A stretch of DNA of 64,000 nt from an uncultured Clostridia bacterium (GCA_937966555.1 CALCLY010000031.1:1869-65868); one strand, 5' to 3'; positions 1 through 64,000 are shown, numbered from the stretch's first letter. Notes: generated by a model not told the origin, from the sequence alone. Numbers and translations: made by a program.

Positions 1-630
1 AAAAGTTCATCGGAAGGAATTATGCGATATAATATAAACTTTAATATTGAAAAAAACGGAATTAAATCTGCTTTTAAACTTTATGAAAAATTGACTTCGG
101 CTTTGCACAAACCGTATGTATTCTTTAATAATGTTCCAACGGTTGATAATACTCTTTCCAACTTGTGCGCTGCCATTGTTCAAAACAATAAATATACAAT
201 TTCGATGCATTTTCATGAATTTATTATAGCCATTCTCGGAATTTCCGATGAGCTGTCTGTTCCTGCGCTGCTTGACGCTGCGGCTTTTGACAGCAATATG
301 ACGAGAATATACAAAATCCACAACGTTATCAATCGAAACTTTACTTCAAAGCTGTCCATAAAACAAATTGCGGACATGCTTTTTTTGAGCACCAGGCAGG
401 TCAACAGAATAATACAGCAGTATTACGGCAAAACATTCCGCGAGCTCATAACACAAATGCGCATGAATGCAGCTTCTGCCCTTCTTTCGGAAACCGATAT
501 GAAGATTTCCACCGTTTCCGCCAAAGTCGGATATAATTCCGTCCGCGGATTTTATACTGCTTTCAGAAAATATTACGGCTGCCTTCCAAGCGAATACAGG
601 GATATGTCAAAAAACGATCCTTTTATTTAA
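1..630 (+). CDS. AraC-family transcriptional regulator, C-terminal HTH part (N-terminus lies upstream of the window)
   Basis: The frame is open from base 1. The C-terminal ~100 aa carry the AraC HTH signature (IKQIADMLFLSTRQVNRIIQQYYGKTFRELITQMRMNAASALL...VGYNSVRGFYTAFRKYYGCLPSEYR). Confidence 0.8.
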   Translation, partial: KSSSEGIMRYNINFNIEKNGIKSAFKLYEKLTSALHKPYVFFNNVPTVDNTLSNLCAAIVQNNKYTISMHFHEFIIAILGISDELSVPALLDAAAFDSNMTRIYKIHNVINRNFTSKLSIKQIADMLFLSTRQVNRIIQQYYGKTFRELITQMRMNAASALLSETDMKISTVSAKVGYNSVRGFYTAFRKYYGCLPSEYRDMSKNDPFI

Positions 631-643
631 TTTTTTGCTCCTA

Positions 644-707
644 TGTGACAACTTAAAAAAATCATGTCACTTCTCTTCATTGATTTTTTTCGTAATTATT
701 ATATAAT
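644..707 (+). promoter_or_regulatory. Candidate sigma-A promoter (TTGATT 680-685, TATAAT 702-707) preceded by the inverted repeat TGTGACA(644-650)...TGTCAC(665-670)
   Basis: -35/-10 hexamers with a 16-nt spacer lie ~45 nt upstream of the 755 start codon. The inverted repeat upstream may be an operator for the adjacent AraC regulator. Confidence 0.4.
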
Positions 708-754
708 TATTTTATAAAAATCAAGCCGCAAAAAACGGCAGAACGGAGAAAAAA

Positions 755-2098
755 ATGATTAAAGCAGGATTTTCAAGATTATGTATTGATCCGCCTTTGT
801 GCACACCTCTGTCGGGTTACTACGAGGCCCGTTACAACCGCGGCGTTTTAGACTCGCTTTATGTGAGCGCGGCCGCGTTTTCTGACGGCGAAAATCAAGC
901 CGTAATAATTACGCTTGATCTTTGCATGCTGACAACGGCTCAGAGTGATTCCTACAGAGAAGCTGCCGCAAAGACATGCGGAATTCCCAAAGAAAGTGTG
1001 TTTCTGACATGCACGCATACGCACACAGGCCCTATGATAGGCAAAGACTTCGCGTCGGAGCTGCACGGATCCGAAACCTATGAGGCTTACCTCGGCACCC
1101 GAATATGCGACGCCGCTCTTTATGCATTTGCCGACCTTCGCGGCGCATCTTTTCAAAGCGCCTCCTCGGGTGTTGAAAACATTTCTTTTATAAGACGTTT
1201 TCGCATGAAGGACGGAAGCGTTCAGACAAATCCCGGGATTGATAACGAGAATATCGCTTCACCTTTAGGCGCTCCCGACAACACCTTAAACCTTTTAAAG
1301 ATTTTAAGAAGCGACGCGGAGGATATTTACATAGTAAACTTCGGCACGCATCCCGACACCATCGGAGGAGAAATGGTAAGCGCGGATTATCCCGGCTTTG
1401 TCCGCTCGACGGTTGAAGGCGCTCTTGAAAATGTAAAATGCATTTTCCTTACCGCTCCGCAGGGAGACGTAAACCACATCAACCCCTTCCCCAAAGACTA
1501 TGACAGGCAGGGCCTTTGCTATGATAGCTTTGACGGTGTTCCGAGAGGCTATGAGCACGCAAAGCACATGGGCAGAGCAATCGGCGGAGAGGTTTTGAAA
1601 ATTTGCGGCAAAGCCCTGCCGCTTGAATGCAACACTTTGAATTTCGCCGAGAAAAGGGTATCGGTTTTTGTAAACAAGGAAAATGACCGTATTAAAGACG
1701 CAGAAAAAATACTTCATCTTCATGAGCTTGGGAGAGATTCGGAGCTTCCGTTCAAAAAAATGGAGCTGACAACCGAGGTTGCCCGTGCAAAACGTATTAT
1801 TGACCTTAAAGACGCTCCAGACACAATAGAAGTAAGTATTTCGTGTATCATTTTGGGCGGCGCCGCTTTTATCGGTTTTCCGGGCGAGCCGTTTGTGGAA
1901 ATCGGACGCAAAATCAGAAAAGGATCTCCATTTAAAACAAATATTCTGTGCTGTCTTACAAACGGCGGAGACTACTACTTTCCAACAGCGTCGGCATATG
2001 ATGAAGGCGGATACGAAGCCGCAACATCCCATCTTAAGCGCGGAACTGCCGAAAAGCTTGCCGAGGAATCGGTAAAGCTTATTACAGAATTAAATTAA
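755..2098 (+). CDS. Neutral/alkaline ceramidase-like hydrolase family protein (447 aa)
   Basis: The N-terminal region (GYYEARYNRGVLDSLYVSAAAF...VIITLDLCML...FLTCTHTHTGP) resembles the neutral ceramidase N-terminal domain with its THTHxGP motif. RBS GGAG sits upstream. First gene of a 4-gene + strand operon. Confidence 0.5.
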   Translation: MIKAGFSRLCIDPPLCTPLSGYYEARYNRGVLDSLYVSAAAFSDGENQAVIITLDLCMLTTAQSDSYREAAAKTCGIPKESVFLTCTHTHTGPMIGKDFASELHGSETYEAYLGTRICDAALYAFADLRGASFQSASSGVENISFIRRFRMKDGSVQTNPGIDNENIASPLGAPDNTLNLLKILRSDAEDIYIVNFGTHPDTIGGEMVSADYPGFVRSTVEGALENVKCIFLTAPQGDVNHINPFPKDYDRQGLCYDSFDGVPRGYEHAKHMGRAIGGEVLKICGKALPLECNTLNFAEKRVSVFVNKENDRIKDAEKILHLHELGRDSELPFKKMELTTEVARAKRIIDLKDAPDTIEVSISCIILGGAAFIGFPGEPFVEIGRKIRKGSPFKTNILCCLTNGGDYYFPTASAYDEGGYEAATSHLKRGTAEKLAEESVKLITELN

Positions 2099-2111
2099 AG
2101 GAGAACAACCC

Positions 2112-2900
2112 GTGAACAAAGGTATTTCGATGTTTGATTTAAGAGGGAAAACTGCCGTTCTTTCGGGCGGGGCAGGTCTTTACGGCAGACAGATTGCCTC
2201 GGCTCTGGCGGAATGCGGCGCAAAGCTTTATATTGCTTCGCGAAACTTTGAAAAGAATCAAAAGCTGGCAGATGAATTAAATTCTCTCGGCTGCGACGTA
2301 CACGCAAAAGAGCTTGACCTTTCTTCCGAAAAAAGCATAATCGCCCTCGCGGAAAGCGTTTTTGAAGAATGCGGCAAAGCAGACATTCTTATTAATAATG
2401 CCGTCATGCGTACAATGCAGGGTTATGACGACACCGCCGAAGCCTTTGACATGAGCATGAAGATAAACGCAACCGGGCTTTTCCTTATTTCACGGGCGTT
2501 CGGCGACAGAATGGCAGAAAAAGGCGGCGGAAACATTATAAATATAGGCTCGTACATGGGATTGCTCGGCCCCGACTATTCTCTTTACGACGGCACCGAC
2601 ATGAATACGCGCGGCTGTCCGCCGGATTATTTCTTTCATAAGGGCGGCATAACAAATTACACGCGTTTTCTCGCATCGCACTACGGAAAAAGCGGAGTAA
2701 GGTGCAACTGCCTTGAGCTCGGCGGACTTTATTCGGGTCAGGATGAAATCTTTGTCAAAAAATACAGCGAAAAAACTATGCTCGGGAGGATGGCAAACGA
2801 AACCGACATTAAAGGCAGCGTTGTATTTTTGGCAAGCGACGCATCCGCTTATATTACAGGCTCTATTATCTGTGTCGACGGCGGATACTCCGCAAAATAA
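2112..2900 (+). CDS. SDR-family short-chain dehydrogenase/reductase
   Basis: N-terminal Rossmann motif TAVLSGGAGLYGRQIA...IASRN, internal NNAV, and an overall 262-aa SDR layout. Start is 14 nt after the upstream stop. Confidence 0.8.
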   Translation: MNKGISMFDLRGKTAVLSGGAGLYGRQIASALAECGAKLYIASRNFEKNQKLADELNSLGCDVHAKELDLSSEKSIIALAESVFEECGKADILINNAVMRTMQGYDDTAEAFDMSMKINATGLFLISRAFGDRMAEKGGGNIINIGSYMGLLGPDYSLYDGTDMNTRGCPPDYFFHKGGITNYTRFLASHYGKSGVRCNCLELGGLYSGQDEIFVKKYSEKTMLGRMANETDIKGSVVFLASDASAYITGSIICVDGGYSAK

Positions 2901-2916
2901 AAAGGAGATAAGAGTT

Positions 2917-3828
2917 TTGGAATACACAGTAAAAAACGATACGAAAATTTCAAAAATCACTTTGGGCACAGCTCAGCTCGGGCAAAGCTACGGCATAAAC
3001 AATACATCCGGAATCCCTGACGGGAAAGAAGCCGAAAACATTTTAAACACGGCGCTTTCTCTCGGGATAAACACTTTTGACACATCAAACGACTACGGTG
3101 ACAGCGAAAAAATAATCGGTGAATTTTTCGGACGCCGTAAAGAATCGCCCGTAATTGTAACAAAAACGGGCGCCGAAGGAAGCAAAGCGGCTCTTTACGA
3201 TATGCTTGCCGAAAACGCGGAGAAGTCGCTTAAGAACCTGAACGTTTCCTCGCTTCCGTGTCTTATGCTTCATCATGAGAAATTCGTTACTGAATACGGC
3301 CGGGCGCTTATTGACGCCATGAACAAGCTTAAATCAAACGGCATTATCAGAAAAACAGGCATATCCTTTTCCGACAAAGCCGATATGAAGAAGATTTTGT
3401 CGGACGGCTCATTTGACTTTGTTCAGTTGCCGATGAATATTTTCGATTGCGAGGAAATATTAAACGGAACTCTCTCAAAGCTTAACAAAAGCGGCATGAC
3501 GGTTTTTATCAGAAGCGTATATCTTCAAGGTCTTTTCTTCAAAGACCCGGATACGCTTCCGAAAAAGCTGAGATCCTCAAAAGAACACCTTTTAAAGCTT
3601 CGCGCACTGTCGGAGAGATACGGCGTATCCGTACAGGCCATGGCATCCGGTTTTATTTACTTCTCGGAGGGGGTGGACAGCGTGCTTGTCGGCTGCAAAA
3701 AAGCCTCGCAGCTTGAAGAAAGCGCGAAGCTGCCTTTACCGCTTCCGAAAAAGCTGACGGAAGAAATATTTGAAATATCACAGAAAATCCCATCGGTTGT
3801 AAAACATCCCTGGGAATGGAATAATTAA
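2917..3828 (+). CDS. Aldo/keto reductase family oxidoreductase (TTG start at 2917 after RBS AAAGGAG at 2901-2907)
   Basis: ITLGTAQLGQSYGINN...GINTFDTSNDYGDSEKIIGEF matches the AKR N-terminus. The longer ORF-track start (2713) would overlap the upstream SDR gene. Here RBS + TTG abut the SDR stop. Confidence 0.75.
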   Translation: MEYTVKNDTKISKITLGTAQLGQSYGINNTSGIPDGKEAENILNTALSLGINTFDTSNDYGDSEKIIGEFFGRRKESPVIVTKTGAEGSKAALYDMLAENAEKSLKNLNVSSLPCLMLHHEKFVTEYGRALIDAMNKLKSNGIIRKTGISFSDKADMKKILSDGSFDFVQLPMNIFDCEEILNGTLSKLNKSGMTVFIRSVYLQGLFFKDPDTLPKKLRSSKEHLLKLRALSERYGVSVQAMASGFIYFSEGVDSVLVGCKKASQLEESAKLPLPLPKKLTEEIFEISQKIPSVVKHPWEWNN

Positions 3829-3842
3829 ACGGAGGTTAGAAA

Positions 3843-4823
3843 ATGATATCATGCACTGAATTTATACCGCTTTACAGCGAATTTTTCAAGTATCTTGACA
3901 AGGACGGCGGACATGATGCCGTTATGGAGTACTGGAATTACCTTTCCGACAAAAACATCGGAGACAAAACAAACCCGAATTCCTTGGGCTACAAATGCGA
4001 GAAATTCGGCGGCTTTGACGGCGCGCGCGCTTATTGGGGGCATACGCTTACAGAAGAAGCCTGCGACCTTTTTGAAATATGCGACAATAAAAACAGATTT
4101 GTTTACGAGCATATGAGACACTGCCCCTCAAGAGGCATGCTAAACGATTTAAAACATATTGAGCCCTACTATGACTACTGCGAGCACTGCAAAGTAATAT
4201 ATTCCCGTGTTTTGGAAAAGTACGGTGTTGTATATGAAAGAGATCATTCAAAAATCAATTCGGCGCAATGCTCATCGATTCTTTATGAAAAAGGTAACAA
4301 ACCCGATATTGATTTTTTCAATATGACAGATGATGAAATAAAAAAATCTGTCGGAACAGAAAATATAACCGTCACCGATCTTAAGACGGAAGACAACAAA
4401 TACCTGCACCGCGACTTTCATCTGCTTTCGGATTTTGCGCTTAAATATTGCGGTGACAAATTCGGTCATGACGCCGTTATAAGCTTTTTAACGGACTACA
4501 CAAAGCACTACTATTCACCTCAAATCGAAAAATTCAGAGCCGAAGGTCTTGCTGCAATCGAAAAATGGATAAAACACATCTATGAAATCGAAGAAGCGCC
4601 CGACGTTCTGCAAACAGAACTTATGAAGGACAGACTTATTGTAAAAATCAAAAAATGTCCCGTTATAGCGTACATGCGCTCACTTAACCAGGAGCCGAGC
4701 GAATACTATATCGAAGAAACAAAAACGCTGTACGGCGTTATTGCCGAAGAAAGCGGATTTAAATTTGCTCTGAAATACTATGATACGGACGGAAAAACAG
4801 AATTTGAATTCCGTGAAAAATAA
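3843..4823 (+). CDS. Hypothetical protein with an internal tandem duplication (GGHDAVMEYWNYL / FGHDAVISFLTDY) and several Cys/His pairs
   Basis: RBS GGAGG lies 8 nt upstream of ATG. No recognisable family. Last gene of the operon; a strong terminator follows. Confidence 0.6.
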   Translation: MISCTEFIPLYSEFFKYLDKDGGHDAVMEYWNYLSDKNIGDKTNPNSLGYKCEKFGGFDGARAYWGHTLTEEACDLFEICDNKNRFVYEHMRHCPSRGMLNDLKHIEPYYDYCEHCKVIYSRVLEKYGVVYERDHSKINSAQCSSILYEKGNKPDIDFFNMTDDEIKKSVGTENITVTDLKTEDNKYLHRDFHLLSDFALKYCGDKFGHDAVISFLTDYTKHYYSPQIEKFRAEGLAAIEKWIKHIYEIEEAPDVLQTELMKDRLIVKIKKCPVIAYMRSLNQEPSEYYIEETKTLYGVIAEESGFKFALKYYDTDGKTEFEFREK

Positions 4824-4833
4824 TGCATTGTTT

Positions 4834-4900
4834 AAAAGGGATGTTAATCTTTGGTTCGGTTTGCCGGTTCCAAAGATTAACATCCCTTTTCTTTTTATTT
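4834..4900. terminator. Bidirectional rho-independent terminator (21-bp perfect stem AAAAGGGATGTTAATCTTTGG / CCAAAGATTAACATCCCTTTT)
   Basis: A perfect long hairpin is followed by CTTTTTATTTT on the + strand and an A/T run on the - strand. It sits between the convergent operon end (4823) and the ispE stop (4895). Confidence 0.75.
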
Positions 4901-5752
4901 TCTGCCCACGGGCTGCGTCACAAAAGAGTTTACACCGCGTTTTAAAAATCTTTTTTTTGCGTTGTATGCGCAGGATCTGTTGTTAAAAATTCCGAAGACT
5001 GCTGAGCCGCTCCCCGTCATGGCGCTGCCCAAAGCTCCGCTCTCAAGCATTATGCCCTTAAAACGGTTAAGTTCTTTATACCGCCCCTTTGCAGCTTCCT
5101 CCAAAACGTTAAACACTCTTACACTTATTCCGTTTAGATCTTTATTTTTTATACAGGAAATAATCTCGTCCGTCAACGGATGTTCTGTAACGGATAACTT
5201 GTCATAAGCTTTGTATGCCGCTTTTGTGTTTATAGACATATCGGGTTTTGCAATAACAATAAAGCAGTCCGGAAACGGCGGCAGCTTTGTAAGGACTTCG
5301 CCAAGTCCCTCCGCAAGATATGTGCCGCCCAGCACACAAAAGGGCACATCTGCGCCGCAAAGCAGCGCGGTTTCCAATATTTCGTCATTTGACAGCGGAA
5401 AATTATACATTCCGTTAAGTGTTTTCAAGACGGTTGCCGCATCTGCGCTTCCGCCGCCGAGTCCGGCACCCATTGGAATTCTTTTATTAATGATTATATC
5501 AACACCATCCGAAATTCCGCTTTTTTCAAAGAAAAGCTCTGCCGCCTTATATACAGTATTTCGCTTGTCGGTTGCCAAAAACGGACAGTCGGAGGAAATA
5601 TTTATACCCTTCTTCGCGTTTTCGACGGTAATGTCATCAAACAGACTAACCGACTGCATAATTGTTTTTATATCGTGATATCCGTTTTCGCGTCTCCCCG
5701 TAATATCAAGCGAAACATTTATTTTCGCATAGGCGCGGAAGCTTTGCCTCAT
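4895..5752 (-). CDS. ispE: 4-diphosphocytidyl-2-C-methyl-D-erythritol kinase
   Basis: GHMP-kinase motif PMGAGLGGGSADAA; N-terminus AKINVSLDITGRRENGYHDIKTIMQSVSLFD is typical of IspE. Confidence 0.85.
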   Translation of the reverse strand: MRQSFRAYAKINVSLDITGRRENGYHDIKTIMQSVSLFDDITVENAKKGINISSDCPFLATDKRNTVYKAAELFFEKSGISDGVDIIINKRIPMGAGLGGGSADAATVLKTLNGMYNFPLSNDEILETALLCGADVPFCVLGGTYLAEGLGEVLTKLPPFPDCFIVIAKPDMSINTKAAYKAYDKLSVTEHPLTDEIISCIKNKDLNGISVRVFNVLEEAAKGRYKELNRFKGIMLESGALGSAMTGSGSAVFGIFNNRSCAYNAKKRFLKRGVNSFVTQPVGRK

Positions 5753-6633
5753 TTCTTTTCTACTCCTCCGTTTGCAACTATTCCTTTAAGATACTGCATA
5801 AAATCGTCTTTTAAATCGTCACGTCTTAAAGCAAACTCAACCGTTGCCTTTAAAAATCCCATTTTGTTTCCCACATCATATCTGTCTCCCTCAAAGTCAT
5901 AAGCATATACGGGCTGTTTATGGGAAAGAGTGCAGAGAGCGTCCGTAAGCTGGATTTCTCCGCCCGCTCCGGGTTTTGTATCACGAAGAATATTAAATAT
6001 CTCCGGAGTTATTATATATCTGCCGAGCACCGCCAAATCGGATGGTGCCTCATCGGGGTCCGGTTTTTCTACCATACCGTTAACCCTGTACAGTCTGTCT
6101 TCTATCTGACCGGCATTTATAATACCGTATTTAGAAAGATCTTTTTTTGCCACACGCTGAACGCCCAACACCGTGCTTGAATATTTATCGTATACATCTA
6201 TCATCTGCTTTAAACACGGAACCTTTGAGCTTACCACATCATCGCCCAGCAAAACAGCAAAAGGTGAATTGCCTATAAAAGACTTTGCACAATATATTGC
6301 ATGACCAAGTCCGAGTGCTTCTTTTTGCCTTACGTAATGGATATTTGCCAGCGAAGAAATCTTTTCAATCATCTCGATATAATCATGCTTACCGGCGCGC
6401 TTAAGCTCGTTTTCAAGCTCATAGGATTTGTCAAAGTGGTCTTCTATTGCGCGTTTTCCCCTGCCCGTAACAATTAAAATATCTTCTATCCCCGAAGCAG
6501 CCGCCTCTTCGATTATATATTGAAGTGTCGGCGTATCAACGATAGGCAGCATTTCCTTGGGAACCGCTTTTGTTGCCGGAAGAAATCTTGTCCCGAGACC
6601 GGCAGCGGGAATAACAGCTTTTGTAATCTTCAT
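5749..6633 (-). CDS. galU: UTP--glucose-1-phosphate uridylyltransferase
   Basis: KAVIPAAGLGTRFLPATKAVPKEMLPIVDTPTLQYIIEEAAASGIEDILIVTGRGKRAIEDHFD is the canonical GalU N-terminus. Overlaps ispE by 4 nt (same operon). Confidence 0.85.
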   Translation of the reverse strand: MKITKAVIPAAGLGTRFLPATKAVPKEMLPIVDTPTLQYIIEEAAASGIEDILIVTGRGKRAIEDHFDKSYELENELKRAGKHDYIEMIEKISSLANIHYVRQKEALGLGHAIYCAKSFIGNSPFAVLLGDDVVSSKVPCLKQMIDVYDKYSSTVLGVQRVAKKDLSKYGIINAGQIEDRLYRVNGMVEKPDPDEAPSDLAVLGRYIITPEIFNILRDTKPGAGGEIQLTDALCTLSHKQPVYAYDFEGDRYDVGNKMGFLKATVEFALRRDDLKDDFMQYLKGIVANGGVEKK

Positions 6634-6826
6634 GAAAAGTCCTCCTTACAGCAGTTTTTATTAAACCTGTTATATACGCGTTTGTATCAGTTTTTTACAA
6701 TGTTTTCATACCGATTTGCTGCAATTATTATACCACAGTTCTTCCTTCATTGTCAATATAAAAGGGCAGTTTGAAAAAGGACTAACTATTAATTTTAATT
6801 TTTTGAGAGAAATTTATAAAATAGCA

Positions 6827-6884
6827 TTGACAAATGTAGCTGACCATGCTATACTGATTACAGTAGCTACGAGTGTAATTACAC
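6827..6884 (+). promoter_or_regulatory. sigma-A promoter (TTGACA 6827-6832, 17-nt spacer, TATACT 6850-6855) plus BlaI/MecI/CopY-type operator TTACAGTAGCTACGAGTGTAATTACAC (6858-6884)
   Basis: Consensus hexamers sit ~70 nt upstream of blaI. The perfect palindrome GTGTAATTACAC and a TACA-N12-TGTA dyad contain the TACA/TGTA half-sites recognised by the penicillinase-repressor family. Confidence 0.5.
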
Positions 6885-6922
6885 TTAACAAAAATCTTAT
6901 GACGCATAAGGGGGCATTTTAT

Positions 6923-7294
6923 ATGTCAAATGCAAAACACACAATTACCGATTCGGAATACAGTATTATGAAAATTTTGTGGAACTCGGAAAAGAAAATG
7001 ACGGTATCCGATGTTGTGGACGCCCTTGACGGAAACGACTGGACGCCGTCCACTGTTTCAACATTTTTGCAGAGATTATTAAAAAAGAATGTTGTATCCT
7101 GCGAAAAAAAGGGGAACACAAATTTATATTATCCGATTTTGAAACAAAATGATTATGATATGTCTGAGACCGAGAGCTTTTTATCAAAAATATATAAAGG
7201 CTCAGTTAAAAATCTTGTTGCGGCACTCTATGAGAACAAAAAGCTTTCCAAAGAGGATATGTCGGAGCTTAAAAGTATGTTTGATTTGGAGTGA
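6923..7294 (+). CDS. BlaI/MecI/CopY-family transcriptional repressor (123 aa)
   Basis: Winged-helix penicillinase-repressor N-terminus (ITDSEYSIMKILWNSEKKMTVSDVVDAL...WTPSTVSTFLQRLLKKNVV). RBS AAGGGGG before ATG 6923. Confidence 0.85.
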   Translation: MSNAKHTITDSEYSIMKILWNSEKKMTVSDVVDALDGNDWTPSTVSTFLQRLLKKNVVSCEKKGNTNLYYPILKQNDYDMSETESFLSKIYKGSVKNLVAALYENKKLSKEDMSELKSMFDLE

Positions 7295-8136
7295 TAAATT
7301 TGTACGATGTTTTCAAAACAGTGCTTATATTAAGCCTGTTCGGTTTTGGGATAACAGCGCTGCTTTTACTCTTAAAGCCCATTACCGCAAAGAGGCTGCC
7401 GGCAAGGTGGCAATACTGCGTATGGATTACCCTGCTGATTTCTATGGTCTTTCCGGCATACAAGCTGATACCGAAAAAAGAGGCTCAAAAACTCTCGATA
7501 GTGCCGCAAAATCAAACGGTGCAGACCACAGTGCAGCCGCATGAGGAAACCCATCCCGATACGGTTGTAACTTATGACACACCGATTGAATATCGAGAGG
7601 TTAATCTATCGCCCAAAATTTCAATACGGCTTTTTGACCTTATCGCATATATATGGGGCGCAGGCGTTCTCATATTTTTGCTTGTTGTCATTATAAGCTA
7701 TTTCAGGTTTTTGTGCCGCAAAAGCAAAAATTCGGTTAAGATTTCCGACAACAAGATATTTTCGGAAGTAAAAAAGGAACTTAAAATTAAAAAGCATATC
7801 AGACTGAAAGCGTCATCGGATATAGGCTCGCCTATACTTGTCGGCGTATTGTTTCCGACAGTATATATTCCCTGCCGGGAAATTCCCGATGACAATATGC
7901 GTATGGTGCTTTTGCACGAGCTGACGCATTACAAGCGAAAGGATTTGCTCATAAAATGGTTTGCGGTTTTGGTAAATGCCGTTCACTGGTTCAATCCGCT
8001 TTGCTATCTTGCCTGTGCAAATCTGAGTGAAGCGTGCGAGGTATCATGCGATATGTCGGTGACAAAAAATATGTCCGAAGATGAACAAAAGCTGTATATG
8101 CAGACAATTCTTAATTTAGCCACGGAAAGGAGCTAA
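7291..8136 (+). CDS. BlaR1/MecR1-like M56 zinc metalloprotease, membrane part only (281 aa; no C-terminal penicillin-binding sensor domain)
   Basis: Several TM helices plus the HEXXH motif (HELTHYKRKDL) of peptidase family M56. GTG start overlaps the blaI stop (GTGA). The protein ends ~300 aa short of a full BlaR1. Confidence 0.8.
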   Translation: MINLYDVFKTVLILSLFGFGITALLLLLKPITAKRLPARWQYCVWITLLISMVFPAYKLIPKKEAQKLSIVPQNQTVQTTVQPHEETHPDTVVTYDTPIEYREVNLSPKISIRLFDLIAYIWGAGVLIFLLVVIISYFRFLCRKSKNSVKISDNKIFSEVKKELKIKKHIRLKASSDIGSPILVGVLFPTVYIPCREIPDDNMRMVLLHELTHYKRKDLLIKWFAVLVNAVHWFNPLCYLACANLSEACEVSCDMSVTKNMSEDEQKLYMQTILNLATERS

Positions 8137-8140
8137 TAAA

Positions 8141-9322
8141 ATGCTTGAAAATTTATACACAACTAAAATGAGTGCAAATAAAAAGACCTTGCAGAACAGG
8201 TTTACAAAGATCCGCAGGAAAAGCGGACGGATTTCAAAAATTATGGCGGCGGTGATGTCCTGCGCCATTGCCGTAACAATGCTTGGCGGAGCTATCGTTA
8301 TGGCGGCGGTCGGCTCGGACGGCTTGGAGCATTTTACAAAAAACGAAATTTATTATAAGGACGGAGTTAAATTTTCCGTAAATGTTTCGGGTAAAAATGT
8401 GCCCGCATGGGTTTATGAAGATGTTGCGGGCGATGACGGTAAAATTGATGTTACCGTAAACCGCTATCAAACCAGAGATTTAAAGGGAGTTGTAAGCAAC
8501 GACCAGGTTATAGAGCTTTCGGGAGACAAGGGTCAAATAAAGCTCGCATCACAAAGTTATTCAATGGCTTATAAGCAAAGCCGCGGAGTTAACGCTCCCG
8601 ATTACTTGTATAACTATCCGTATTACTATTCGGAAATCGATTTTATTGAGTTTAACAACACAGGCTATGCACCCGAATCAATGGCAATAACGGCTTTAAC
8701 AGATAAAAAAGAACCAAAATACAGACGAATTGCAGTTTATTTTGCTTTCGATGATAACAAACAAATGCAAACCGTATTTATAAACTTCGGTATAGCCGAC
8801 AAGAATGACAATCCAGCAAATATGTCATTCGATGGCATGCAGCCTGTTGACGGATTAACGTACATAGGTAACTTCCTTGAAGATTATACAAAGTCTGTTT
8901 GGAATGACAATACCGATAATAATTATTATTTCACAATGTATGAGGATAACTATCAAAACAAAAAAGCAGACGGCATTGACTTTACTATTGAAAAATCGAC
9001 AACAGAAGGTATTGTTATAAACACAAATGTAACTCTTTCGCAGGCTGACCGCATTATAATAGATGTTTACAATAAAGAAGGGAGCCAGATAGCTTTCAGT
9101 CACGAAAAAGACAACACTGCTGCACCGCAATATGTCTTGACACCAGCAAAAGACAAAGTTTATTTGCATACAGGTAACGGTGAACCGCCGAAGCTTATAA
9201 GCGAAACAGCCATTCCCGAAAATCAATTTGTAAGCGGTGAAAAATACCGTGTGTGCATTGTTGTTTTGGATAAGGATTACAATGTTATTTACCGCTGGCA
9301 AAAATATGTAACAATTCAATAA
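8141..9322 (+). CDS. Membrane-anchored exported protein of unknown function (393 aa; cytoplasmic basic N-tail, one TM helix, large extracellular domain)
   Basis: N-terminus KIRRKSGRISKIMAAVMSCAIAVTMLGGAIVMAAVG gives an anti-sigma/sensor-like topology. Starts 5 nt after the BlaR1-like stop (operon). Confidence 0.6.
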   Translation: MLENLYTTKMSANKKTLQNRFTKIRRKSGRISKIMAAVMSCAIAVTMLGGAIVMAAVGSDGLEHFTKNEIYYKDGVKFSVNVSGKNVPAWVYEDVAGDDGKIDVTVNRYQTRDLKGVVSNDQVIELSGDKGQIKLASQSYSMAYKQSRGVNAPDYLYNYPYYYSEIDFIEFNNTGYAPESMAITALTDKKEPKYRRIAVYFAFDDNKQMQTVFINFGIADKNDNPANMSFDGMQPVDGLTYIGNFLEDYTKSVWNDNTDNNYYFTMYEDNYQNKKADGIDFTIEKSTTEGIVINTNVTLSQADRIIIDVYNKEGSQIAFSHEKDNTAAPQYVLTPAKDKVYLHTGNGEPPKLISETAIPENQFVSGEKYRVCIVVLDKDYNVIYRWQKYVTIQ

Positions 9323-9336
9323 GAGGAGGTTTTAAG

Positions 9337-10113
9337 ATGAAAAAAATAATATCTGTATTATTATGCTTAATGTTATGTACAATTACGGCGTTTGCCGAAA
9401 ATAACGAAAAACCCGAGACCGTGGGCGGAAAAATCACCCTTACGCAGTTTTTGGGTGTAAGCCGCGAAGATGCCGAGAACGTGGCAATAACCGTAAACTC
9501 CGAAACAAACTATATTGACAAAAATACGTTTTATGATATAAGCGACAGCTTTATACTCACCTCTTCTTTTGAGCCGAAACAAATGGCAAAAGAAGGAATA
9601 TATATAACAATTAAAAAAACAGACGGAAGTTTTGCATATGCTTTTATTGATTTTAACGGCGGTGTTGACAGATACGGCGCTTTAATGAGCAGAAACCCGT
9701 ACGCACTGTATATGGCTGACGACCTTTCGAAAATAAGCGCAATAACATCACAAGGAAAGCCGCAAATTACCGTAAATGAAAACCTTGATATAAGAGTAAA
9801 CGGGCAAAAAGCCGAATTCACACTCTCTCCGTTTATAACCCAAGAAGGCAGAACACTCGTTCCGGCGCGAGAAATATGCGGATATTTAAATAAAAATATA
9901 ATCTGGCTTGACTCTCCGGCACGAATTTCCGTTTCATCCGGCAGTGACATTCTTGTATGTGCAATCGGTGAAAGTGACTACAGCATTAACGGAAACTTAT
10001 ATGAAACCGATGCGGCGGCACAGCTTATTGACGGACACGCATATATTCCGCTGCGCACCCTTGCTGAGTTTTTAGGGTATAGTATCAGTTTTATTCCTTC
10101 TTCAAATTTATAA
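9337..10113 (+). CDS. Secreted protein with a C-terminal copper-amine-oxidase N-terminal-like domain
   Basis: Signal peptide MKKIISVLLCLMLCTITAFA. C-terminal repeats GRTLVPAREICGYLNKNIIW and GHAYIPLRTLAEFLGYSISF match the Cu_amine_oxidN1 'stalk' domain common in clostridial surface proteins. Confidence 0.7.
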   Translation: MKKIISVLLCLMLCTITAFAENNEKPETVGGKITLTQFLGVSREDAENVAITVNSETNYIDKNTFYDISDSFILTSSFEPKQMAKEGIYITIKKTDGSFAYAFIDFNGGVDRYGALMSRNPYALYMADDLSKISAITSQGKPQITVNENLDIRVNGQKAEFTLSPFITQEGRTLVPAREICGYLNKNIIWLDSPARISVSSGSDILVCAIGESDYSINGNLYETDAAAQLIDGHAYIPLRTLAEFLGYSISFIPSSNL

Positions 10114-10125
10114 ACCATAACATAA

Positions 10126-10155
10126 AATGGGCTGTTTAAACAGCCCATTTTTTTA
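10126..10155. terminator. Bidirectional terminator hairpin ATGGGCTGTTTAAACAGCCCAT + T-run
   Basis: Palindrome GGGCTGTTTAAACAGCCC is flanked by A/T runs between convergent genes (9337-10113 + and 10163-17134 -). The same 18-nt palindrome recurs at 35863-35880. Confidence 0.65.
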
Positions 10156-10162
10156 ATTTTTA

Positions 10163-13100
10163 CTATTTAACAATACCGAGCCAGAGAATCTTTGCTACTT
10201 GTTCTCTCAAAACAAAATTGAGAGGTTTAAGTGTTCCGTCTTCATATCCCGATACTATTTTGTTCTGCGTGAGGAAGCTTACTGCATCCACAGCGTATTC
10301 CGAAACAGAAGCGCCGTCTGAGAACGAAACATTTCCGCTGCCTTTTTCTCCTTCGAAAAATACTCTGTAAACAAGCGTCATAGCATCCTGCCTTGTTATT
10401 TTGTCGGAAAGGTTTGCGGCAATTCCCGTCTGTGTCTTGCTGCCCTGAAGCCAGCCTTTTTTATATGCCGCAGCAGCATAGGGTGCCGCCCATCCGGCAA
10501 TTGAAGACGCGTCCTCAAACATGCTTACATCGCTGTCATCAACATTTTCTCCCATAGCGGCAACAAGAAGCTTTACAAATTCTCCTCTTGTTATTTCGTT
10601 TGAAGGCTTGAAAATTTTAATTCCGTTTTCAATATAGCCGTCTGTAAGTTTTGCAAGTCTTAAGCTTCTTATGTAAAGCGAAGCCCAGTTTCCGTCTATA
10701 TCCGCAAACTCGTCTCCCATGTTCGGGTTTTCTATAACGACATATCTGCCTTCACCGACATAGCCCGCGCTTATCATTTTTCTCTGCGCGTCATAATCTC
10801 CGCCTATATACATCCACTTTCCTATGCTGTCGGCAAAATAGTATACTCCGATATTATCGGTATTTGCATTGTCTTTAACCTCAAGGTCAACAAGCATTGC
10901 AGGTGCTTCCTTAAGCGTTGCCAAAGCGACTACATCGGAACAAATCTTTCCGCCCTGAGGCAAACCTTCAAGATGTGAATTTGTTCCTGTATCCGTTCCG
11001 TGAATTAGATAGTTTTCTTCTTTTATATCACTGCCTTTTGCAAACACCGTATTTCCGCTTTTCTTTGACGTAAAGTCAATACCGGCATACATCTTGCCTG
11101 CGTCAACATCGCTGCCCTCGCCAAGCATTGAAGAAACTTTCTTTATAAGTTCTTTAACTTCCGGAGGAAGTTCCGTTGATACTGCCGATGAGCTGTGTTT
11201 GCCGCCATTGCCCTTACCGCCGCTTTCGGATTGCTCGCCGACTATTCCCGAATCATAAATATCTGTAAGCGTGGTACTTCCTACATTCCATTCCGCACTT
11301 ACGGAGAAGGAATTGTTTCCGTTCGGTATAACAACGGCTCCGCTGTTTCCGCTCTGAACGGTGAGCGCAGCTTCTGACGGGTCTGACACAAGCTTCCACT
11401 TGAGTCTGTCTTTAATAATGTCAATCCCGAGCTCTTTGCCGTTTTCGTCAACACCAACTGCCGTAAGCTCTGTTGCGGTTGTTCCCTCAGGCTTTGTACC
11501 GAGTATTTTAATACCGCTTATTTTAGATACCGCATTGTTTACAACGGTGGCAATATGAGTTGCGCTGTTTCCGTTTACATCTGTTGCAACTATCTTTATT
11601 TCATGCGAATATTTGGGCGCCAAAACTTTAATTGTTCTTTCAAAAGCAAAGTCGGGATTTGCGCCGTTTACGTTTTCAACCACTCCGCCTGCAACTTTTG
11701 TATCATCGAGATATACTTCAACACTCGTTCCTTCGTCTGTAAGGATTTTCACCGGTATTCCGACATTTGGGTCATAAAGCGATCCGTTCTGCGGATAAAG
11801 CACTTTTATGTCTGCCGGGATTGAGTCAACAGAGAATTTGCGTGTTTCAACAGTAACGTCTCCTGCCTTATTTGTAAATACAATATCCACAATATGGTCG
11901 CCGTCCGAAAGATTGAACGCCGCATAGCCGTGACCGCCCGTTGATGAATCGTTTTTCAGCACATCGCCGTACTGTTTTTCGTCAATATCAAATCTTACGC
12001 TTACCTCATCGTTCGGCTCTGCTCCCATGTTTAATATATCATACTCGATAAGTATATTCGAATTTCCTATCTGAGTGTATGATACGTTTCTGTCATCGGT
12101 TTTATTCTTGGCATTGAAAGACGTGATGTTTACGTTTATCTGCGGAGGATTCGGAACAGGAACCATTACATCGGCACTCTGCACCTCGGCACTTCCGTAG
12201 TATCCGCTTCCCTCTTCCGCATTTACGGCTGTTGCTGTAACATAATATGTTTTACCGGGTTCTATAACCGATGTACTTACGGCAGCGCCGCTGCTGTCTA
12301 CCAATGTGCTCTGACCTTTGAAGTAAGTGGAAAGAGTACTCTTTCCTTCTTCCGCCGCAACATATCCGCCTATGCCTTTAAGGCACTCGCTTGTACCGTC
12401 ATCATTTCTTCTGAACACGCGGAAATTAATTCCCGTAGCGTTTTGCGGAACATAGCTTGTTACGTTAATTCTTCCGTCTCCGCCTGCTGTTGCCTGAACG
12501 GCAGGTGCAGCCAGTGTATTCGGATTGTCAAAGTGCATTTTGGCTTTGGAATACACACTTGTGTATACCGAGTCATTCAAAATTGAATCAAGCCTTACAA
12601 TATAGTCTCCGCTCGGAACATTTATTTCAATGTTTTCTCCGGAAGAAGAACCTTTTGCCATTTTTACTATGTATCCTGCATGCTCTGTTGTTGCGGTATT
12701 TCCGTTTTCATCCGTATATTCCGTCATAGCCGGATTTCCGTTTTCATCGCACGGAACAAGCAGAAGAGTTACGTCCGCCTTGTCATCGGCTGTCCATGAT
12801 GTGCTGAGCGTATTGCCCGCAATGCTTGCCGAATCAATTGAAAGTTTGGGCGTTACCGTAGGAATTGAAAGTACGGTATAGTCACTTATTTTTGCACCGT
12901 TTACACTTTCTATTTTCCAGTTGCCGTCCATGAGCATGTTGTTTGAAACATTTACGTATACATACTTTTTAACAGTTCCCGTTTCGGCATCTGTTTTTTC
13001 ACTGAGAAGCATATTGGCTCCTGCAGCATTGTTCTCTTCCTGAGTTTTATCATAATCATATATAACGGTTCCGTATTCCGTACCGTCAGGCTTTGTTACT

Positions 13101-16100
13101 TTAAGCTCGGGCGCTGTGTCACCGTCATAATAAACTCTGTAAACAACATCTTTTCCGGCCATGAGCACCGTATCAACATTATTTTCGAAACTTACAGAAT
13201 TTAAAAGTGTCTGCGGTTTTGCATATGATGAACCGACAGCTCTGTCAACGCTTGTTGCAACAACGCTTGCGCCCTGACCTATACCCATATACTGAATATT
13301 TCCGTTTTCATCCTGTATCTCACGAACCTCAAGGAAACTCATTGTATGCGATGTTGTATCCGAGTTTTCTCCCAAAGCCTCCGTATCAAGGTCTATATCC
13401 TCAAGCTCGTCAACTTCACTTCCCGAAAGCAGTCTGAAATTGCCTTTGTCATAATAATATACAAATCCGCCGCTGAAAATAAATACCTTTATTCCGCCCG
13501 CTATAAACTTATTTGTTATAGCAAGTGTAATGCCTGCGAGTCTTCCGAGTCCCGGAACATTAAGCGAACCGTCAATCTTTCCGAGGAATGCAAATTCCGG
13601 AGTTGTTGTAAACGCCAGTGTTACTCCGCCTTTAACCACTCCCGAGAACAAATCAACCGTGCCCGACAGCCGCATTGTAAACCCTGTTGTCCAATCCATT
13701 TCGGCTTTTGCAATAAACTTTATCTGGTCAAAGTTTGCGGGCGACCCCGTTACGGCAAAGGAAAGTCCGTTTCCTGAGACAGACATATCTCCCTGCAGAT
13801 ACATAACGTTCAATATGTCTATAAGCGCCATAACGCTTACCGTTACGGGCGGTCTTCCTTCTCCCTGATAATTAATGGAGCTTGCCAGATCCGAAATACC
13901 TCCGCCGAGACCGCGTAAATTAAGCGTGCCCGGAACAATCGGAATTACAAATCCTTTTACCTCAAGATATATGCTGTCAAGGCATATCTTACCGTTGTTC
14001 ATTTCGGCAAGGCTCATGCGGAAAGCCGTACTTAAAGGTCCGATGCCGATACCAAGGTCCACGCCGGCATGGAATTCATATGTGTTAAACGAAGCGCCCA
14101 GACTGAACGCCGAAAGTCCGCCCTTGTTCTTGCTTCTTGCATTATCCGCATTCTGATTCTGACCTGCAGCGGTTGTTGCCGCACTGCTTCTTGAAGAAAC
14201 TATCTGAGATGATGTTGGGTTAGCCGCCGCAGCGCCGTTGCTTATCGTGGAATTGTTATTCTGTTTTCCGCCTGCCGGGAACACGGATTTTGGCAATTCC
14301 AGATTAACCGTTGCCGCAACTCCGACAAAGCCGGTTTTTATGTGTGTTGCGTCATTTTTATCCTCATGTTCACCGAAAAGCACGGAATCTATCGAAACAC
14401 CGAGCGAACCGCCGTCTCCGAAAGCTCCTGCTTTTTTTGTGGCGGAATTTCCGTCTTTAAAGACATTTTTCTTGCTTGCGTTATTGTTGTTATTATTGTT
14501 GTTATTGTTGTTATTGTTGTTATTGTTATTATTGCCGCTGTTGTTATTATTGTTGTTTAGATTGTTATTGCGATTATTGTTTTCATTTGAATTTGAAGCG
14601 GTATTCCTGGTTCCCGCAGAAGGTGTTCCCGTTGATGTTCCGGAAGATTCGCCCTGTGAGCCTTCGGACGAACTGTCACCCTTGCTCATGCCGAGCGGGA
14701 ATGAAACCTGACCGCTGAAATCTATCGTATATCTGCCATCCTGACAACCCAAAACACCGTAGTTTAAGTCAAATATGAAACCGCCGAGGTTCTGCAAAAG
14801 CCATCCTCCGCCGAGAAGCTGAAGCTTCGGTGCTTCAACACTGAAGTCATTTGTATCATACGAAAACAGTGCGTCCATGGGAAGTCTTATCATGAACTTA
14901 TGTTTCCATATTGTTGAAGCGCCTATAACGCTGAGATCACCGTCACCTTCAAGCTTCATAACATTAGGCAACCCGTTTGAGCCAAACTCCGCAACCATTC
15001 GAAGCGGAGTGTTTGAATCATAGTAAAGAATCCTGTTTACTTTGATTCCGTCGGAGCCGCCCACGGTTTCAAATCCCAGAAGATCGGGATTATTTTTCTC
15101 TGCACTTGTGCTTATGCAAAATCCTTTTTCTTTATTTGCACTTGCAGCGTCTTTTCCGTCTTTATAAAGAATTTTAAATATGCCTCTTGCCTCCATCAGC
15201 ATTTCGCCGTCTTCGCCGAGAGACTCTTTATATTCCTGAAACTGCTGTTCCACAGACTTTAAGCCGCTTTCACTCATTCCCGTATCAACCGTGAAAAGGC
15301 GCATATCATAATCGCGCTTTTTCGATGTTCTTGCAACAACGGCTATTGAATATCCGCGGTTTTTGTATTTTACGTCATTTGTTGAAGTTATGCGCTGCGA
15401 AGAATCGGAGAATACTATATCCTTCATACCCTCAAGGTTATTCTTGAATTTAATGGTAAGCGTATATTCGCCGAGTCTTCCCTCCATATCAACCAAAAGA
15501 CCGAGCTGCCTGTTTTCGGTGTCAACGGAGCAGCTGAAGCTGTCTATATTTATGACTTCTCCGCTTACAACATCCGTTAAAAACGCTGTCCAGTTTGATT
15601 TGTCCGACAATGCCTTAAAGTTTTGGCCGTAACCCATAACGCTGAAATACGAAGTGCCTTCGTAATATATGGTTGTGGGCTCTATCCCCGTAAACGCGAT
15701 GCTGACTTTTGAATCGCCAAGAGGAGGCATTGTTATAACTTTTGAGCCCACAGTCGGAACGGGAGTTGCGTCACCCGTCAGAGAAAACGTTATTTTCCTT
15801 GTATCTATTGACGTGCGAAGCGTATATCCTTCTTTTGGTTCATAAACAATGTCGGGAGCATCCGCGTCTTTGTTATTCTTATTTTTTTCATATACAGGGC
15901 GCGCTTTAAGCTTAACGGGAATATTTCTCCTGATTTCGCCGCGGTTTATATTTCCTATGCTCAAAACTTCCGATTCTTCCGTTTCGTCCGCCGTCCATAT
16001 TGCCGGCTCCTGTACCATATTAAGCTCGCTGTCCAAAACCTTATCCTGGAAGATCATCTGCAGCTTGCCGTTTATTATGGGACTTGACTCCGCATCGGAA

Positions 16101-17134
16101 TTATCAACCGTAACATACAGTGTTATTTCACCGTCATTTGCATAACCGTCTTTTTTCTCATTTGCTTTCAAAAGCTCTTTCTGAGTAACGGTCATTACAC
16201 AGTGCTCGGGAGAAGACTCCATTCCTCCGAGTTCTCCGACACCGTACATTGTATCAACCGACAGCGTCTCGCCGGCCTCAACCACTTCGGTATCGTATAT
16301 TATGGATACCGCACTGTCCGGATAAAAATACTCGTTATAATAATCGTCAAAATTCATACCCGGGTTCACGGTATAATCCCAAAGTGTATTTGCAAGGTTA
16401 TACCAGTGTGCCATCTGAACCTTATCGGGTGTACGGCGCATAGACTTATGCTGCAAAAGACCGTACGCGGTTGTTGTTGAGAAATTTACACTGTCGGAAA
16501 CGGAATACCATTCGGGTATACTGTCACCTGTAAATTCCGTCTCGCGCGAAATTGCGGTTGTTCCCCCGTTTTTGAAAAACGAACCTGCATCGTTATCCGC
16601 TGTCTTTGTATCAAGCAGAATTCTTATGCCAACCCATACGGCAGAGGAATTTGAATTTGTGTATGAATACTGAATATTTGCATAACCGCCGGATTCGCTT
16701 GCCGTATTTCCGTTTATTATTATATTTTGTGTAACTTCAACACCTTCTACCGCCCATTTTGAAACAATGGCGCGTCTTTCGGAGTCAAGCTGCACAACCT
16801 GCGGAGCTGCGGTAACCTTTCCCGCAGAACTTCCGTAAATATAATCGTGCGTTTCCGCATTAGCCAATCCGGCATTTTTTATGATACGTACTGTTGTATA
16901 TGAAGTTGCAAATTGATCGTCTCCGTCATACAAAAGCGGCTTATCATCGTCAAATCGTTTAGCCGGGATACCCTTTTTTGTATTGATGCCAAAGGAGGAT
17001 CCGTCAGCTTTTGATACAACTTCTATATAGTTGTTGTCAATTTTCAACTCATTATCCGCCAGCGCCGTGCACGGGATAATTCCCGCGCACAGAAGCACTG
17101 CCAGAAGCAAGGATATTATTTTTTTCATGTGCAT
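10163..17134 (-). CDS. Giant cell-surface protein (2323 aa): signal peptide, multiple Ig-like/beta-rich regions, Ser/Gly/Asn low-complexity linker, uncharacterised ~700-aa beta-rich region, three C-terminal SLH domains
   Basis: N-terminus MHMKKIISLLLAVLLCAGIIPCTALA. C-terminal ~190 aa hold three SLH repeats (ITRGEFVKLLVAAMG..., ITRQDAMTLVYRVF..., LREQVAKILWLGIV). RBS AAGGAGGT lies 11 nt after the upstream gene stop, i.e. translational coupling. Confidence 0.85.
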   Translation of the reverse strand: MHMKKIISLLLAVLLCAGIIPCTALADNELKIDNNYIEVVSKADGSSFGINTKKGIPAKRFDDDKPLLYDGDDQFATSYTTVRIIKNAGLANAETHDYIYGSSAGKVTAAPQVVQLDSERRAIVSKWAVEGVEVTQNIIINGNTASESGGYANIQYSYTNSNSSAVWVGIRILLDTKTADNDAGSFFKNGGTTAISRETEFTGDSIPEWYSVSDSVNFSTTTAYGLLQHKSMRRTPDKVQMAHWYNLANTLWDYTVNPGMNFDDYYNEYFYPDSAVSIIYDTEVVEAGETLSVDTMYGVGELGGMESSPEHCVMTVTQKELLKANEKKDGYANDGEITLYVTVDNSDAESSPIINGKLQMIFQDKVLDSELNMVQEPAIWTADETEESEVLSIGNINRGEIRRNIPVKLKARPVYEKNKNNKDADAPDIVYEPKEGYTLRTSIDTRKITFSLTGDATPVPTVGSKVITMPPLGDSKVSIAFTGIEPTTIYYEGTSYFSVMGYGQNFKALSDKSNWTAFLTDVVSGEVINIDSFSCSVDTENRQLGLLVDMEGRLGEYTLTIKFKNNLEGMKDIVFSDSSQRITSTNDVKYKNRGYSIAVVARTSKKRDYDMRLFTVDTGMSESGLKSVEQQFQEYKESLGEDGEMLMEARGIFKILYKDGKDAASANKEKGFCISTSAEKNNPDLLGFETVGGSDGIKVNRILYYDSNTPLRMVAEFGSNGLPNVMKLEGDGDLSVIGASTIWKHKFMIRLPMDALFSYDTNDFSVEAPKLQLLGGGWLLQNLGGFIFDLNYGVLGCQDGRYTIDFSGQVSFPLGMSKGDSSSEGSQGESSGTSTGTPSAGTRNTASNSNENNNRNNNLNNNNNNSGNNNNNNNNNNNNNNNNNNASKKNVFKDGNSATKKAGAFGDGGSLGVSIDSVLFGEHEDKNDATHIKTGFVGVAATVNLELPKSVFPAGGKQNNNSTISNGAAAANPTSSQIVSSRSSAATTAAGQNQNADNARSKNKGGLSAFSLGASFNTYEFHAGVDLGIGIGPLSTAFRMSLAEMNNGKICLDSIYLEVKGFVIPIVPGTLNLRGLGGGISDLASSINYQGEGRPPVTVSVMALIDILNVMYLQGDMSVSGNGLSFAVTGSPANFDQIKFIAKAEMDWTTGFTMRLSGTVDLFSGVVKGGVTLAFTTTPEFAFLGKIDGSLNVPGLGRLAGITLAITNKFIAGGIKVFIFSGGFVYYYDKGNFRLLSGSEVDELEDIDLDTEALGENSDTTSHTMSFLEVREIQDENGNIQYMGIGQGASVVATSVDRAVGSSYAKPQTLLNSVSFENNVDTVLMAGKDVVYRVYYDGDTAPELKVTKPDGTEYGTVIYDYDKTQEENNAAGANMLLSEKTDAETGTVKKYVYVNVSNNMLMDGNWKIESVNGAKISDYTVLSIPTVTPKLSIDSASIAGNTLSTSWTADDKADVTLLLVPCDENGNPAMTEYTDENGNTATTEHAGYIVKMAKGSSSGENIEINVPSGDYIVRLDSILNDSVYTSVYSKAKMHFDNPNTLAAPAVQATAGGDGRINVTSYVPQNATGINFRVFRRNDDGTSECLKGIGGYVAAEEGKSTLSTYFKGQSTLVDSSGAAVSTSVIEPGKTYYVTATAVNAEEGSGYYGSAEVQSADVMVPVPNPPQINVNITSFNAKNKTDDRNVSYTQIGNSNILIEYDILNMGAEPNDEVSVRFDIDEKQYGDVLKNDSSTGGHGYAAFNLSDGDHIVDIVFTNKAGDVTVETRKFSVDSIPADIKVLYPQNGSLYDPNVGIPVKILTDEGTSVEVYLDDTKVAGGVVENVNGANPDFAFERTIKVLAPKYSHEIKIVATDVNGNSATHIATVVNNAVSKISGIKILGTKPEGTTATELTAVGVDENGKELGIDIIKDRLKWKLVSDPSEAALTVQSGNSGAVVIPNGNNSFSVSAEWNVGSTTLTDIYDSGIVGEQSESGGKGNGGKHSSSAVSTELPPEVKELIKKVSSMLGEGSDVDAGKMYAGIDFTSKKSGNTVFAKGSDIKEENYLIHGTDTGTNSHLEGLPQGGKICSDVVALATLKEAPAMLVDLEVKDNANTDNIGVYYFADSIGKWMYIGGDYDAQRKMISAGYVGEGRYVVIENPNMGDEFADIDGNWASLYIRSLRLAKLTDGYIENGIKIFKPSNEITRGEFVKLLVAAMGENVDDSDVSMFEDASSIAGWAAPYAAAAYKKGWLQGSKTQTGIAANLSDKITRQDAMTLVYRVFFEGEKGSGNVSFSDGASVSEYAVDAVSFLTQNKIVSGYEDGTLKPLNFVLREQVAKILWLGIVK
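14473..14585. repeat. Imperfect (GTT/ATT)n trinucleotide microsatellite encoding a poly-Asn tract (NNNNNNSGNNNNNNNNNNNNNNNNN) in the giant SLH protein
   Basis: ~110 nt of gttattgttgttattgtt... on the + strand equals AAC/AAT codons on the - strand. The repeat is in frame, so slippage would change linker length, not reading frame. Confidence 0.6.
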
Positions 17135-17145
17135 TTACCTCCTTC

Positions 17146-20100
17146 TCAGCCTGCAATAAATACATACATTATCTGTGTGTTTCTGTTTTCGGTCTGCATA
17201 AACAGAGTATACATACCGGCTTCTTTCTGTTCAAGCTTAATTTTGGCATTCGGCAGTACAAGCGATTTCATCGAATGTCCTTTAAGCTGTGCTCCGTTGT
17301 AATAACCCTTTACAAAAGCATAAGAAACTTTTTTGCCCGATTTTTCGGCATTTACAAATGTTAAATCAAGCGAATCTGTAATCCAGTAATTTGTCTGCTC
17401 GCCAGGTATCAGAATATTTCCGTTTATTGCCGCAAATACATCGTCCTCACCTATAACCTGAATGTTTCTTGTTATAACCGTTTTATTGCCGGCATTATCC
17501 GTACCCGTTACGGTTACGGCATATCTTCCCGGAACATTTGCGTCAAACGTACCGTAATCTATTTCAGGTGTTTGGCTTACCGCTCCGGACTCCGCGTCAG
17601 AAACCGTCATTTTTTCAAATTCATTCTTATTGAATTCGCCTTTATTCACATAAACATCGCGTGTCCCTTCGTATGTTATCTCAGGAGGCGTAACGTCAAC
17701 ATATTTTACTTCGATATTGTATGTTGCGCTAATACCTGCGTCATTTGTAAGGGCAAACGAATATGTTCCGTTTTCAGTGGGCGTAAAGGTTATTTTGTCG
17801 GATTTTGCGCCGTTCTGAACAATATAAGACCTGATGCCCGATGCTCTCTGTGTTTCGGCAGCTACAGTAATTTCGGGCGGAACATTTGTCCATGATTCGG
17901 GATTTCCGCTGTGCGTAGCCTTCGGCGGCTCTGTGTCAATACACGAAACGCTTGCCGTAAGTGAATTTACATTGCCGGCATCATCCGCAAACTTAATGAG
18001 GTAATTTCCGTTTGATTTAACCGTAATGTATTTTCCGTGTTCGGCGCCCGCAACAGTTATGGTGTCGTTTTCGCCGCCGCTTAAAATATCGCCTGCAGAT
18101 TTTGCGGAAAGAACTATTGTTGCATAGCCGTATGCAGTTTCAAGTGTTCCGCTATCCGTTACAGCCTTGTTAGGTTCAACTGTGTAATCAAGCTCCGGAA
18201 CCGTTTTATCAATATTGTCAACAGACACAGACAACCATTCGGTTTCGTTTCCGCTTGTATCACGGAATTTAAAGAGTGTGATACCGTTATTCTCAAAGCT
18301 GTATGTCACATATGTTGAAAATGCATTTGAATATCCTTTTATAACTGCTCCGTTTTGGTCTGCAACCATATAGTCCGCAAGCTTTGTCAGTGTAATATTA
18401 GCTGTTACATCCGCATTTGTTTTGCGCGTCATATCGGTGCTGTAGGAAATGTACGCCGCAGGAGGTGTTCTGTCTAAATCCTTAACCTCAAGAGAAACCT
18501 CAACCGTATTGCCGACAGCGTCAGCAAATACAAGTTTTGCAAAACCGTTATTTGCAAATTTCAGCGAAGCCGTAAGGTTTTCTCCGCTTCTGTCTATGAA
18601 TACATCGCTTGCGGCAAAATCTTTTCCGCTGCTGTCGCGCCCTGTAACCGATACAAATTTCAGTTCTGAAGCGTTTGTTATGTTATCATTCACGTTAACA
18701 AGCGCCGTAACACTGTCTTTTTCAAGCGGCGTAGCGGAGTTATATATGTAATCCGCATCGGCTTTCGGCGCCTCATTGTCAAACTTGATACCGCTTATCG
18801 TAAGTGTGCTGCGATTGCCCGCTTTTGATGTGTAATCGTAGTGGTATTCGCCGTTATCGGATATTCCGATAATGTCAAGAAGCTTTCCTTCCTTATCATA
18901 TATATATGCTTCTGCTTTTCCTCTGAGGTTTCCTCCGATATACACATAGTTAAATGTGCTGTAAGCATAATCATTCATATCGGCAGTCAAATCAAATTTA
19001 TCAGTTATATCCTCGGTTGCATTCATGATCTTTGCTGTTATCTGAGCAGGTGTTTTATCTATATAATCCACGTTAACCGGAATTTCCTTAACATTTCCCG
19101 CCAAATCGTAAAGCTTAAAAATAACCCAGCCGTTATCATAGAATGTATAATCCGTTTTGCCTTCCATGCGTGTGTACATATCAATACACTCAACTTTAAT
19201 TTCCGATGAAGATGATTTATCATCTTCAATATCGAATATGTTTACCGTAACATCGGTGTTTACAGGCGAACCGTCTGCCGGCTTTTGAGGCGAGTAAATA
19301 ACCTTGCACTCGGGGGCTTCCCTGTCAAAAAAGTCATAAACATATGTCTGCATGCCCTCCGCCTTTTTGTCCGGATCACTTGCGGCTGTCGGGTTAATTA
19401 CCAAAAATTCAAAGCTGCCGTTTTCCGTTACGGTAAGTGTAAACTGTTTGTAAAGCGGCTTTGTACCAGTGTATTCCGCCGGTGCCGTAACTTCTGTACC
19501 CGAAGCTCCTTCGGGCAAATCCGCCAAATAATATTCGTCATATATGCCGCCTGTCGGTACAGTAACGGTTATCTCGGCGCTGTCAGCATTTGTATATTTT
19601 TCAGTAAACTCGCTTCCCATTACATTTATTTTGATATTGTCCTCGGGAATGCTCGGCAATGTAGGATCAATCCATGTAATGTCCACGGGAAGTTCGGTTG
19701 TCCTTCCAAGCTCGTCAAGCAGACTGTAGCGCGCATTTATATTATTTCTGAACTTAAGTATATGATTTGTTGTAAATCCGCTGCCGTCAATGCTCATATA
19801 GCTCTTCATGTATTTCTGCGCTATAAGCTCTGCCGCACTATGTCTTATTGCACAGAGCACACTTGCCGCCGATGGAACTGCGTTTATTTCAGCCAGTGTC
19901 AGTGCATTATCGTACAAATCATTATACGGATTCTCATAAAGCACATAATCTGCAAAGTACGGACGAAGTGCCTCGTTAATTTTATTAAGATCCGCTTCCT
20001 CCTGACCCGCAAACGGCGACTGATAAGCAGTGTCGGTCATTTTGTTCAAAAGCGTTATATCAAAATCGTCACCGAAAAATTCGTAAACTTCACTTTCGGT

Positions 20101-23100
20101 CAGCGTATCTGAGTATAGCGGGTTTCTTATAAGAAGTTTTCCGCTTTCTGCCGGAGTAAGCGAATCGGCAGAAAATTCCGAGAAAGTATAAGAATCAAAC
20201 TCTTCCGGATATGCCAGAACATTAATTCTGTAACCGTCCGCAACAGGGTATTTCGATTCTCCTTCAAAATCTCCGCCCTCTGAAGCAAGCCCTGCTCTGA
20301 GCAATGTAATAATCGCTTCCTGTTCTTCATTTGTATAATCGCCGCGAAGCGAACGCAAATCCGAATATCTCTCATATTCTGTTTCTATTTCACCGGTTTT
20401 GCCGTAATCTGCATTATAGTAACATTCGTTTATAAGATAATCATAAATATCAAGCGTCGGAACATTTGTAGTGTTATATTCAAGATAATCATCCGTTGTC
20501 GGTGAATTTTTGAACACTGCCTTTTCTTCGTCTGTAAGCTCTGTGCCTGCGTTCACCTTCTCTGTTATAGTTTTATACATTGCACAAGCTTCTTCAAAAG
20601 TAATTGTCTTTAAAGCACCTTCATATACGTATGTATATCCTTCGCTTCTCTTTTTCTGAACGCTTTCCTGCATTGCAGAAATATTATCTTCAGAATCAAC
20701 CGTATACTGAAGCAGTGTCGGTATATCGGTTTTCGCCGTCATTGTAACGCTTCCGCCGGTTGCTGTAGACGGAGTGTACGAAGAGAGCAGCTCTGCCGTA
20801 TCGTCGGATGCATTTATGGTTGCAATAAGCTTTGTCTCCACATTGCCCGCTCTGTCTCCTACTCTCACATATACATTATAAGTTCCTGTCGGCAAAGCTC
20901 CGTAAGAAAGTTTATACTGAAGTTCTTTGTCGTTTACTTCACCGGAGGACATATTGTAGCTTTCGGAAATACCGTTTGTCGGTTCAGGTTCATAACTCGG
21001 AGCCGGACTGTATGACGGAACAGGTTCCGAGCTTTCTCCTGATTTTCCTGTCTTTTCAAGCTTAGCATAAGCAAAACCCTTGCTGTCGCCAAAGTATCCG
21101 CCGTTTTCAAAACCTGTCGGATCACCGTTTTCGTCAAACGTTGTCGGTCTTGCGGAAGCTTCTTCCGTGAAGAAATCATTATCCGAAGGTTCACCCTGTG
21201 TTATTGCTGCGCTGAGCACGGTCAGAGAATCATCATCTTTTGCCGTAAACACAAACGATCCGTATTTTGCCGCACCGTTTTTGGGAATCTGAGCCGATGA
21301 GTTGAGCTGAAGTTCTGGAATGTTTCTGTCGAAACAGTTAATATCAACCTGCTTTACGGAACTTCTTCCGGCTTTATCCGAAATCGTTATTTCGACAACG
21401 CCGTTTTCGGATACTTCAATTACGGCTTTCCCCGCACGCGGATGTTCCTTTAAAGTACCGCCCGAAATGCCTATTGTTATCTCCCCGGGTGTTTCATATG
21501 CATCAGTGTTATAATTAATATCAAATGTTACGGTCTTGGCATTTGTCTTACCGGATATGTTTGCTGTATCTACATATGTCACTTCGGGCGCATATTTGTC
21601 AAGCACAAAATCAAGTGATGCCGAAGACATATTGCCCGCCATGTCATATACCTCAAACGTATAACGGTATTTCATTACACCTTTATCGTAAACCACATCA
21701 AAATCATTAACAAGCGGATTTGTTACCGTTGCCGTACATCCATTTGTTACGCGTTTTCTTTCCGTAAACTTAAAACCGTTTTTGCTGCGGACAATATCAA
21801 GCGCATCTTTTGCCTCATCGTCAAAAGCGGCGGAAATGTATTTTAAATCCGCAAAATCTTTTAATATGAATGTTCCGTCACCAAGCTGATTTATGTTTGA
21901 AGGCGCAACAGACAATGATTTTATTTCGGGTTTTGCAAAATCAACGCGCATATCATTGCTCCAGAATGTGCTCTCATGCCCGAATATGTCACGCACGGTT
22001 AATTTAATCTTTGCATTCTGCGCATTTAAATAATCTTCATTTTCGCCGAATTCTTCATTGAAGTTTATCGGCACGGTCTCGTTTATACTGTTTAAAACAT
22101 ATGTTTTGGCAAGTTTGTCTTTAATAAAGAGCTCTGCCTTCGGCGCTCTTGAAGATGAAAAATCAATATTGCCGTTCTTGGCATAAGCTTTGTAAGCGGC
22201 GCCGTCATCATCAAGGATGAATTTAACTTCATAGTTTGAATTCACACCGTCTCTTTTTCCGGTCGTTTCTATTGAAGCTGTGGGCGCTTGTGTATCAAAG
22301 AATACATTTATTGTATAATCCTGTACCTCTCCCTCCGGCTGAAGAATCACACGTGCAAAAAGTGTATATTCTCCCGAAAAACTTCCGCCAAATTGGTTTT
22401 GAATCTCTTCGGAAGCAAAGTCAACGCTGTTTAAGTTTGACGGTGTTAACGTTACGCTCTGCGTTGCATTGTTCAAAGTAGCGGTTGAACCCTTCACCCA
22501 GCCGTAACTTATATCAAACTTTACATCACCGTTTTGAGGAATCTTTACACCTTCTAGTTTTATGCTGTGTTTGTCGGAAAGGGGTGAATAATCGTCAACA
22601 AACCGCAAGTCAAAATCTCTGTCAGCCGTTACAAAATCTTCTGATTTAACGGGCTTTTTTGTTTTATTGTAAAATTTATCATAGAAAGTTGCAGTAACAT
22701 TCCATTTGTTATAACTTCCTTTGTCAGCCATGATGTTTATAACATGATCTGAAGCATCTGTTTTTCTGTTTTGATCCGCTCCGCTTGTAACATCATGAAG
22801 AACATATGTAATAAGAGGAAGAACTGTTCCTTCTCCGGGGTCGGTCACGTCATATTTCACCGCAACGTTTCCGCCGCTTCTTTCGGTGCTCACACTGTTT
22901 ATTACGGGTCCTGTGCTGTCTATGTAGGCTCTTATATCTTTCTTATCCGCATTTGTAAGAGTATTTCCGGCAGCATCATTTATCGAATACTCAATATAAA
23001 CCGGAAGATTTTCGGGGTAATCCGAAATCATTGTAATATCGGAAAGTGAAACTTTCGCCGTATTGCCGCTTGACACGGTTCCGAGCGTAAGTGTTTCCGC

Positions 23101-25050
23101 GGCATTGCTCTGTGACGTGCCTATTTTAAGCTTATGTTTGCCGCCCTCATCATAATATACAAATGAAATCTTCACTCCGTTTGTATCGAATCCACCGGCA
23201 TCGGTAAACGTAATGGTGGAATCGCTTCTGAATTTTGTATCCCAATTGCCGCTTACCTTTGTTCCTTTTACGGAAGGCGCTGCGGTGTCTATCATTATTC
23301 TGCAGTTAAACGGCGCAAGAGTGCTTGCATTTCCTCTGTCAACCTTTATAAGAGAAAAATCTACATCCATATTTGCAATATTTTTAAGTGCGGCGTTTCC
23401 GCATGTAACGGCATCTTTCGTAAATGTAAATGCTCCGGACGAATCAAATTCGCCCGCAAAATTCACATAATACTCGTCAAGTCCCGCTATTTCCTGCGGT
23501 GTGTATTTAAAATACAATTCCGTTGAAGCTTCCGAGTTCATTCCGAAGGCATGTGAATTTTTATCAATACCGACTGTTCTCGCGCTCACAAGCCCGGCAT
23601 AAACATACTTATCGGTAGCTTTTCTCTGTTTATCATAAACCCTGAGCTTAAGTTTTGTATCTCCGGCTCTGAGACTGTTTTTCTGAATCTCGTCATTAAG
23701 CACTATTCTAAAAATCGGACCGGTTGTGCTCTTTCCGAAAATAACAGGCTGAAGCTCTGTTTTGCTGCTGTTTGTTTTTATCTCGGAAGGCAATGTTGCT
23801 CCGAACAAATTGCAATCGGCATTTTTGTTTGTCTTTGTGGGATAAAACTTTCTGTCAGTGAAAGAATCGCTTGCAAGAAGAGTTTTTGTATCGTCCACAA
23901 TTTTATTCTTGTTCTCTTCTATTGAAGCTATCGAGCTGTCGGCGATATTATTTCCGGCAACGTCTGTGATACAGTCTTTGCTGTTTAAAATAAGACCGAC
24001 AGGCTGAGCATAAACGTCAAGCTTTACCTTGTTTTGTGTATTGTCGGGAATTTTAAACTCAAATATAGCTCTGTATCCTTCGGCACTGTTTCCCGATAGT
24101 CCCGTGCAGTTTGCCGTGAAATAGCCGTCCTTTTCGGGATTTCCTTTGATTTTAAGCTTAATGTCATTCTTCTTTTTAAGAACAACTTTTTCATCGAAAT
24201 CCACATAGAATTTAATTGTATCCCCTATTGCCGCATACTTTGCAGAACCTGCAACATTTGAGCGGAATGTAAATCCGTCATCAAGCACACCTGCCTTTGT
24301 TGCCTTAGGTCCCTGCACATCACGCAAAAATACCCTTACCTTCTGAACAGAGCTTTTATTGAACTTTTTAAGTCCTTTTCTCTCCGAACGCAGGTCCATA
24401 TGAAATCTGTTTATATCTTTATTAACCGATATCCAGCCGTCGGACACTTCTCTTGTTCCTCCGTACCAGTTGGACTCTGTTGTAAGCTCCTGCTGAATTG
24501 CTGATTTTCCCGAAGCGTAAAGACGCAGATTTGCAATGCCGACATGCTTGTTGGTTGTTCCCTTGTAGTTATTCGTCTCTGCGGCTATCGCCATCTCAAG
24601 GTCGCCCTTTCGAACGAGCTTTAAAATATCTTCGCTGAATTTTCCGGAAAAGTCAACCTTATAGTTTTTCTTGTTATTTGACGGATTATATATAGCATAA
24701 AAATATTTTCCTTTATCGAGATATGCACCGTAATCCGTCTGAGACGTATCATAAACAAACACCATTCCGTCGCTGGCGTAGTCATACATATCTTTACCTC
24801 TGTTAAAACGCATCTGGTTAAAAACAGAACGGCTTGCGGAAATACTTCCTATATTCTTGTCATACTCTCCCTTTTTCAGAATCTTTCCGCTTTGAAGGTT
24901 TACGGTACCTGTTTTGCCCTTTGGCACATTTGCCCAGTTTACTTCGCTTCTGCCGCCGAAAGACATAGTGTCCGCAAATGCACCGGCGGGTATAAGCGTA
25001 AGTCCTATAAAAAGGGCCATCGCTGCACTTAAAAACCTCATTTTTTTCAA
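17146..25050 (-). CDS. Giant secreted/surface protein (~2634 aa from TTG 25050; alternative ATG at 25041): signal peptide then many Ig-like/cadherin-like beta domains; no recognisable wall anchor
   Basis: Signal peptide KKMRFLSAAMALFIGLTLIPAGAFA. RBS GGAGG (25062-25058) lies 7 nt before TTG 25050. Beta-domain boundary motifs recur (DTTAPE..., DKTAPQITA, DNEAPKAD, DRTPPAAYI, DKTVPELD, DTEPPKAT, DVTPPEIT), suggesting >=10 tandem Ig-like modules, plus a Pro/Ser/Tyr-rich segment YSPAPSYEPEPT. Stop is 11 nt before the next gene's RBS. Confidence 0.8.
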   Translation of the reverse strand: MKKMRFLSAAMALFIGLTLIPAGAFADTMSFGGRSEVNWANVPKGKTGTVNLQSGKILKKGEYDKNIGSISASRSVFNQMRFNRGKDMYDYASDGMVFVYDTSQTDYGAYLDKGKYFYAIYNPSNNKKNYKVDFSGKFSEDILKLVRKGDLEMAIAAETNNYKGTTNKHVGIANLRLYASGKSAIQQELTTESNWYGGTREVSDGWISVNKDINRFHMDLRSERKGLKKFNKSSVQKVRVFLRDVQGPKATKAGVLDDGFTFRSNVAGSAKYAAIGDTIKFYVDFDEKVVLKKKNDIKLKIKGNPEKDGYFTANCTGLSGNSAEGYRAIFEFKIPDNTQNKVKLDVYAQPVGLILNSKDCITDVAGNNIADSSIASIEENKNKIVDDTKTLLASDSFTDRKFYPTKTNKNADCNLFGATLPSEIKTNSSKTELQPVIFGKSTTGPIFRIVLNDEIQKNSLRAGDTKLKLRVYDKQRKATDKYVYAGLVSARTVGIDKNSHAFGMNSEASTELYFKYTPQEIAGLDEYYVNFAGEFDSSGAFTFTKDAVTCGNAALKNIANMDVDFSLIKVDRGNASTLAPFNCRIMIDTAAPSVKGTKVSGNWDTKFRSDSTITFTDAGGFDTNGVKISFVYYDEGGKHKLKIGTSQSNAAETLTLGTVSSGNTAKVSLSDITMISDYPENLPVYIEYSINDAAGNTLTNADKKDIRAYIDSTGPVINSVSTERSGGNVAVKYDVTDPGEGTVLPLITYVLHDVTSGADQNRKTDASDHVINIMADKGSYNKWNVTATFYDKFYNKTKKPVKSEDFVTADRDFDLRFVDDYSPLSDKHSIKLEGVKIPQNGDVKFDISYGWVKGSTATLNNATQSVTLTPSNLNSVDFASEEIQNQFGGSFSGEYTLFARVILQPEGEVQDYTINVFFDTQAPTASIETTGKRDGVNSNYEVKFILDDDGAAYKAYAKNGNIDFSSSRAPKAELFIKDKLAKTYVLNSINETVPINFNEEFGENEDYLNAQNAKIKLTVRDIFGHESTFWSNDMRVDFAKPEIKSLSVAPSNINQLGDGTFILKDFADLKYISAAFDDEAKDALDIVRSKNGFKFTERKRVTNGCTATVTNPLVNDFDVVYDKGVMKYRYTFEVYDMAGNMSSASLDFVLDKYAPEVTYVDTANISGKTNAKTVTFDINYNTDAYETPGEITIGISGGTLKEHPRAGKAVIEVSENGVVEITISDKAGRSSVKQVDINCFDRNIPELQLNSSAQIPKNGAAKYGSFVFTAKDDDSLTVLSAAITQGEPSDNDFFTEEASARPTTFDENGDPTGFENGGYFGDSKGFAYAKLEKTGKSGESSEPVPSYSPAPSYEPEPTNGISESYNMSSGEVNDKELQYKLSYGALPTGTYNVYVRVGDRAGNVETKLIATINASDDTAELLSSYTPSTATGGSVTMTAKTDIPTLLQYTVDSEDNISAMQESVQKKRSEGYTYVYEGALKTITFEEACAMYKTITEKVNAGTELTDEEKAVFKNSPTTDDYLEYNTTNVPTLDIYDYLINECYYNADYGKTGEIETEYERYSDLRSLRGDYTNEEQEAIITLLRAGLASEGGDFEGESKYPVADGYRINVLAYPEEFDSYTFSEFSADSLTPAESGKLLIRNPLYSDTLTESEVYEFFGDDFDITLLNKMTDTAYQSPFAGQEEADLNKINEALRPYFADYVLYENPYNDLYDNALTLAEINAVPSAASVLCAIRHSAAELIAQKYMKSYMSIDGSGFTTNHILKFRNNINARYSLLDELGRTTELPVDITWIDPTLPSIPEDNIKINVMGSEFTEKYTNADSAEITVTVPTGGIYDEYYLADLPEGASGTEVTAPAEYTGTKPLYKQFTLTVTENGSFEFLVINPTAASDPDKKAEGMQTYVYDFFDREAPECKVIYSPQKPADGSPVNTDVTVNIFDIEDDKSSSSEIKVECIDMYTRMEGKTDYTFYDNGWVIFKLYDLAGNVKEIPVNVDYIDKTPAQITAKIMNATEDITDKFDLTADMNDYAYSTFNYVYIGGNLRGKAEAYIYDKEGKLLDIIGISDNGEYHYDYTSKAGNRSTLTISGIKFDNEAPKADADYIYNSATPLEKDSVTALVNVNDNITNASELKFVSVTGRDSSGKDFAASDVFIDRSGENLTASLKFANNGFAKLVFADAVGNTVEVSLEVKDLDRTPPAAYISYSTDMTRKTNADVTANITLTKLADYMVADQNGAVIKGYSNAFSTYVTYSFENNGITLFKFRDTSGNETEWLSVSVDNIDKTVPELDYTVEPNKAVTDSGTLETAYGYATIVLSAKSAGDILSGGENDTITVAGAEHGKYITVKSNGNYLIKFADDAGNVNSLTASVSCIDTEPPKATHSGNPESWTNVPPEITVAAETQRASGIRSYIVQNGAKSDKITFTPTENGTYSFALTNDAGISATYNIEVKYVDVTPPEITYEGTRDVYVNKGEFNKNEFEKMTVSDAESGAVSQTPEIDYGTFDANVPGRYAVTVTGTDNAGNKTVITRNIQVIGEDDVFAAINGNILIPGEQTNYWITDSLDLTFVNAEKSGKKVSYAFVKGYYNGAQLKGHSMKSLVLPNAKIKLEQKEAGMYTLFMQTENRNTQIMYVFIAG

Positions 25051-25114
25051 TGCAATTCCTCCTTTTGGTTTCATTTTTTTTGCATCCGTTGTGTTGTAAT
25101 TGATTATTTGTTCA

Positions 25115-25144
25115 ATTATATCACAAAAACCACTCCTCGTCAAG
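25115..25144 (-). promoter_or_regulatory. Consensus sigma-A promoter for the giant-protein operon (TTGACG at 25144-25139, 18-nt spacer, TATAAT at 25120-25115)
   Basis: Read on the - strand: TTGACGaggagtggtttttgtgaTATAAT, ~55 nt upstream of the start codon at 25050. Confidence 0.5.
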
Positions 25145-25182
25145 CTGTTCAACAAATTATTTCATATTTTGGAATATATACA

Positions 25183-25228
25183 AAAACCGAAGAAAAGCAA
25201 AATAAAAATTGCTCCTTCGGCTTTTCAA
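25183..25228 (-). terminator. Rho-independent terminator (stem CCGAAGGAGCAA...TTGCTTTTCTTCGG + U-run), palindromic and likely bidirectional
   Basis: The hairpin at 25187-25220 is followed by TTTTTG on the - strand. It terminates the small-ORF transcript and copZA read-through, immediately upstream of the giant-operon promoter. Confidence 0.7.
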
Positions 25229-25320
25229 TTCCCGATCAAGGGAATACCTTTCTGTATATAATTCACCCGAAAAAAACTTCTCGCATACAAGTACCCAAAC
25301 AATGTAAGCAATATGCCCAT
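25225..25320 (-). CDS. Putative small hydrophobic protein, 31 aa (MGILLTLFGYLYARSFFRVNYIQKGIPLIGN)
   Basis: Not in the ORF track (<60 aa). ATG at 25320 is preceded by RBS ACGGAGGGA with 7-nt spacing. The stop sits directly against the terminator hairpin, and a dedicated consensus promoter lies upstream. Confidence 0.4.
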   Translation of the reverse strand: MGILLTLFGYLYARSFFRVNYIQKGIPLIGN

Positions 25321-25358
25321 AAAAGTTCCCTCCGTAACAAAATTGTAATCTTATTTAA

Positions 25359-25387
25359 AGTATACCATTTTTTTTACGAAAGGTCAA
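25359..25387 (-). promoter_or_regulatory. Consensus sigma-A promoter (TTGACC 25387-25382, 17-nt spacer, TATACT 25364-25359) driving the 31-codon ORF
   Basis: - strand: TTGACCtttcgtaaaaaaaatggTATACT, located just downstream of the copZ stop. Confidence 0.45.
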
Positions 25388-25393
25388 TAGTTT

Positions 25394-25648
25394 TTACTTC
25401 AAAAATCCAAAAAAACCTTTTTTCTCATACGGCTCTTCTTTTACGCTCTCTAAAGTATATCCAAGAGATTTAACCGTTTCCTCAAGTTTCGTCTCATCAA
25501 GCGCATCGGCACTTATTATTTCGGTCTCTCCTTTCGAATGTGAAGACGTAACTTTCTTCACTTTAAATACGCTTCTTATAGCGTCATTTACATGCGCCTC
25601 GCACATTCCGCACATCATACCATCAATTTTAAGTATTGTTTTAATCAT
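25394..25648 (-). CDS. copZ: Heavy-metal-associated (HMA) copper chaperone
   Basis: GMMCGMCEAHV metal-binding motif in an 84-aa ferredoxin-like fold, directly downstream of copA. Confidence 0.85.
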   Translation of the reverse strand: MIKTILKIDGMMCGMCEAHVNDAIRSVFKVKKVTSSHSKGETEIISADALDETKLEETVKSLGYTLESVKEEPYEKKGFFGFLK

Positions 25649-25655
25649 TATAAAT

Positions 25656-27890
25656 CTACTCCTTTTTAAAAAAATTTAATCTTAAAGCGTTTGTCACAAC
25701 ACAAAAGCTTGAAAGGCTCATTGCAGCAGCTGCAATCATGGGATTTAAAGTCAATCCCAATCCGACAAAACACCCTGCCGCAACAGGTATTCCCAAAACA
25801 TTGTAGAAAAATGCCCAAAAAAGATTTTCGTGTATATTACGCAATGCCGCTTTACTGAGTTTTATTGCCGTCGATACATCTTTTAATGTGCTTTTCATCA
25901 AAACAATATCGGCAGCATCAATTGCAACGTCGGTACCGGCGCCTATTGCAATGCCGATGTCGGCACGTGTAAGAGCCGGTGCATCATTTATTCCGTCACC
26001 TACCATAGCTGTTTTTCCTTCTTTAATCAGCTTGCGAACCGCCTCTTCTTTGCCGCTCGGCAAAACATCTGAAATCACTTCGTCAACCCCGGCAGCTTTT
26101 CCGATAGCTTTTGCCGTTTTTTCATTGTCACCTGTCAGCATTATAACTCGTATACCCATTTTTTTAAGTTCGGAAATTGCCTCCGCACTGTCAGGCTTAA
26201 TTGTATCGGCGATTGCTATAATGCCGCACAGTTTTTTGTCGGCCGCAAAGAATACAGGTGTTTTACCCTGAGATGCATATTCTTCCGCATGTCTCTCCGC
26301 TTCATTTGAAATGCATATTTTTTCGCTTATAAAAGCCAGATTTCCGCCGAGAATTTCCTTGCCTTCAAGCATTGCCCGAATTCCGTTTCCCGGAAGCGCC
26401 TCAAACTCCGAAGTCTCCAAAACTTTGATGCCTTCATCGAGTACTTTCTCTGTCACGGCGCGTGCAAGAGGATGTTCGCTTTTCGCTTCGGCAGCCGCGG
26501 CTATGGCGAGAAACTCTTTTTTATCAAATCCCTCCGCCGCTTCAATATCCGTAACACGCGGTTTACCCTCTGTTATTGTTCCTGTTTTATCAAGCGCGGC
26601 AATTTTTATTTTACCGGTATTTTCAAGCGTTGCGGCTGTTTTAAACAAAATTCCGTTTTTGGCACCGACTCCGCTTCCGACCATAACCGCAACAGGTGTT
26701 GCCAGTCCCAAAGCGCACGGACAGCTTATCACAAGTACCGATATTCCTCTTGCCAAGGCAAAACTTATATCTCTTCCCAGAAATAGCCATACAATTGTTG
26801 TTATCGCAGCAATCGCAATAACTGTCGGAACAAAAATGCCCGAAACTTTATCGGCTGTTTTCGCTATAGGTGCCTTTCCTGCGGCAGCATCGCTCACCAT
26901 TGCGATGATTTTCGAAAGTGTGGTATCTTCACCGACGCGTGTGGCGCGGCATTTTATAAAACCCGACTGGTTTATGGTAGCTCCCGAAACAGTGTCCCCG
27001 GGTTCTTTATCAACCGGAATACTTTCTCCCGTAAGCGCCGACTCATTGACCGCCGTGCTGCCCTCAGTTATAACTCCGTCAACCGGAATGCTTTCTCCGG
27101 GTCTTACAACAAAAATATCATCCTTTTTTACTTCTTCTATCGGAACTTTAATTTCTTTTCCGTCTCTTAAAAGCACAGCACTTTGAGGCGCCAAATTCAT
27201 AAGCGCACGCAGTGCATCGGTTGTTTTTCCTTTTGAGCGCGCCTCAAGCATCTTTCCAACCGTTATCAGCGTCAAAATCATACCGGCGGACTCAAAATAA
27301 AATTCGTCCATATATTTCATAACCGCCTGCATATCTCCCGAAACCTGTGCGCCGCTCATGGCAAAAAGAGCGTAAACACTCCAGATATAGGAAGCCGCCG
27401 AGCCTAAAGCCACAAGTGTGTCCATATTCGGCGCACGGTTTGCAAGCGCTTTAAATCCGCTTATAAAGAACTTTTGGTTTATTACCATTATAATTCCCGC
27501 CAAAATAAGCTGCACAAGTCCCATTGCTATGTGGTTTCCGTCAAACCACGACGGCAGAGGAAATCCCCACATCATGTGACCCATCGAAAAATACATCAGA
27601 ATCACTAAAAAAACAACTGACCAGATAAGCCGCTTTTTCAGCTGCTTTATCTCGCCGTCCGAGTCCGATTCATCGCTTTCGGCTTTTTCCGCACCCTTTT
27701 TCTTTATTCCGTAACCGGCATTGCGAACGGCTTTTTCTATTGCTTTTGAATCGGCAGTTCCCTCCACCGTCATAGAATTTGTCAGCAAATTTACGGAGCA
27801 TTCCGTAACTCCCGCAACGCCCGACACAGCTTTTTCAACTCTCGCCGAGCACGCCGCGCAGCTCATTCCTTTAATACTGTAATGTTCCAT
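25656..27890 (-). CDS. copA: Copper-translocating P1B-type ATPase
   Basis: N-terminal HMA ([15 protein letters not shown]), CPC motif ([11 protein letters not shown]), phosphorylation site DKTGTITEG, hinge GDGINDAP; 744 aa. Confidence 0.9.
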
Positions 27891-27939
27891 TTAAAACACC
27901 TCTCTTCCCAATGTTTTATTTTTCCCGATTTTTAAATTT

Positions 27940-28239
27940 TTACTTCATAAGTTTTTGTATTGTGGCAGTGAGCTCATCTATTATTTCATCCTTGCCGTCT
28001 CTGATATCTTTCACAACACAGCTTCTTATGTGATTTGCAAGTATTTCGCGGTTAAACGCATTCACGGCAGCCCCTACAGCGGCGGACTGAATTAATATGT
28101 CATTGCAATATGCGTCCCGTTCCACCATCGACTGCAATCCGCGGATTTGTCCTTCTATTCTCTTAAGCCTGTTAAGCAAACTTTTTTTCTGTTCTTCACC
28201 TCTTACGGTATGTCTTTCACAGCAGCACTGTTTTTCCAT
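27940..28239 (-). CDS. csoR: CsoR-family copper-sensing transcriptional repressor (99 aa; ATG 28239 after RBS GGAAGGAGG)
   Basis: LLNRLKRIEGQIRGLQSMVERDAYCNDILIQSAAVGAAVNAFNREILANHIRSCV matches the CsoR/RcnR fold with the conserved Cys/His. The longer ORF-track N-terminus lacks an RBS. Confidence 0.85.
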   Translation of the reverse strand: MEKQCCCERHTVRGEEQKKSLLNRLKRIEGQIRGLQSMVERDAYCNDILIQSAAVGAAVNAFNREILANHIRSCVVKDIRDGKDEIIDELTATIQKLMK

Positions 28240-28257
28240 AATTGCCTCCTTCCTGTT

Positions 28258-28307
28258 ATACCCCCGCAGGGTATTTATATTATATACCCTCTCGGGGTAT
28301 TTGTCAA
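28258..28307 (-). promoter_or_regulatory. cop operon promoter (TTGACA 28307-28302; TATAAT 28284-28279) with two CsoR-type operators ATACCCCCGCAGGGTAT (28258-28274) and ATACCCTCTCGGGGTAT (28284-28300)
   Basis: Two GC-rich pseudo-palindromes of the ATACCC-N5-GGGTAT type: one lies in the -35/-10 spacer, the other just downstream of the -10. This matches the known CsoR operator architecture. Confidence 0.6.
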
Positions 28308-28319
28308 TACCTTTTAGCA

Positions 28320-28357
28320 AAAAAACGGCCGGCAATATTTCGCCGACCGTTTTTCCC
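28320..28357 (-). terminator. Rho-independent terminator after mrp (stem ACGGTCGGC...GCCGGCCGT + U7)
   Basis: - strand: GGGAAAAACGGTCGGCGAAATATTGCCGGCCGTTTTTTTGC, immediately after the mrp stop at 28358. Confidence 0.6.
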
Positions 28358-29176
28358 TTAAAAAATTTTATTTGTTATATTATCAAGCCATTTTCCGTCA
28401 ATTTCATATGCCTTGCCGGCATCACACAATGCGGCTATCTCAGGCTGCATCGGTATTTTTGCAATCAAGTCTATTCCGCAGCGTTTTGCTACTTCTTCAA
28501 CGCGGCTTTCTCCGAATACACGAATTTCTTTTCCGCAATCGGGGCACACAACATAACTCATGTTTTCAACAATACCGAGTATAGGTATATTCATCATATT
28601 TGCCATGTTGACAGCCTTTTCAACAATCATTGAAACAAGCTCCTGAGGAGACGTCACTATTACAATACCGTCCACAGGAACGGACTGAAATACAGTCAGC
28701 GGAACATCACCCGTTCCGGGAGGCATATCTATAAGCATCACATCAACGTCTCCCCACATAACCTCTGTCCAAAATTGTTTTACGGTTCCGGCAATAACAG
28801 GTCCTCTCCATACTACGGGCGAAGTCTCATCAGGCAGAAGCAAATTGAGCGACATAAGCTTTATACCCTCTTCTGTTTCTACGGGATAAATACCTTCATC
28901 ACAGCCTTCCGCTCTTTTATGAACGCCAAACATTTTCGGAATTGAAGGTCCCGTAATATCAGCGTCAAGCACTGCAGTTTTTTTGCCCTGTTTTTTTGCG
29001 GCAGAAGCAAGAAGCGCTGTTACAAGCGATTTTCCGACGCCGCCCTTGCCGCTTACAACTCCTACAACCTTTTTTATATGTGATTTTTCGTGCGGCTGTT
29101 CAATAAAACTTTTAGGATCTCCGGATCCACAGCTTTGCGAGCAGTTGCCGCAATCGTGATTACATGATTCACTCAT
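28358..29176 (-). CDS. apbC: Mrp/NBP35-family Fe-S cluster carrier ATPase
   Basis: Walker A GKGGVGKS; N-terminal Cys-rich segment; 272 aa. Confidence 0.85.
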   Translation of the reverse strand: MSESCNHDCGNCSQSCGSGDPKSFIEQPHEKSHIKKVVGVVSGKGGVGKSLVTALLASAAKKQGKKTAVLDADITGPSIPKMFGVHKRAEGCDEGIYPVETEEGIKLMSLNLLLPDETSPVVWRGPVIAGTVKQFWTEVMWGDVDVMLIDMPPGTGDVPLTVFQSVPVDGIVIVTSPQELVSMIVEKAVNMANMMNIPILGIVENMSYVVCPDCGKEIRVFGESRVEEVAKRCGIDLIAKIPMQPEIAALCDAGKAYEIDGKWLDNITNKIF

Positions 29177-29954
29177 CTTTATTTTCTCCTTTCAAAATCT
29201 TTTTCTGCTTTTGCGGAGGACATCCAGGCTCACCGCTTTCAAGCAGTTTTATATCTTCACGGCTAAGCGTGACCGAATCAAACATATCGGGTCTTTTCTC
29301 TTTAGTGCGCACAAGTGACATATATCTGCGCCACTGACTGATTTTTGCAGCATGCCCCGAAAGCAAAATCGGCGGTACCTCTTTCCCGTGAAACACAGGC
29401 GGTCTCGTATATTGCGGATATTCGAGCAATCCGTCCGTGTGAGATTCCGCCACGGTATTTCCGTTCTGCACTACGCCCGGAACCATTCTTGCAGTGGCAT
29501 CTATCACTGCCATGGCAGGAATTTCACCGCCCGTCAATACATAGTCGCCTATTGAAATTTCCTCATCCACCAGCTCCTCAAGAATTCTTTCGTCTACACC
29601 TTCATAGTGGCCGCATAAAATTACAAGATGCTCTTTTTTTGCAAGTTCACGAGCTTTTTGCTGATTAAAAACCTTTCCCTGCGGTGACATATATATAACA
29701 TGCGGCTTTCCCTCCGCATTTATTACAACGCTTCTGTATGCATCAAAAATCGGCTGTGCCGCCATAACCATGCCTCCGCCGGCACCGTACGGATAATCAT
29801 CAACCTTGCCATGTTTGTTTTCCGTATACTTTCTTATATCGGTAAACGTTAAATCCAGAAGTCCTTTTTCACGTGCACGGCCTATCACGCTGTCTCCTAA
29901 AGTATGTTCAAACATCTCCGGAAATAATGTAAGTACATCAATCCGCATCGTCAA
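29169..29954 (-). CDS. trmD: tRNA (guanine37-N1)-methyltransferase
   Basis: MRIDVLTLFPEMFE...GLLDLTFTDIRKY N-terminus and SPOUT fold. The start may be the 3rd codon (MRIDVL). Confidence 0.9.
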   Translation of the reverse strand: MTMRIDVLTLFPEMFEHTLGDSVIGRAREKGLLDLTFTDIRKYTENKHGKVDDYPYGAGGGMVMAAQPIFDAYRSVVINAEGKPHVIYMSPQGKVFNQQKARELAKKEHLVILCGHYEGVDERILEELVDEEISIGDYVLTGGEIPAMAVIDATARMVPGVVQNGNTVAESHTDGLLEYPQYTRPPVFHGKEVPPILLSGHAAKISQWRRYMSLVRTKEKRPDMFDSVTLSREDIKLLESGEPGCPPQKQKKILKGENKDE

Positions 29955-30438
29955 TCAGCCCTTCTATAGGCGTTATATCTATTCGTCCGCCTTTGATATC
30001 TATATTTTTAACGACTTCATCAATTACGGGAATATAGAAGTGTTTACCGTTTTCGTTTAACACATCATAAACATCGTTACTGCCTGTTGCAAACACATCC
30101 GAAACTTTTCCTAATAAGCTTCCGTTATCAAGGTAAACATAAAGCCCGATAATATCCTTAATATAATACCTTCCCACGGGAAGCGGTGGAGCATCTTCTC
30201 TTTTGATGTATACATCCATATTCTTAAGTTTTTCGGCTTTTTCAATAGAATCTATTCCGTCAGTGCGCAAAATAAGCGCCCCTTTATGAGGTTTAACGCT
30301 TTTAACTTTAAGTTCTTCGCCGTTTTTCAAATAAAGCTTTTTTACATTTGAAAAAAAATCAGGAGAATCGGCATAATAAAGCATTTTAATTTCACCGCCG
30401 ATTCCGTGCGTGTTTACAATTTTTCCGCAATGAAGCAT
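29938..30438 (-). CDS. rimM: 16S rRNA processing protein RimM (ATG 30438 after RBS GGGAGG)
   Basis: LHCGKIVNTHGIGGEIKM N-terminus and PRC barrel C-terminus. Start trimmed from the ORF-track start (30516) to the RBS-supported ATG. Confidence 0.8.
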   Translation of the reverse strand: MLHCGKIVNTHGIGGEIKMLYYADSPDFFSNVKKLYLKNGEELKVKSVKPHKGALILRTDGIDSIEKAEKLKNMDVYIKREDAPPLPVGRYYIKDIIGLYVYLDNGSLLGKVSDVFATGSNDVYDVLNENGKHFYIPVIDEVVKNIDIKGGRIDITPIEGLIDDAD

Positions 30439-30512
30439 CTGTACTCTTCCTCCCTTTTTGAACAAACAGGGACTGTCCTTTTGGTACAGCCCCTTGCTCA
30501 ATTTCTCCGACA

Positions 30513-30740
30513 TCATATAATGTCAACTATAACTTTTGTGTTTCTTTTGCCTGCTGCAGCCTTCATTACAGAGCGGATAGCTTTTGCAATTTTGCCTTGT
30601 TTTCCGATTACCTTACCCATATCATCTTCATGAACATGCAATTCCAAAAGTACGGAATCTTCACGTTCTGTTTCTGTAACTTCAACAGCTTCGGGATGTT
30701 CAACAAGGGATTTTGCAATAAAAATAAGTAATTCCTTCAT
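30513..30740 (-). CDS. KH-domain RNA-binding protein (YlqC/UPF0109 family)
   Basis: GKVIGKQGKIAKAIRSVMKAA KH motif; conserved position between rpsP and rimM. Confidence 0.8.
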   Translation of the reverse strand: MKELLIFIAKSLVEHPEAVEVTETEREDSVLLELHVHEDDMGKVIGKQGKIAKAIRSVMKAAAGKRNTKVIVDII

Positions 30741-30758
30741 TGTTCAGCTTCCTCCAAA

Positions 30759-31004
30759 TTACTCTGTAATACCACTTCTCTTAAGAAGCGATTTTACGCT
30801 GTCTGTAGGCTGTGCACCTGTAGCCATCCACTTTTTAGCTTTCTCGGCGTCGATGCTTATCGAAGCGGGATTTGTCATAGGATTATATGTTCCGATTTCC
30901 TCGATAAATCTGCCGTCACGCGGATAACGCGAATCAGCAACAACTACTCTGTAAAAGGGACTTTTTTTAGCGCCCATTCTTCTGAGTCTGATTTTAACTG
31001 CCAT
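30759..31004 (-). CDS. rpsP: 30S ribosomal protein S16
   Basis: [52 protein letters not shown] before ATG 31004. Confidence 0.9.
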
Positions 31005-31067
31005 TATTGTCACCTCCAAAAACATAGTCTGTATAATAAATTCAGAAAGAAATTATTACCTTAAATT

Positions 31068-32399
31068 TTATTTCAAGCCAAATCTTGCAAGTTTTTTCTT
31101 TGCACCCTTGCCCGTAAACTGTTTCATCATTTTCTGCATATCTTCAAACTGCCTCAAAAGTCTGTTTACGTCCTGAACCTGCATTCCGCAGCCGGCGGCA
31201 ATTCTTTGTTTTCTGCTTGAATTTATAATTGACGGGTTTTCCCTTTCCCCCGGTGTCATTGACTTTATTATTGCCGCAACCCTGTCCATTTGTTTATCGT
31301 CGATATTTGCATTTGCAAGAGCTTTTTGATTGAGTCCCGGGATCATACCTGCAATTGAACTCAGCGAACCGAGATTTTTCATCTGCTCCATCTGACCCAA
31401 AAAGTCATTTAGGTCAAACCTCTGCTGACGTATCTTCTTTTCAAGCTCAATAGCCTGTTTCTCGTCAAAAGCCTCCTGCGCTTTGTCGATAAGCGTTAAA
31501 ACATCACCCATGCCCAAAATTCTTGAAGCCATTCTGTCAGGATAAAAAGGCTCAATATCCGTAAGTTTTTCTCCTATACAGGAAAACATAATAGGTTTTC
31601 CGCACACAGCCTTGACAGATATTGCGGCGCCGCCGCGCGTGTCGCCGTCAAGCTTACTTAAGATTACGCCGTCAATTCCTACAGCTTCGTTAAAGCCTTT
31701 TGCTATGTTTACCGAATCCTGCCCTGTCATTGCATCCACAACAAGGAGTACGGCATCGGGTGTTGTAACTTCTTTTATATTTGCCAGTTCTTCCATAAGT
31801 TCTTCATCTATCTGAAGTCTGCCGGCAGTATCAATTATAAGCGTGTCGTAAAGTGAAGTATCACAGTCTTCAATACTCTTTTTAGCAATTACAACAGGAT
31901 TTGTCTCTCCGTCAATTTTATATACTGGAACACCTACGCTCTCGCCCACTACCTCCAGCTGTTTAACAGCTGCGGGTCTGTACACATCGCACGCTACAAG
32001 CAGAGGTCTTTTTCCCTGTTTCTTTAAAAGTCCGGCAAGCTTTCCGCTTGTGGTGGTTTTTCCGGCACCGTTTAAACCTGCCATAAGTATAACTGTCGGC
32101 GGTTTCGGAGCCACAGGCAGTTTTGCTTCGCCTCCGCCCATAAGCTCAGTCAGCTCATCTCTCACTATCTTTATGATTTGCTGAGCCGGTGTAAGGCTTT
32201 CAAGTACTTCTGCGCCGAGCGCTTTTTCGGATATTTTGTTTATAAGTTCTTTAGCAACTTTAAAGTTAACATCGGCTTCCAAAAGCGCCATACGCACTTC
32301 GCGCATAGCATCTTTAATATCTTTTTCGGAAACTTTTCCTTTGCCGCGTATCTTCTTAAAAGTTGCCTGCAGCTTTTCGCTTAAACCTTCAAACGCCAT
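31068..32399 (-). CDS. ffh: Signal recognition particle protein Ffh
   Basis: NG domain GLNGAGKTTTSGKLA, DTAGR, and an M-domain Met-rich C-terminus; 443 aa. Confidence 0.95.
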   Translation of the reverse strand: MAFEGLSEKLQATFKKIRGKGKVSEKDIKDAMREVRMALLEADVNFKVAKELINKISEKALGAEVLESLTPAQQIIKIVRDELTELMGGGEAKLPVAPKPPTVILMAGLNGAGKTTTSGKLAGLLKKQGKRPLLVACDVYRPAAVKQLEVVGESVGVPVYKIDGETNPVVIAKKSIEDCDTSLYDTLIIDTAGRLQIDEELMEELANIKEVTTPDAVLLVVDAMTGQDSVNIAKGFNEAVGIDGVILSKLDGDTRGGAAISVKAVCGKPIMFSCIGEKLTDIEPFYPDRMASRILGMGDVLTLIDKAQEAFDEKQAIELEKKIRQQRFDLNDFLGQMEQMKNLGSLSSIAGMIPGLNQKALANANIDDKQMDRVAAIIKSMTPGERENPSIINSSRKQRIAAGCGMQVQDVNRLLRQFEDMQKMMKQFTGKGAKKKLARFGLK

Positions 32400-32401
32400 A
32401 A

Positions 32402-32791
32402 TTAAAACTCCATAATATCATTTATAGCCGTCACGCTTTTTCGGATTATATCCTCTGCCTCGCAAAGTTCTTTTTCGGATTTTCGCGGAAGAAAATCAAC
32501 TGCTGACATAATCTTTTCAGTTTCGGCAATAACCGCTTCGAATTTTCTGCAAAGTCCTGCCTTTCCTTCAAAGGCAATCAAATGCGCTTCTCCTTTTTTT
32601 ATAAAATCGCGGACACATTGACGTGTGACACCGATATTTTCCGCAATTTCAGCCAGAGAAAGATCCATGTTATAATACATTTCCAGTGCGTTTTTTTGCT
32701 TCTCCGTAAGAAGTTCACCATAAAAATCAAGCAGTAAACTTATATTTCCGTCCTGTTTCAAAAAGAGCACCTCACAGCCACTGTAAAACAT
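32402..32791 (-). CDS. ylxM: YlxM/p13-family putative DNA-binding protein (UPF0122)
   Basis: LLLDFYGELLTEKQKNALEMYYNMDLSLAEIAENIGVTRQCVRDFIKKG is the sigma-70 region-4-like YlxM signature, upstream of ffh. The true start may be internal. Confidence 0.75.
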   Translation of the reverse strand: MFYSGCEVLFLKQDGNISLLLDFYGELLTEKQKNALEMYYNMDLSLAEIAENIGVTRQCVRDFIKKGEAHLIAFEGKAGLCRKFEAVIAETEKIMSAVDFLPRKSEKELCEAEDIIRKSVTAINDIMEF

Positions 32792-32811
32792 TTTTGCTTT
32801 ACACCTTGAAT

Positions 32812-32892
32812 ATTATAACCCTTTTTATATTATTTGTCAAGTGTTTTTTTTAATTCAACAAAAAAAGCGGCGCAAATTCATATGCACCGCTT
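32812..32892 (-). promoter_or_regulatory. NhaC terminator hairpin (32859-32892) followed by a sigma-A promoter (TTGACA 32840-32835, TATAAT 32817-32812) for the ylxM-ffh-rpsP-rimM-trmD operon
   Basis: - strand: AAGCGGTGCATATGAATTTGCGCCGCTTTTTTTG, then cacTTGACAaataatataaaagggtTATAAT. Confidence 0.5.
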
Positions 32893-32909
32893 AATTTATT
32901 TGTGTTAAA

Positions 32910-34739
32910 TTATGCTCTTTTTTTGCTTGTTGCAGCTTTTATAACAAAAAGTGTCAAAAGCATTACAACAATACCGATAGGAAGAACAATCAGCCAGTTT
33001 TGTATAAATCCCGCAACAATGTAAATCACAAACGATACCGCAGCAACGGTAAGTGCATATGGCAGCTGCGTCGAAACGTGATTCAAGTGATTGCACTGCG
33101 CACCTGCGGAAGCCATAATTGTTGTGTCCGAAATAGGTGAGCAATGGTCACCGCAGACAGCACCTGCCATGCAGGCAGAAATTGCAATGATGCTGATTTC
33201 TTTATCGATCGAACCGCCGAATACAGCCAAAACAATCGGGATAAGTATTCCGAATGTTCCCCACGATGTTCCGGTTGCAAACGAAAGTCCAACGCCGATA
33301 AGGAATACAATTGCGGGAAGAAGCGGAATAAACGCGCTTGCATCATTTCTTACAAATTCAGCAATAAATATTTTAGCACCGAGACTGTCTGTCATCGTCT
33401 TAAGCGTCCACGCACAAACAAGAATAAGTATTGCCGGAACCATTGCCTTAAAGCCTTCCGGAATCGAATCCATACAGTCCTTAAAATTCATAACACGTCT
33501 TAACATAAAGTAAATTACCGCGAAAATGAGTCCCGCAAACGAACCGATTACAAGTCCTACAGACGCATCGGCGCCGGAAAATGCATTTACAAAGTCATGA
33601 TATGTATCACCTGCTGTAAAGAAACCGCCGGAATACAAAAGACCAAACATGCATGTTATGATGAGTACCGCAACAGGAGCCACCAGATCCCATACGCTTC
33701 CCTTTGTATTTTCGGTGCGTTCCTGAACTTCTTCAACGCGTTTTCTTCCTTCTTCCGAGAAAAGGTCGCCGTCTTTCGCATTGTCTTCATGTTTTTTCAT
33801 CGGACCGTAATCAAACTTCATCAAAGCAATTGCAATCATCATAACAATTGTCAGAAGTGCATAAAAATTATATGGAATTGCTCTTATGAAAAGCTCAAGT
33901 CCGCCTATCTGCTCCTCGGATACAAAACCGGCAACTGCCGCCGCCCATGAAGAAATCGGGGCAATAATACAAACAGGTGCTGCGGTAGCGTCTATAAGAT
34001 AAGAAAGCTTTGAGCGCGAAACGTTAAACTTATCGGTAACGGGACGCATTACAGAGCCTACTGTAAGACAATTGAAGTAATCGTCTACAAATATGAGCAC
34101 ACCGAGAGCTATTGTAGCAAGCTGAGCGCCGACTCTTGATTTAATATGCTCTGAAGCCCATCTTCCGAATGCTGCGGAACCGCCCGATTTATTCATTAAA
34201 GCAACAATGGTGCCGAGAACAACCAGGAAAAACAGAATACCTATATTATATGAATCCGCAACCGATGCAATGAAACCGCCCGAAAAAAGGTGATCAACAG
34301 TGCCCATAAAATTAAAATTGGAATAAAGCAGAGAACCTACTAAAATACCTATAAAAAGCGAGGAATACACTTCTTTTGTAATAAGCGCAAGAGCTATTGC
34401 AATAATCGGAGGCAACAGCGCAAGCCATGTGGCATATGGATGCACTTCATCGCGTTTGGCATCAAGTGCCTTATCTAAATTCTCCGTGAAATTTTCCTCT
34501 TTTACATTTGAGGAATAGTTATCAATAAATGTTGAAGCCGCCGTTTGGTAGTTTTCAATTTCTTCTTCCGACATAGAATCGGGCGTATAAGCCGGGCTGT
34601 CAGCCATAAACTCAACTGCCGCATCATTATCTGTCAAATCAACTTCATCCGCAAATGCCGTAAATGACGTAATCATGCAGATGGTCATCATTGAAATCAG
34701 AATTGCCGCAAGAATTTTTTTCTTCTTTAGTTGATGCAT
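32910..34739 (-). CDS. NhaC-family Na+/H+ antiporter-type transporter with N-terminal signal/extracytoplasmic extension (609 aa); likely a lysine-regulated amino-acid transporter
   Basis: The NhaC core (GSAAFGRWASEHIKSRVGAQLATIALGVLIFVDDYFNCLTVGSVMRPVTD...) spans many TM helices. It is preceded by a lysine riboswitch. Confidence 0.8.
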   Translation of the reverse strand: MHQLKKKKILAAILISMMTICMITSFTAFADEVDLTDNDAAVEFMADSPAYTPDSMSEEEIENYQTAASTFIDNYSSNVKEENFTENLDKALDAKRDEVHPYATWLALLPPIIAIALALITKEVYSSLFIGILVGSLLYSNFNFMGTVDHLFSGGFIASVADSYNIGILFFLVVLGTIVALMNKSGGSAAFGRWASEHIKSRVGAQLATIALGVLIFVDDYFNCLTVGSVMRPVTDKFNVSRSKLSYLIDATAAPVCIIAPISSWAAAVAGFVSEEQIGGLELFIRAIPYNFYALLTIVMMIAIALMKFDYGPMKKHEDNAKDGDLFSEEGRKRVEEVQERTENTKGSVWDLVAPVAVLIITCMFGLLYSGGFFTAGDTYHDFVNAFSGADASVGLVIGSFAGLIFAVIYFMLRRVMNFKDCMDSIPEGFKAMVPAILILVCAWTLKTMTDSLGAKIFIAEFVRNDASAFIPLLPAIVFLIGVGLSFATGTSWGTFGILIPIVLAVFGGSIDKEISIIAISACMAGAVCGDHCSPISDTTIMASAGAQCNHLNHVSTQLPYALTVAAVSFVIYIVAGFIQNWLIVLPIGIVVMLLTLFVIKAATSKKRA

Positions 34740-34799
34740 AAATAGAACTCCTTTTCATTTTTATTTTGCTTGAACAACAAAAAACGATTGAAGCAAGCA

Positions 34800-34998
34800 T
34801 GCCACAACCGTTTTAATGCCACATATATCGGTTATGATAGCGCTCCACTTTTTTGTGACAGTACACGGCATATTCTGCCGTATCCCAACCCGCACGGGAC
34901 GGAAACCCCGCGAAGATTTCGGCGGTCAAGCCTAACGCCGTACAACATTTCCGTGTTATATGTACGGCGGTCTTCTTAAACCGCGCCTCTATCAAACA
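34800..34998 (-). ncRNA. Lysine riboswitch (L-box) in the 5' leader of the NhaC-family transporter gene
   Basis: - strand leader: UGAUAGAGGCGCGG...GUACGGCGUUAGGCUUGACCGCCGAAAUCUUCGCGGGGUUUCC...GGGUUGGGAUACGGCAGAAUAUGCCGUGUACUGUCACAAAAAAGUGGAGCGCUAUCA. It has the L-box hallmarks: AGAGGCGC start, GCCGAA, GGGG, UGUCA, and closing GGAGCGCUAUC pairing back to the 5' end. L-box control of NhaC-type genes is established in Firmicutes. Confidence 0.7.
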
Positions 34999-35003
34999 AA
35001 TAT

Positions 35004-35032
35004 ATTATATTCTATTAGTTTTATCTTGTCAA
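35004..35032 (-). promoter_or_regulatory. sigma-A promoter for the lysine riboswitch transcript (TTGACA 35032-35027, 17-nt spacer, TATAAT 35009-35004)
   Basis: - strand: TTGACAagataaaactaatagaaTATAAT, then ~8 nt to the riboswitch 5' end. Confidence 0.5.
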
Positions 35033-35106
35033 TACTTTTTTGCAAATTTATGTAATTTTTTAAATAAAAATGTCTAAAAATACAAAATCTTGTTTAATTA
35101 ATACTC

Positions 35107-35781
35107 TTACACTATATAAAATAAAATGCAAAACATATGCAATAAGCTGCCCAAAACAACAAATATATGAAATATCGAATGCATAAATCTCTTTTTTTTC
35201 TGCAATATATAAAAAACAGCACCTATACTGTATGCAATTCCTCCCGTTATAAGAAAAATTATTCCTCCATGCGCTATTGATGCGGTTGTTGCGCTCCACG
35301 CAAACACAATGCACCACCCCATTGCCAAATAACATACTACCGAAATTTTTTCAAAAGACTTTAAGTCTATTGAATTAAGTGTAATACCTATTGCGGCAGC
35401 AGCCCAGACAACGCCAAAAACAGTCCAGCCTACAGCCGGAGAATACTCTCTGAGTGCTGCAAGGCAAATCGGCGTATATGTGCCTGCTATAAGCAAAAAT
35501 ATGGAGCAGTGATCTATAACCTGAAAAACTTTTTTGGCTTTCAAGCCCGGTTTCAGACCGTGGTAAATGCTTGACATTGTGTAAAGTACAATCATTGATG
35601 CTCCATATATTGCACTTCCCACAACAGCATATGTATTCTTATGTATTGCCGCAAAAATCACACAAAGACAAAGAGCAACAAGTCCGACACCTCCGCCCAC
35701 AATGTGAGTTGTCATATTAAAAATCTCTTCCCCTTTTGTATAATCAGGCAGCTTTCTTTCAGAAAGTTTTTCTCTTTTCAT
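35107..35781 (-). CDS. Hemolysin-III / PAQR-family membrane protein
   Basis: 7-TM protein with the HxxxH-type motifs of the YqfA/hemolysin III family (TTHIVGGGVGL..., SSIYHGLKP..., IDHCSIFLLIAGTYTP). Confidence 0.85.
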   Translation of the reverse strand: MKREKLSERKLPDYTKGEEIFNMTTHIVGGGVGLVALCLCVIFAAIHKNTYAVVGSAIYGASMIVLYTMSSIYHGLKPGLKAKKVFQVIDHCSIFLLIAGTYTPICLAALREYSPAVGWTVFGVVWAAAAIGITLNSIDLKSFEKISVVCYLAMGWCIVFAWSATTASIAHGGIIFLITGGIAYSIGAVFYILQKKKRFMHSIFHIFVVLGSLLHMFCILFYIV

Positions 35782-35859
35782 ATTAACACTCCATTCAACA
35801 TCTGTTTTTCAATACCATGTTATCACAGTTTGCATACTATGTCAAGTGTTATATAAAAA

Positions 35860-35886
35860 AAGGGCTGTTTAAACAGCCCTCTAAAT
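35860..35886. terminator. Bidirectional terminator hairpin GGGCTGTTTAAACAGCCC flanked by A/T runs (terminates rpsF-ssb-rpsR)
   Basis: Same 18-nt palindrome as at 10128-10145; an A7 run upstream and a T-rich tract downstream. Confidence 0.7.
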
Positions 35887-35892
35887 TTAAAA

Positions 35893-36141
35893 TTATTCAG
35901 CCGAATACGGTAAAAGAGCAATATGACGAGCTCTCTTAATCTCCGTTGTAAGCTGGCGCTGATGTTTAGCACATGTTCCTGTTATACGGCGGGGAAGAAT
36001 CTTAGCTCTTTCCGAAATATAACGGCGGAGATGCGCTACATCTTTATAATCAATATGCTCAACTTTGTCAGCACAGAACTGGCAGACTTTTTTCTTAGCT
36101 TTGCGGCTGCGAAAAGTCTTTTCTGTTCTTTCCTTTTCCAT
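35893..36141 (-). CDS. rpsR: 30S ribosomal protein S18
   Basis: [67 protein letters not shown]. Confidence 0.9.
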
Positions 36142-36207
36142 GGATAAAACTCCTTTCAAAAATCATTCTTGCTGCGCACATATACGCAGCGCCCATAGAA
36201 ATCAAAC

Positions 36208-36636
36208 TCAGAAAGGCAAATCGTCGTCAATGGCGTCTGCTCCGAACTCTGTCGGAAGCTCAGGCAAAGTATCAGCCGTTTCTGCATGCTGTTGAGCTGC
36301 TCCGCCTTCCATTTCACGTTTGCTTTCAATAAAGCCTGCGTCATTTGCTATAACTTCCGTTACATAGTGACGTTTTCCTTCGTTATCATCATAAGTACGG
36401 GTCTGTATTGCTCCGTCTATGGAAATCATGTTTCCCTTATGAAAATACTTGGAAATAAAATCTGCCGTATTGCGGAACGCAACACAGTTTATAAAGTCAC
36501 TCTGACGCTCTCCGTTCTGGTCTTTATATTTTCTTGTGACAGCAACGGTGAAATTGAGAACGGAAATACCCGCTGCCGTACTTTTGATTTCAGGGTCCTT
36601 AGTAAGTCTTCCGACCAGGATTACTTTGTTTACCAT
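36208..36636 (-). CDS. ssb: Single-stranded DNA-binding protein
   Basis: MVNKVILVGRLTKDPE OB-fold N-terminus and acidic C-terminal tail DDDLPF. Confidence 0.9.
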   Translation of the reverse strand: MVNKVILVGRLTKDPEIKSTAAGISVLNFTVAVTRKYKDQNGERQSDFINCVAFRNTADFISKYFHKGNMISIDGAIQTRTYDDNEGKRHYVTEVIANDAGFIESKREMEGGAAQQHAETADTLPELPTEFGADAIDDDLPF

Positions 36637-36646
36637 TCTTATCCTC

Positions 36647-36949
36647 CTACTCTTCGTCGCGGCGAACGATAATCGTGCGGAGCACGCCTTCCGTTATGCC
36701 GTAAACACGCTCGAGTTCTTTCGGAAAATCGGGCGAGCTTGTGAAGTTTACAAGAACATAGTATCCTTCTGTCTTGTAATTGATGGGATATGCCAAACGG
36801 CGCTTGCCCCATACGTCAACGCTTTCTACCTCACCGGACTTTGCGATAAGAGCTGTAAACTTGTCCTGTAATGCCGTGGTCTCCTCTTCTGAAAGGGCCG
36901 CGTCAAGAACAAAAATAGTTTCATACTTGTTTACGAGTTCTGTCATCAT
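36647..36949 (-). CDS. rpsF: 30S ribosomal protein S6
   Basis: KYETIFVLDAALSEEETTALQDKFTALI...VWGKRRLAYPI. RBS GGAGG is immediately upstream; start trimmed to ATG 36949. Confidence 0.9.
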   Translation of the reverse strand: MMTELVNKYETIFVLDAALSEEETTALQDKFTALIAKSGEVESVDVWGKRRLAYPINYKTEGYYVLVNFTSSPDFPKELERVYGITEGVLRTIIVRRDEE

Positions 36950-37007
36950 ATACACCTCCTTTTGGACTAATGGCTCTTTTTACCTAAAAGAGCAAGGATA
37001 CTTTGAT

Positions 37008-37088
37008 ATTATATCCGAATTATTACGATTTGTCAAGGACTTTTTCGTAAAAAAGGGCTTGCAGTTTAAATCACTGCAGACCCTTTTT
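37008..37088 (-). promoter_or_regulatory. rplL terminator hairpin (37053-37088, GGGTCTGCAGT...ACTGCAAGCCC + U6) followed by a consensus promoter for rpsF-ssb-rpsR (TTGACA 37036-37031, 17-nt spacer, TATAAT 37013-37008)
   Basis: - strand: AAAAGGGTCTGCAGTGATTTAAACTGCAAGCCCTTTTTTACG, then gtccTTGACAaatcgtaataattcggaTATAAT. Confidence 0.6.
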
Positions 37089-37107
37089 CAATTAGGTTCG
37101 AAAATAA

Positions 37108-37476
37108 TTACTTAAGTTCGATCTTAGCGCCAACTTCTTCGAATTTAGCTTTCATAGCTTCAGCGTCTTCCTTGGATACGCCTTCTTTGATAGCCTTAGG
37201 AGCAGCTTCAACGAGATCTTTAGCTTCTTTAAGTCCGAGACCTGTGATCTCACGAACTACTTTTATAACTTTAATCTTCTCAGCGCCTGCTTCAGCGAGA
37301 ACAACGTCAAACTCTGTCTTCTCTGCTGCAGCAGCACCTGCGTCACCTGCAACTGCAACCGCAACGGGAGCAGCAGCGCTTACGCCAAACTCTTCTTCCA
37401 TCATTTTAACGAGTTCAGCAACTTCCAAAAGCTTTAATTCTTTAATTTCAGCAATAATGCCTTCTAAATTTGCCAT
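37108..37476 (-). CDS. rplL: 50S ribosomal protein L7/L12
   Basis: [32 protein letters not shown]...Ala-rich hinge...[40 protein letters not shown]. Confidence 0.95.
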
Positions 37477-37512
37477 TTAAGTTTACCTCCAATAAAATTA
37501 ATTTTATGTTAA

Positions 37513-38103
37513 TTATTCAGCTGCGGGAGCTTCCTCAGCCGATGCCTCTGCCGAAGCTTCCTCTGCGGGAGCTGCGTCAGCTGCTTTTTTTGCCGCGAGT
37601 TCAGCAGGCTCTGTTCCTGTATCTACTATAGCCTGAAGCAAGCGAACAAGATCTGAAGCGGGAGCATTGAGGCTTCCCATAATCTTCGCAATAAGAGTAT
37701 CTCTTGACGGTGTGGAAGCAAGAGTTTTGATTTCATCCATTGAAAGAACCTTGCCATCCATAAAGCCTGCCTTGATTTCAAGCTGCTCATTGTCCTTTGC
37801 AAAGTCTGCAAGAATCTTTGCGGGAGCAACCGGATCTTCAACGCTGACAGCCAATGATGTAGGTCCGTTCAATATGGAATCAAGCTCATTCATGCCCAAC
37901 TCGTCTACAGCGAAACGACAAAGAGTATTCTTTATAACTTTGTACTCAACGTTTGCTTCACGAAGCTTTGCACGAAGCTCTGTATCCTGAGCCACCGTAA
38001 GTCCTCTGTAGTCAACAAAGATACCTGTTGCCGCATTTTTAATTTTTTCCGTAAGTTCTGCGACAATCTGCTGTTTTTCCTTTAATACCGATGCGCTTGG
38101 CAT
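37513..38103 (-). CDS. rplJ: 50S ribosomal protein L10 (with an unusual Ala/Glu-rich C-terminal tail)
   Basis: MPSASVLKEKQQIVAELTEKIKNAATGIFVDYRGLTVAQDTELRAKLREANVEYKVIKNTL; ATG 38103. The C-terminus ends AAKKAADAAPAEEASAEASAEEAPAAE. Confidence 0.9.
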   Translation of the reverse strand: MPSASVLKEKQQIVAELTEKIKNAATGIFVDYRGLTVAQDTELRAKLREANVEYKVIKNTLCRFAVDELGMNELDSILNGPTSLAVSVEDPVAPAKILADFAKDNEQLEIKAGFMDGKVLSMDEIKTLASTPSRDTLIAKIMGSLNAPASDLVRLLQAIVDTGTEPAELAAKKAADAAPAEEASAEASAEEAPAAE

Positions 38104-38127
38104 ATTGTAACACCTCCTCAGTTTCAA

Positions 38128-38274
38128 TATAAACCCAAAATTAAAGGTTCTCTGCCCGCAGACAAAGAACCTCTTAAAATCTTCAGAAGTATCCCTCGGC
38201 AGGATTTATTCTTGTACCTGCTGTCTGCGGAACGAGAGTATTATATCATAATATAAATAGTTTGTCAAGTAAAA
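38128..38274 (-). promoter_or_regulatory. rplJ-rplL promoter (TTGACA-N17-TATAAT on the - strand near 38262-38234) and structured L10-leader-type 5' UTR
   Basis: - strand: cTTGACAaactatttatattatgaTATAAT, followed by ~110 nt containing a long stem (GUUCUUUGUCUGCGGGCAGAGAACC). Position and structure fit the autoregulatory L10 leader of Firmicutes; not verified against a covariance model. Confidence 0.45.
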
Positions 38275-38970
38275 TCAGCCAACAAATTTTGCGCCGTTTA
38301 CTTTCACGCCCGGTCCCATTGTGGATGCAACCGCAACGCTCTTTAAATACTGACCCTTAGCTGCCGAAGGTTTAGCCTTAACGATAGCGTTCATAAGAGT
38401 TGTAAAGTTATCTACAAGCTTTTCATCTCCGAAAGAAACCTTTCCGATGGGGCAGTGAATAATGTTTGTTTTGTCAAGACGGTATTCAATTTTACCGGCT
38501 TTAATATCCTGTACGGCACGTGTTACGTCCATTGTAACCGTTCCCGCCTTGGGGTTAGGCATAAGACCTTTAGGTCCGAGCACACGGCCTATACGACCTA
38601 CAAGACCCATCATATCGGGTGTTGCCACTACAACGTCAAAATCAAACCAGTTTTCAGACTGAATTTTCTGTACAAGCTCTTCAGCTCCTACAAAATCCGC
38701 ACCGGCAGCCTCAGCTTCCGTTGCTTTTTCGCCTTTCGCGAAAACCAAAACTCTGATTTTTTTACCTGTTCCGTGGGGCAGTACAACCGCACCTCTAACC
38801 TGCTGATCCGCGTGACGCGAGTCAACACCGAGTTTGATATGTGCTTCAACTGTTTCGTCAAATTTAGCTTTTGACGCGCTTATAACGAGTTTCATTGCTT
38901 CGGAAGCATCATAAAGCTGCGATCTGTCGATGAGCTTTGCGCTTTCGATGTAATTCTTACCTCTTTTCAA
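38275..38970 (-). CDS. rplA: 50S ribosomal protein L1
   Basis: [29 protein letters not shown]...; 231 aa. Confidence 0.95.
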
Positions 38971-39017
38971 TTAAAAAACCTCCTTGTGGTAAGCGGATTA
39001 AAAATCCTCCCACTTGC

Positions 39018-39443
39018 TTAATCTTCAACAACAATACCCATACTTCTTGCCGTACCTGCAATCATGCTGATAGCAGAATCAATGTTAGCGGCATTCAAAT
39101 CGGGCATTTTAAGCTCAGCTATTTCTTTAAGCTGTGCACGGGTAACGGTTGCAACCTTTGTCTTATTCGGTACACCGGAACCGCTGTCGATTTTGCAGGC
39201 CTTTTTGAGCAGTACCGCTGCAGGCGGAGTCTTTGTTATAAAAGTGAAAGATCTATCCGCATAAACGGTAATAACTACCGGGATAATAAGTCCTGCATCT
39301 TTTGCTGTTTTTTCGTTAAATTCCTTGGTAAACTGTACAATGTTAACACCATACTGACCGAGTGCAGGACCTACCGGGGGTGCCGGCGTAGCTTTACCTG
39401 CAGGAATTTGCAGTTTTATATAACCTGTGATTTTCTGTGCCAT
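39018..39443 (-). CDS. rplK: 50S ribosomal protein L11
   Basis: [43 protein letters not shown]. Confidence 0.95.
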
Positions 39444-39554
39444 TGTGTGTTACACCTCCTTGCCATAATTGTGGTAATTGGCGAGCCTTAAAGCTCTCCC
39501 ACCCGCAGTGCTTTCCTGATGCACCGCGTTTTCTATAACAAACCCAAAGGTTTA

Positions 39555-40094
39555 TTATCTTAAAACTTCCACCTGATGGAACTCAAGTTCCACCGGCGTT
39601 TCTCTGCCAAACATTGAAACACATACACGCAGCTTTTGCTTTTCGAGGTTTATTTCTTCAACAACCCCTATAAAGCTTTCAAGCGGGCCGTAAGTAATGC
39701 GGACATTGTCTCCTACTTCAAAGTCGACTTTCACAACACGCGTTTCAACGCCCATTTTCTCAACTTCCGCTTCCGAAAGCGGAACCGGTTTTGAGCCGGG
39801 ACCGACAAAGCCCGTTACGCCGCGCGTATTACGCACAACATACCAGCTTTCGTCCGTCATCTGCATTTTTATAAACACATAACCCGGATATATTTTGCGT
39901 GAAACAACTTTCTGAGAAACCGCGCCGCTTTCTTCGTCAGTTTTATTTTCAACAACTTCCTCCATGGGAACCTTGATATCAACAAACAAATCCTGCATTC
40001 CGCGATTTTCAATTGTCTTTTCAATGTTGGCTTTAACCTTGTTTTCGTAACCGGAGTACGTGTGAGCCACGTACCATTTTGCATTCACAGCCAT
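39555..40094 (-). CDS. nusG: Transcription termination/antitermination factor NusG
   Basis: KWYVAHTYSGYENKVKANIEKTIE NGN domain and C-terminal KOW (GDNVRITYGPLESFIGVVEEIN). Confidence 0.95.
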   Translation of the reverse strand: MAVNAKWYVAHTYSGYENKVKANIEKTIENRGMQDLFVDIKVPMEEVVENKTDEESGAVSQKVVSRKIYPGYVFIKMQMTDESWYVVRNTRGVTGFVGPGSKPVPLSEAEVEKMGVETRVVKVDFEVGDNVRITYGPLESFIGVVEEINLEKQKLRVCVSMFGRETPVELEFHQVEVLR

Positions 40095-40136
40095 AATTCC
40101 AAGGAACCGTGGTTCCTCCTCCTTCTCAAGATATTG

Positions 40137-40343
40137 TTATTTGGAAATAATTTGTTTTACTCCCCAGCCGAAAACGGCGTCAAGCACCCAAATAATTATG
40201 CCGATAAAAATAACGCATGCCAAAACAACAACGGTATTGTTCTTTATCTGATCCCATGTGGGCCAAACAACCTTCTTGAGTTCAACTTTTATCTCTCTGA
40301 AAAATTTTGCAATTTTTGCAAAGAACTTGCCGATTGCTTTCAT
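40137..40343 (-). CDS. secE: Preprotein translocase subunit SecE
   Basis: 68-aa single-TM protein KFFREIKVELKKVVWPTWDQIKNNTVVVLACVIFIGIIIWVLD, upstream of nusG. Confidence 0.85.
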   Translation of the reverse strand: MKAIGKFFAKIAKFFREIKVELKKVVWPTWDQIKNNTVVVLACVIFIGIIIWVLDAVFGWGVKQIISK

Positions 40344-40376
40344 ATCGCTCCACTCCTAAACTCTGAATAATCTGAA

Positions 40377-40526
40377 TTATTTTGTTTCTCTGTGCAGAGT
40401 GTGTTTTCTGCAGAACCTGCAGTACTTTTTCATTTCCAAACGGTCGGGGCTGTTTTTCTTGTTCTTCATAGTATTATAATTGCGCTGTTTGCACTCTGAA
40501 CAAGCCAATGTAATTTTAACTCTCAT
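40377..40526 (-). CDS. rpmG: 50S ribosomal protein L33 (ATG 40526 after RBS AGGAGGTG)
   Basis: [49 protein letters not shown] with four Cys zinc ribbon. Confidence 0.9.
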
Positions 40527-40584
40527 AATGACACCTCCTATTTTTTCACACACAAAAAAAGACTTCTGTAAGAAGTACAACCAT

Positions 40585-40625
40585 TGTAACACATAACGTC
40601 AAAAAAGTCAATGGTTTTTTTCACT
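40585..40625 (-). promoter_or_regulatory. Candidate promoter for rpmG-secE-nusG-rplKA (TTGACT-N16/17-TACAAT), followed by a short hairpin ACTTCTTACAGAAGT + U7 in the leader
   Basis: - strand: cattgacttttttgacgttatgtgTTACAATggttgtACTTCTtacAGAAGTctttttttgtg. The short hairpin + U-tract may act as a leader attenuator. Confidence 0.35.
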
Positions 40626-40665
40626 TTTTTATATTATTTATCATTTTATGTATATTCCGAGCGGA

Positions 40666-41457
40666 TTATTTCTTTATATAGAGCATACCAACAAGCTTAT
40701 TAACCGTCCGGCACGGGAGCACTTTAAAAAGAAAGTCGAAAAATTTATATTTTAAACCGGGTGTGTAAAGCGGCTTAACTTTTTTCTTTTCCGCAATCTT
40801 TTTTATAAATGCGGCTATATCTTCCGGAGCCTCCCCGTTTTTCTCGTCATGTTCCATTACGGCAACGGACTTTTGAATTGTTCCTCCGTACAAGCTCTCT
40901 CCGTCATCGTTTTTTATTCTTGCGGCGGTAAAACCCGTTTTAACGTCCCCGGGAGTTACCGCGCATACACTCACGCCGAATCTTGCCGCCTCATTTGCAA
41001 GGCAAAGCGTAAGTGAGTTGACAGCCGATTTTGACGCCGAATAAAACCCCTGATACGGAATTGAAAAACGCGCCGCCTCGGAGCTTACGTTGATAATTCT
41101 GCCGTGGGTATTTCTAAGCAGCGGCAGTGCATATTTCGCAGTCAGAAATGTTCCGTAAAAGTTAACGTCAAAAATGGATTTCGCATCCGACAGGTTTGTA
41201 AACTCAATGGCGCCCGATATTCCGTAACCCGCGCAATTTACAAGCAAATCAAGTTTCCCCTCTTTGAGCTTTATTTCTTCAAAAGCCGTTTTAACCGAAA
41301 TTTCGTCCGATACATCCGTTTTTATATTGCAAACTCCTTCGGCACATGATGACCTGCGGCTTAAATTATAAACAGTAAATTCACGGCTTAAAAGTTTTGC
41401 CAGGGCACTCCCTATTCCGCCCGAAGCGCCCGTTATTGCTGCTGTTTTCTTATTCAT
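40666..41457 (-). CDS. SDR-family oxidoreductase (candidate 3-keto-amine / 3-ketosphinganine-type reductase), translationally coupled to the upstream alpha-oxoamine synthase
   Basis: TAAITGASGGIGSALAKLL Rossmann motif; 263 aa. Start overlaps the stop of the upstream gene by 8 nt. Confidence 0.75.
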   Translation of the reverse strand: MNKKTAAITGASGGIGSALAKLLSREFTVYNLSRRSSCAEGVCNIKTDVSDEISVKTAFEEIKLKEGKLDLLVNCAGYGISGAIEFTNLSDAKSIFDVNFYGTFLTAKYALPLLRNTHGRIINVSSEAARFSIPYQGFYSASKSAVNSLTLCLANEAARFGVSVCAVTPGDVKTGFTAARIKNDDGESLYGGTIQKSVAVMEHDEKNGEAPEDIAAFIKKIAEKKKVKPLYTPGLKYKFFDFLFKVLPCRTVNKLVGMLYIKK

Positions 41458-42625
41458 ACTCCGAAAGCACTTCCTTAATAATGTCCATCGCCTCGTCCAA
41501 AAGCTGCTCGGTATGAGTTGCCATAAGACTTGTCCTTATCAGGCATTCCGAAGGAGCAGTAGCCGGCGGCAGCACCGGATTTACATAAACACCTTTTTCA
41601 AATAATTTTTTTGAGATTTCAAGTGTTTTAATATCATTATATGTATAAATCGGAATTATAGGTGCTGCGGAATCTTTTATTTTTATGCCGCGCGCCTTAA
41701 GCCCGTTTCTCATATAATCCGCCAGCGAAAGAAGACGCGAAACGCGTTCCGGTTCATGCTTTATAATCTCAAGGGATTTTCTTGCCGCCGCACAGTTTCC
41801 GGGAGGAATGGACGCAGAAAAAATAAATGATCTTGCCGAATGTCTGAGGTATTCTATTATTCTTTCGGATGCCACGGCATATCCGCCAAGGCTTGCAAGA
41901 GATTTGCTGAATGTTCCCATAATAATGTCAACTTCATCAGTAAGTCCGAAATGACTTGCCGTTCCTCTTCCGCCCTTGCCTATAACGCCGAGTCCGTGCG
42001 CATCGTCAACCATGACTCCGGCATCAAATTCGCGCGCTATTTCAACAATATCGGGCAGCTTGCATATATCGCCGCTCATGCTGAAAACACCGTCCGTCAC
42101 AATAAGCTTACCTGCTTTTTCGGGTATCTCTTTAAGCTTTTTTCTCAAATCGTCCATGTCGCTGTGCTTATATCTCACGGCGTTTGCATAGCTTAATTTA
42201 CAGCCGTCATATATGCTTGCATGGTTTTCCTTATCGTTTATAATATAATCATGTCTTGCCGTTATACCGCTTATGATACCGAGGTTTGACTGATATCCCG
42301 TTGAAAACGTCATTGCGGATTCCTTGCCGAGAAAATCAGCAAGTTCGTGTTCAAGCTTTATGTGCATATCAAGCGTGCCGTTTAAAAACCTTGAACCGCT
42401 GCATCCGGTTCCGTATTGTTTAACGGCATTTTCCGCCGCTTCCATGACCTCCGGGTGTACCGTAAGACCGAGATAGTTATTTGAGCCTAGCATTATTTTG
42501 CGTCCGCCCTCCATCATAACCTCAACATCCTGTCTCGATTCAAGCTCGTGAAAATAAGGATATATTCCCTTCTCTTTGTATTCGCGCGCCACGCTTGCCG
42601 CATCGCATTTATCAAACAAAGACAT
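41450..42625 (-). CDS. Serine-palmitoyltransferase-like alpha-oxoamine synthase (PLP-dependent, 391 aa; ATG 42625 after RBS AAGGAGT)
   Basis: By recalled sequence, closest to bacterial SPT rather than Kbl/BioF: GSRFLNGTLDMHIKLEHELADFLGKESAMTFSTGYQSNLGIISGI, NHASIYDGC, PLP-lysine motif MGTFSKSLASLGGY, YVNPVLPPATAPSECLIRTSL. Confidence 0.75.
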   Translation of the reverse strand: MSLFDKCDAASVAREYKEKGIYPYFHELESRQDVEVMMEGGRKIMLGSNNYLGLTVHPEVMEAAENAVKQYGTGCSGSRFLNGTLDMHIKLEHELADFLGKESAMTFSTGYQSNLGIISGITARHDYIINDKENHASIYDGCKLSYANAVRYKHSDMDDLRKKLKEIPEKAGKLIVTDGVFSMSGDICKLPDIVEIAREFDAGVMVDDAHGLGVIGKGGRGTASHFGLTDEVDIIMGTFSKSLASLGGYAVASERIIEYLRHSARSFIFSASIPPGNCAAARKSLEIIKHEPERVSRLLSLADYMRNGLKARGIKIKDSAAPIIPIYTYNDIKTLEISKKLFEKGVYVNPVLPPATAPSECLIRTSLMATHTEQLLDEAMDIIKEVLSEYE

Positions 42626-42789
42626 TGCTTTTACTCCTTTAAATGAAAATATGTATAAATTATACACTTAATTTTAAAAAAATGCAAGCATTATTTAATT
42701 TATCCTTTTTATAAATTCCAAATCCGTTGATTTAATATGAATTTTGATATATAATAAATAAATAGAACTTTTGAAAGGACTGTGATTTT

Positions 42790-43269
42790 ATGAATGAGCT
42801 CCTTGAGCTTTTGGAAAAAAACTCTTCTTACTCGACAGAGCAGCTTGCCGTGATGCTTAATATGACAAAAGACGATATTGAAAGCGCAATAAAAAAATAC
42901 AAGGAAGACGGGATAATTATTGCCGAAAAAGCTCTTATCGACTGGGAAAAAGCCGGTTCGCAGAAGGTCACCGCCTTCATTGAGCTTAAAATTACGCCTC
43001 AATACGGCCTGGGCTTTGACAAGATTGCCGAGCGGCTGTATGAATATGACGAAATAAAAACAATCTGGCTTATGTCGGGCGCCTTTGACCTTGCTCTTAT
43101 AATAGAAGGGAAAACCATGAAGGAGGTTGCGCTTTTTGTTGCCGAAACGCTCGCTCCCATGGAACAGGTTTTAAGCACCTCCACAAGCTTTGTTCTTAAG
43201 ACCTACAAAGACTGCGGATTTGTTTTCAAACCGCAGAAGAAAGACGAAAGAGGTTTTGTTTCGCTATGA
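42790..43269 (+). CDS. Lrp/AsnC-family transcriptional regulator
   Basis: N-terminal HTH (ELLELLEKNSSYSTEQLAVMLNMTKDDIESAIKKYKEDGII) and C-terminal RAM domain. Divergent from the SPT-like operon. Confidence 0.85.
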   Translation: MNELLELLEKNSSYSTEQLAVMLNMTKDDIESAIKKYKEDGIIIAEKALIDWEKAGSQKVTAFIELKITPQYGLGFDKIAERLYEYDEIKTIWLMSGAFDLALIIEGKTMKEVALFVAETLAPMEQVLSTSTSFVLKTYKDCGFVFKPQKKDERGFVSL

Positions 43270-44435
43270 TAGACACTAAAAAGCTTATAAACGAAAAAGT
43301 GGCTGCCATTCCCCCGTCAGGGATACGCAGATTCTTTGATATAGCCGCAGAAATGAAAGACGCAATATCTCTCGGCGTGGGAGAGCCGGACTTTGTAACG
43401 CCATGGCATATAAGAGACGCCGGAATACGCGCTTTGCGCGACGGTCACACATACTATACATCAAACAGCGGTCTCTCTGAATTGAGGCAGGAAATTGCCG
43501 CTTATCTTGAGCGCCGCTTTTCACTAAGCTACCGACCCGACGGCGAAATTCTCGTAACTGTCGGCGGAAGCGAGGCAATCGACCTGCTTTTGCGAACCGT
43601 TATATCAGAAGGTGACGAAGTTTTAATACCGGAGCCGTCTTTTGTTTGTTATTCTCCGTGCACGCGCCTTGCCGGCGGAACTCCCGTTCCGATAGTAACG
43701 CGCGAAGAAGATGAATTTCGCTTAACCGCAAAAGCTCTGAAGGACGCTATAACTCCGCGCACAAAACTTCTTATACTGCCTTTCCCGAACAATCCCACAG
43801 GAGCAATAATGCCTCGAAAAAGCCTTGAAGAAATAGCCGATGTGTTAAAAGATACGAACATCCTTGTTATGAGTGATGAAATTTATGCCGAGCTTACTTA
43901 CGAAGGAAGACATATTTCCATCGCCAAAATCCCCGGCATGCAGGAGCGCACCGTACTTGTAAGCGGCTTTTCAAAAGCATATGCCATGACCGGATGGAGA
44001 CTCGGCTATGCCTGCGGCCCCGCCCCGCTGGTTGCCGCAATGACAAAAATTCACCAGTTTGGCATAATGAGCGCTCCGACAACGAGTCAGTATGCGGCAA
44101 TAGAAGCCATGCGGCGCGGAGATAATGATATCGAATCCATGAAACGCGAATATAATTACCGCAGACGTGTAATAGTTGACGGATTCCGCTCCATGGGGCT
44201 TTCGTGCTTTGAACCGCGCGGCGCATTTTATGTTTTTCCTTCCATCAAACGGACCGGTATGAAATCCCTTGAATTTGCGGAAAAACTTCTCATGAGCGAA
44301 AAAATTGCCGTTGTACCGGGCGACGCTTTCGGTGAAAGCGGAGAAGGCTTCATAAGATGCTCTTATGCATATTCAATTGACAGTATAAATGAGGCTCTGA
44401 GCAGAATAGAACACTTTGTGAAAAAAAACTTATAA
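43266..44435 (+). CDS. Class I/II PLP-dependent aminotransferase (aspartate/aromatic aminotransferase-like)
   Basis: SFSKAYAMTGWRLGY (PLP-Lys), ...NNPTGA...; 389 aa. Start overlaps the Lrp stop by 4 nt. Confidence 0.85.
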   Translation: MIDTKKLINEKVAAIPPSGIRRFFDIAAEMKDAISLGVGEPDFVTPWHIRDAGIRALRDGHTYYTSNSGLSELRQEIAAYLERRFSLSYRPDGEILVTVGGSEAIDLLLRTVISEGDEVLIPEPSFVCYSPCTRLAGGTPVPIVTREEDEFRLTAKALKDAITPRTKLLILPFPNNPTGAIMPRKSLEEIADVLKDTNILVMSDEIYAELTYEGRHISIAKIPGMQERTVLVSGFSKAYAMTGWRLGYACGPAPLVAAMTKIHQFGIMSAPTTSQYAAIEAMRRGDNDIESMKREYNYRRRVIVDGFRSMGLSCFEPRGAFYVFPSIKRTGMKSLEFAEKLLMSEKIAVVPGDAFGESGEGFIRCSYAYSIDSINEALSRIEHFVKKNL

Positions 44436-44441
44436 TATCAA

Positions 44442-44486
44442 AACACTTCGAAAACAGATACTTGCAGTTTCCGAAGTGTTTTTTGT
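44442..44486. terminator. Bidirectional terminator (CACTTCGAAAAC...GTTTCCGAAGTG + T6) between aminotransferase and mgtE
   Basis: Hairpin then TTTTTTG on the + strand; A-run on the other side. Confidence 0.65.
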
Positions 44487-44496
44487 TATTGTTAAA

Positions 44497-45831
44497 TTAT
44501 AATCCCATAAATGCTTTTGCAACCGCAAAATAAATGGAAAGTGCACACGCGTCAACAATTGTCGTTATAATGGGAGACGCAGCAACCGCCGGATCGAGTC
44601 CGACTTTTTTAACGGCTATCGGCAAAAGACAGCCGATTGACTGCGCTATTATTACCGTTGCGTAAAGGCTGAGCGAAACGGTGACGGAAAGCCTGATATT
44701 TCCGCCGTTTAAAAAATAAGTTTTTAATATGCTTACAGCTGCCAGTGCGGCGCCGAGAATGAGTGATACGGCTATTTCGTGCCACCATACACGCAGCACG
44801 TCGCGGCCTTCAATCTCACCAAGCGCCATACCGCGTATAATAAGCGTAGATGTCTGTGAACCGGAATTACCGCCCGTATCCATAAGCATGGGAATAAACG
44901 CGACAAGCACAGGAATCACCTTAAAAGCGTCTTCAAAACTTGAAATTATTGCCCCCGTAAACGTTGCCGAAATCATAAGCACCATAAGCCACACAATACG
45001 GTGCTTTGCATGCTCGAAAATACTTGTCTTAAGGTACGGACGTTCAGACGGCATAATAGCTGCCATTTTTTCAAAATCCTCGGTATTTTCTTCTTCCATA
45101 ACGTCCATAGCATCGTCAAACGTTACAATGCCGACAAGACGTTTCTCTTTATCCACCACGGGAAGCGACATGAAATCGTATTTATGGAAAATATGCGCTA
45201 CATCTTCTTTGTCTTCATCCGTTGTTGCATATATAATATTCGTATCCATAATATCGCCGACAATATCGGAAGGCGCAGCCAAAAGCAAATCCTTTACCGT
45301 TATAACACCTTCCAGAACTCTGTTGGCATCAATAACGTAACACGTATAAATCGTTTCTTTGTCAACACCGGTTTTTCTGATATGTTCGAAAGCTTTTTCG
45401 ACAGTCATTTCCTTTTTAAGGTCAACAAATTCTATTGTCATAATACTGCCTGCAGAATCTTCTTTATACTGAAGAAATCTGTTTATAAGGCTTCGTTTCT
45501 CACCGAATGTATTTGCAAGCACTTTTTTTACAACGCTTGCCGGCATTTCTTCTATAAGGTCGACCGTATCGTCAAGAAACAACTCGTCAATAATACCGGA
45601 AAGTTCTCTGTCGGTCATGGATTCAACAATATTTTTCTGCGCTTCGCTTGACATATAACTGAATGTTTCTGCCGCAACTTCCTTGGGAAGAAGCCTGAAA
45701 ACACGTATAACGTCTTCTTCATCAAGTTCTTCAAACATTTGTGCAATATCAACAGGATTTGCATCGCTCAAAAGCTTTCTTATTTCGGCAAATTTTCTGC
45801 CGGTCAAAAGCTCACTTATTTTTTCGTACAA
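44497..45831 (-). CDS. mgtE: Magnesium transporter MgtE
   Basis: N-domain, tandem CBS domains, C-terminal 5-TM MgtE channel domain (GNSGSQTSTLIIRGMALGEI); TTG start with a GGGGG RBS. Confidence 0.9.
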   Translation of the reverse strand: MYEKISELLTGRKFAEIRKLLSDANPVDIAQMFEELDEEDVIRVFRLLPKEVAAETFSYMSSEAQKNIVESMTDRELSGIIDELFLDDTVDLIEEMPASVVKKVLANTFGEKRSLINRFLQYKEDSAGSIMTIEFVDLKKEMTVEKAFEHIRKTGVDKETIYTCYVIDANRVLEGVITVKDLLLAAPSDIVGDIMDTNIIYATTDEDKEDVAHIFHKYDFMSLPVVDKEKRLVGIVTFDDAMDVMEEENTEDFEKMAAIMPSERPYLKTSIFEHAKHRIVWLMVLMISATFTGAIISSFEDAFKVIPVLVAFIPMLMDTGGNSGSQTSTLIIRGMALGEIEGRDVLRVWWHEIAVSLILGAALAAVSILKTYFLNGGNIRLSVTVSLSLYATVIIAQSIGCLLPIAVKKVGLDPAVAASPIITTIVDACALSIYFAVAKAFMGL

Positions 45832-46083
45832 AAAAAAGACCCCCTTCTTAAATAAAGAGCGGTCTCAATTTATCAGGGAACATCAAATAATGAACCGCTC
45901 AATAATATTTTTCTTGCTACTTCGCCCCGGATGAGCGTCCATTATCCGTCACTTCCTTTTAAAAAATTTCACTATTATTTTACTCCAAAAAATCAATTTT
46001 GTAAATACCTTTTTTATTTTTTACAAAAAAATGTTTCCGGAAAAACAAAATTTCCCGGAAACACATCTGAATTTTTAAAATTA

Positions 46084-47247
46084 TTAAAAGCATTCTTTTA
46101 ATACATTTAATATATCCTCGGCGTTCATTTTCTTGTATCCGCCGCCCAAAACCGTTGAATTTGCAATTTTCGGAAGCATCTCTTCCGTAGCTCCGAGTTC
46201 GCGCAGAGTGCTCGGCATACCGATTGATTTTATAAAGTCAGCCAGCTTTTCAATTCCGGCTTCGGCTGCTTTCTCTCCACTCATACCGCTTGTATCGATT
46301 CCCCATACATTCTTTGCAAAACGTGCAAATTTCTCGATTCCGTACGGGCAAATATATTTATAATACGGAACAGAAATTGCCGCAAGTCCTGCGCCGTGTG
46401 CACAGTCCGTATATGCTCCGAGCTGATGCTCAATCATATGCACTTCCCAGTCCTGCTCTTTTGAAAGCCCGGTTATTGTATTCAAACCAATTGTCGCACA
46501 CCACATTATATTGCTTCTTGCTTCGTAATCTTTCGGATTCTTTACCGCTTTTGCCGCACTGTGTATAAGCGAACGCATAACTCCCTCGAGAATATAATCG
46601 GTAGTATTGTCATCCGTACCTGAAAAATACTGTTCCATAAGGTGTGACATTGTGTCGAATATACCGCTTGCCATCTGATATTCCGGCACGGTAAATGTGT
46701 ATTCGGGATTTAATATTGAAAATTTGGGGTTTACTTCCGCCGGGAAAACTCTTCCGTTTTTAATCATTGCGTCCTCATTTGTTATAACCGAGCCGCCGTT
46801 CATTTCGGAGCCGGTGCCCGCCATTGTCAGAACCGCTCCCACGGGAACAATTTTGTTATCAATATTTTCAAAATCAATCCAGTATTTTTTCCACGGATCT
46901 CCTACGCAGTATGCCGAAACCGAAATTCCTTTTGAACAGTCTATAACCGAACCGCCGCCAACTGCCAAAATCAGATCAACGTTATTTTCACGAACCAGAC
47001 GTGCCCCCTCGAGAAGCTGCGCGTATGTCGGGTTTGATTTGATACCCGCAAGTTCTGTTACTTTTTTTCCGCAATCTTTTAAAATTCCTATAATTTCATC
47101 ATAAAGTCCGCTTTTTTTCACAGAGCCTTTTCCGTATACCAAGAGTACATTTTCACCGTATTCCGAAACCTCCGAAGCAAGGCTTGACAGAGCATTTTTT
47201 CCGAAATGAATCCTGGTAGGGTTAAAATAAGTGAAATCATACTTCAT
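46084..47247 (-). CDS. Iron-containing (group III) alcohol dehydrogenase
   Basis: Fe-ADH signatures GGGSVIDCSKGI, ...HxxxH metal site (HMIEHQLGAYTDCAHGAGLA); 387 aa. Confidence 0.85.
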   Translation of the reverse strand: MKYDFTYFNPTRIHFGKNALSSLASEVSEYGENVLLVYGKGSVKKSGLYDEIIGILKDCGKKVTELAGIKSNPTYAQLLEGARLVRENNVDLILAVGGGSVIDCSKGISVSAYCVGDPWKKYWIDFENIDNKIVPVGAVLTMAGTGSEMNGGSVITNEDAMIKNGRVFPAEVNPKFSILNPEYTFTVPEYQMASGIFDTMSHLMEQYFSGTDDNTTDYILEGVMRSLIHSAAKAVKNPKDYEARSNIMWCATIGLNTITGLSKEQDWEVHMIEHQLGAYTDCAHGAGLAAISVPYYKYICPYGIEKFARFAKNVWGIDTSGMSGEKAAEAGIEKLADFIKSIGMPSTLRELGATEEMLPKIANSTVLGGGYKKMNAEDILNVLKECF

Positions 47248-47317
47248 AATTTAATCAGTTCCTTTCTGCAATTAATTGACAAATAAGGTTTTTTGTGTTA
47301 CAATAAATTTGTCTCTT

Positions 47318-47367
47318 TATTGAATACATATATATTTTACAACTTAAAGTTAACTTTAAGTCAAGAC
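47318..47367 (-). promoter_or_regulatory. MerR-type divergent promoter: perfect 20-bp palindrome ACTTAAAGTTAACTTTAAGT (47342-47361) inside a TTGACT-N19-TAAAAT promoter reading toward the Fe-ADH gene
   Basis: - strand: cTTGACTtaaagttaactttaagttgTAAAATatatatg. A 19-bp spacer containing a dyad is the hallmark of MerR-family activated promoters. Confidence 0.45.
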
Positions 47368-47398
47368 TTTTTTGAAAATTTCGGGAGATTAAATTACA

Positions 47399-47842
47399 AT
47401 GAACTATACTATAGGCGAAATGGCAAAAAAAATCGGTGTTGCTCCTTCTGCGCTTCGGTATTATGATAAAGAAGGACTTCTCCCCTTTGTTGAGAGAAGC
47501 GAAGGCGGCATAAGAATGTTTAAAGACAGCGATATCGAATGGCTCAACATAATAGAATGTCTTAAAAAAACAGGTATGTCCATAAAAGAAATAAAAAAAT
47601 TTATAGACTGGTGCATTGAAGGCGATTCGACAATTGACAAGCGACTTGCACTCATAGACAAGCAGCGCAAAAATGTTATACTGCAAATACGCCGTATGCG
47701 CGAAACGCTCGCCCTTTTAAACTACAAACACTGGTACTATGAAACGGCAAAAGCCGCCGGAACATGCGCTATACATAAAGAAATGAACTTTTCGGATATT
47801 CCGGAGGAATTTCGGGCAGCCAAAGAAAAAATCATCAGTTAA
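47399..47842 (+). CDS. MerR-family transcriptional regulator, AdhR-like (single conserved Cys near residue 54)
   Basis: YTIGEMAKKIGVAPSALRYYDKEGLL HTH. Short coiled-coil. NIIECLKKTG has a Cys at the position of the redox-/aldehyde-sensing Cys of AdhR-type regulators. Confidence 0.75.
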   Translation: MNYTIGEMAKKIGVAPSALRYYDKEGLLPFVERSEGGIRMFKDSDIEWLNIIECLKKTGMSIKEIKKFIDWCIEGDSTIDKRLALIDKQRKNVILQIRRMRETLALLNYKHWYYETAKAAGTCAIHKEMNFSDIPEEFRAAKEKIIS

Positions 47843-48299
47843 TCAAATAAACGGCAAAATTAAGATAACCGGCAAAAGCTGTCCATATTATATAAGGAAT
47901 CTGAATATATGCGGCAATCTTTGAAATTTTAAAAAAACACACAGTCATTGCAATTATAAAACCCAGCATTATGCAAAGCCATATGAAGGCAAATAAAAAA
48001 GCATTAACTTTAAAAAACCAAATGCTCCACATAAAATTAAAAAGCAGCTGTATCACATAAATAGTTATACACAGACCCTTTTCGTTATCATCTCCGCCGG
48101 ATGTTATAATTATCGACACACCGACAGCCATCAAAACATAAAGAACAGTCCATACTATCGGGAACAAAGCGGAAGGCGGCGTTAAAAAAGGCTTGCGTAT
48201 TTGTTCAAACGACGTCATATTGCCCGAAAGCCATGCCGAAATCCCTCCCGCCGCAAGCGTGAGAATAATGCTCAGTATAAAAACGTTTCTTTTTTTCAT
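47835..48299 (-). CDS. TspO/MBR (tryptophan-rich sensory protein) family membrane protein
   Basis: FEQIRKPFLTPPSALFPIVWTVLYVLMAVGV and following Trp-rich helices; 154 aa. Confidence 0.85.
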   Translation of the reverse strand: MKKRNVFILSIILTLAAGGISAWLSGNMTSFEQIRKPFLTPPSALFPIVWTVLYVLMAVGVSIIITSGGDDNEKGLCITIYVIQLLFNFMWSIWFFKVNAFLFAFIWLCIMLGFIIAMTVCFFKISKIAAYIQIPYIIWTAFAGYLNFAVYLIN

Positions 48300-48437
48300 G
48301 ACATTCTCCTTTTTTACCCTTTTTCTTCATAATCTTATTATATGATTTGTTTTAATTTTTTATTATTTAATTTTTCTACATAAAAAAATATATTTGTGCA
48401 ATACTATGTTTGAAATTCAAACGGGGTGCTTATATTT

Positions 48438-49112
48438 ATGAAAAGAAAGCAAAAAATAATTTCATTAATTGCATCAGCGGTTTTGGTGTGTTCATTTGCG
48501 GCAAACAGTCCCAAAACGCGTGAAGCTTTGTCAAAATTCGGCTCTACAGGAGCGGAAGTTACAAATATACAAAAAAAGCTTTCCGCCTGGGGTTATTACA
48601 GCGGCAGCATAGACGGAATATACGGTTCCGGAACAATGAATGCGGTAAAAAAATTTCAGTCCAAAAACGGCCTCACGCCCGACGGAATTGCGGGACCCGC
48701 AACCCTAAGCAAAATGGGAATTCAAAGTTCCTCCGGCACAGGATCTCAGAATTCCTCGCAAAGTTCAACCGTAAATCTTCTTGCCATGGCCATAAACGGC
48801 GAAGCACGCGGAGAGCCGTATATAGGGCAGGTTGCGGTCGGCGCGGTTATTTTAAACCGTGTAGAACATTCCTCTTTTCCGAATACGGTGGCAGGCGTAA
48901 TCTATCAGCCGGGAGCTTTTACAGCAGTATCAGACGGGCAGATAAACGCGGCAATGACCGACAGCTGTATTCGTGCCGCACAGGACGCTTTAAACGGCTG
49001 GGACCCCGTTGGAGGCGCTATATACTATTATAACCCGGTTACTGCCACAAACAAATGGATACGCACAAGACCGGTTATAACCACAATAGGAAAGCATGTA
49101 TTTTGTAATTAA
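48438..49112 (+). CDS. SleB-like cell-wall hydrolase with N-terminal peptidoglycan-binding domain
   Basis: PG_binding_1 (GAEVTNIQKKLSAWGYYSGSIDGIYGSGTMNAVKKFQSKNGLTPDGIAGPATL) + Hydrolase_2/SleB domain (NGEARGEPYIGQVAVGAVILNRVEHSSFPNTVAGVIYQPGAFTAV). Confidence 0.8.
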   Translation: MKRKQKIISLIASAVLVCSFAANSPKTREALSKFGSTGAEVTNIQKKLSAWGYYSGSIDGIYGSGTMNAVKKFQSKNGLTPDGIAGPATLSKMGIQSSSGTGSQNSSQSSTVNLLAMAINGEARGEPYIGQVAVGAVILNRVEHSSFPNTVAGVIYQPGAFTAVSDGQINAAMTDSCIRAAQDALNGWDPVGGAIYYYNPVTATNKWIRTRPVITTIGKHVFCN

Positions 49113-49129
49113 AAAGGAGATTTAAGCTT

Positions 49130-49303
49130 ATGTCAAAAAACGGATTTGTTGTAGGACTTATTTCAGGAGCCGTTGTAGGCTCGGTTGTAGGCATGGTTGC
49201 CGACCCCATCAAAGATAAGCAGAGCAAAGCTCTCAAAAAAGGTACCACAAAAGCATTTAAAACGCTTGGAAGCGTAATAGATACGATAATAGATTCTAAC
49301 TGA
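49130..49303 (+). CDS. Small glycine-zipper membrane protein, 57 aa (MSKNGFVVGLISGAVVGSVVGMVADPIKDKQSKALKKGTTKAFKTLGSVIDTIIDSN)
   Basis: Missed by the ORF track (<60 aa). Strong RBS AAAAAGGAGA lies 8 nt upstream of ATG, and a terminator follows. Confidence 0.5.
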   Translation: MSKNGFVVGLISGAVVGSVVGMVADPIKDKQSKALKKGTTKAFKTLGSVIDTIIDSN

Positions 49304-49349
49304 CAAAAAAACCGGCATAAGGGGATGTTAAAAAACTCCCGAACGTCTA

Positions 49350-49390
49350 AAAAATGGGTAGTGGCATTAGCCACAGCCCATTTTTTGTTT
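49350..49390 (+). terminator. Rho-independent terminator AAAATGGGTAGTGGCATTAGCCACAGCCCATTTTTTGTTTT
   Basis: Nested stem (GUGGC/GCCAC inside AUGGG/CCCAU) followed by U6-GUUUU. Confidence 0.7.
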
Positions 49391-49438
49391 TGCAACAGCC
49401 AAATCCTTTTTTAAAAAAGAGCAATTTAACACTTGACT

Positions 49439-49467
49439 TGTTACTTTTTTTCATGTATAATATATTT
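49439..49467 (+). promoter_or_regulatory. Consensus sigma-A promoter (TTGACT 49439-49444, 17-nt spacer, TATAAT 49462-49467) for the DeoR / dehydrogenase cluster
   Basis: Perfect -10 and near-perfect -35, ~55 nt upstream of the DeoR TTG start. Confidence 0.5.
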
Positions 49468-49523
49468 GTGTGTTAAAAATTATCAAATTCTATGTTACAA
49501 AATGTTCTTTGGGGGTGTAAGTT

Positions 49524-50279
49524 TTGAAAGACAGACGTGAAAAAATCAACAAGTACATAATCTCAAAGGGCTTTGTAACACTTACGGAACTTTCCTCTCT
49601 GTTCCCGGAGGTTTCGACAATGACTTTAAGGCGCGATCTCGAATATCTCGAAGACGCGGGAGAAATCATAAGAACACGCGGCGGAGCAAAAAGCATAATG
49701 CACCTTTCAATGAAAAAGGAAGAAGCGTATAACAGACGCGAATTCGTAAATCCTTCGCTTAAAGCGGAGATAGGCAAAAAAGTTGCCGGACTTATTGAAG
49801 ACAACAGCTGCGTTTTTTTTGACGCCGGAAGCACAGTAATGCAGGTTGCAAAAGAAATGGGGCAAAAACCTCTTTTTGCAATTACAAGCGGTCCGAATAT
49901 CGCAATGGAACTTACTAAAAACAAGAACTGCGACATAAGCGTTGTATGCGGCCATCTTAATCCCGACAACATTTCGCTTTCGGGTCTTCATTCGGTTGAG
50001 TTTTTAAAAGGTCTTAACATAGGTACTGCGATTATAGCCGCATCGGGTTTTACAAAAAACTGCGGTTTTACATGCGGCAGCTATGACGAATGCGAATTAA
50101 AGCGCGCCGCTGTGCAAATGGCAAGCCGCGTTATAATAGTGATGGACAGCACAAAGCTCGGTAAAAGCCATCCTTTTACTTTTGCAGAACCGTCGGATGC
50201 AGACTATTTTGTAACCGATGACGGATTTGATAAAAAAACCGCCGAAAATCTTACACAGATCGGCGTTAAAGTTTTGTGA
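49524..50279 (+). CDS. DeoR/GlpR-family transcriptional regulator
   Basis: N-terminal HTH (KINKYIISKGFVTLTELSSLFPEVSTMTLRRDLEYLEDAGEIIRTRGGA) + DeoR C-terminal sugar-phosphate-binding domain. Confidence 0.85.
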   Translation: MKDRREKINKYIISKGFVTLTELSSLFPEVSTMTLRRDLEYLEDAGEIIRTRGGAKSIMHLSMKKEEAYNRREFVNPSLKAEIGKKVAGLIEDNSCVFFDAGSTVMQVAKEMGQKPLFAITSGPNIAMELTKNKNCDISVVCGHLNPDNISLSGLHSVEFLKGLNIGTAIIAASGFTKNCGFTCGSYDECELKRAAVQMASRVIIVMDSTKLGKSHPFTFAEPSDADYFVTDDGFDKKTAENLTQIGVKVL

Positions 50280-50316
50280 AAAACAAATAATAATATATTT
50301 TAGGAGTTGAACTATT

Positions 50317-51576
50317 ATGAAAACAAAAGCGCTGAGGCTCTACGGAAAAAACGATTTGCGTCTTGAAGAATTTGAGCTTCCGGAAATCCGCGACGATGAA
50401 ATACTCGCCAAAGTTGTTTCGGACTCTATCTGCATGTCGTCTTACAAAGCGACCATACAGGGCGCAGACCACAAGCGCGTTCCGAACGACGTAAGCGAAA
50501 ATCCGATAATCATCGGTCACGAATTCTGCGGAGAAATAATTAAGACAGGCAGCAAATGGGCAGACGAATGGAAACCGGGACAGCGTTTCTCAATCCAGCC
50601 CGCAATAAACTATAAAGGCAGTCTTGCCGCTCCGGGATATTCATATAAATACATAGGCGGTCAGGCTACATACGTAATAATCCCTCACGAATTCATGGAA
50701 ATGAGTTGCCTCCTTCACTATGCGGGCGATGCATTTTTCTACGGTTCTCTTGCTGAGCCGATGAGCTGTATCGTTGGCGGCTACCACGCTCAGTATCATA
50801 CGGAAAACGGCTGCTATGTTCACAAGATGGGCATTGTTGAAGGCGGAAACATGGCAATTCTGGCCGGCGCAGGCCCCATGGGTATGGGAGCGATAGACTA
50901 TGCAATACACGGTCCTCGCAAGCCGAAAATGCTCGTTGTTACGGACATAGATGATGCAAGACTTAACCGTGCCGCAAGCATTCTGACACCCGAAGATGCT
51001 GCCAAAAACGGAGTTGAGCTTATTTATCTCAACACTTCCGACAAGACTGCGGCAGATATGCGCGCCATGACAGACGGAAAAGGTTTTGACGATGTTTATG
51101 TTTATGCGCCCGTTCGCCCCGTTGTTGAAATGGGTAACGATATTTTGGGCAAAGACGGCTGTCTGAACTTCTTTGCAGGTCCGACAAACCCTGATTTTAA
51201 AGCAGAATTTAACTTTTATAATGTTCACTATGCATCAACTCATATTGTAGGAACATCGGGCGGCAACACGGACGATATGAAAGAAGCTTTGTCGCTTATG
51301 GAAAAAGGTCTTGTAAACCCCGCCGCTATGATCACTCACATAGGCGGACTTGACGCAGCCGGCGAAGCCACGCAGCATCTCCCCGAAATCAAAGGCGGCA
51401 AAAAGCTTATATACACACATATAAGCCTTCCCCTTACGGCAATTTCGGATTTTGAAGAACTCGGTAAAACAAATGAGCTTTTCAAAAATCTTGCAGAAAT
51501 AGTTAAAAGATATAACGGTCTCTGGAACACGGAAGCCGAAAAGTATTTACTTTCGCACTTGGCGGAAACTGAGTAA
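50317..51576 (+). CDS. Zn-dependent medium-chain alcohol/polyol dehydrogenase (butanediol/sorbitol DH-like) with ~60-aa C-terminal extension
   Basis: GHEFCGEI catalytic-zinc motif. Structural-zinc Cys absent/modified. NAD Rossmann GAGPMGMGAIDYA. 419 aa vs a typical ~350. Confidence 0.8.
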   Translation: MKTKALRLYGKNDLRLEEFELPEIRDDEILAKVVSDSICMSSYKATIQGADHKRVPNDVSENPIIIGHEFCGEIIKTGSKWADEWKPGQRFSIQPAINYKGSLAAPGYSYKYIGGQATYVIIPHEFMEMSCLLHYAGDAFFYGSLAEPMSCIVGGYHAQYHTENGCYVHKMGIVEGGNMAILAGAGPMGMGAIDYAIHGPRKPKMLVVTDIDDARLNRAASILTPEDAAKNGVELIYLNTSDKTAADMRAMTDGKGFDDVYVYAPVRPVVEMGNDILGKDGCLNFFAGPTNPDFKAEFNFYNVHYASTHIVGTSGGNTDDMKEALSLMEKGLVNPAAMITHIGGLDAAGEATQHLPEIKGGKKLIYTHISLPLTAISDFEELGKTNELFKNLAEIVKRYNGLWNTEAEKYLLSHLAETE

Positions 51577-51647
51577 TCCCAATACAAAAACAATTCATCA
51601 TTAGCTCGTGATGATATTAAAAATTTGAGCAGGAAAGGATTTTTTTA

Positions 51648-52952
51648 ATGGCAACACCAATTATTATGCCAAAGCAGGGACAATCGGTTGAAAGCTGTAT
51701 TATCTCTAAATGGCACAAACAGAAAGGCGATAAAGTCAATATCGGCGATATGCTGTTTTCTTACGAAACCGACAAAGCCGCTTTCGATGAAGAAGCAAGC
51801 GTTGAAGGCACTCTTCTTGACGTTTTCTTTGAAGAAGGCGACGATGTGCCCTGTCTCACAAACGTATGTGTTATAGGCAATGACGGGGAAAGCACTGCCG
51901 AATTCAAGCCTGCGTCCGAAGACGATGACGATGCTCCGGCAGTTGCTGAAAGCACGCCCGAAGCAGAATCCGAAAAACCGGCTGTAACGGTTAATACAAG
52001 CGGAGACACAAAAGCCTCCCCCAGAGCACGTGCATTGGCAGACGCTAAAGGCATTGACATTTCCGCCGTTGCACCGACAGGTCCTTACGGAAGAATTATA
52101 GAAAGAGATGTTCGCGCATATGCCGAAAGCGGTGTCGGCGCTGTTATGGGAAGCGACATTGCCGGCGTTTCCGGCACGGGAATCGGCGGAAAAGTCCGTA
52201 TAGAAGATCTCGGCAAGGCTGCTCCCGTTGCCGCTGCGGCTCCGGTTGCTGCGGAAGCTGAAATTACGGAAGTTCCGATTTCTAACATCCGCAAAGTTAT
52301 TGCAAAGAGCATGCATGCTTCTCTCTCCGAAATGGCACAGCTTACCTTGAACACTTCGTTTGACGCAACAGAAATCATGGCATTTCGTGCAAAGGTTAAA
52401 GCGGCAGGCGAAAAACTCGGTCTTGCAAATATCACATTGAACGACATTATCCTTTATGTTGTTTCAAGAGTGCTTTTAAACCACAAAGACTTAAATGCGC
52501 ACTTCACAGGTACTTCAATGAAATATTTCAGCAAAGTAAACCTCGGTGTTGCCGTTGATACTCCGCGCGGTCTTATGGTTCCCACAATTTTTGCAGCTTC
52601 CGATAAATCACTCAACGAAATTGCAAAAGAAAGCAAAGAACTTGCATCGGCTGCCCAGAGCGGCACCATCAGCCCCGACCTTTTAACCGGCGGTTCATTC
52701 ACCGTTACAAACTTAGGCTCAATGGGCATAGAGTCGTTTACACCTGTAATAAATCCGCCTCAGACGGGAATTTTGGGTGTTGACGGCATAACAACAGGCA
52801 TTAAGGAAGTAAACGGAGAAATAAAGACATACAAGAAAATGGGTCTTTCTCTCACATTCGATCACAGAGCGGTTGACGGCGCTCCCGCCGCAAAAATGCT
52901 TCGTGATGTTGCATTCGGGCTCGAAAACTTCAGCCTGATGCTTTCAAAATAA
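51648..52952 (+). CDS. Dihydrolipoamide acyltransferase (E2) of a 2-oxoacid/acetoin dehydrogenase complex
   Basis: Lipoyl domain (ETDKAAFDEEASVEGTLL), Ala/Pro-rich linkers, E3-binding domain, catalytic domain with DHRAVDGA. Confidence 0.9.
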   Translation: MATPIIMPKQGQSVESCIISKWHKQKGDKVNIGDMLFSYETDKAAFDEEASVEGTLLDVFFEEGDDVPCLTNVCVIGNDGESTAEFKPASEDDDDAPAVAESTPEAESEKPAVTVNTSGDTKASPRARALADAKGIDISAVAPTGPYGRIIERDVRAYAESGVGAVMGSDIAGVSGTGIGGKVRIEDLGKAAPVAAAAPVAAEAEITEVPISNIRKVIAKSMHASLSEMAQLTLNTSFDATEIMAFRAKVKAAGEKLGLANITLNDIILYVVSRVLLNHKDLNAHFTGTSMKYFSKVNLGVAVDTPRGLMVPTIFAASDKSLNEIAKESKELASAAQSGTISPDLLTGGSFTVTNLGSMGIESFTPVINPPQTGILGVDGITTGIKEVNGEIKTYKKMGLSLTFDHRAVDGAPAAKMLRDVAFGLENFSLMLSK

Positions 52953-52972
52953 TAAAAGCGAGGTAATTTGTC

Positions 52973-54337
52973 ATGAAATATGATTTAATAGTTCTCGGCG
53001 GAGGTCCTGCCGGATACTTGGCGGGAGAACGTGCCGCACATGCGGGACTTAAAACCCTTGTTATAGAAGAACGTGCTTTCGGCGGTGTTTGCTTAAACGA
53101 AGGCTGCGTTCCCTCAAAGTCCCTTCTTTACTGCGCCAAGGCATATGACTACACAAAACATGCAAAAGATTACGGCATTACCGTTTCGGAATCTTCAATA
53201 GATCAAAAAGCTGTTGTGGAAAGAAAAAACAAGGTTGTAAAAACTCTTGTTTCGGGAATTGAAATGCAACTTAAAGCATGCAAGTGCGATACACTTAAGG
53301 CACGCGGTAAAATAACCGGCAAAAGCTCCGAAGGATATACGGTTGATGCCGACGGAAAAACATACACATGCGCAAAGCTTCTCATTGCAACGGGAAGCGA
53401 AGCAATTGTTCCCCCCATTGACGGTGTTGCGGACGGAGTGAAGAGCGGTCATGTCCTCACAAACCGTGAAATCCTGGATCTTACCGAAATCCCGAAAACG
53501 CTTGTTGTTGTTGGCGGCGGTGTAATAGGTCTTGAAATGGCTTCGTATTTTAATTCCGTGGGAACGGAAGTTACGGTTGTTGAAATGCTTGATCATATTG
53601 CAGGTCCCACAGACAGCGACATAAGCTCGATACTTCAGAAAAACTACGAAAAGAAAGGCATAAAATTCAATCTCGGCGCAAAAGTCACACGCGTTACACC
53701 TGATGCGGTTGAATTTGAAAAAGGCGGCAAAACCGAGTCTGTTTCCGCCGAAAAAGTTCTCCTTTCCATCGGAAGACGCGCAAGAACGCGTGACATCGGT
53801 CTTGAAACAATCGGCGTTTTGCTTGACAGAGGCAAGATTGTAACAGACGAATACATGAAAACAAATATTCCCGGCGTATATGCGACAGGCGATGTAAACG
53901 GCAAAATCATGCTTGCTCACACGGCGTACAGAGAAACCGAAGTTGCAATAAACAATATGCTCGGCAAACGCGATATTATGCGTTATGACGCAATTCCTTC
54001 GGTTATATACACAAATCCCGAAGTAGGCTCCGTAGGTCTTACGGAAAAAGCCGCAAAAGATGCGGGATACGATATAGCGGTTGTTAAAACTCCCATGGCT
54101 TACAGCGGCAGATACATTGCCGAAGGCGGCGGAGACGGAATCTGCAAACTTGTTGTAGACAAGAAATATAACAGACTTTTGGGTGTTCATGTAATAGGTA
54201 ACTATGCTTCGGAATTCATTGTTGCAGCTTCAATTCTCGTTGAAACTCAGATGAGAATCGATGACATAAAAGAACTTGTATTCCCCCACCCCACAGTTTG
54301 TGAAATCATAAAAGAAGCAATATTTCAGCTTAAATAG
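52973..54337 (+). CDS. lpdA: Dihydrolipoyl dehydrogenase (E3)
   Basis: FAD motif VLGGGPAGY, redox disulfide GGVCLNEGCVPSK, NAD motif, C-terminal His-Pro-x-x-x-x-Glu (HPHPTVCE). Confidence 0.95.
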   Translation: MKYDLIVLGGGPAGYLAGERAAHAGLKTLVIEERAFGGVCLNEGCVPSKSLLYCAKAYDYTKHAKDYGITVSESSIDQKAVVERKNKVVKTLVSGIEMQLKACKCDTLKARGKITGKSSEGYTVDADGKTYTCAKLLIATGSEAIVPPIDGVADGVKSGHVLTNREILDLTEIPKTLVVVGGGVIGLEMASYFNSVGTEVTVVEMLDHIAGPTDSDISSILQKNYEKKGIKFNLGAKVTRVTPDAVEFEKGGKTESVSAEKVLLSIGRRARTRDIGLETIGVLLDRGKIVTDEYMKTNIPGVYATGDVNGKIMLAHTAYRETEVAINNMLGKRDIMRYDAIPSVIYTNPEVGSVGLTEKAAKDAGYDIAVVKTPMAYSGRYIAEGGGDGICKLVVDKKYNRLLGVHVIGNYASEFIVAASILVETQMRIDDIKELVFPHPTVCEIIKEAIFQLK

Positions 54338-54364
54338 CATTTGATTAGAAAGGATTGATTAAAA

Positions 54365-56839
54365 GTGACAAAGTCATTATTCGTTGACCCTAATGAAGTC
54401 AGAAAACCCGGCAAAATCAAATTTACGGATATTCCCGTAAACCAGTACAAAAAAACAATTAAAGAGGAAAGCAGCAATTATTCAAATGCGGATTTCATGC
54501 GTATCTACCGCGATATGCGCATAATCCGTGAATTTGAAACAATGCTTTACAACATCAAAACAGCAGGAAATTATAACGAGATTGAATATAACAATCCCGG
54601 TCCCGCCCACCTTTCCATGGGCCAGGAGGCTTCAGCTGTAGGCCAGGCATATCTGCTTGACAAAGATGATAATATTTTCGGTTCACACAGAAGCCACGGC
54701 GAAATACTTGCAAAAGGTCTTTCCGCAATTGAAAAACTTTCCGATGATGAACTTATTTCAATTATGGAAAGCTTCTTGGGCGGCGCAACACTTCGCGTTG
54801 TTGAAGGCAAACAGAAAGACAAATCAAATGTTAAAGAACTCGCTATGGACTTCCTTCTCTACGGAGCGCTTGCAGAAGTATTCGCAAGAGAAACCGGATT
54901 TAACAAAGGTTTCGGCGGCTCAATGCACGCTTTCTTTACTCCCTTCGGAATTTATCCGAACAACGCTATAGTAGGCGGCTCGGCAACAATTGCAATGGGT
55001 GCTGCACTCTATAAGAGAGTAAACAAAAAAAGCGGCATAGTAATTTCCAATGTCGGAGACGCTTCCATGGGATGCGGTCCTGTTTGGGAAGCTCTTAATA
55101 TGTCCGCAATGGATCAGTATAAAACTCTTTGGGAAAAGGGTTATGACGCAGGTCTGCCGATTATCTTCAACTTCTTCAACAACTTCTACGGAATGGGCGG
55201 TCAGACATTCGGCGAGACAATGGCTTATCACTTCCTCGCACGTGTCGGTGCAGGTGTTAACCCCGAACAGATGCATGCCGAAAGAATCGACGGATACAAT
55301 CCTCTTGCAGTTATTGACGCTATGCGCCGCAAGATTGATATTATCAAAGAAAACAAGGGTCCCGTTCTTCTCGATACGGTTACATATCGTATGGCAGGTC
55401 ACTCACCGTCCGATGCTGACAGCTACAGAACAAAAGAAGAGAAAGACGCATGGGCGGAGCATGATGTACTTGTAAATTACAAAGCTAAACTTATCGACGC
55501 AGGCGTTGCAAAAGAAGAAGACTTTGCCGCAGCCGATGCTGATATCATTGAAAGAATGATGAAAGTTTGCCGTCTTGCAATAGATGACGAAGTTTCACCG
55601 CGCATCGACTTAAACCGCGATCCCGCCGCTATCGAAAGACTCATGTTCTCTAACGAGACTGTAGAAAAATTCGATGACAGGGAGCCCGAAGTTTTAATGC
55701 CCCTGGAAGAGAATCCCAGAGTTCAGCAGATTGCTAAACGTTCGCGCTGGGGATTTGACGCCAAAGGCAAACCTGTTTCAAAGAACAAAGTGTTCCAGCT
55801 GCGTGACGGTCTTTTTGAAGCTATTATAGACAGATTCTATAAAGATCCCACATTGGTTGCATACGGAGAGGACAACCGTGACTGGGGCGGCGCATATGCT
55901 GTTTACCGCGGACTTACGGAGGCTCTTCCCTACCACCGCTTCTTCAATGCTCCGATTTCCGAGGCAGCAATTGTCGGCAGCGCCGTAGGTTATGCAATGA
56001 GCGGCGGACGCGTGCTTGCCGAAATCATGTACTGCGACTTTATAGGCCGTGCCGGCGACGAAATATTCAACCAGCTTGCAAAATGGCAGTCAATGAGTGC
56101 AGGTATACTCAAAATGCCTGTGGTTATCCGTGTTTCCGTTGGAAGCAAATACGGCGCTCAGCACTCTCAGGACTGGACTTCGATTTGCGCTCATATACCC
56201 GGACTTAAAGTTGCGTTCCCCGCAACTCCTTATGACGCTAAGGGTCTTATGGCTTCGGCTCTTTCCGGAACCGACCCCGTTATATTCTTTGAAAGTCAGA
56301 GAATATATGACGTCGGCGAGCAGTTCCACGAGGGCGGCGTTCCCGAAGGTTATTATGAAATCCCCTTCGGCGAACCGGATGTCAAACGCACAGGTTCGGA
56401 TGTAACAATCCTCACAATCGGTGCAACTCTTTACAGAGCACTTAAAGCTGCCGATGTGCTGAAAGAAAAATACGGCATCAGCGCCGAAGTTATAGACGCT
56501 CGCTCAATAGTTCCCTTTAACTATGAAAAGGTATTGGAAAGCGTTAAAAAGACAGGCAGAATCGTTCTTGCAAGTGATGCTTGCGAACGCGGCTCTCACC
56601 TCAAAGACATTGCTCAGAACATAAGCGAAATGGCGTTTGATTATCTTGACGCTCCTCCCGTTGTTGTAGGTGCGCGCAACTGGATAACACCCGCCCATGA
56701 GCTTGAAAACTTCTTCTTCCCGCAGCCCGAATGGATTATTGACGCTATAAACGAAAAAATTCTTCCTCTTCCGGGTCATGTTGCAACAGAAAACTTCACT
56801 TCTGTTGAACAGGAAAGAAGAAACAAACTAGGTGTTTGA
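54365..56839 (+). CDS. Fused E1 alpha-beta component (TPP-dependent 2-oxoacid/acetoin dehydrogenase E1, 824 aa)
   Basis: The N-terminal half is an E1-alpha dehydrogenase with TPP motif GDASMGCG...N. A ~50-aa linker follows, then an E1-beta transketolase-like pyrimidine-binding and C-terminal domain ([18 protein letters not shown]...). Confidence 0.85.
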
Positions 56840-56927
56840 TAACAGCTTGTCGGACAAGGCGGAATGAATAATCTGTATTTTATAAAAAATACGGGATTAA
56901 ACTGAAGCTGTGCGAGATATAAAAAGC

Positions 56928-56990
56928 AAACGGCCGCTCGCATCGCCCGGAAATCCGGGTTACTGCGAGCAGCCGTTTATTCGTTTTTAA
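56928..56990 (+). terminator. Rho-independent terminator (15-bp stem AAACGGCCGCTCGCA / TGCGAGCAGCCGTTT with nested CCCGGAAATCCGGG) + ATTCGTTTTT
   Basis: Long stem-loop ~90 nt after the E1 stop. Confidence 0.7.
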
Positions 56991-57247
56991 GACACAGACT
57001 TTGCGACCTCTGCGCATTGTATGCGTATGTGCGGCTTGAATAATCGTATCCGCAGGCCGTTCATACACAAAACGGTGATGTCGCTGTGCGACTGCATTAC
57101 AGATTACAAAATAAAAAGAGCGAAAAATCAGCTTTTAAAAACCAATCTTTCGCAGCAATGCGCTAAAATGCCCGTTAACAGAGCACGTACATAAGTTAAA
57201 CGCAAAACCCGCCTCCGTGTCGGATTTAAAAAAAAATTTTTTCTTCC

Positions 57248-57838
57248 TTAATTGCCAAGATAAGAAGTCGAAATTACGTCTGCAAACAGCCCTGTAAAGG
57301 TTTGTCTTCCGAGTCTCCAATTGTAAAATTTTTTATAAAACATTACTTTGTTCACGTATTTTCGGGTTTCGGCAAACGGAATATCGTGCAAATTCTCTCC
57401 GTCTTTTGAAAAATTTTCATCAGACAGCCATTTATCCACATTTCCATGACCGGCATTGTACGCGGCTACGGCATTTTTTTCATTACCGCATTTTTCAAGA
57501 AGATACGAAATGTAAAAAGCTCCGATTTTAATATTATCCTCCGGATCAAACAAATCATATTCATCTATGCCGGCTTTATTTGCGCACCATTCAGCCGTAT
57601 CATCCATTATCTGCATAAGTCCTTTTGCACCTTTTGACGACTCAGCATTTTTATTAAAATTACTTTCCGCCTTAATAACCGCAAAAAGAAGCGCTTTGTC
57701 TACATCGTACTCTTTTGAATACTTCTCGACAAAAAGATTGTAATTATAAGGAAAATACCATTCTATAATGCGCGGTATGTATGATATAATTGCCGCTATC
57801 AGGGCTATGAACAAAACAAATTTAAATAATTTTTTCAT
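57248..57838 (-). CDS. Lytic transglycosylase (SLT domain) with N-terminal membrane anchor
   Basis: AVIKAESNFNKNAESSKGAKGLMQIM...AYNAGHGNVDKW SLT catalytic motifs; signal anchor MKKLFKFVLFIALIAAIISYI. Confidence 0.8.
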   Translation of the reverse strand: MKKLFKFVLFIALIAAIISYIPRIIEWYFPYNYNLFVEKYSKEYDVDKALLFAVIKAESNFNKNAESSKGAKGLMQIMDDTAEWCANKAGIDEYDLFDPEDNIKIGAFYISYLLEKCGNEKNAVAAYNAGHGNVDKWLSDENFSKDGENLHDIPFAETRKYVNKVMFYKKFYNWRLGRQTFTGLFADVISTSYLGN

Positions 57839-58409
57839 CTATACACCATTTTTTTACTTTATTTTCAACTTCGCTGATATCGCCGTCATTTATGAATACT
57901 TCGTCAGCAATTTTTATATAGTAGTCTTCATCATTCTGGGACGATATTCTGCTTTTTGCCTGCTCTACGGATATTCCGTCTCTCTCACAAATACGCTTTA
58001 CACGCACATCGGGCGGCGCTGTTATAAGCAGCACTTTATCGCACTTTATAAACCCGTCGGGAGGCAAAGGCGCGTCAAATACTATCGCACCATCAGCGCT
58101 TTCCGCATATTGCATAAGTTCTTTTTTAATATATTTGTGAGTGATCGCATTTAATACATGAAGTTTTTCGGTATCCGAAAAAACAGCTTCACCGAGTTTT
58201 CTCCTGTCTATCTCACCGTCGGGCTGCAAAAAACCGTATCCGAATTTTTCTACTGTTTCAAAATATGCCGGTTTCCCCGGTTGCAAAATATCGCGTGCAA
58301 TTTTATCACAGTCAACCACAAATAATCCGAGCGAACGTAAATATGCGGAAACCGTGCTCTTTCCGCTTCCGCTGCCGCCCGTAAGCCAAATCACTTTACT
58401 TTGCATCAT
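57822..58409 (-). CDS. coaE: Dephospho-CoA kinase (ATG 58409 after RBS AGGAG)
   Basis: VIWLTGGSGSGKSTVSAYL P-loop and CoaE fold. Overlaps the polA stop region. Confidence 0.85.
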   Translation of the reverse strand: MMQSKVIWLTGGSGSGKSTVSAYLRSLGLFVVDCDKIARDILQPGKPAYFETVEKFGYGFLQPDGEIDRRKLGEAVFSDTEKLHVLNAITHKYIKKELMQYAESADGAIVFDAPLPPDGFIKCDKVLLITAPPDVRVKRICERDGISVEQAKSRISSQNDEDYYIKIADEVFINDGDISEVENKVKKWCIDEKII

Positions 58410-60900
58410 ACCAACTCCTGCCGTATCCCATATCCACTTTAAGCGGTACGGAAAGAGGAAACGCATTTTCCATTTCTTCTCTTAAAATGTTTTTAACCTC
58501 TTCGAGTTCGCTTTTATGCGCTTCTATAATAAGCTCATCGTGCACCTGCAATATAAGTTTGGACTTCATATTATTCTCGCTTAAACGTCTGTACACATTT
58601 ACCATGGCAAGTTTGATAATGTCTGCCGCCGTACCCTGAATCGGTGCATTAAGCGCCACCCTCTCTCCGAAAGCTTTAACCATATGGTTTGAAGAATTAA
58701 TTTCAGGAATATATCTTCTTCTTCCCAGAAGAGTTTTAACATATCCGTATTTCTTTGCAAAAACAACAATATCCTTCATGTAGCGCGACACGCCGTCAAA
58801 GCTTTTTAAATAGCGCTCTATATACTCTTTTGCTTCTTTTCTTGTTACGCCTATATCCTGAGCCAGAGAAAACTCACCTATTCCGTATACAATTCCGAAA
58901 TTGACCGCCTTTGCGCGTCTGCGCATTTCGTCCGTAACCATGAAATCCGCAACACCGAAAACTTCGGACGCCGTTTTGGTGTGTATATCCACACCGCTTT
59001 TAAATGCTTTCTGCATATTTTTGTCATCAGCCACAGCAGCAAGGACCCTAAGCTCAATCTGCGAATAATCGGCGTCAACCAAAATATAATTATCGTCTCT
59101 GGCAACGAAAACTTTTCGAAATTCTCTTCCCAAATCGGTTCTTACGGGGATATTCTGCAAATTCGGGTTTGTTGAGCTGATTCGTCCCGTAGCAGTAACG
59201 GTTTGGTTAAAACTTGAGTGAATTCTGCCCGTTTTTTCATTTATCACCGTTAAAAGTCCGTCCGCATAAGTTGATTTAAGTTTAGTCAAATGTCTGTATT
59301 CAAGAATTTTTCCGGCTATTTCGTGCTTTGACTTAAGTTTTTCCAATATATCAACATTTGTGGAATAACCGGTCTTTGTCTTCTTGGCAAAAGGAAGCTG
59401 CATTTTTTCAAATAATATTATACCGAGCTGTTTCGGTGAATTTATGTTAAATTCTTCTCCCGCAAGCTCGAATATTTCCGCTTCAAGCTTTTGAGCTCTG
59501 CCGCTTAAAAGCTCTGAAAACCGCTTAAGCATATCGCTGTCTGCCTTAAAGCCTTCTTTCTGCATATCTGCCAGAACGCTTATAAGAGGCAGTTCAATTT
59601 TGTAATAAAGTTCTGACTGTTCATGCGCACGCATTTCATTGTCAAGCGCGGCATGAAGTTCGGGTAAAGCGCATACGGCATTTTCTTCGGTATAATTTTT
59701 ATTTAAAATATCGTTTGTAAGCGCCGATAGAGAAAAATCCGTGCGCTGCGGGTTAATAACATATGCAGCAATAGCCGTGTCAAATGCCAAATTCGAAAGA
59801 TTAATACCTTTTTTACTCAATGCAAGTATTTCGTCCTTTGCATTGTTTGTTATTTTTTTGATTTCTTTGTTCTCAAATATATCTGAAAGTTCGTCTGTTT
59901 TGCTTTGCACAAATTTTTCGCCGCACAAAAACAAAACATCATCGCCCTTTGTCTCAAAATAAAATGTATCGCCTATAAGAGACAAATCCGCATTGCCTGT
60001 CTCAGCCTTTACGGCTATTTCCGCTTTTTCGTCATCTTCGTTTAAATCAAGTTTGTTTAAAAAAGATGTAAATTCAAGACTTTTAAAAAGAGGAACCAAA
60101 TCCTGTGAATACGGTTTTCTCGAAAAATCCTCTATACTGTACGAAATCGGAACATCGCGCACAATTTTTCCGAGTTCACGGCTCATAAAAGCGGACTCGC
60201 GTCCGTTTTCCAATTTAGTCAGAAGGGCGCCTTTCATATCTGAAAGATTTTCATAAACACCGTCAAGAGTTTTATATTTTGATATAAGTGACAGTGCCGT
60301 TTTTTCGCCTATTCCGGCAACACCGGGTATATTGTCGGAGCTGTCTCCCATAAGCCCCTTCACTTCAATAAGCGCTTCGGGTTTTACACCGTATTTTTCA
60401 AAAACCGCTTTGGGGTCATAACACACGGTGTCCGTTTTACCCTGTGCGGTAACTGTCAGCAAAACATTTGTGTTTTCGGAAACAAGCTGCAAATCATCGC
60501 GGTCTCCGGTTAAAATTCTGCATATTATTCCGTTTTCATCGCATATTTTTGAAACGGTTCCTATAAGGTCATCCGCTTCATAACCTTCCTGCTCAATCCA
60601 GCTTATTCCCAAAGCGTCAAGCACATCGTGCAGAACGGGCATTTGCTCCGCAAGCTCCGGCGGCATGCCCTTTCGCTGTGCTTTGTATCCTTCAAATATT
60701 TTATGTCTGAAAGTTTTTGCGCGCATGTCAAAGGCAACAACTGTATAGTCGGTGTTTTCATTCTGCATTGTCTTTGTCATTATATTTAAAAAACCGTAAA
60801 TACCGTTGGTATTAAGACCGCTGCGCGTTGAAAGGTTTCTGATAGCATAAAAAGCTCTGTTTATTATACTGTTTCCGTCTATTATAAGAAGTTTTTTCAT
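58396..60900 (-). CDS. polA: DNA polymerase I
   Basis: 5'-3' exonuclease N-domain (LLIIDGNSIINRAFYA...), polymerase motifs A/B/C (DYSQIELR..., ...RRAKAVNFGIVYG..., QVHDELI); 834 aa. Confidence 0.95.
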   Translation of the reverse strand: MKKLLIIDGNSIINRAFYAIRNLSTRSGLNTNGIYGFLNIMTKTMQNENTDYTVVAFDMRAKTFRHKIFEGYKAQRKGMPPELAEQMPVLHDVLDALGISWIEQEGYEADDLIGTVSKICDENGIICRILTGDRDDLQLVSENTNVLLTVTAQGKTDTVCYDPKAVFEKYGVKPEALIEVKGLMGDSSDNIPGVAGIGEKTALSLISKYKTLDGVYENLSDMKGALLTKLENGRESAFMSRELGKIVRDVPISYSIEDFSRKPYSQDLVPLFKSLEFTSFLNKLDLNEDDEKAEIAVKAETGNADLSLIGDTFYFETKGDDVLFLCGEKFVQSKTDELSDIFENKEIKKITNNAKDEILALSKKGINLSNLAFDTAIAAYVINPQRTDFSLSALTNDILNKNYTEENAVCALPELHAALDNEMRAHEQSELYYKIELPLISVLADMQKEGFKADSDMLKRFSELLSGRAQKLEAEIFELAGEEFNINSPKQLGIILFEKMQLPFAKKTKTGYSTNVDILEKLKSKHEIAGKILEYRHLTKLKSTYADGLLTVINEKTGRIHSSFNQTVTATGRISSTNPNLQNIPVRTDLGREFRKVFVARDDNYILVDADYSQIELRVLAAVADDKNMQKAFKSGVDIHTKTASEVFGVADFMVTDEMRRRAKAVNFGIVYGIGEFSLAQDIGVTRKEAKEYIERYLKSFDGVSRYMKDIVVFAKKYGYVKTLLGRRRYIPEINSSNHMVKAFGERVALNAPIQGTAADIIKLAMVNVYRRLSENNMKSKLILQVHDELIIEAHKSELEEVKNILREEMENAFPLSVPLKVDMGYGRSWYDAK

Positions 60901-61718
60901 TAAACAGTCTCCTTTACGAGAGTCTTTATATTTACGTCAACACGGTTTACATTTATTGCCGTACTGTTATCAACGGCACTTCTCACAGCAGCCATTACAT
61001 CTTTCCCGATATTTTTCAGATTTCTTCCGAGTTTTGCCGCAATATCTATTTTCACGTCAATTCCGTTTTCCTTTTCGCGCACGGAACATGAAATGCACTT
61101 TGCCACATTCTGAACTTTTGAAGCTTCATACATGCATATCTGCACCAAAGCCGCATTTGAAATAATAAACTCGCCCAAATAGCTGAATGTTGGTCTCACA
61201 ACTGTTTTTTCCGAAGGCTTCTGAATAGTTTTTGAAGAACCGGTTATTTTTTTCAGCGCGTCCATCCAGTATCCCGAAAAATCCTTTTTCACCTCAAATG
61301 TCGGTACCGGAATAACATGCTTGCCTTGTTTTCTCCGAATTTCTCTGGCGCGTTTAATTTCTTCTTCCGTTGCAACATCAGTAATTTCTATAAATTCAGA
61401 TACTTTCGGAAGATCAAGCGCACTTGCAATTTTTTCTATCATTGCGTGCGATGTTCCGAGTATCATAATGCTTTCGGGTTTTTCCTTATCTATTGCTTTT
61501 TTTACCTCAGCCGCCTGCCTTTCATCAAAAAAAAGAGCGCACCTGACAGACGCCAGGCGCGTGTGCTCCTTTTTTGCGGAGCGACCGGCAATAACTCGGC
61601 TTGCGGAAATAAGCAATCCGTCGTCAATTATATATTTAATTCCGCGGGCTCCTGCAACTTCAGGTGCTCTGTAGCTCTTACCGCTGCCGCTGATGCCCAC
61701 AAATCCGAATGTTTTCAA
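60900..61718 (-). CDS. Two-domain protein: N-terminal P-loop NTPase-like region (GISGSGKS) fused to a C-terminal Asp23/Gls24-family (alkaline shock protein) domain
   Basis: Walker-A-like FGFVGISGSGKSY at residues 4-16. The C-terminal ~110 aa (GEFIISNAALVQICMYEASKVQNV...VDVNIKTLV) match the Asp23 fold. The stop overlaps the polA start (ATGA). Confidence 0.55.
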   Translation of the reverse strand: MKTFGFVGISGSGKSYRAPEVAGARGIKYIIDDGLLISASRVIAGRSAKKEHTRLASVRCALFFDERQAAEVKKAIDKEKPESIMILGTSHAMIEKIASALDLPKVSEFIEITDVATEEEIKRAREIRRKQGKHVIPVPTFEVKKDFSGYWMDALKKITGSSKTIQKPSEKTVVRPTFSYLGEFIISNAALVQICMYEASKVQNVAKCISCSVREKENGIDVKIDIAAKLGRNLKNIGKDVMAAVRSAVDNSTAINVNRVDVNIKTLVKETV

Positions 61719-61723
61719 TTATT

Positions 61724-62356
61724 TTACCTGCCTTCCGCTATTGCGTGCGACAGCGTCATCAGACTGTCGCTTAAATGAACATTTTCAATTTTTACGCCGT
61801 CGGGAACTTTCAGTTCCTTGTGCGAAAAATTCCAGATTCCGCGGATTCCGAGCGCACAAACCTTATCAGTGATGCTTTGTGCCACATCTTTCGGAATTGT
61901 CAGCACGGCTATATCAGGTGAATACGTTTTGAAAACCTCGTCCATTTCATCAATCGGCATAACGCGGATTCCGTTTATAACATTGCCGCAAACGCCTTTA
62001 TCCTCATCAAAAATGCCGACAAGTTTAAAACCGCGTTTTTCAAATCCGTGATAATTTGCTATCGCATGGCCGAGATTTCCCGCTCCGATTATAACCGTCT
62101 TATGTCCCTTGTCAAGACCGAGTATTTTGCTTATTGTGACGTAAAGCTCGCTGACATTATAACCGTATCCCTGCTGCCCGAAACCGCCGAAACAGTTAAA
62201 GTCCTGCCTTATTTGTGAAGCGGTTACATTCATTCTTTTCGCAAGCTCCATAGAAGAAATTCTATCTTTTCCTTCCGCTTCAAGCTCCGCGAGATACCTA
62301 TAGTATCTCGGGAGTCTTCTTACAACAACCTGTGAAACTTTTTTATTTGTTTCCAT
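61724..62356 (-). CDS. rex: Redox-sensing transcriptional repressor Rex
   Basis: VVRRLPRYYRYLAELEAEGKDRISSMELAKRMNVTASQIRQDFNCFGGFGQQGYGYNV + Rossmann GAGNLG. Confidence 0.9.
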   Translation of the reverse strand: METNKKVSQVVVRRLPRYYRYLAELEAEGKDRISSMELAKRMNVTASQIRQDFNCFGGFGQQGYGYNVSELYVTISKILGLDKGHKTVIIGAGNLGHAIANYHGFEKRGFKLVGIFDEDKGVCGNVINGIRVMPIDEMDEVFKTYSPDIAVLTIPKDVAQSITDKVCALGIRGIWNFSHKELKVPDGVKIENVHLSDSLMTLSHAIAEGR

Positions 62357-62383
62357 TATAGATTAAGTTCCTTTTCTTATAAA

Positions 62384-63544
62384 TTAAAGAGACTTTATAG
62401 TATCCATTATATAATCTGCATATTCGGCAGAGGTTGCGCCGTTGTCTCGTCCTGTCATAACAAGTTTCTTTTCTTCATACATGCAAATATCAAGAGCTCT
62501 TGCAAGTTTATCTGCTTTTTCCTGGTATCCGATATGCGAAAGAAGCATAACCGCAGCTCTTATAATGCTTGAAGGATCGGCATATTTATCTCTGCCTTCG
62601 GCAACCATTCTCGGAGCGCTTCCGTGAATAGCTTCAAACATTGCATATCTCTTACCGAGGTTTGCACTGCCCGCAGTTCCTACGCCGCCCTGAAACTCTG
62701 CCGCTTCGTCCGTGATAATATCACCGTAAAGATTGGGAAGAACAACAACCTGGAAGCCTGTGCGGCGTTTTTCGTCAACCAGTTTTGCCGTCATTATATC
62801 TATATACCAATCGTCGAAATCTATTCCTTCATATTCGGAAGCAACTTTTCCGCATATTTCAAGGAATTTACCGTCGGTTGTCTTTATTACATTAGCTTTT
62901 GTAACACATGTAACTCTTGTTTTGCCGTTTTTCTTTGCATAATCGAAAGCGGCTCTGGCAATTCTTTCCGTACCCTCTGTTGTGGTAACGCAGAAGTCTA
63001 TTGCAAGTTCGTCCGTTACATTTACGCCGTCGCTTCCAACAGCATAAGAACCCTCCGTATTTTCACGGAAGAAAGTCCAATCAATCCCTTTTTCCGGAAC
63101 CTTAACAGGGCGAACATTTGCAAAAAGGTCAAGCTCTTTTCTCATTGCAACATTGGCGCTTTCTATATTCGGCCACGGATCGCCCTTGCGCGGTGTGGTT
63201 GTAGGTCCTTTCAAAATAACATGACACTCTTTAAGTTCCGCAAGAACATCATCCGGAATTGCTTTCATTGCTTTAACTCTGTTTTCGATTGTAAGACCGT
63301 CTATTACTTTAAATTCCACTTTACCGCTTTTAACTTCATCCGCTAAAAGGAATTCAAGTATTCTGTGCGCTTCATGCGTGATTGCCGGGCCGATACCGTC
63401 ACCTCCGGCAACACCGATTATTATTTTCGGGAGATTTTCAAAATCAAGAAAATCCTTCTGCGCTTTTATTCTTTCGTTGCGTTCCATTTGCTTTTCAAGT
63501 ACTTTTGCAAACTTATCGGCAGCAAGTTTTATTGCTTCGTTCAT
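62384..63544 (-). CDS. Isocitrate/isopropylmalate dehydrogenase-family enzyme, most likely NAD(P)-dependent isocitrate dehydrogenase
   Basis: IIIGVAGGDGIGPAITHEA..., GSAPRMVAEGRDKYADPSSIIRAAVMLL; placed downstream of an aconitase-family gene. Confidence 0.75.
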   Translation of the reverse strand: MNEAIKLAADKFAKVLEKQMERNERIKAQKDFLDFENLPKIIIGVAGGDGIGPAITHEAHRILEFLLADEVKSGKVEFKVIDGLTIENRVKAMKAIPDDVLAELKECHVILKGPTTTPRKGDPWPNIESANVAMRKELDLFANVRPVKVPEKGIDWTFFRENTEGSYAVGSDGVNVTDELAIDFCVTTTEGTERIARAAFDYAKKNGKTRVTCVTKANVIKTTDGKFLEICGKVASEYEGIDFDDWYIDIMTAKLVDEKRRTGFQVVVLPNLYGDIITDEAAEFQGGVGTAGSANLGKRYAMFEAIHGSAPRMVAEGRDKYADPSSIIRAAVMLLSHIGYQEKADKLARALDICMYEEKKLVMTGRDNGATSAEYADYIMDTIKSL

Positions 63545-63556
63545 CTTTTTTCTCCT

Positions 63557-64000
63557 TTATCTTTTATTCATAGCTCTCATAAAGTTTATGAGACCGCCTT
63601 CAAGGATAATTTCGCGAAGTCTGTCAGAAAGCGAAATATCCGTTTTAAAATCAAATCCCTTTGTCTTGTTTGTAACCGTAACAACATCCCCGGCTTTAAT
63701 CTGAGCCGCCGCGTCTTTTATAACAAGCTCGTCACCCTCGTCAATTCTGTCATAGTCGCTCTCATTTTGGAAGGTAAGCGGCAATATACCGGAATTTATA
63801 AGATTTGCCATATGTATTCTTGCAAAGCTCTTTGTAATTACGGCGCGCACACCGAGGTACAGAGGAGCAAGAGCAGCATGTTCACGCGATGAACCCTGAC
63901 CGTAGTTTGAGCCGCCCACAATAATTCCGCCGCCGTTTTCTTTAGCTCTCTTCGGGAAATCCGGGTCACAGGGCGTGAGACAGAAATCCGCAAGATGAGG
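63557..64000 (-). CDS. Aconitase-family protein, C-terminal swivel domain (N-terminus lies beyond the window end)
   Basis: GGSNYGQGSSREHAALAPLYLGVRAVITKSFARIHMANLINSGILPL is the aconitase C-terminal domain signature. The frame is open to base 64000. Confidence 0.7.
   Translation of the reverse strand, partial: PHLADFCLTPCDPDFPKRAKENGGGIIVGGSNYGQGSSREHAALAPLYLGVRAVITKSFARIHMANLINSGILPLTFQNESDYDRIDEGDELVIKDAAAQIKAGDVVTVTNKTKGFDFKTDISLSDRLREIILEGGLINFMRAMNKR

Follow-up and report, generated by a model that had tools for sequence, protein, structure and literature searches.

An alpha-oxoamine synthase of the serine palmitoyltransferase type overlapping an SDR gene in Clostridia: a candidate cassette for sphingoid base formation

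Results

Gene organization of the locus

In the 64-kb stretch of DNA analysed (the window), a gene for a PLP-dependent alpha-oxoamine synthase (AOS) resembling serine palmitoyltransferase (SPT) is followed by a gene for a classical SDR; on the opposite strand, genes for an Lrp/AsnC regulator and an aminotransferase form a pair of their own with a 4-nt overlap (Table 1). The four ORFs of the initial annotation were confirmed at the coordinates it had given, and its family assignments were borne out by Pfam (PF00155, 204 bits, for the synthase) and NCBIfam; the motifs it had quoted (GSRFLNGT, FSTGYQSNLGIIS, NHASIYDGC, GTFSKS, YVNPVLPPATAPSECLIRTS) were all present in the synthase translation, and the stop of the synthase gene indeed shares 8 nt with the start of the SDR gene. 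The host, an uncultured gut bacterium, is Clostridia-type, the named relatives of its Ffh being Clostridia and Clostridiaceae MAGs. SLH domains are present on giant proteins encoded in the window.

The 391-aa synthase was favoured over a start at GTG 42667 because a ribosome binding site precedes the ATG; the 405-aa alternative is unlikely, as its GTG falls within the -10 region of the putative promoter. A consensus promoter scan gave no match at the latter site because its -35 element fits the consensus at 3 of 6 positions only.

Table 1. Genes and predicted signals at the synthase–SDR locus.
Feature	Position	Strand	Remarks
SPT-like PLP-dependent alpha-oxoamine synthase (AOS), 391 aa	41450-42625	minus	ATG start; Pfam Aminotran_1_2; candidate serine palmitoyltransferase
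Classical SDR, 263 aa	40666-41457	minus	Pfam adh_short; candidate 3-ketodihydrosphingosine reductase
Lrp/AsnC regulator, 159 aa	42790-43269	plus	ORF
Aminotransferase, 389 aa	43266-44435	plus	ORF
Synthase stop/SDR start overlap, 8 nt, ATGAATAA	41450-41457	minus	translational coupling
RBS AAGGAG, 8 nt 5' of synthase ATG 42625	42634-42639	minus	supports the 391-aa start
Putative operon promoter	42659-42687	minus	predicted; read directly from sequence
-35 element TTGCAT	42687-42682	minus	17-nt spacer to extended -10
Extended -10 element TGTATAAT	42666-42659	minus	part of putative operon promoter

Affiliation of the synthase

In phmmer searches of PDB sequences, the best match of the synthase was the SPT of Sphingobacterium multivorum (447 bits; 51.3% identity to the crystallised enzyme, ungapped, over 384 aa). 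Lower scores were obtained for the Sphingomonas SPTs (280–289 bits; 39% identity), Kbl and BioF/Kbl enzymes (239–262 bits; E. coli Kbl, 33.8%), SulA (244 bits), CapB (217 bits) and E. coli BioF (approximately 201 bits; 30.2%), in agreement with the original proposal that the enzyme is nearer to SPT than to Kbl or BioF. The top NCBIfam model was the Bacteroidota-type SPT (NF047600, SerpalmtaseCFB) with 563.9 bits, a value below the curated equivalog cutoff of 640 and about 150 bits ahead of the runner-up NCBIfam models, beta-proteobacterial SPT (415 bits), gly_Cac_T_rel (412.7 bits), BioF (395.7 bits) and Kbl (390 bits). On NF047600, the controls S. multivorum SPT and E. coli Kbl reached 729.6 and 348 bits, respectively, and five other Clostridial homologs 521–561 bits.

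A role in biotin synthesis as BioF (8-amino-7-oxononanoate synthase) would accord with the label that JGI gives to some of the homologs and with the 395.7 bits on the BioF model (TIGR00858); that score, however, falls short of the model's cutoff of 426.45, identity to the E. coli enzyme is low (see above), none of bioA, bioB, bioD and bioW recurs near the synthase in 80 related loci, and biotin synthesis has no role for the conserved SDR partner. We therefore regard this assignment as extremely improbable.

In a neighbor-joining tree of 213 sequences, the Clostridial synthases formed a monophyletic clade (bootstrap 100%) that was set apart, together with the S. multivorum-type SPT, from Sphingomonas SPT, Kbl and BioF (90%); the deeper node joining all SPTs against Kbl had a bootstrap of 66%. 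The phylogeny proposed as a check in the initial annotation thus placed the synthase with the Bacteroidota-type SPT, outside Kbl and BioF. This weakly resolved SPT/Kbl split and the still high scores on the Kbl models (NF005394, 390 bits; TIGR01822, 313 bits) leave a slender chance for a pathway of threonine/glycine metabolism, in which the synthase would act as Kbl and the SDR as threonine or allo-threonine dehydrogenase; E. coli kbl-tdh also pairs an AOS with a neighbouring dehydrogenase. Against it, the cutoffs of both models (460 and 493, respectively) were not reached, their scores lay approximately 170 bits under that of the SPT model, and identity to E. coli Kbl was well below that to SPT.

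Active site residues

Hallmarks of AOS enzymes are a Schiff-base lysine, a PLP-stacking histidine, an aspartate to the pyridine nitrogen, a histidine to O3' and a C-terminal arginine for the substrate carboxylate. In the synthase, K241, H135, D207 and H210 align with K244, H138, D210 and H213 of S. multivorum SPT, and R364, the C-terminal arginine, with its LIR motif. According to the residue roles described in PMC10196870 and PMC9304779, all PLP- and L-serine-contacting residues of the S. multivorum enzyme (PMC10196870) are kept: N49, G77, S78, F80, H135, S182, D207, A209, H210, T238, S240, K241, F269, A271 and R364 all have the residue found at the corresponding active-site position of SPT, and the SPT-type states Asn52, Gly80-Ser81, Ser243, Ala274, Tyr27 and Phe83 are represented by N49, G77-S78, S240, A271, Y24 and F80. 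Among 81 Clostridial sequences, the SPT-matching residues were nearly all invariant, with one conservative exception each at Tyr24, Phe80 and Ala209. In contrast, Kbl has Val, Gly, Asn and Glu/Glu at the positions of Ser78, Ser240, Ala271 and Tyr24/Phe25; Ser240 (in GTFSKS) corresponds to Gly also in BioF, and Ala271, present in 81 of 81 Clostridial sequences, to Lys in SulA and Thr in BioF (PMC9304779). Taken together, the HMM and PDB scores, the active-site residues and the tree support an SPT-like, not a Kbl- or BioF-like, identity of the synthase.

The lysine in question (Lys281, SulA numbering) tells SulA from Spt and is diagnostic for cysteate acyltransferases (PMC9304779). Sulfonolipid (capnine) synthesis, an alternative raised at the outset in which the synthase would act as cysteate acyltransferase (SulA/CapB), with the SDR as 3-ketocapnine reductase, is disfavoured because Ala271 replaces this residue. 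The same two-step logic is established for Bacteroidota (PMC9304779, PMC11211663), and cfat and kcr homologs were found by permissive searches in 12–14% of Firmicutes genomes (PMC11211663); nevertheless, the SulA and CapB scores amount to about half of the SPT score and no cysteate synthase gene is linked to the synthase, which leaves this pathway with next to no likelihood.

The acyl-wall residues Tyr24, Phe25, Phe80, Leu81 and Phe269 are retained. Near the acyl tunnel, several residues of the N-terminal hydrophobic core deviate from S. multivorum SPT (F13A, I15V, V16A, L19Y, F338L). The S. multivorum enzyme senses the serine hydroxyl mostly via water and backbone contacts, and it also takes Ala, Gly, Thr and homoserine (PMC10196870); the conserved residues are therefore also compatible with any of these as substrate.

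The SDR partner and its conservation across Clostridia

The synthase loci from 80 other Clostridia species genomes served for comparison. An SDR gene adjoins the synthase gene in 60 of the 80 loci (directly downstream in 55), and no SDR is nearby in 18 loci that have room downstream. Pairwise distances of synthase and SDR were correlated (r = 0.71, Mantel p <= 0.0005, n = 56); this co-divergence, the frequent adjacency and the 8-nt overlap link the SDR functionally to the SPT-like gene.

The top NCBIfam model of the SDR was the Bacteroides KdsR (NF049977) with 189.1 bits, below the curated equivalog cutoff of 400 and only 16 bits ahead of the second, generic model (PRK06179, 172.9 bits). Its TGASGGIG (TGxxGxxG) and YSASK (YxxxK) motifs are generic to SDRs; Ser33-Arg34 following beta-strand 2 are conserved among 56 partners, the arginine at this place suggesting NADPH use. 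With KdsR as best model and a conserved, co-diverging synthase as neighbour, the overlapping SDR has held up as a natural candidate for the 3-keto reduction. It is less suited to threonine catabolism: known threonine dehydrogenases belong either to the Zn-dependent MDR enzymes or to the extended SDRs (approximately 320 aa), not to the classical SDRs of 263 aa, and no tdh-like gene recurred beside the synthase in the 80 loci. In sum, an enzyme pair of the Kbl type is highly unlikely.

The initial annotation had counted the Lrp regulator and the aminotransferase as members of the module, a view that did not survive the comparison: in the 80 related loci, no counterpart of either lies within 10 kb of the synthase, the sole aminotransferase there being unrelated (27% identical). 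The ribosomal genes next to the window synthase are never neighbours in these loci either. The Lrp regulator, aminotransferase and ribosomal-protein genes lie outside the synthase–SDR unit. No linked ceramide-synthase-like GNAT, ACP or acyl-CoA/ACP synthetase gene was present in the window or the 80 loci, and tblastn with the FemAB-like/GNAT domain that is fused to the AOS in related proteins gave no match in the 64-kb window and the 80 loci except for a weak one (L065).

Discussion

Proposed function of the gene pair

Gene structure, translational coupling, SPT-type residues, clade placement, conserved adjacency and co-divergence are the observations on which the following proposal is built; the amino acid, acyl donor, chain length and product fate are what we infer. 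Judged by sequence, the pair is most likely an spt-kdsR cassette for a sphinganine-type long-chain base, a known enzyme pair represented here by a new lineage. That the overlapping genes would constitute a self-contained operon for a long-chain 2-amino-1,3-diol (sphinganine-type sphingoid base) is given a probability of roughly 0.6.

By homology, the PLP enzyme would bind L-serine as external aldimine, and condensation with a long-chain fatty acyl thioester would yield a 2-amino-3-ketone of the 3-keto-dihydrosphingosine type and CO2. The acyl donor may be acyl-CoA or, plausibly for a Firmicute, acyl-ACP; to our knowledge, long-chain acyl-CoA is not typical of Firmicute metabolism. The co-translated SDR would subsequently turn the 3-keto group into an alcohol, probably with NADPH, as homology and gene coupling suggest. 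The sphingoid base may remain free or undergo N-acylation by an unlinked enzyme.

The same chemistry could also be directed to other substrates, in which case the pair would make a different 2-amino-3-hydroxy compound, perhaps a signal or antimicrobial instead of a membrane sphingoid base. Examples would be a long-chain base of the 1-deoxy or homoserine type, derived from Ala, Gly, Thr or homoserine, and a short- or medium-chain amino-alcohol built on butyryl- or hexanoyl-CoA, both of which are plentiful in Clostridia. The largely water-mediated side-chain recognition and the broad amino acid acceptance of S. multivorum SPT (PMC10196870), the deviating core of the acyl tunnel, the position of the clade outside the curated SPT equivalog boundary and the absence of a linked ceramide synthase in the window and the 80 loci would fit such a product. 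However, the serine-contacting positions are identical to those of true SPT and almost all invariant in the 81 sequences, the acyl wall is retained, and SPTs are the nearest characterised enzymes flanking the clade on both sides in the tree; we consider other substrates a rather unlikely, if serious, option.

Implications for gut sphingolipids

Gut bacterial sphingolipids affect the immunity and lipid metabolism of the host. The literature searched attributes them to Bacteroidota (e.g. PMC10865984, PMC10191378), and metagenomic studies quantify the Bacteroides spt gene only; no report of SPT or sphingolipids in Clostridia was found there, in line with the earlier statement that sphingolipid synthesis is not established for this group. 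With the predicted pair recurring in many Clostridia, gut Firmicutes may have gone unnoticed as producers of sphingoid lipids. If carriers of the cassette make sphingoid bases, microbiome gene-to-metabolite maps are incomplete, annotation of the Clostridial clade, e.g. as 'BioF' or 'class I/II aminotransferase', is wrong or uninformative, and a single-membrane cell must house sphingoid lipids, which raises questions on acyl donor, topology and function.

A more far-reaching and doubtful idea is that many Clostridia of gut, rumen and digesters (Oscillospiraceae, Christensenellales, some Lachnospiraceae) make sphingoid bases de novo via the cassette and convert them into membrane or secreted sphingolipids by means of a ceramide synthase that has no kinship with the one known from bacteria. 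Sphingolipid production would then be a common trait of monoderm Firmicutes, and Bacteroidota would not be the sole source of bacterial sphingolipids reaching the host.

Comparison with known systems

The E. coli kbl-tdh pair resembles the sphingoid base cassette proposed here in that an AOS-family enzyme lies beside a dehydrogenase sharing one 2-amino-3-keto/2-amino-3-hydroxy pair; it differs in being catabolic, with a C4 substrate and a Zn-dependent MDR dehydrogenase, and the window synthase is 34% identical to Kbl with different specificity positions. SulA/CapB and 3-ketocapnine reductase (PMC9304779, PMC11211663) share the order of AOS and SDR keto-reduction leading to a long-chain 2-amino-3-hydroxy lipid base, whereas the window synthase has Ala for the diagnostic Lys and a much lower similarity to these enzymes.

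The Caulobacter-type ceramide pathway (Spt, ACP, ACP-synthetase, bCerS, CerR; cited in PMC11087976 and PMC10191378) likewise begins with a soluble Spt homolog and has clustered genes, the 3-keto base being N-acylated before reduction. In contrast, the Clostridial pair has no linked gene for a GNAT-type ceramide synthase, an ACP or a synthetase in the window and the 80 loci, the candidate reductase resembles KdsR more than CerR, and the synthase reached only 337 bits with the alpha-proteobacterial SPT model.

The 3-ketosphinganine reductase BT_0972 of Bacteroides thetaiotaomicron (KdsR, NF049977; PMC9278070), for which NADPH use is reported, is likewise a classical SDR (approximately 265 aa) in which a glycine-rich motif and YxxxK are present, and represents the best-scoring curated model of the window SDR, although the latter, at 189 bits where the cutoff is 400, is barely over generic SDR models. 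The Bacteroidota SPTs (S. multivorum, PDB 3A2B/8GUH; Bacteroides BT_0870; NF047600) are closest to the synthase: both are soluble, single-domain AOS of roughly 390 aa, with 51% ungapped identity, identical PLP, serine and acyl-wall residues, and a common group in the tree. Unlike these, the Clostridial synthases form a separate monophyletic clade, so far seen in Clostridia-type Bacillota only, score 521–564 bits where the family model has its cutoff at 640, and belong to a monoderm host without known sphingolipids. Moreover, the Bacteroides reductase gene is distant from spt (BT_0972 and BT_0870), whereas in the window the two genes overlap and the Clostridial synthase gene is translationally coupled to its candidate reductase.

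Gene layout and signals at the locus

The initial annotation had described four open reading frames at this locus, a PLP-dependent synthase followed by a short-chain dehydrogenase/reductase (SDR), divergent from an Lrp/AsnC regulator and an aminotransferase; all four were recovered, and their families agree with Pfam and NCBIfam (see the table of features). Upstream of the synthase gene, TTGCAT, 17 nt, TGTATAAT and, 8 nt ahead of the ATG at 42625, AAGGAG were read from the sequence; since these signals fit and the alternative GTG start at 42667 falls within the −10 element, the start giving the 391-aa protein is taken as the real one. The proposed overlap of the synthase stop with the SDR start is present as ATGAATAA, the usual mark of translational coupling. 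Downstream of the SDR gene, rpmG has a promoter-like site of its own; no terminator was detected between the two, Rfam gave no riboswitch or leader for the synthase-SDR operon, and the G+C content across the region is not unusual.

Features of the window discussed in the text or recorded alongside
Feature	Length (aa)	Position	Strand	Assignment
ORF	447	755-2098	+	no Pfam or NCBIfam match
ORF	326	3843-4823	+	no Pfam or NCBIfam match
BlaI/BlaR1-type repressor-sensor pair		6716-8136	+	
ORF	393	8141-9322	+	no Pfam or NCBIfam match
Two adjoining giant ORFs	2323 + 2669	10163-25155	-	first ends in SLH (S-layer homology) domain; second, weak Ig-like match only
Copper P-type ATPase and CsoR-type repressor		25656-28335	-	
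Na+/H+ antiporter-family gene	609	32910-34739		
Lysine riboswitch		34830-34999	-	Rfam RF00168, 78.8 bits; upstream of antiporter-family gene
PAQR/hemolysin-III family protein	 	35107-35781	-	TrhA, 210 bits
Ribosomal protein L10 leader		38131-38248	-	RF00557, 52.9 bits; upstream of rplJ-rplL
SDR	263	40666-41457	-	Pfam and NCBIfam family
PLP enzyme (synthase)	391	41450-42625	-	Pfam and NCBIfam family
Lrp/AsnC regulator	159	42790-43269	+	Pfam and NCBIfam family
Class I/II aminotransferase	389	43266-44435	+	Pfam and NCBIfam family
DeoR regulator and Zn-dependent alcohol dehydrogenase, then 2-oxoacid dehydrogenase complex	E2 434, E3 454, fused E1 alpha-beta 824	49524-56839	+	

The products of the two giant ORFs are probably cell-surface proteins. 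The PAQR gene lies ~5 kb downstream of the synthase-SDR cassette. The family counts ceramidase-like receptors among its eukaryotic relatives; because it is widespread, the nearness of the gene to the cassette is probably coincidental.

Affiliation and active site of the synthase

Curated models, solved structures and alignment concur with the initial view that the synthase resembles serine palmitoyltransferase (SPT) rather than the other α-oxoamine synthases (AOS) Kbl and BioF. The top NCBIfam model was the Bacteroidota-type SPT NF047600 (563.9 bits; cutoff 640); the remaining scores were 415 bits for the beta-proteobacterial SPT model (cutoff 500), 412.7 for gly_Cac_T_rel (535.4), 395.7 for BioF (426.45), 390 and 313 for the two Kbl models (460 and 493), 337 for the alpha-proteobacterial SPT model (670), 263 for ALAS (338.55) and 224 for the CqsA-type model (428). 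Even the top score is thus below the cutoff of its model, for which the crystallised Sphingobacterium multivorum SPT gave 729.6, five other Clostridial homologs 521-561 and E. coli Kbl 348 bits. Among solved structures, the S. multivorum SPT was retrieved with 447 bits, the Sphingomonas SPTs with 277-289, Kbl and BioF/Kbl enzymes with 235-262, the cysteate acyltransferases SulA and CapB with 244 and 217, and E. coli BioF with ~201 bits. The alignment with S. multivorum SPT covers 384 residues with zero gaps at 51.3% identity (Sphingomonas SPTs 39%, E. coli Kbl 33.8%, E. coli BioF 30.2%).

Residue roles were taken from high-resolution structures of S. multivorum SPT (PMC10196870). The residues contacting PLP and the serine external aldimine are all kept in the synthase (Asn49, Gly77-Ser78, His135, Ser182, Asp207, Ala209, His210, Thr238, Ser240, Lys241, Phe269, Ala271, Arg364), as is the pair Tyr24 and Phe80 in the acyl-pocket wall; some N-terminal hydrophobic-core residues by the acyl tunnel differ in the alignment. 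At three subfamily-discriminating positions the synthase has the SPT state: Ser240 of the GTFSKS motif (Gly in Kbl and BioF), Ser78 (Val in Kbl, Ser in BioF) and Ala271 (Asn in Kbl, Thr in BioF, Lys in SulA). Apart from isolated conservative exchanges, the active-site and acyl-wall positions named here are invariant in the query and its 80 Clostridial homologs (best 80 of at least 600). Given these three states, together with scores under both Kbl cutoffs, it is very improbable that the enzyme is a Kbl. Lysine at the position equivalent to Ala271 has been proposed as a marker of cysteate acyltransferases versus SPT (PMC9304779); a role in sulfonolipid synthesis, for which a gene survey recorded permissive cfat/kcr homolog matches in 12-14% of Firmicutes genomes and left them uninterpreted (PMC11211663), has little probability in view of the alanine of the synthase and the lower structure-search scores of SulA and CapB compared with SPT.

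Distribution and phylogeny

Proteins identical to the synthase are encoded on contigs in over 200 blocks of public metagenome assemblies. A pattern scan with one genome per species gave at least 600 matching stretches, the best 80 of which served as comparison loci: all are from Bacillota MAGs (62-72% identity to the synthase), including Oscillospiraceae, Christensenellales, Lachnospiraceae, Acutalibacteraceae, Ruminococcus, Anaerovoracaceae and one Acholeplasmataceae MAG, with human gut, rumen, rabbit and anaerobic digesters among the origins. The host is itself Clostridia-type, the named relatives of the window's Ffh being Clostridia or Clostridiaceae MAGs.

In a neighbour-joining tree of the query, these best 80 of at least 600 homologs, 127 distant representatives and five references, the Clostridial sequences form a single clade with no other member inside, and the smallest clade adding S. 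multivorum SPT leaves out the Sphingomonas SPTs, Kbl and BioF. The placement that the initial annotation had left to a phylogeny therefore falls with S. multivorum SPT, outside Kbl and BioF. Bootstrapping of a 60-taxon subsample supported Clostridial monophyly with 100% and the node shared with the S. multivorum type with 90%; all SPTs were united against Kbl in only 66%, so that the deep SPT/Kbl branching is not settled. The closest non-Clostridial representatives are metagenomic proteins and a Nitrospina-type cluster, all of which match the SPT model best, below its cutoff. Database names for the synthase clade are generic or 'BioF'.

The SDR and its pairing with the synthase

The top curated model of the SDR is the Bacteroides 3-ketodihydrosphingosine reductase KdsR (189.1 bits; cutoff 400), with a small lead over generic NCBIfam SDR models (172.9 and 164 bits), and no close solved structure was found. 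Taken alone, this model match carries little weight; gene context across genomes gives stronger evidence. Among the best 80 of at least 600 loci, an SDR homolog lies directly downstream of the synthase on the same strand in 55, directly upstream in three and divergently adjacent in two; 18 have none nearby, and in two the contig ends too early. Only unrelated genes (e.g. EamA, DAP dehydrogenase, M20 peptidase, SPFH protein) occupied the SDR-less loci of this best-80 set in place of a partner. The SDR partners vary little in length (259-273 aa), share common catalytic motifs and conserve Ser-Arg after beta-strand 2. In classical SDRs this Ser-Arg usually accompanies NADP(H), the cofactor predicted here from sequence. 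Pairwise distances of synthases and SDR partners are correlated (r = 0.71, Mantel p <= 0.0005, n = 56), and both genes have therefore long travelled together. AOS-SDR fusions were absent from 150 distant representatives.

Genes outside the two-gene unit

A larger module with the Lrp regulator and the aminotransferase, as initially suggested, is ruled out by the non-conserved adjacency in the best 80 of at least 600 loci: no homolog of either occurs within 10 kb of the synthase, with the sole exception of one 27%-identical aminotransferase. The two genes overlap by 4 nt (aminotransferase: NCBIfam PRK07682, 572 bits, cutoff 620) and seem to be a regulator-enzyme pair of their own, presumably resembling the Bacillus alaR-alaT arrangement. 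The genes rpmG-secE-nusG are likewise not conserved beside the synthase in the best 80 of at least 600 loci. In this set, the only other recurrent neighbour is a MarR-type regulator (140-170 aa; 12 loci) with faint similarity (17-25 bits) to the fatty-acid regulator FabT. Its gene is directly upstream on the same strand in loci L017, L021, L024, L026, L028, L030, L031, L038, L047, L049 and L076, suggesting a three-gene operon in some Clostridia; in L040 the gene sits at another position, on the opposite strand.

Genes for ceramide synthase, ACP, acyl-CoA/ACP synthetase, biotin synthesis and threonine dehydrogenase (tdh) were looked for near the synthase, and none of them recurs in the best 80 of at least 600 loci. 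Despite the name given to some members of the clade, a BioF function is highly unlikely, considering this lack of recurrent bio genes and the BioF score below cutoff. Seven distant relatives of the synthase (P0200, P0210, P0216, P0218, P0249, P0281, P0337) carry a homologous N-terminal domain of ~390 aa of FemAB-like/Acetyltransf_6 (GNAT) type ahead of an SPT-like AOS part 42-50% identical to the query, and may be acyltransferase-synthase fusions; apart from one weak match in L065, nothing similar to this domain was found in the window or the best 80 of at least 600 loci.

Proposed pathway and comparison with known systems

The best-supported reading of the two genes is an spt-kdsR-type cassette, with a probability of roughly 0.6 that the product is a sphinganine-type base. 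The PLP enzyme would join serine to a long-chain acyl thioester in a condensation giving a 3-keto base, which the coupled SDR would reduce to a sphinganine-type 2-amino-1,3-diol. The gene structure, the SPT-type active-site residues, the placement of the clade and the conserved, co-diverging pairing of the two genes are observed; we infer the amino acid, acyl donor, chain length and later fate of the base. To our knowledge, long-chain acyl-CoA is rarely made by Firmicutes; for this reason, and because SulA uses acyl-ACP (PMC9304779), acyl-ACP is a plausible donor. That the pair performs the same chemistry on other substrates is a less probable, still appreciable alternative. As both proteins score below the curated equivalog cutoffs, the spt-kdsR-type cassette is filed as a new lineage related to SPT/KdsR, not as established members.

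Neither SPT nor sphingolipids were described from Clostridia or Firmicutes in the full-text literature searched, in which both reviews and primary studies ascribe gut sphingolipids to Bacteroidota (PMC10865984, PMC10191378). BT_0972, the reductase of Bacteroides, turns the SPT product into sphinganine with NADPH (PMC9278070); the genes of SPT and BT_0972 are not adjacent there, whereas those of the synthase and SDR in the window overlap. What is new is the lineage, the coupling of the two genes in one layout and their presence in a monoderm host; the kind of enzymology is already known.
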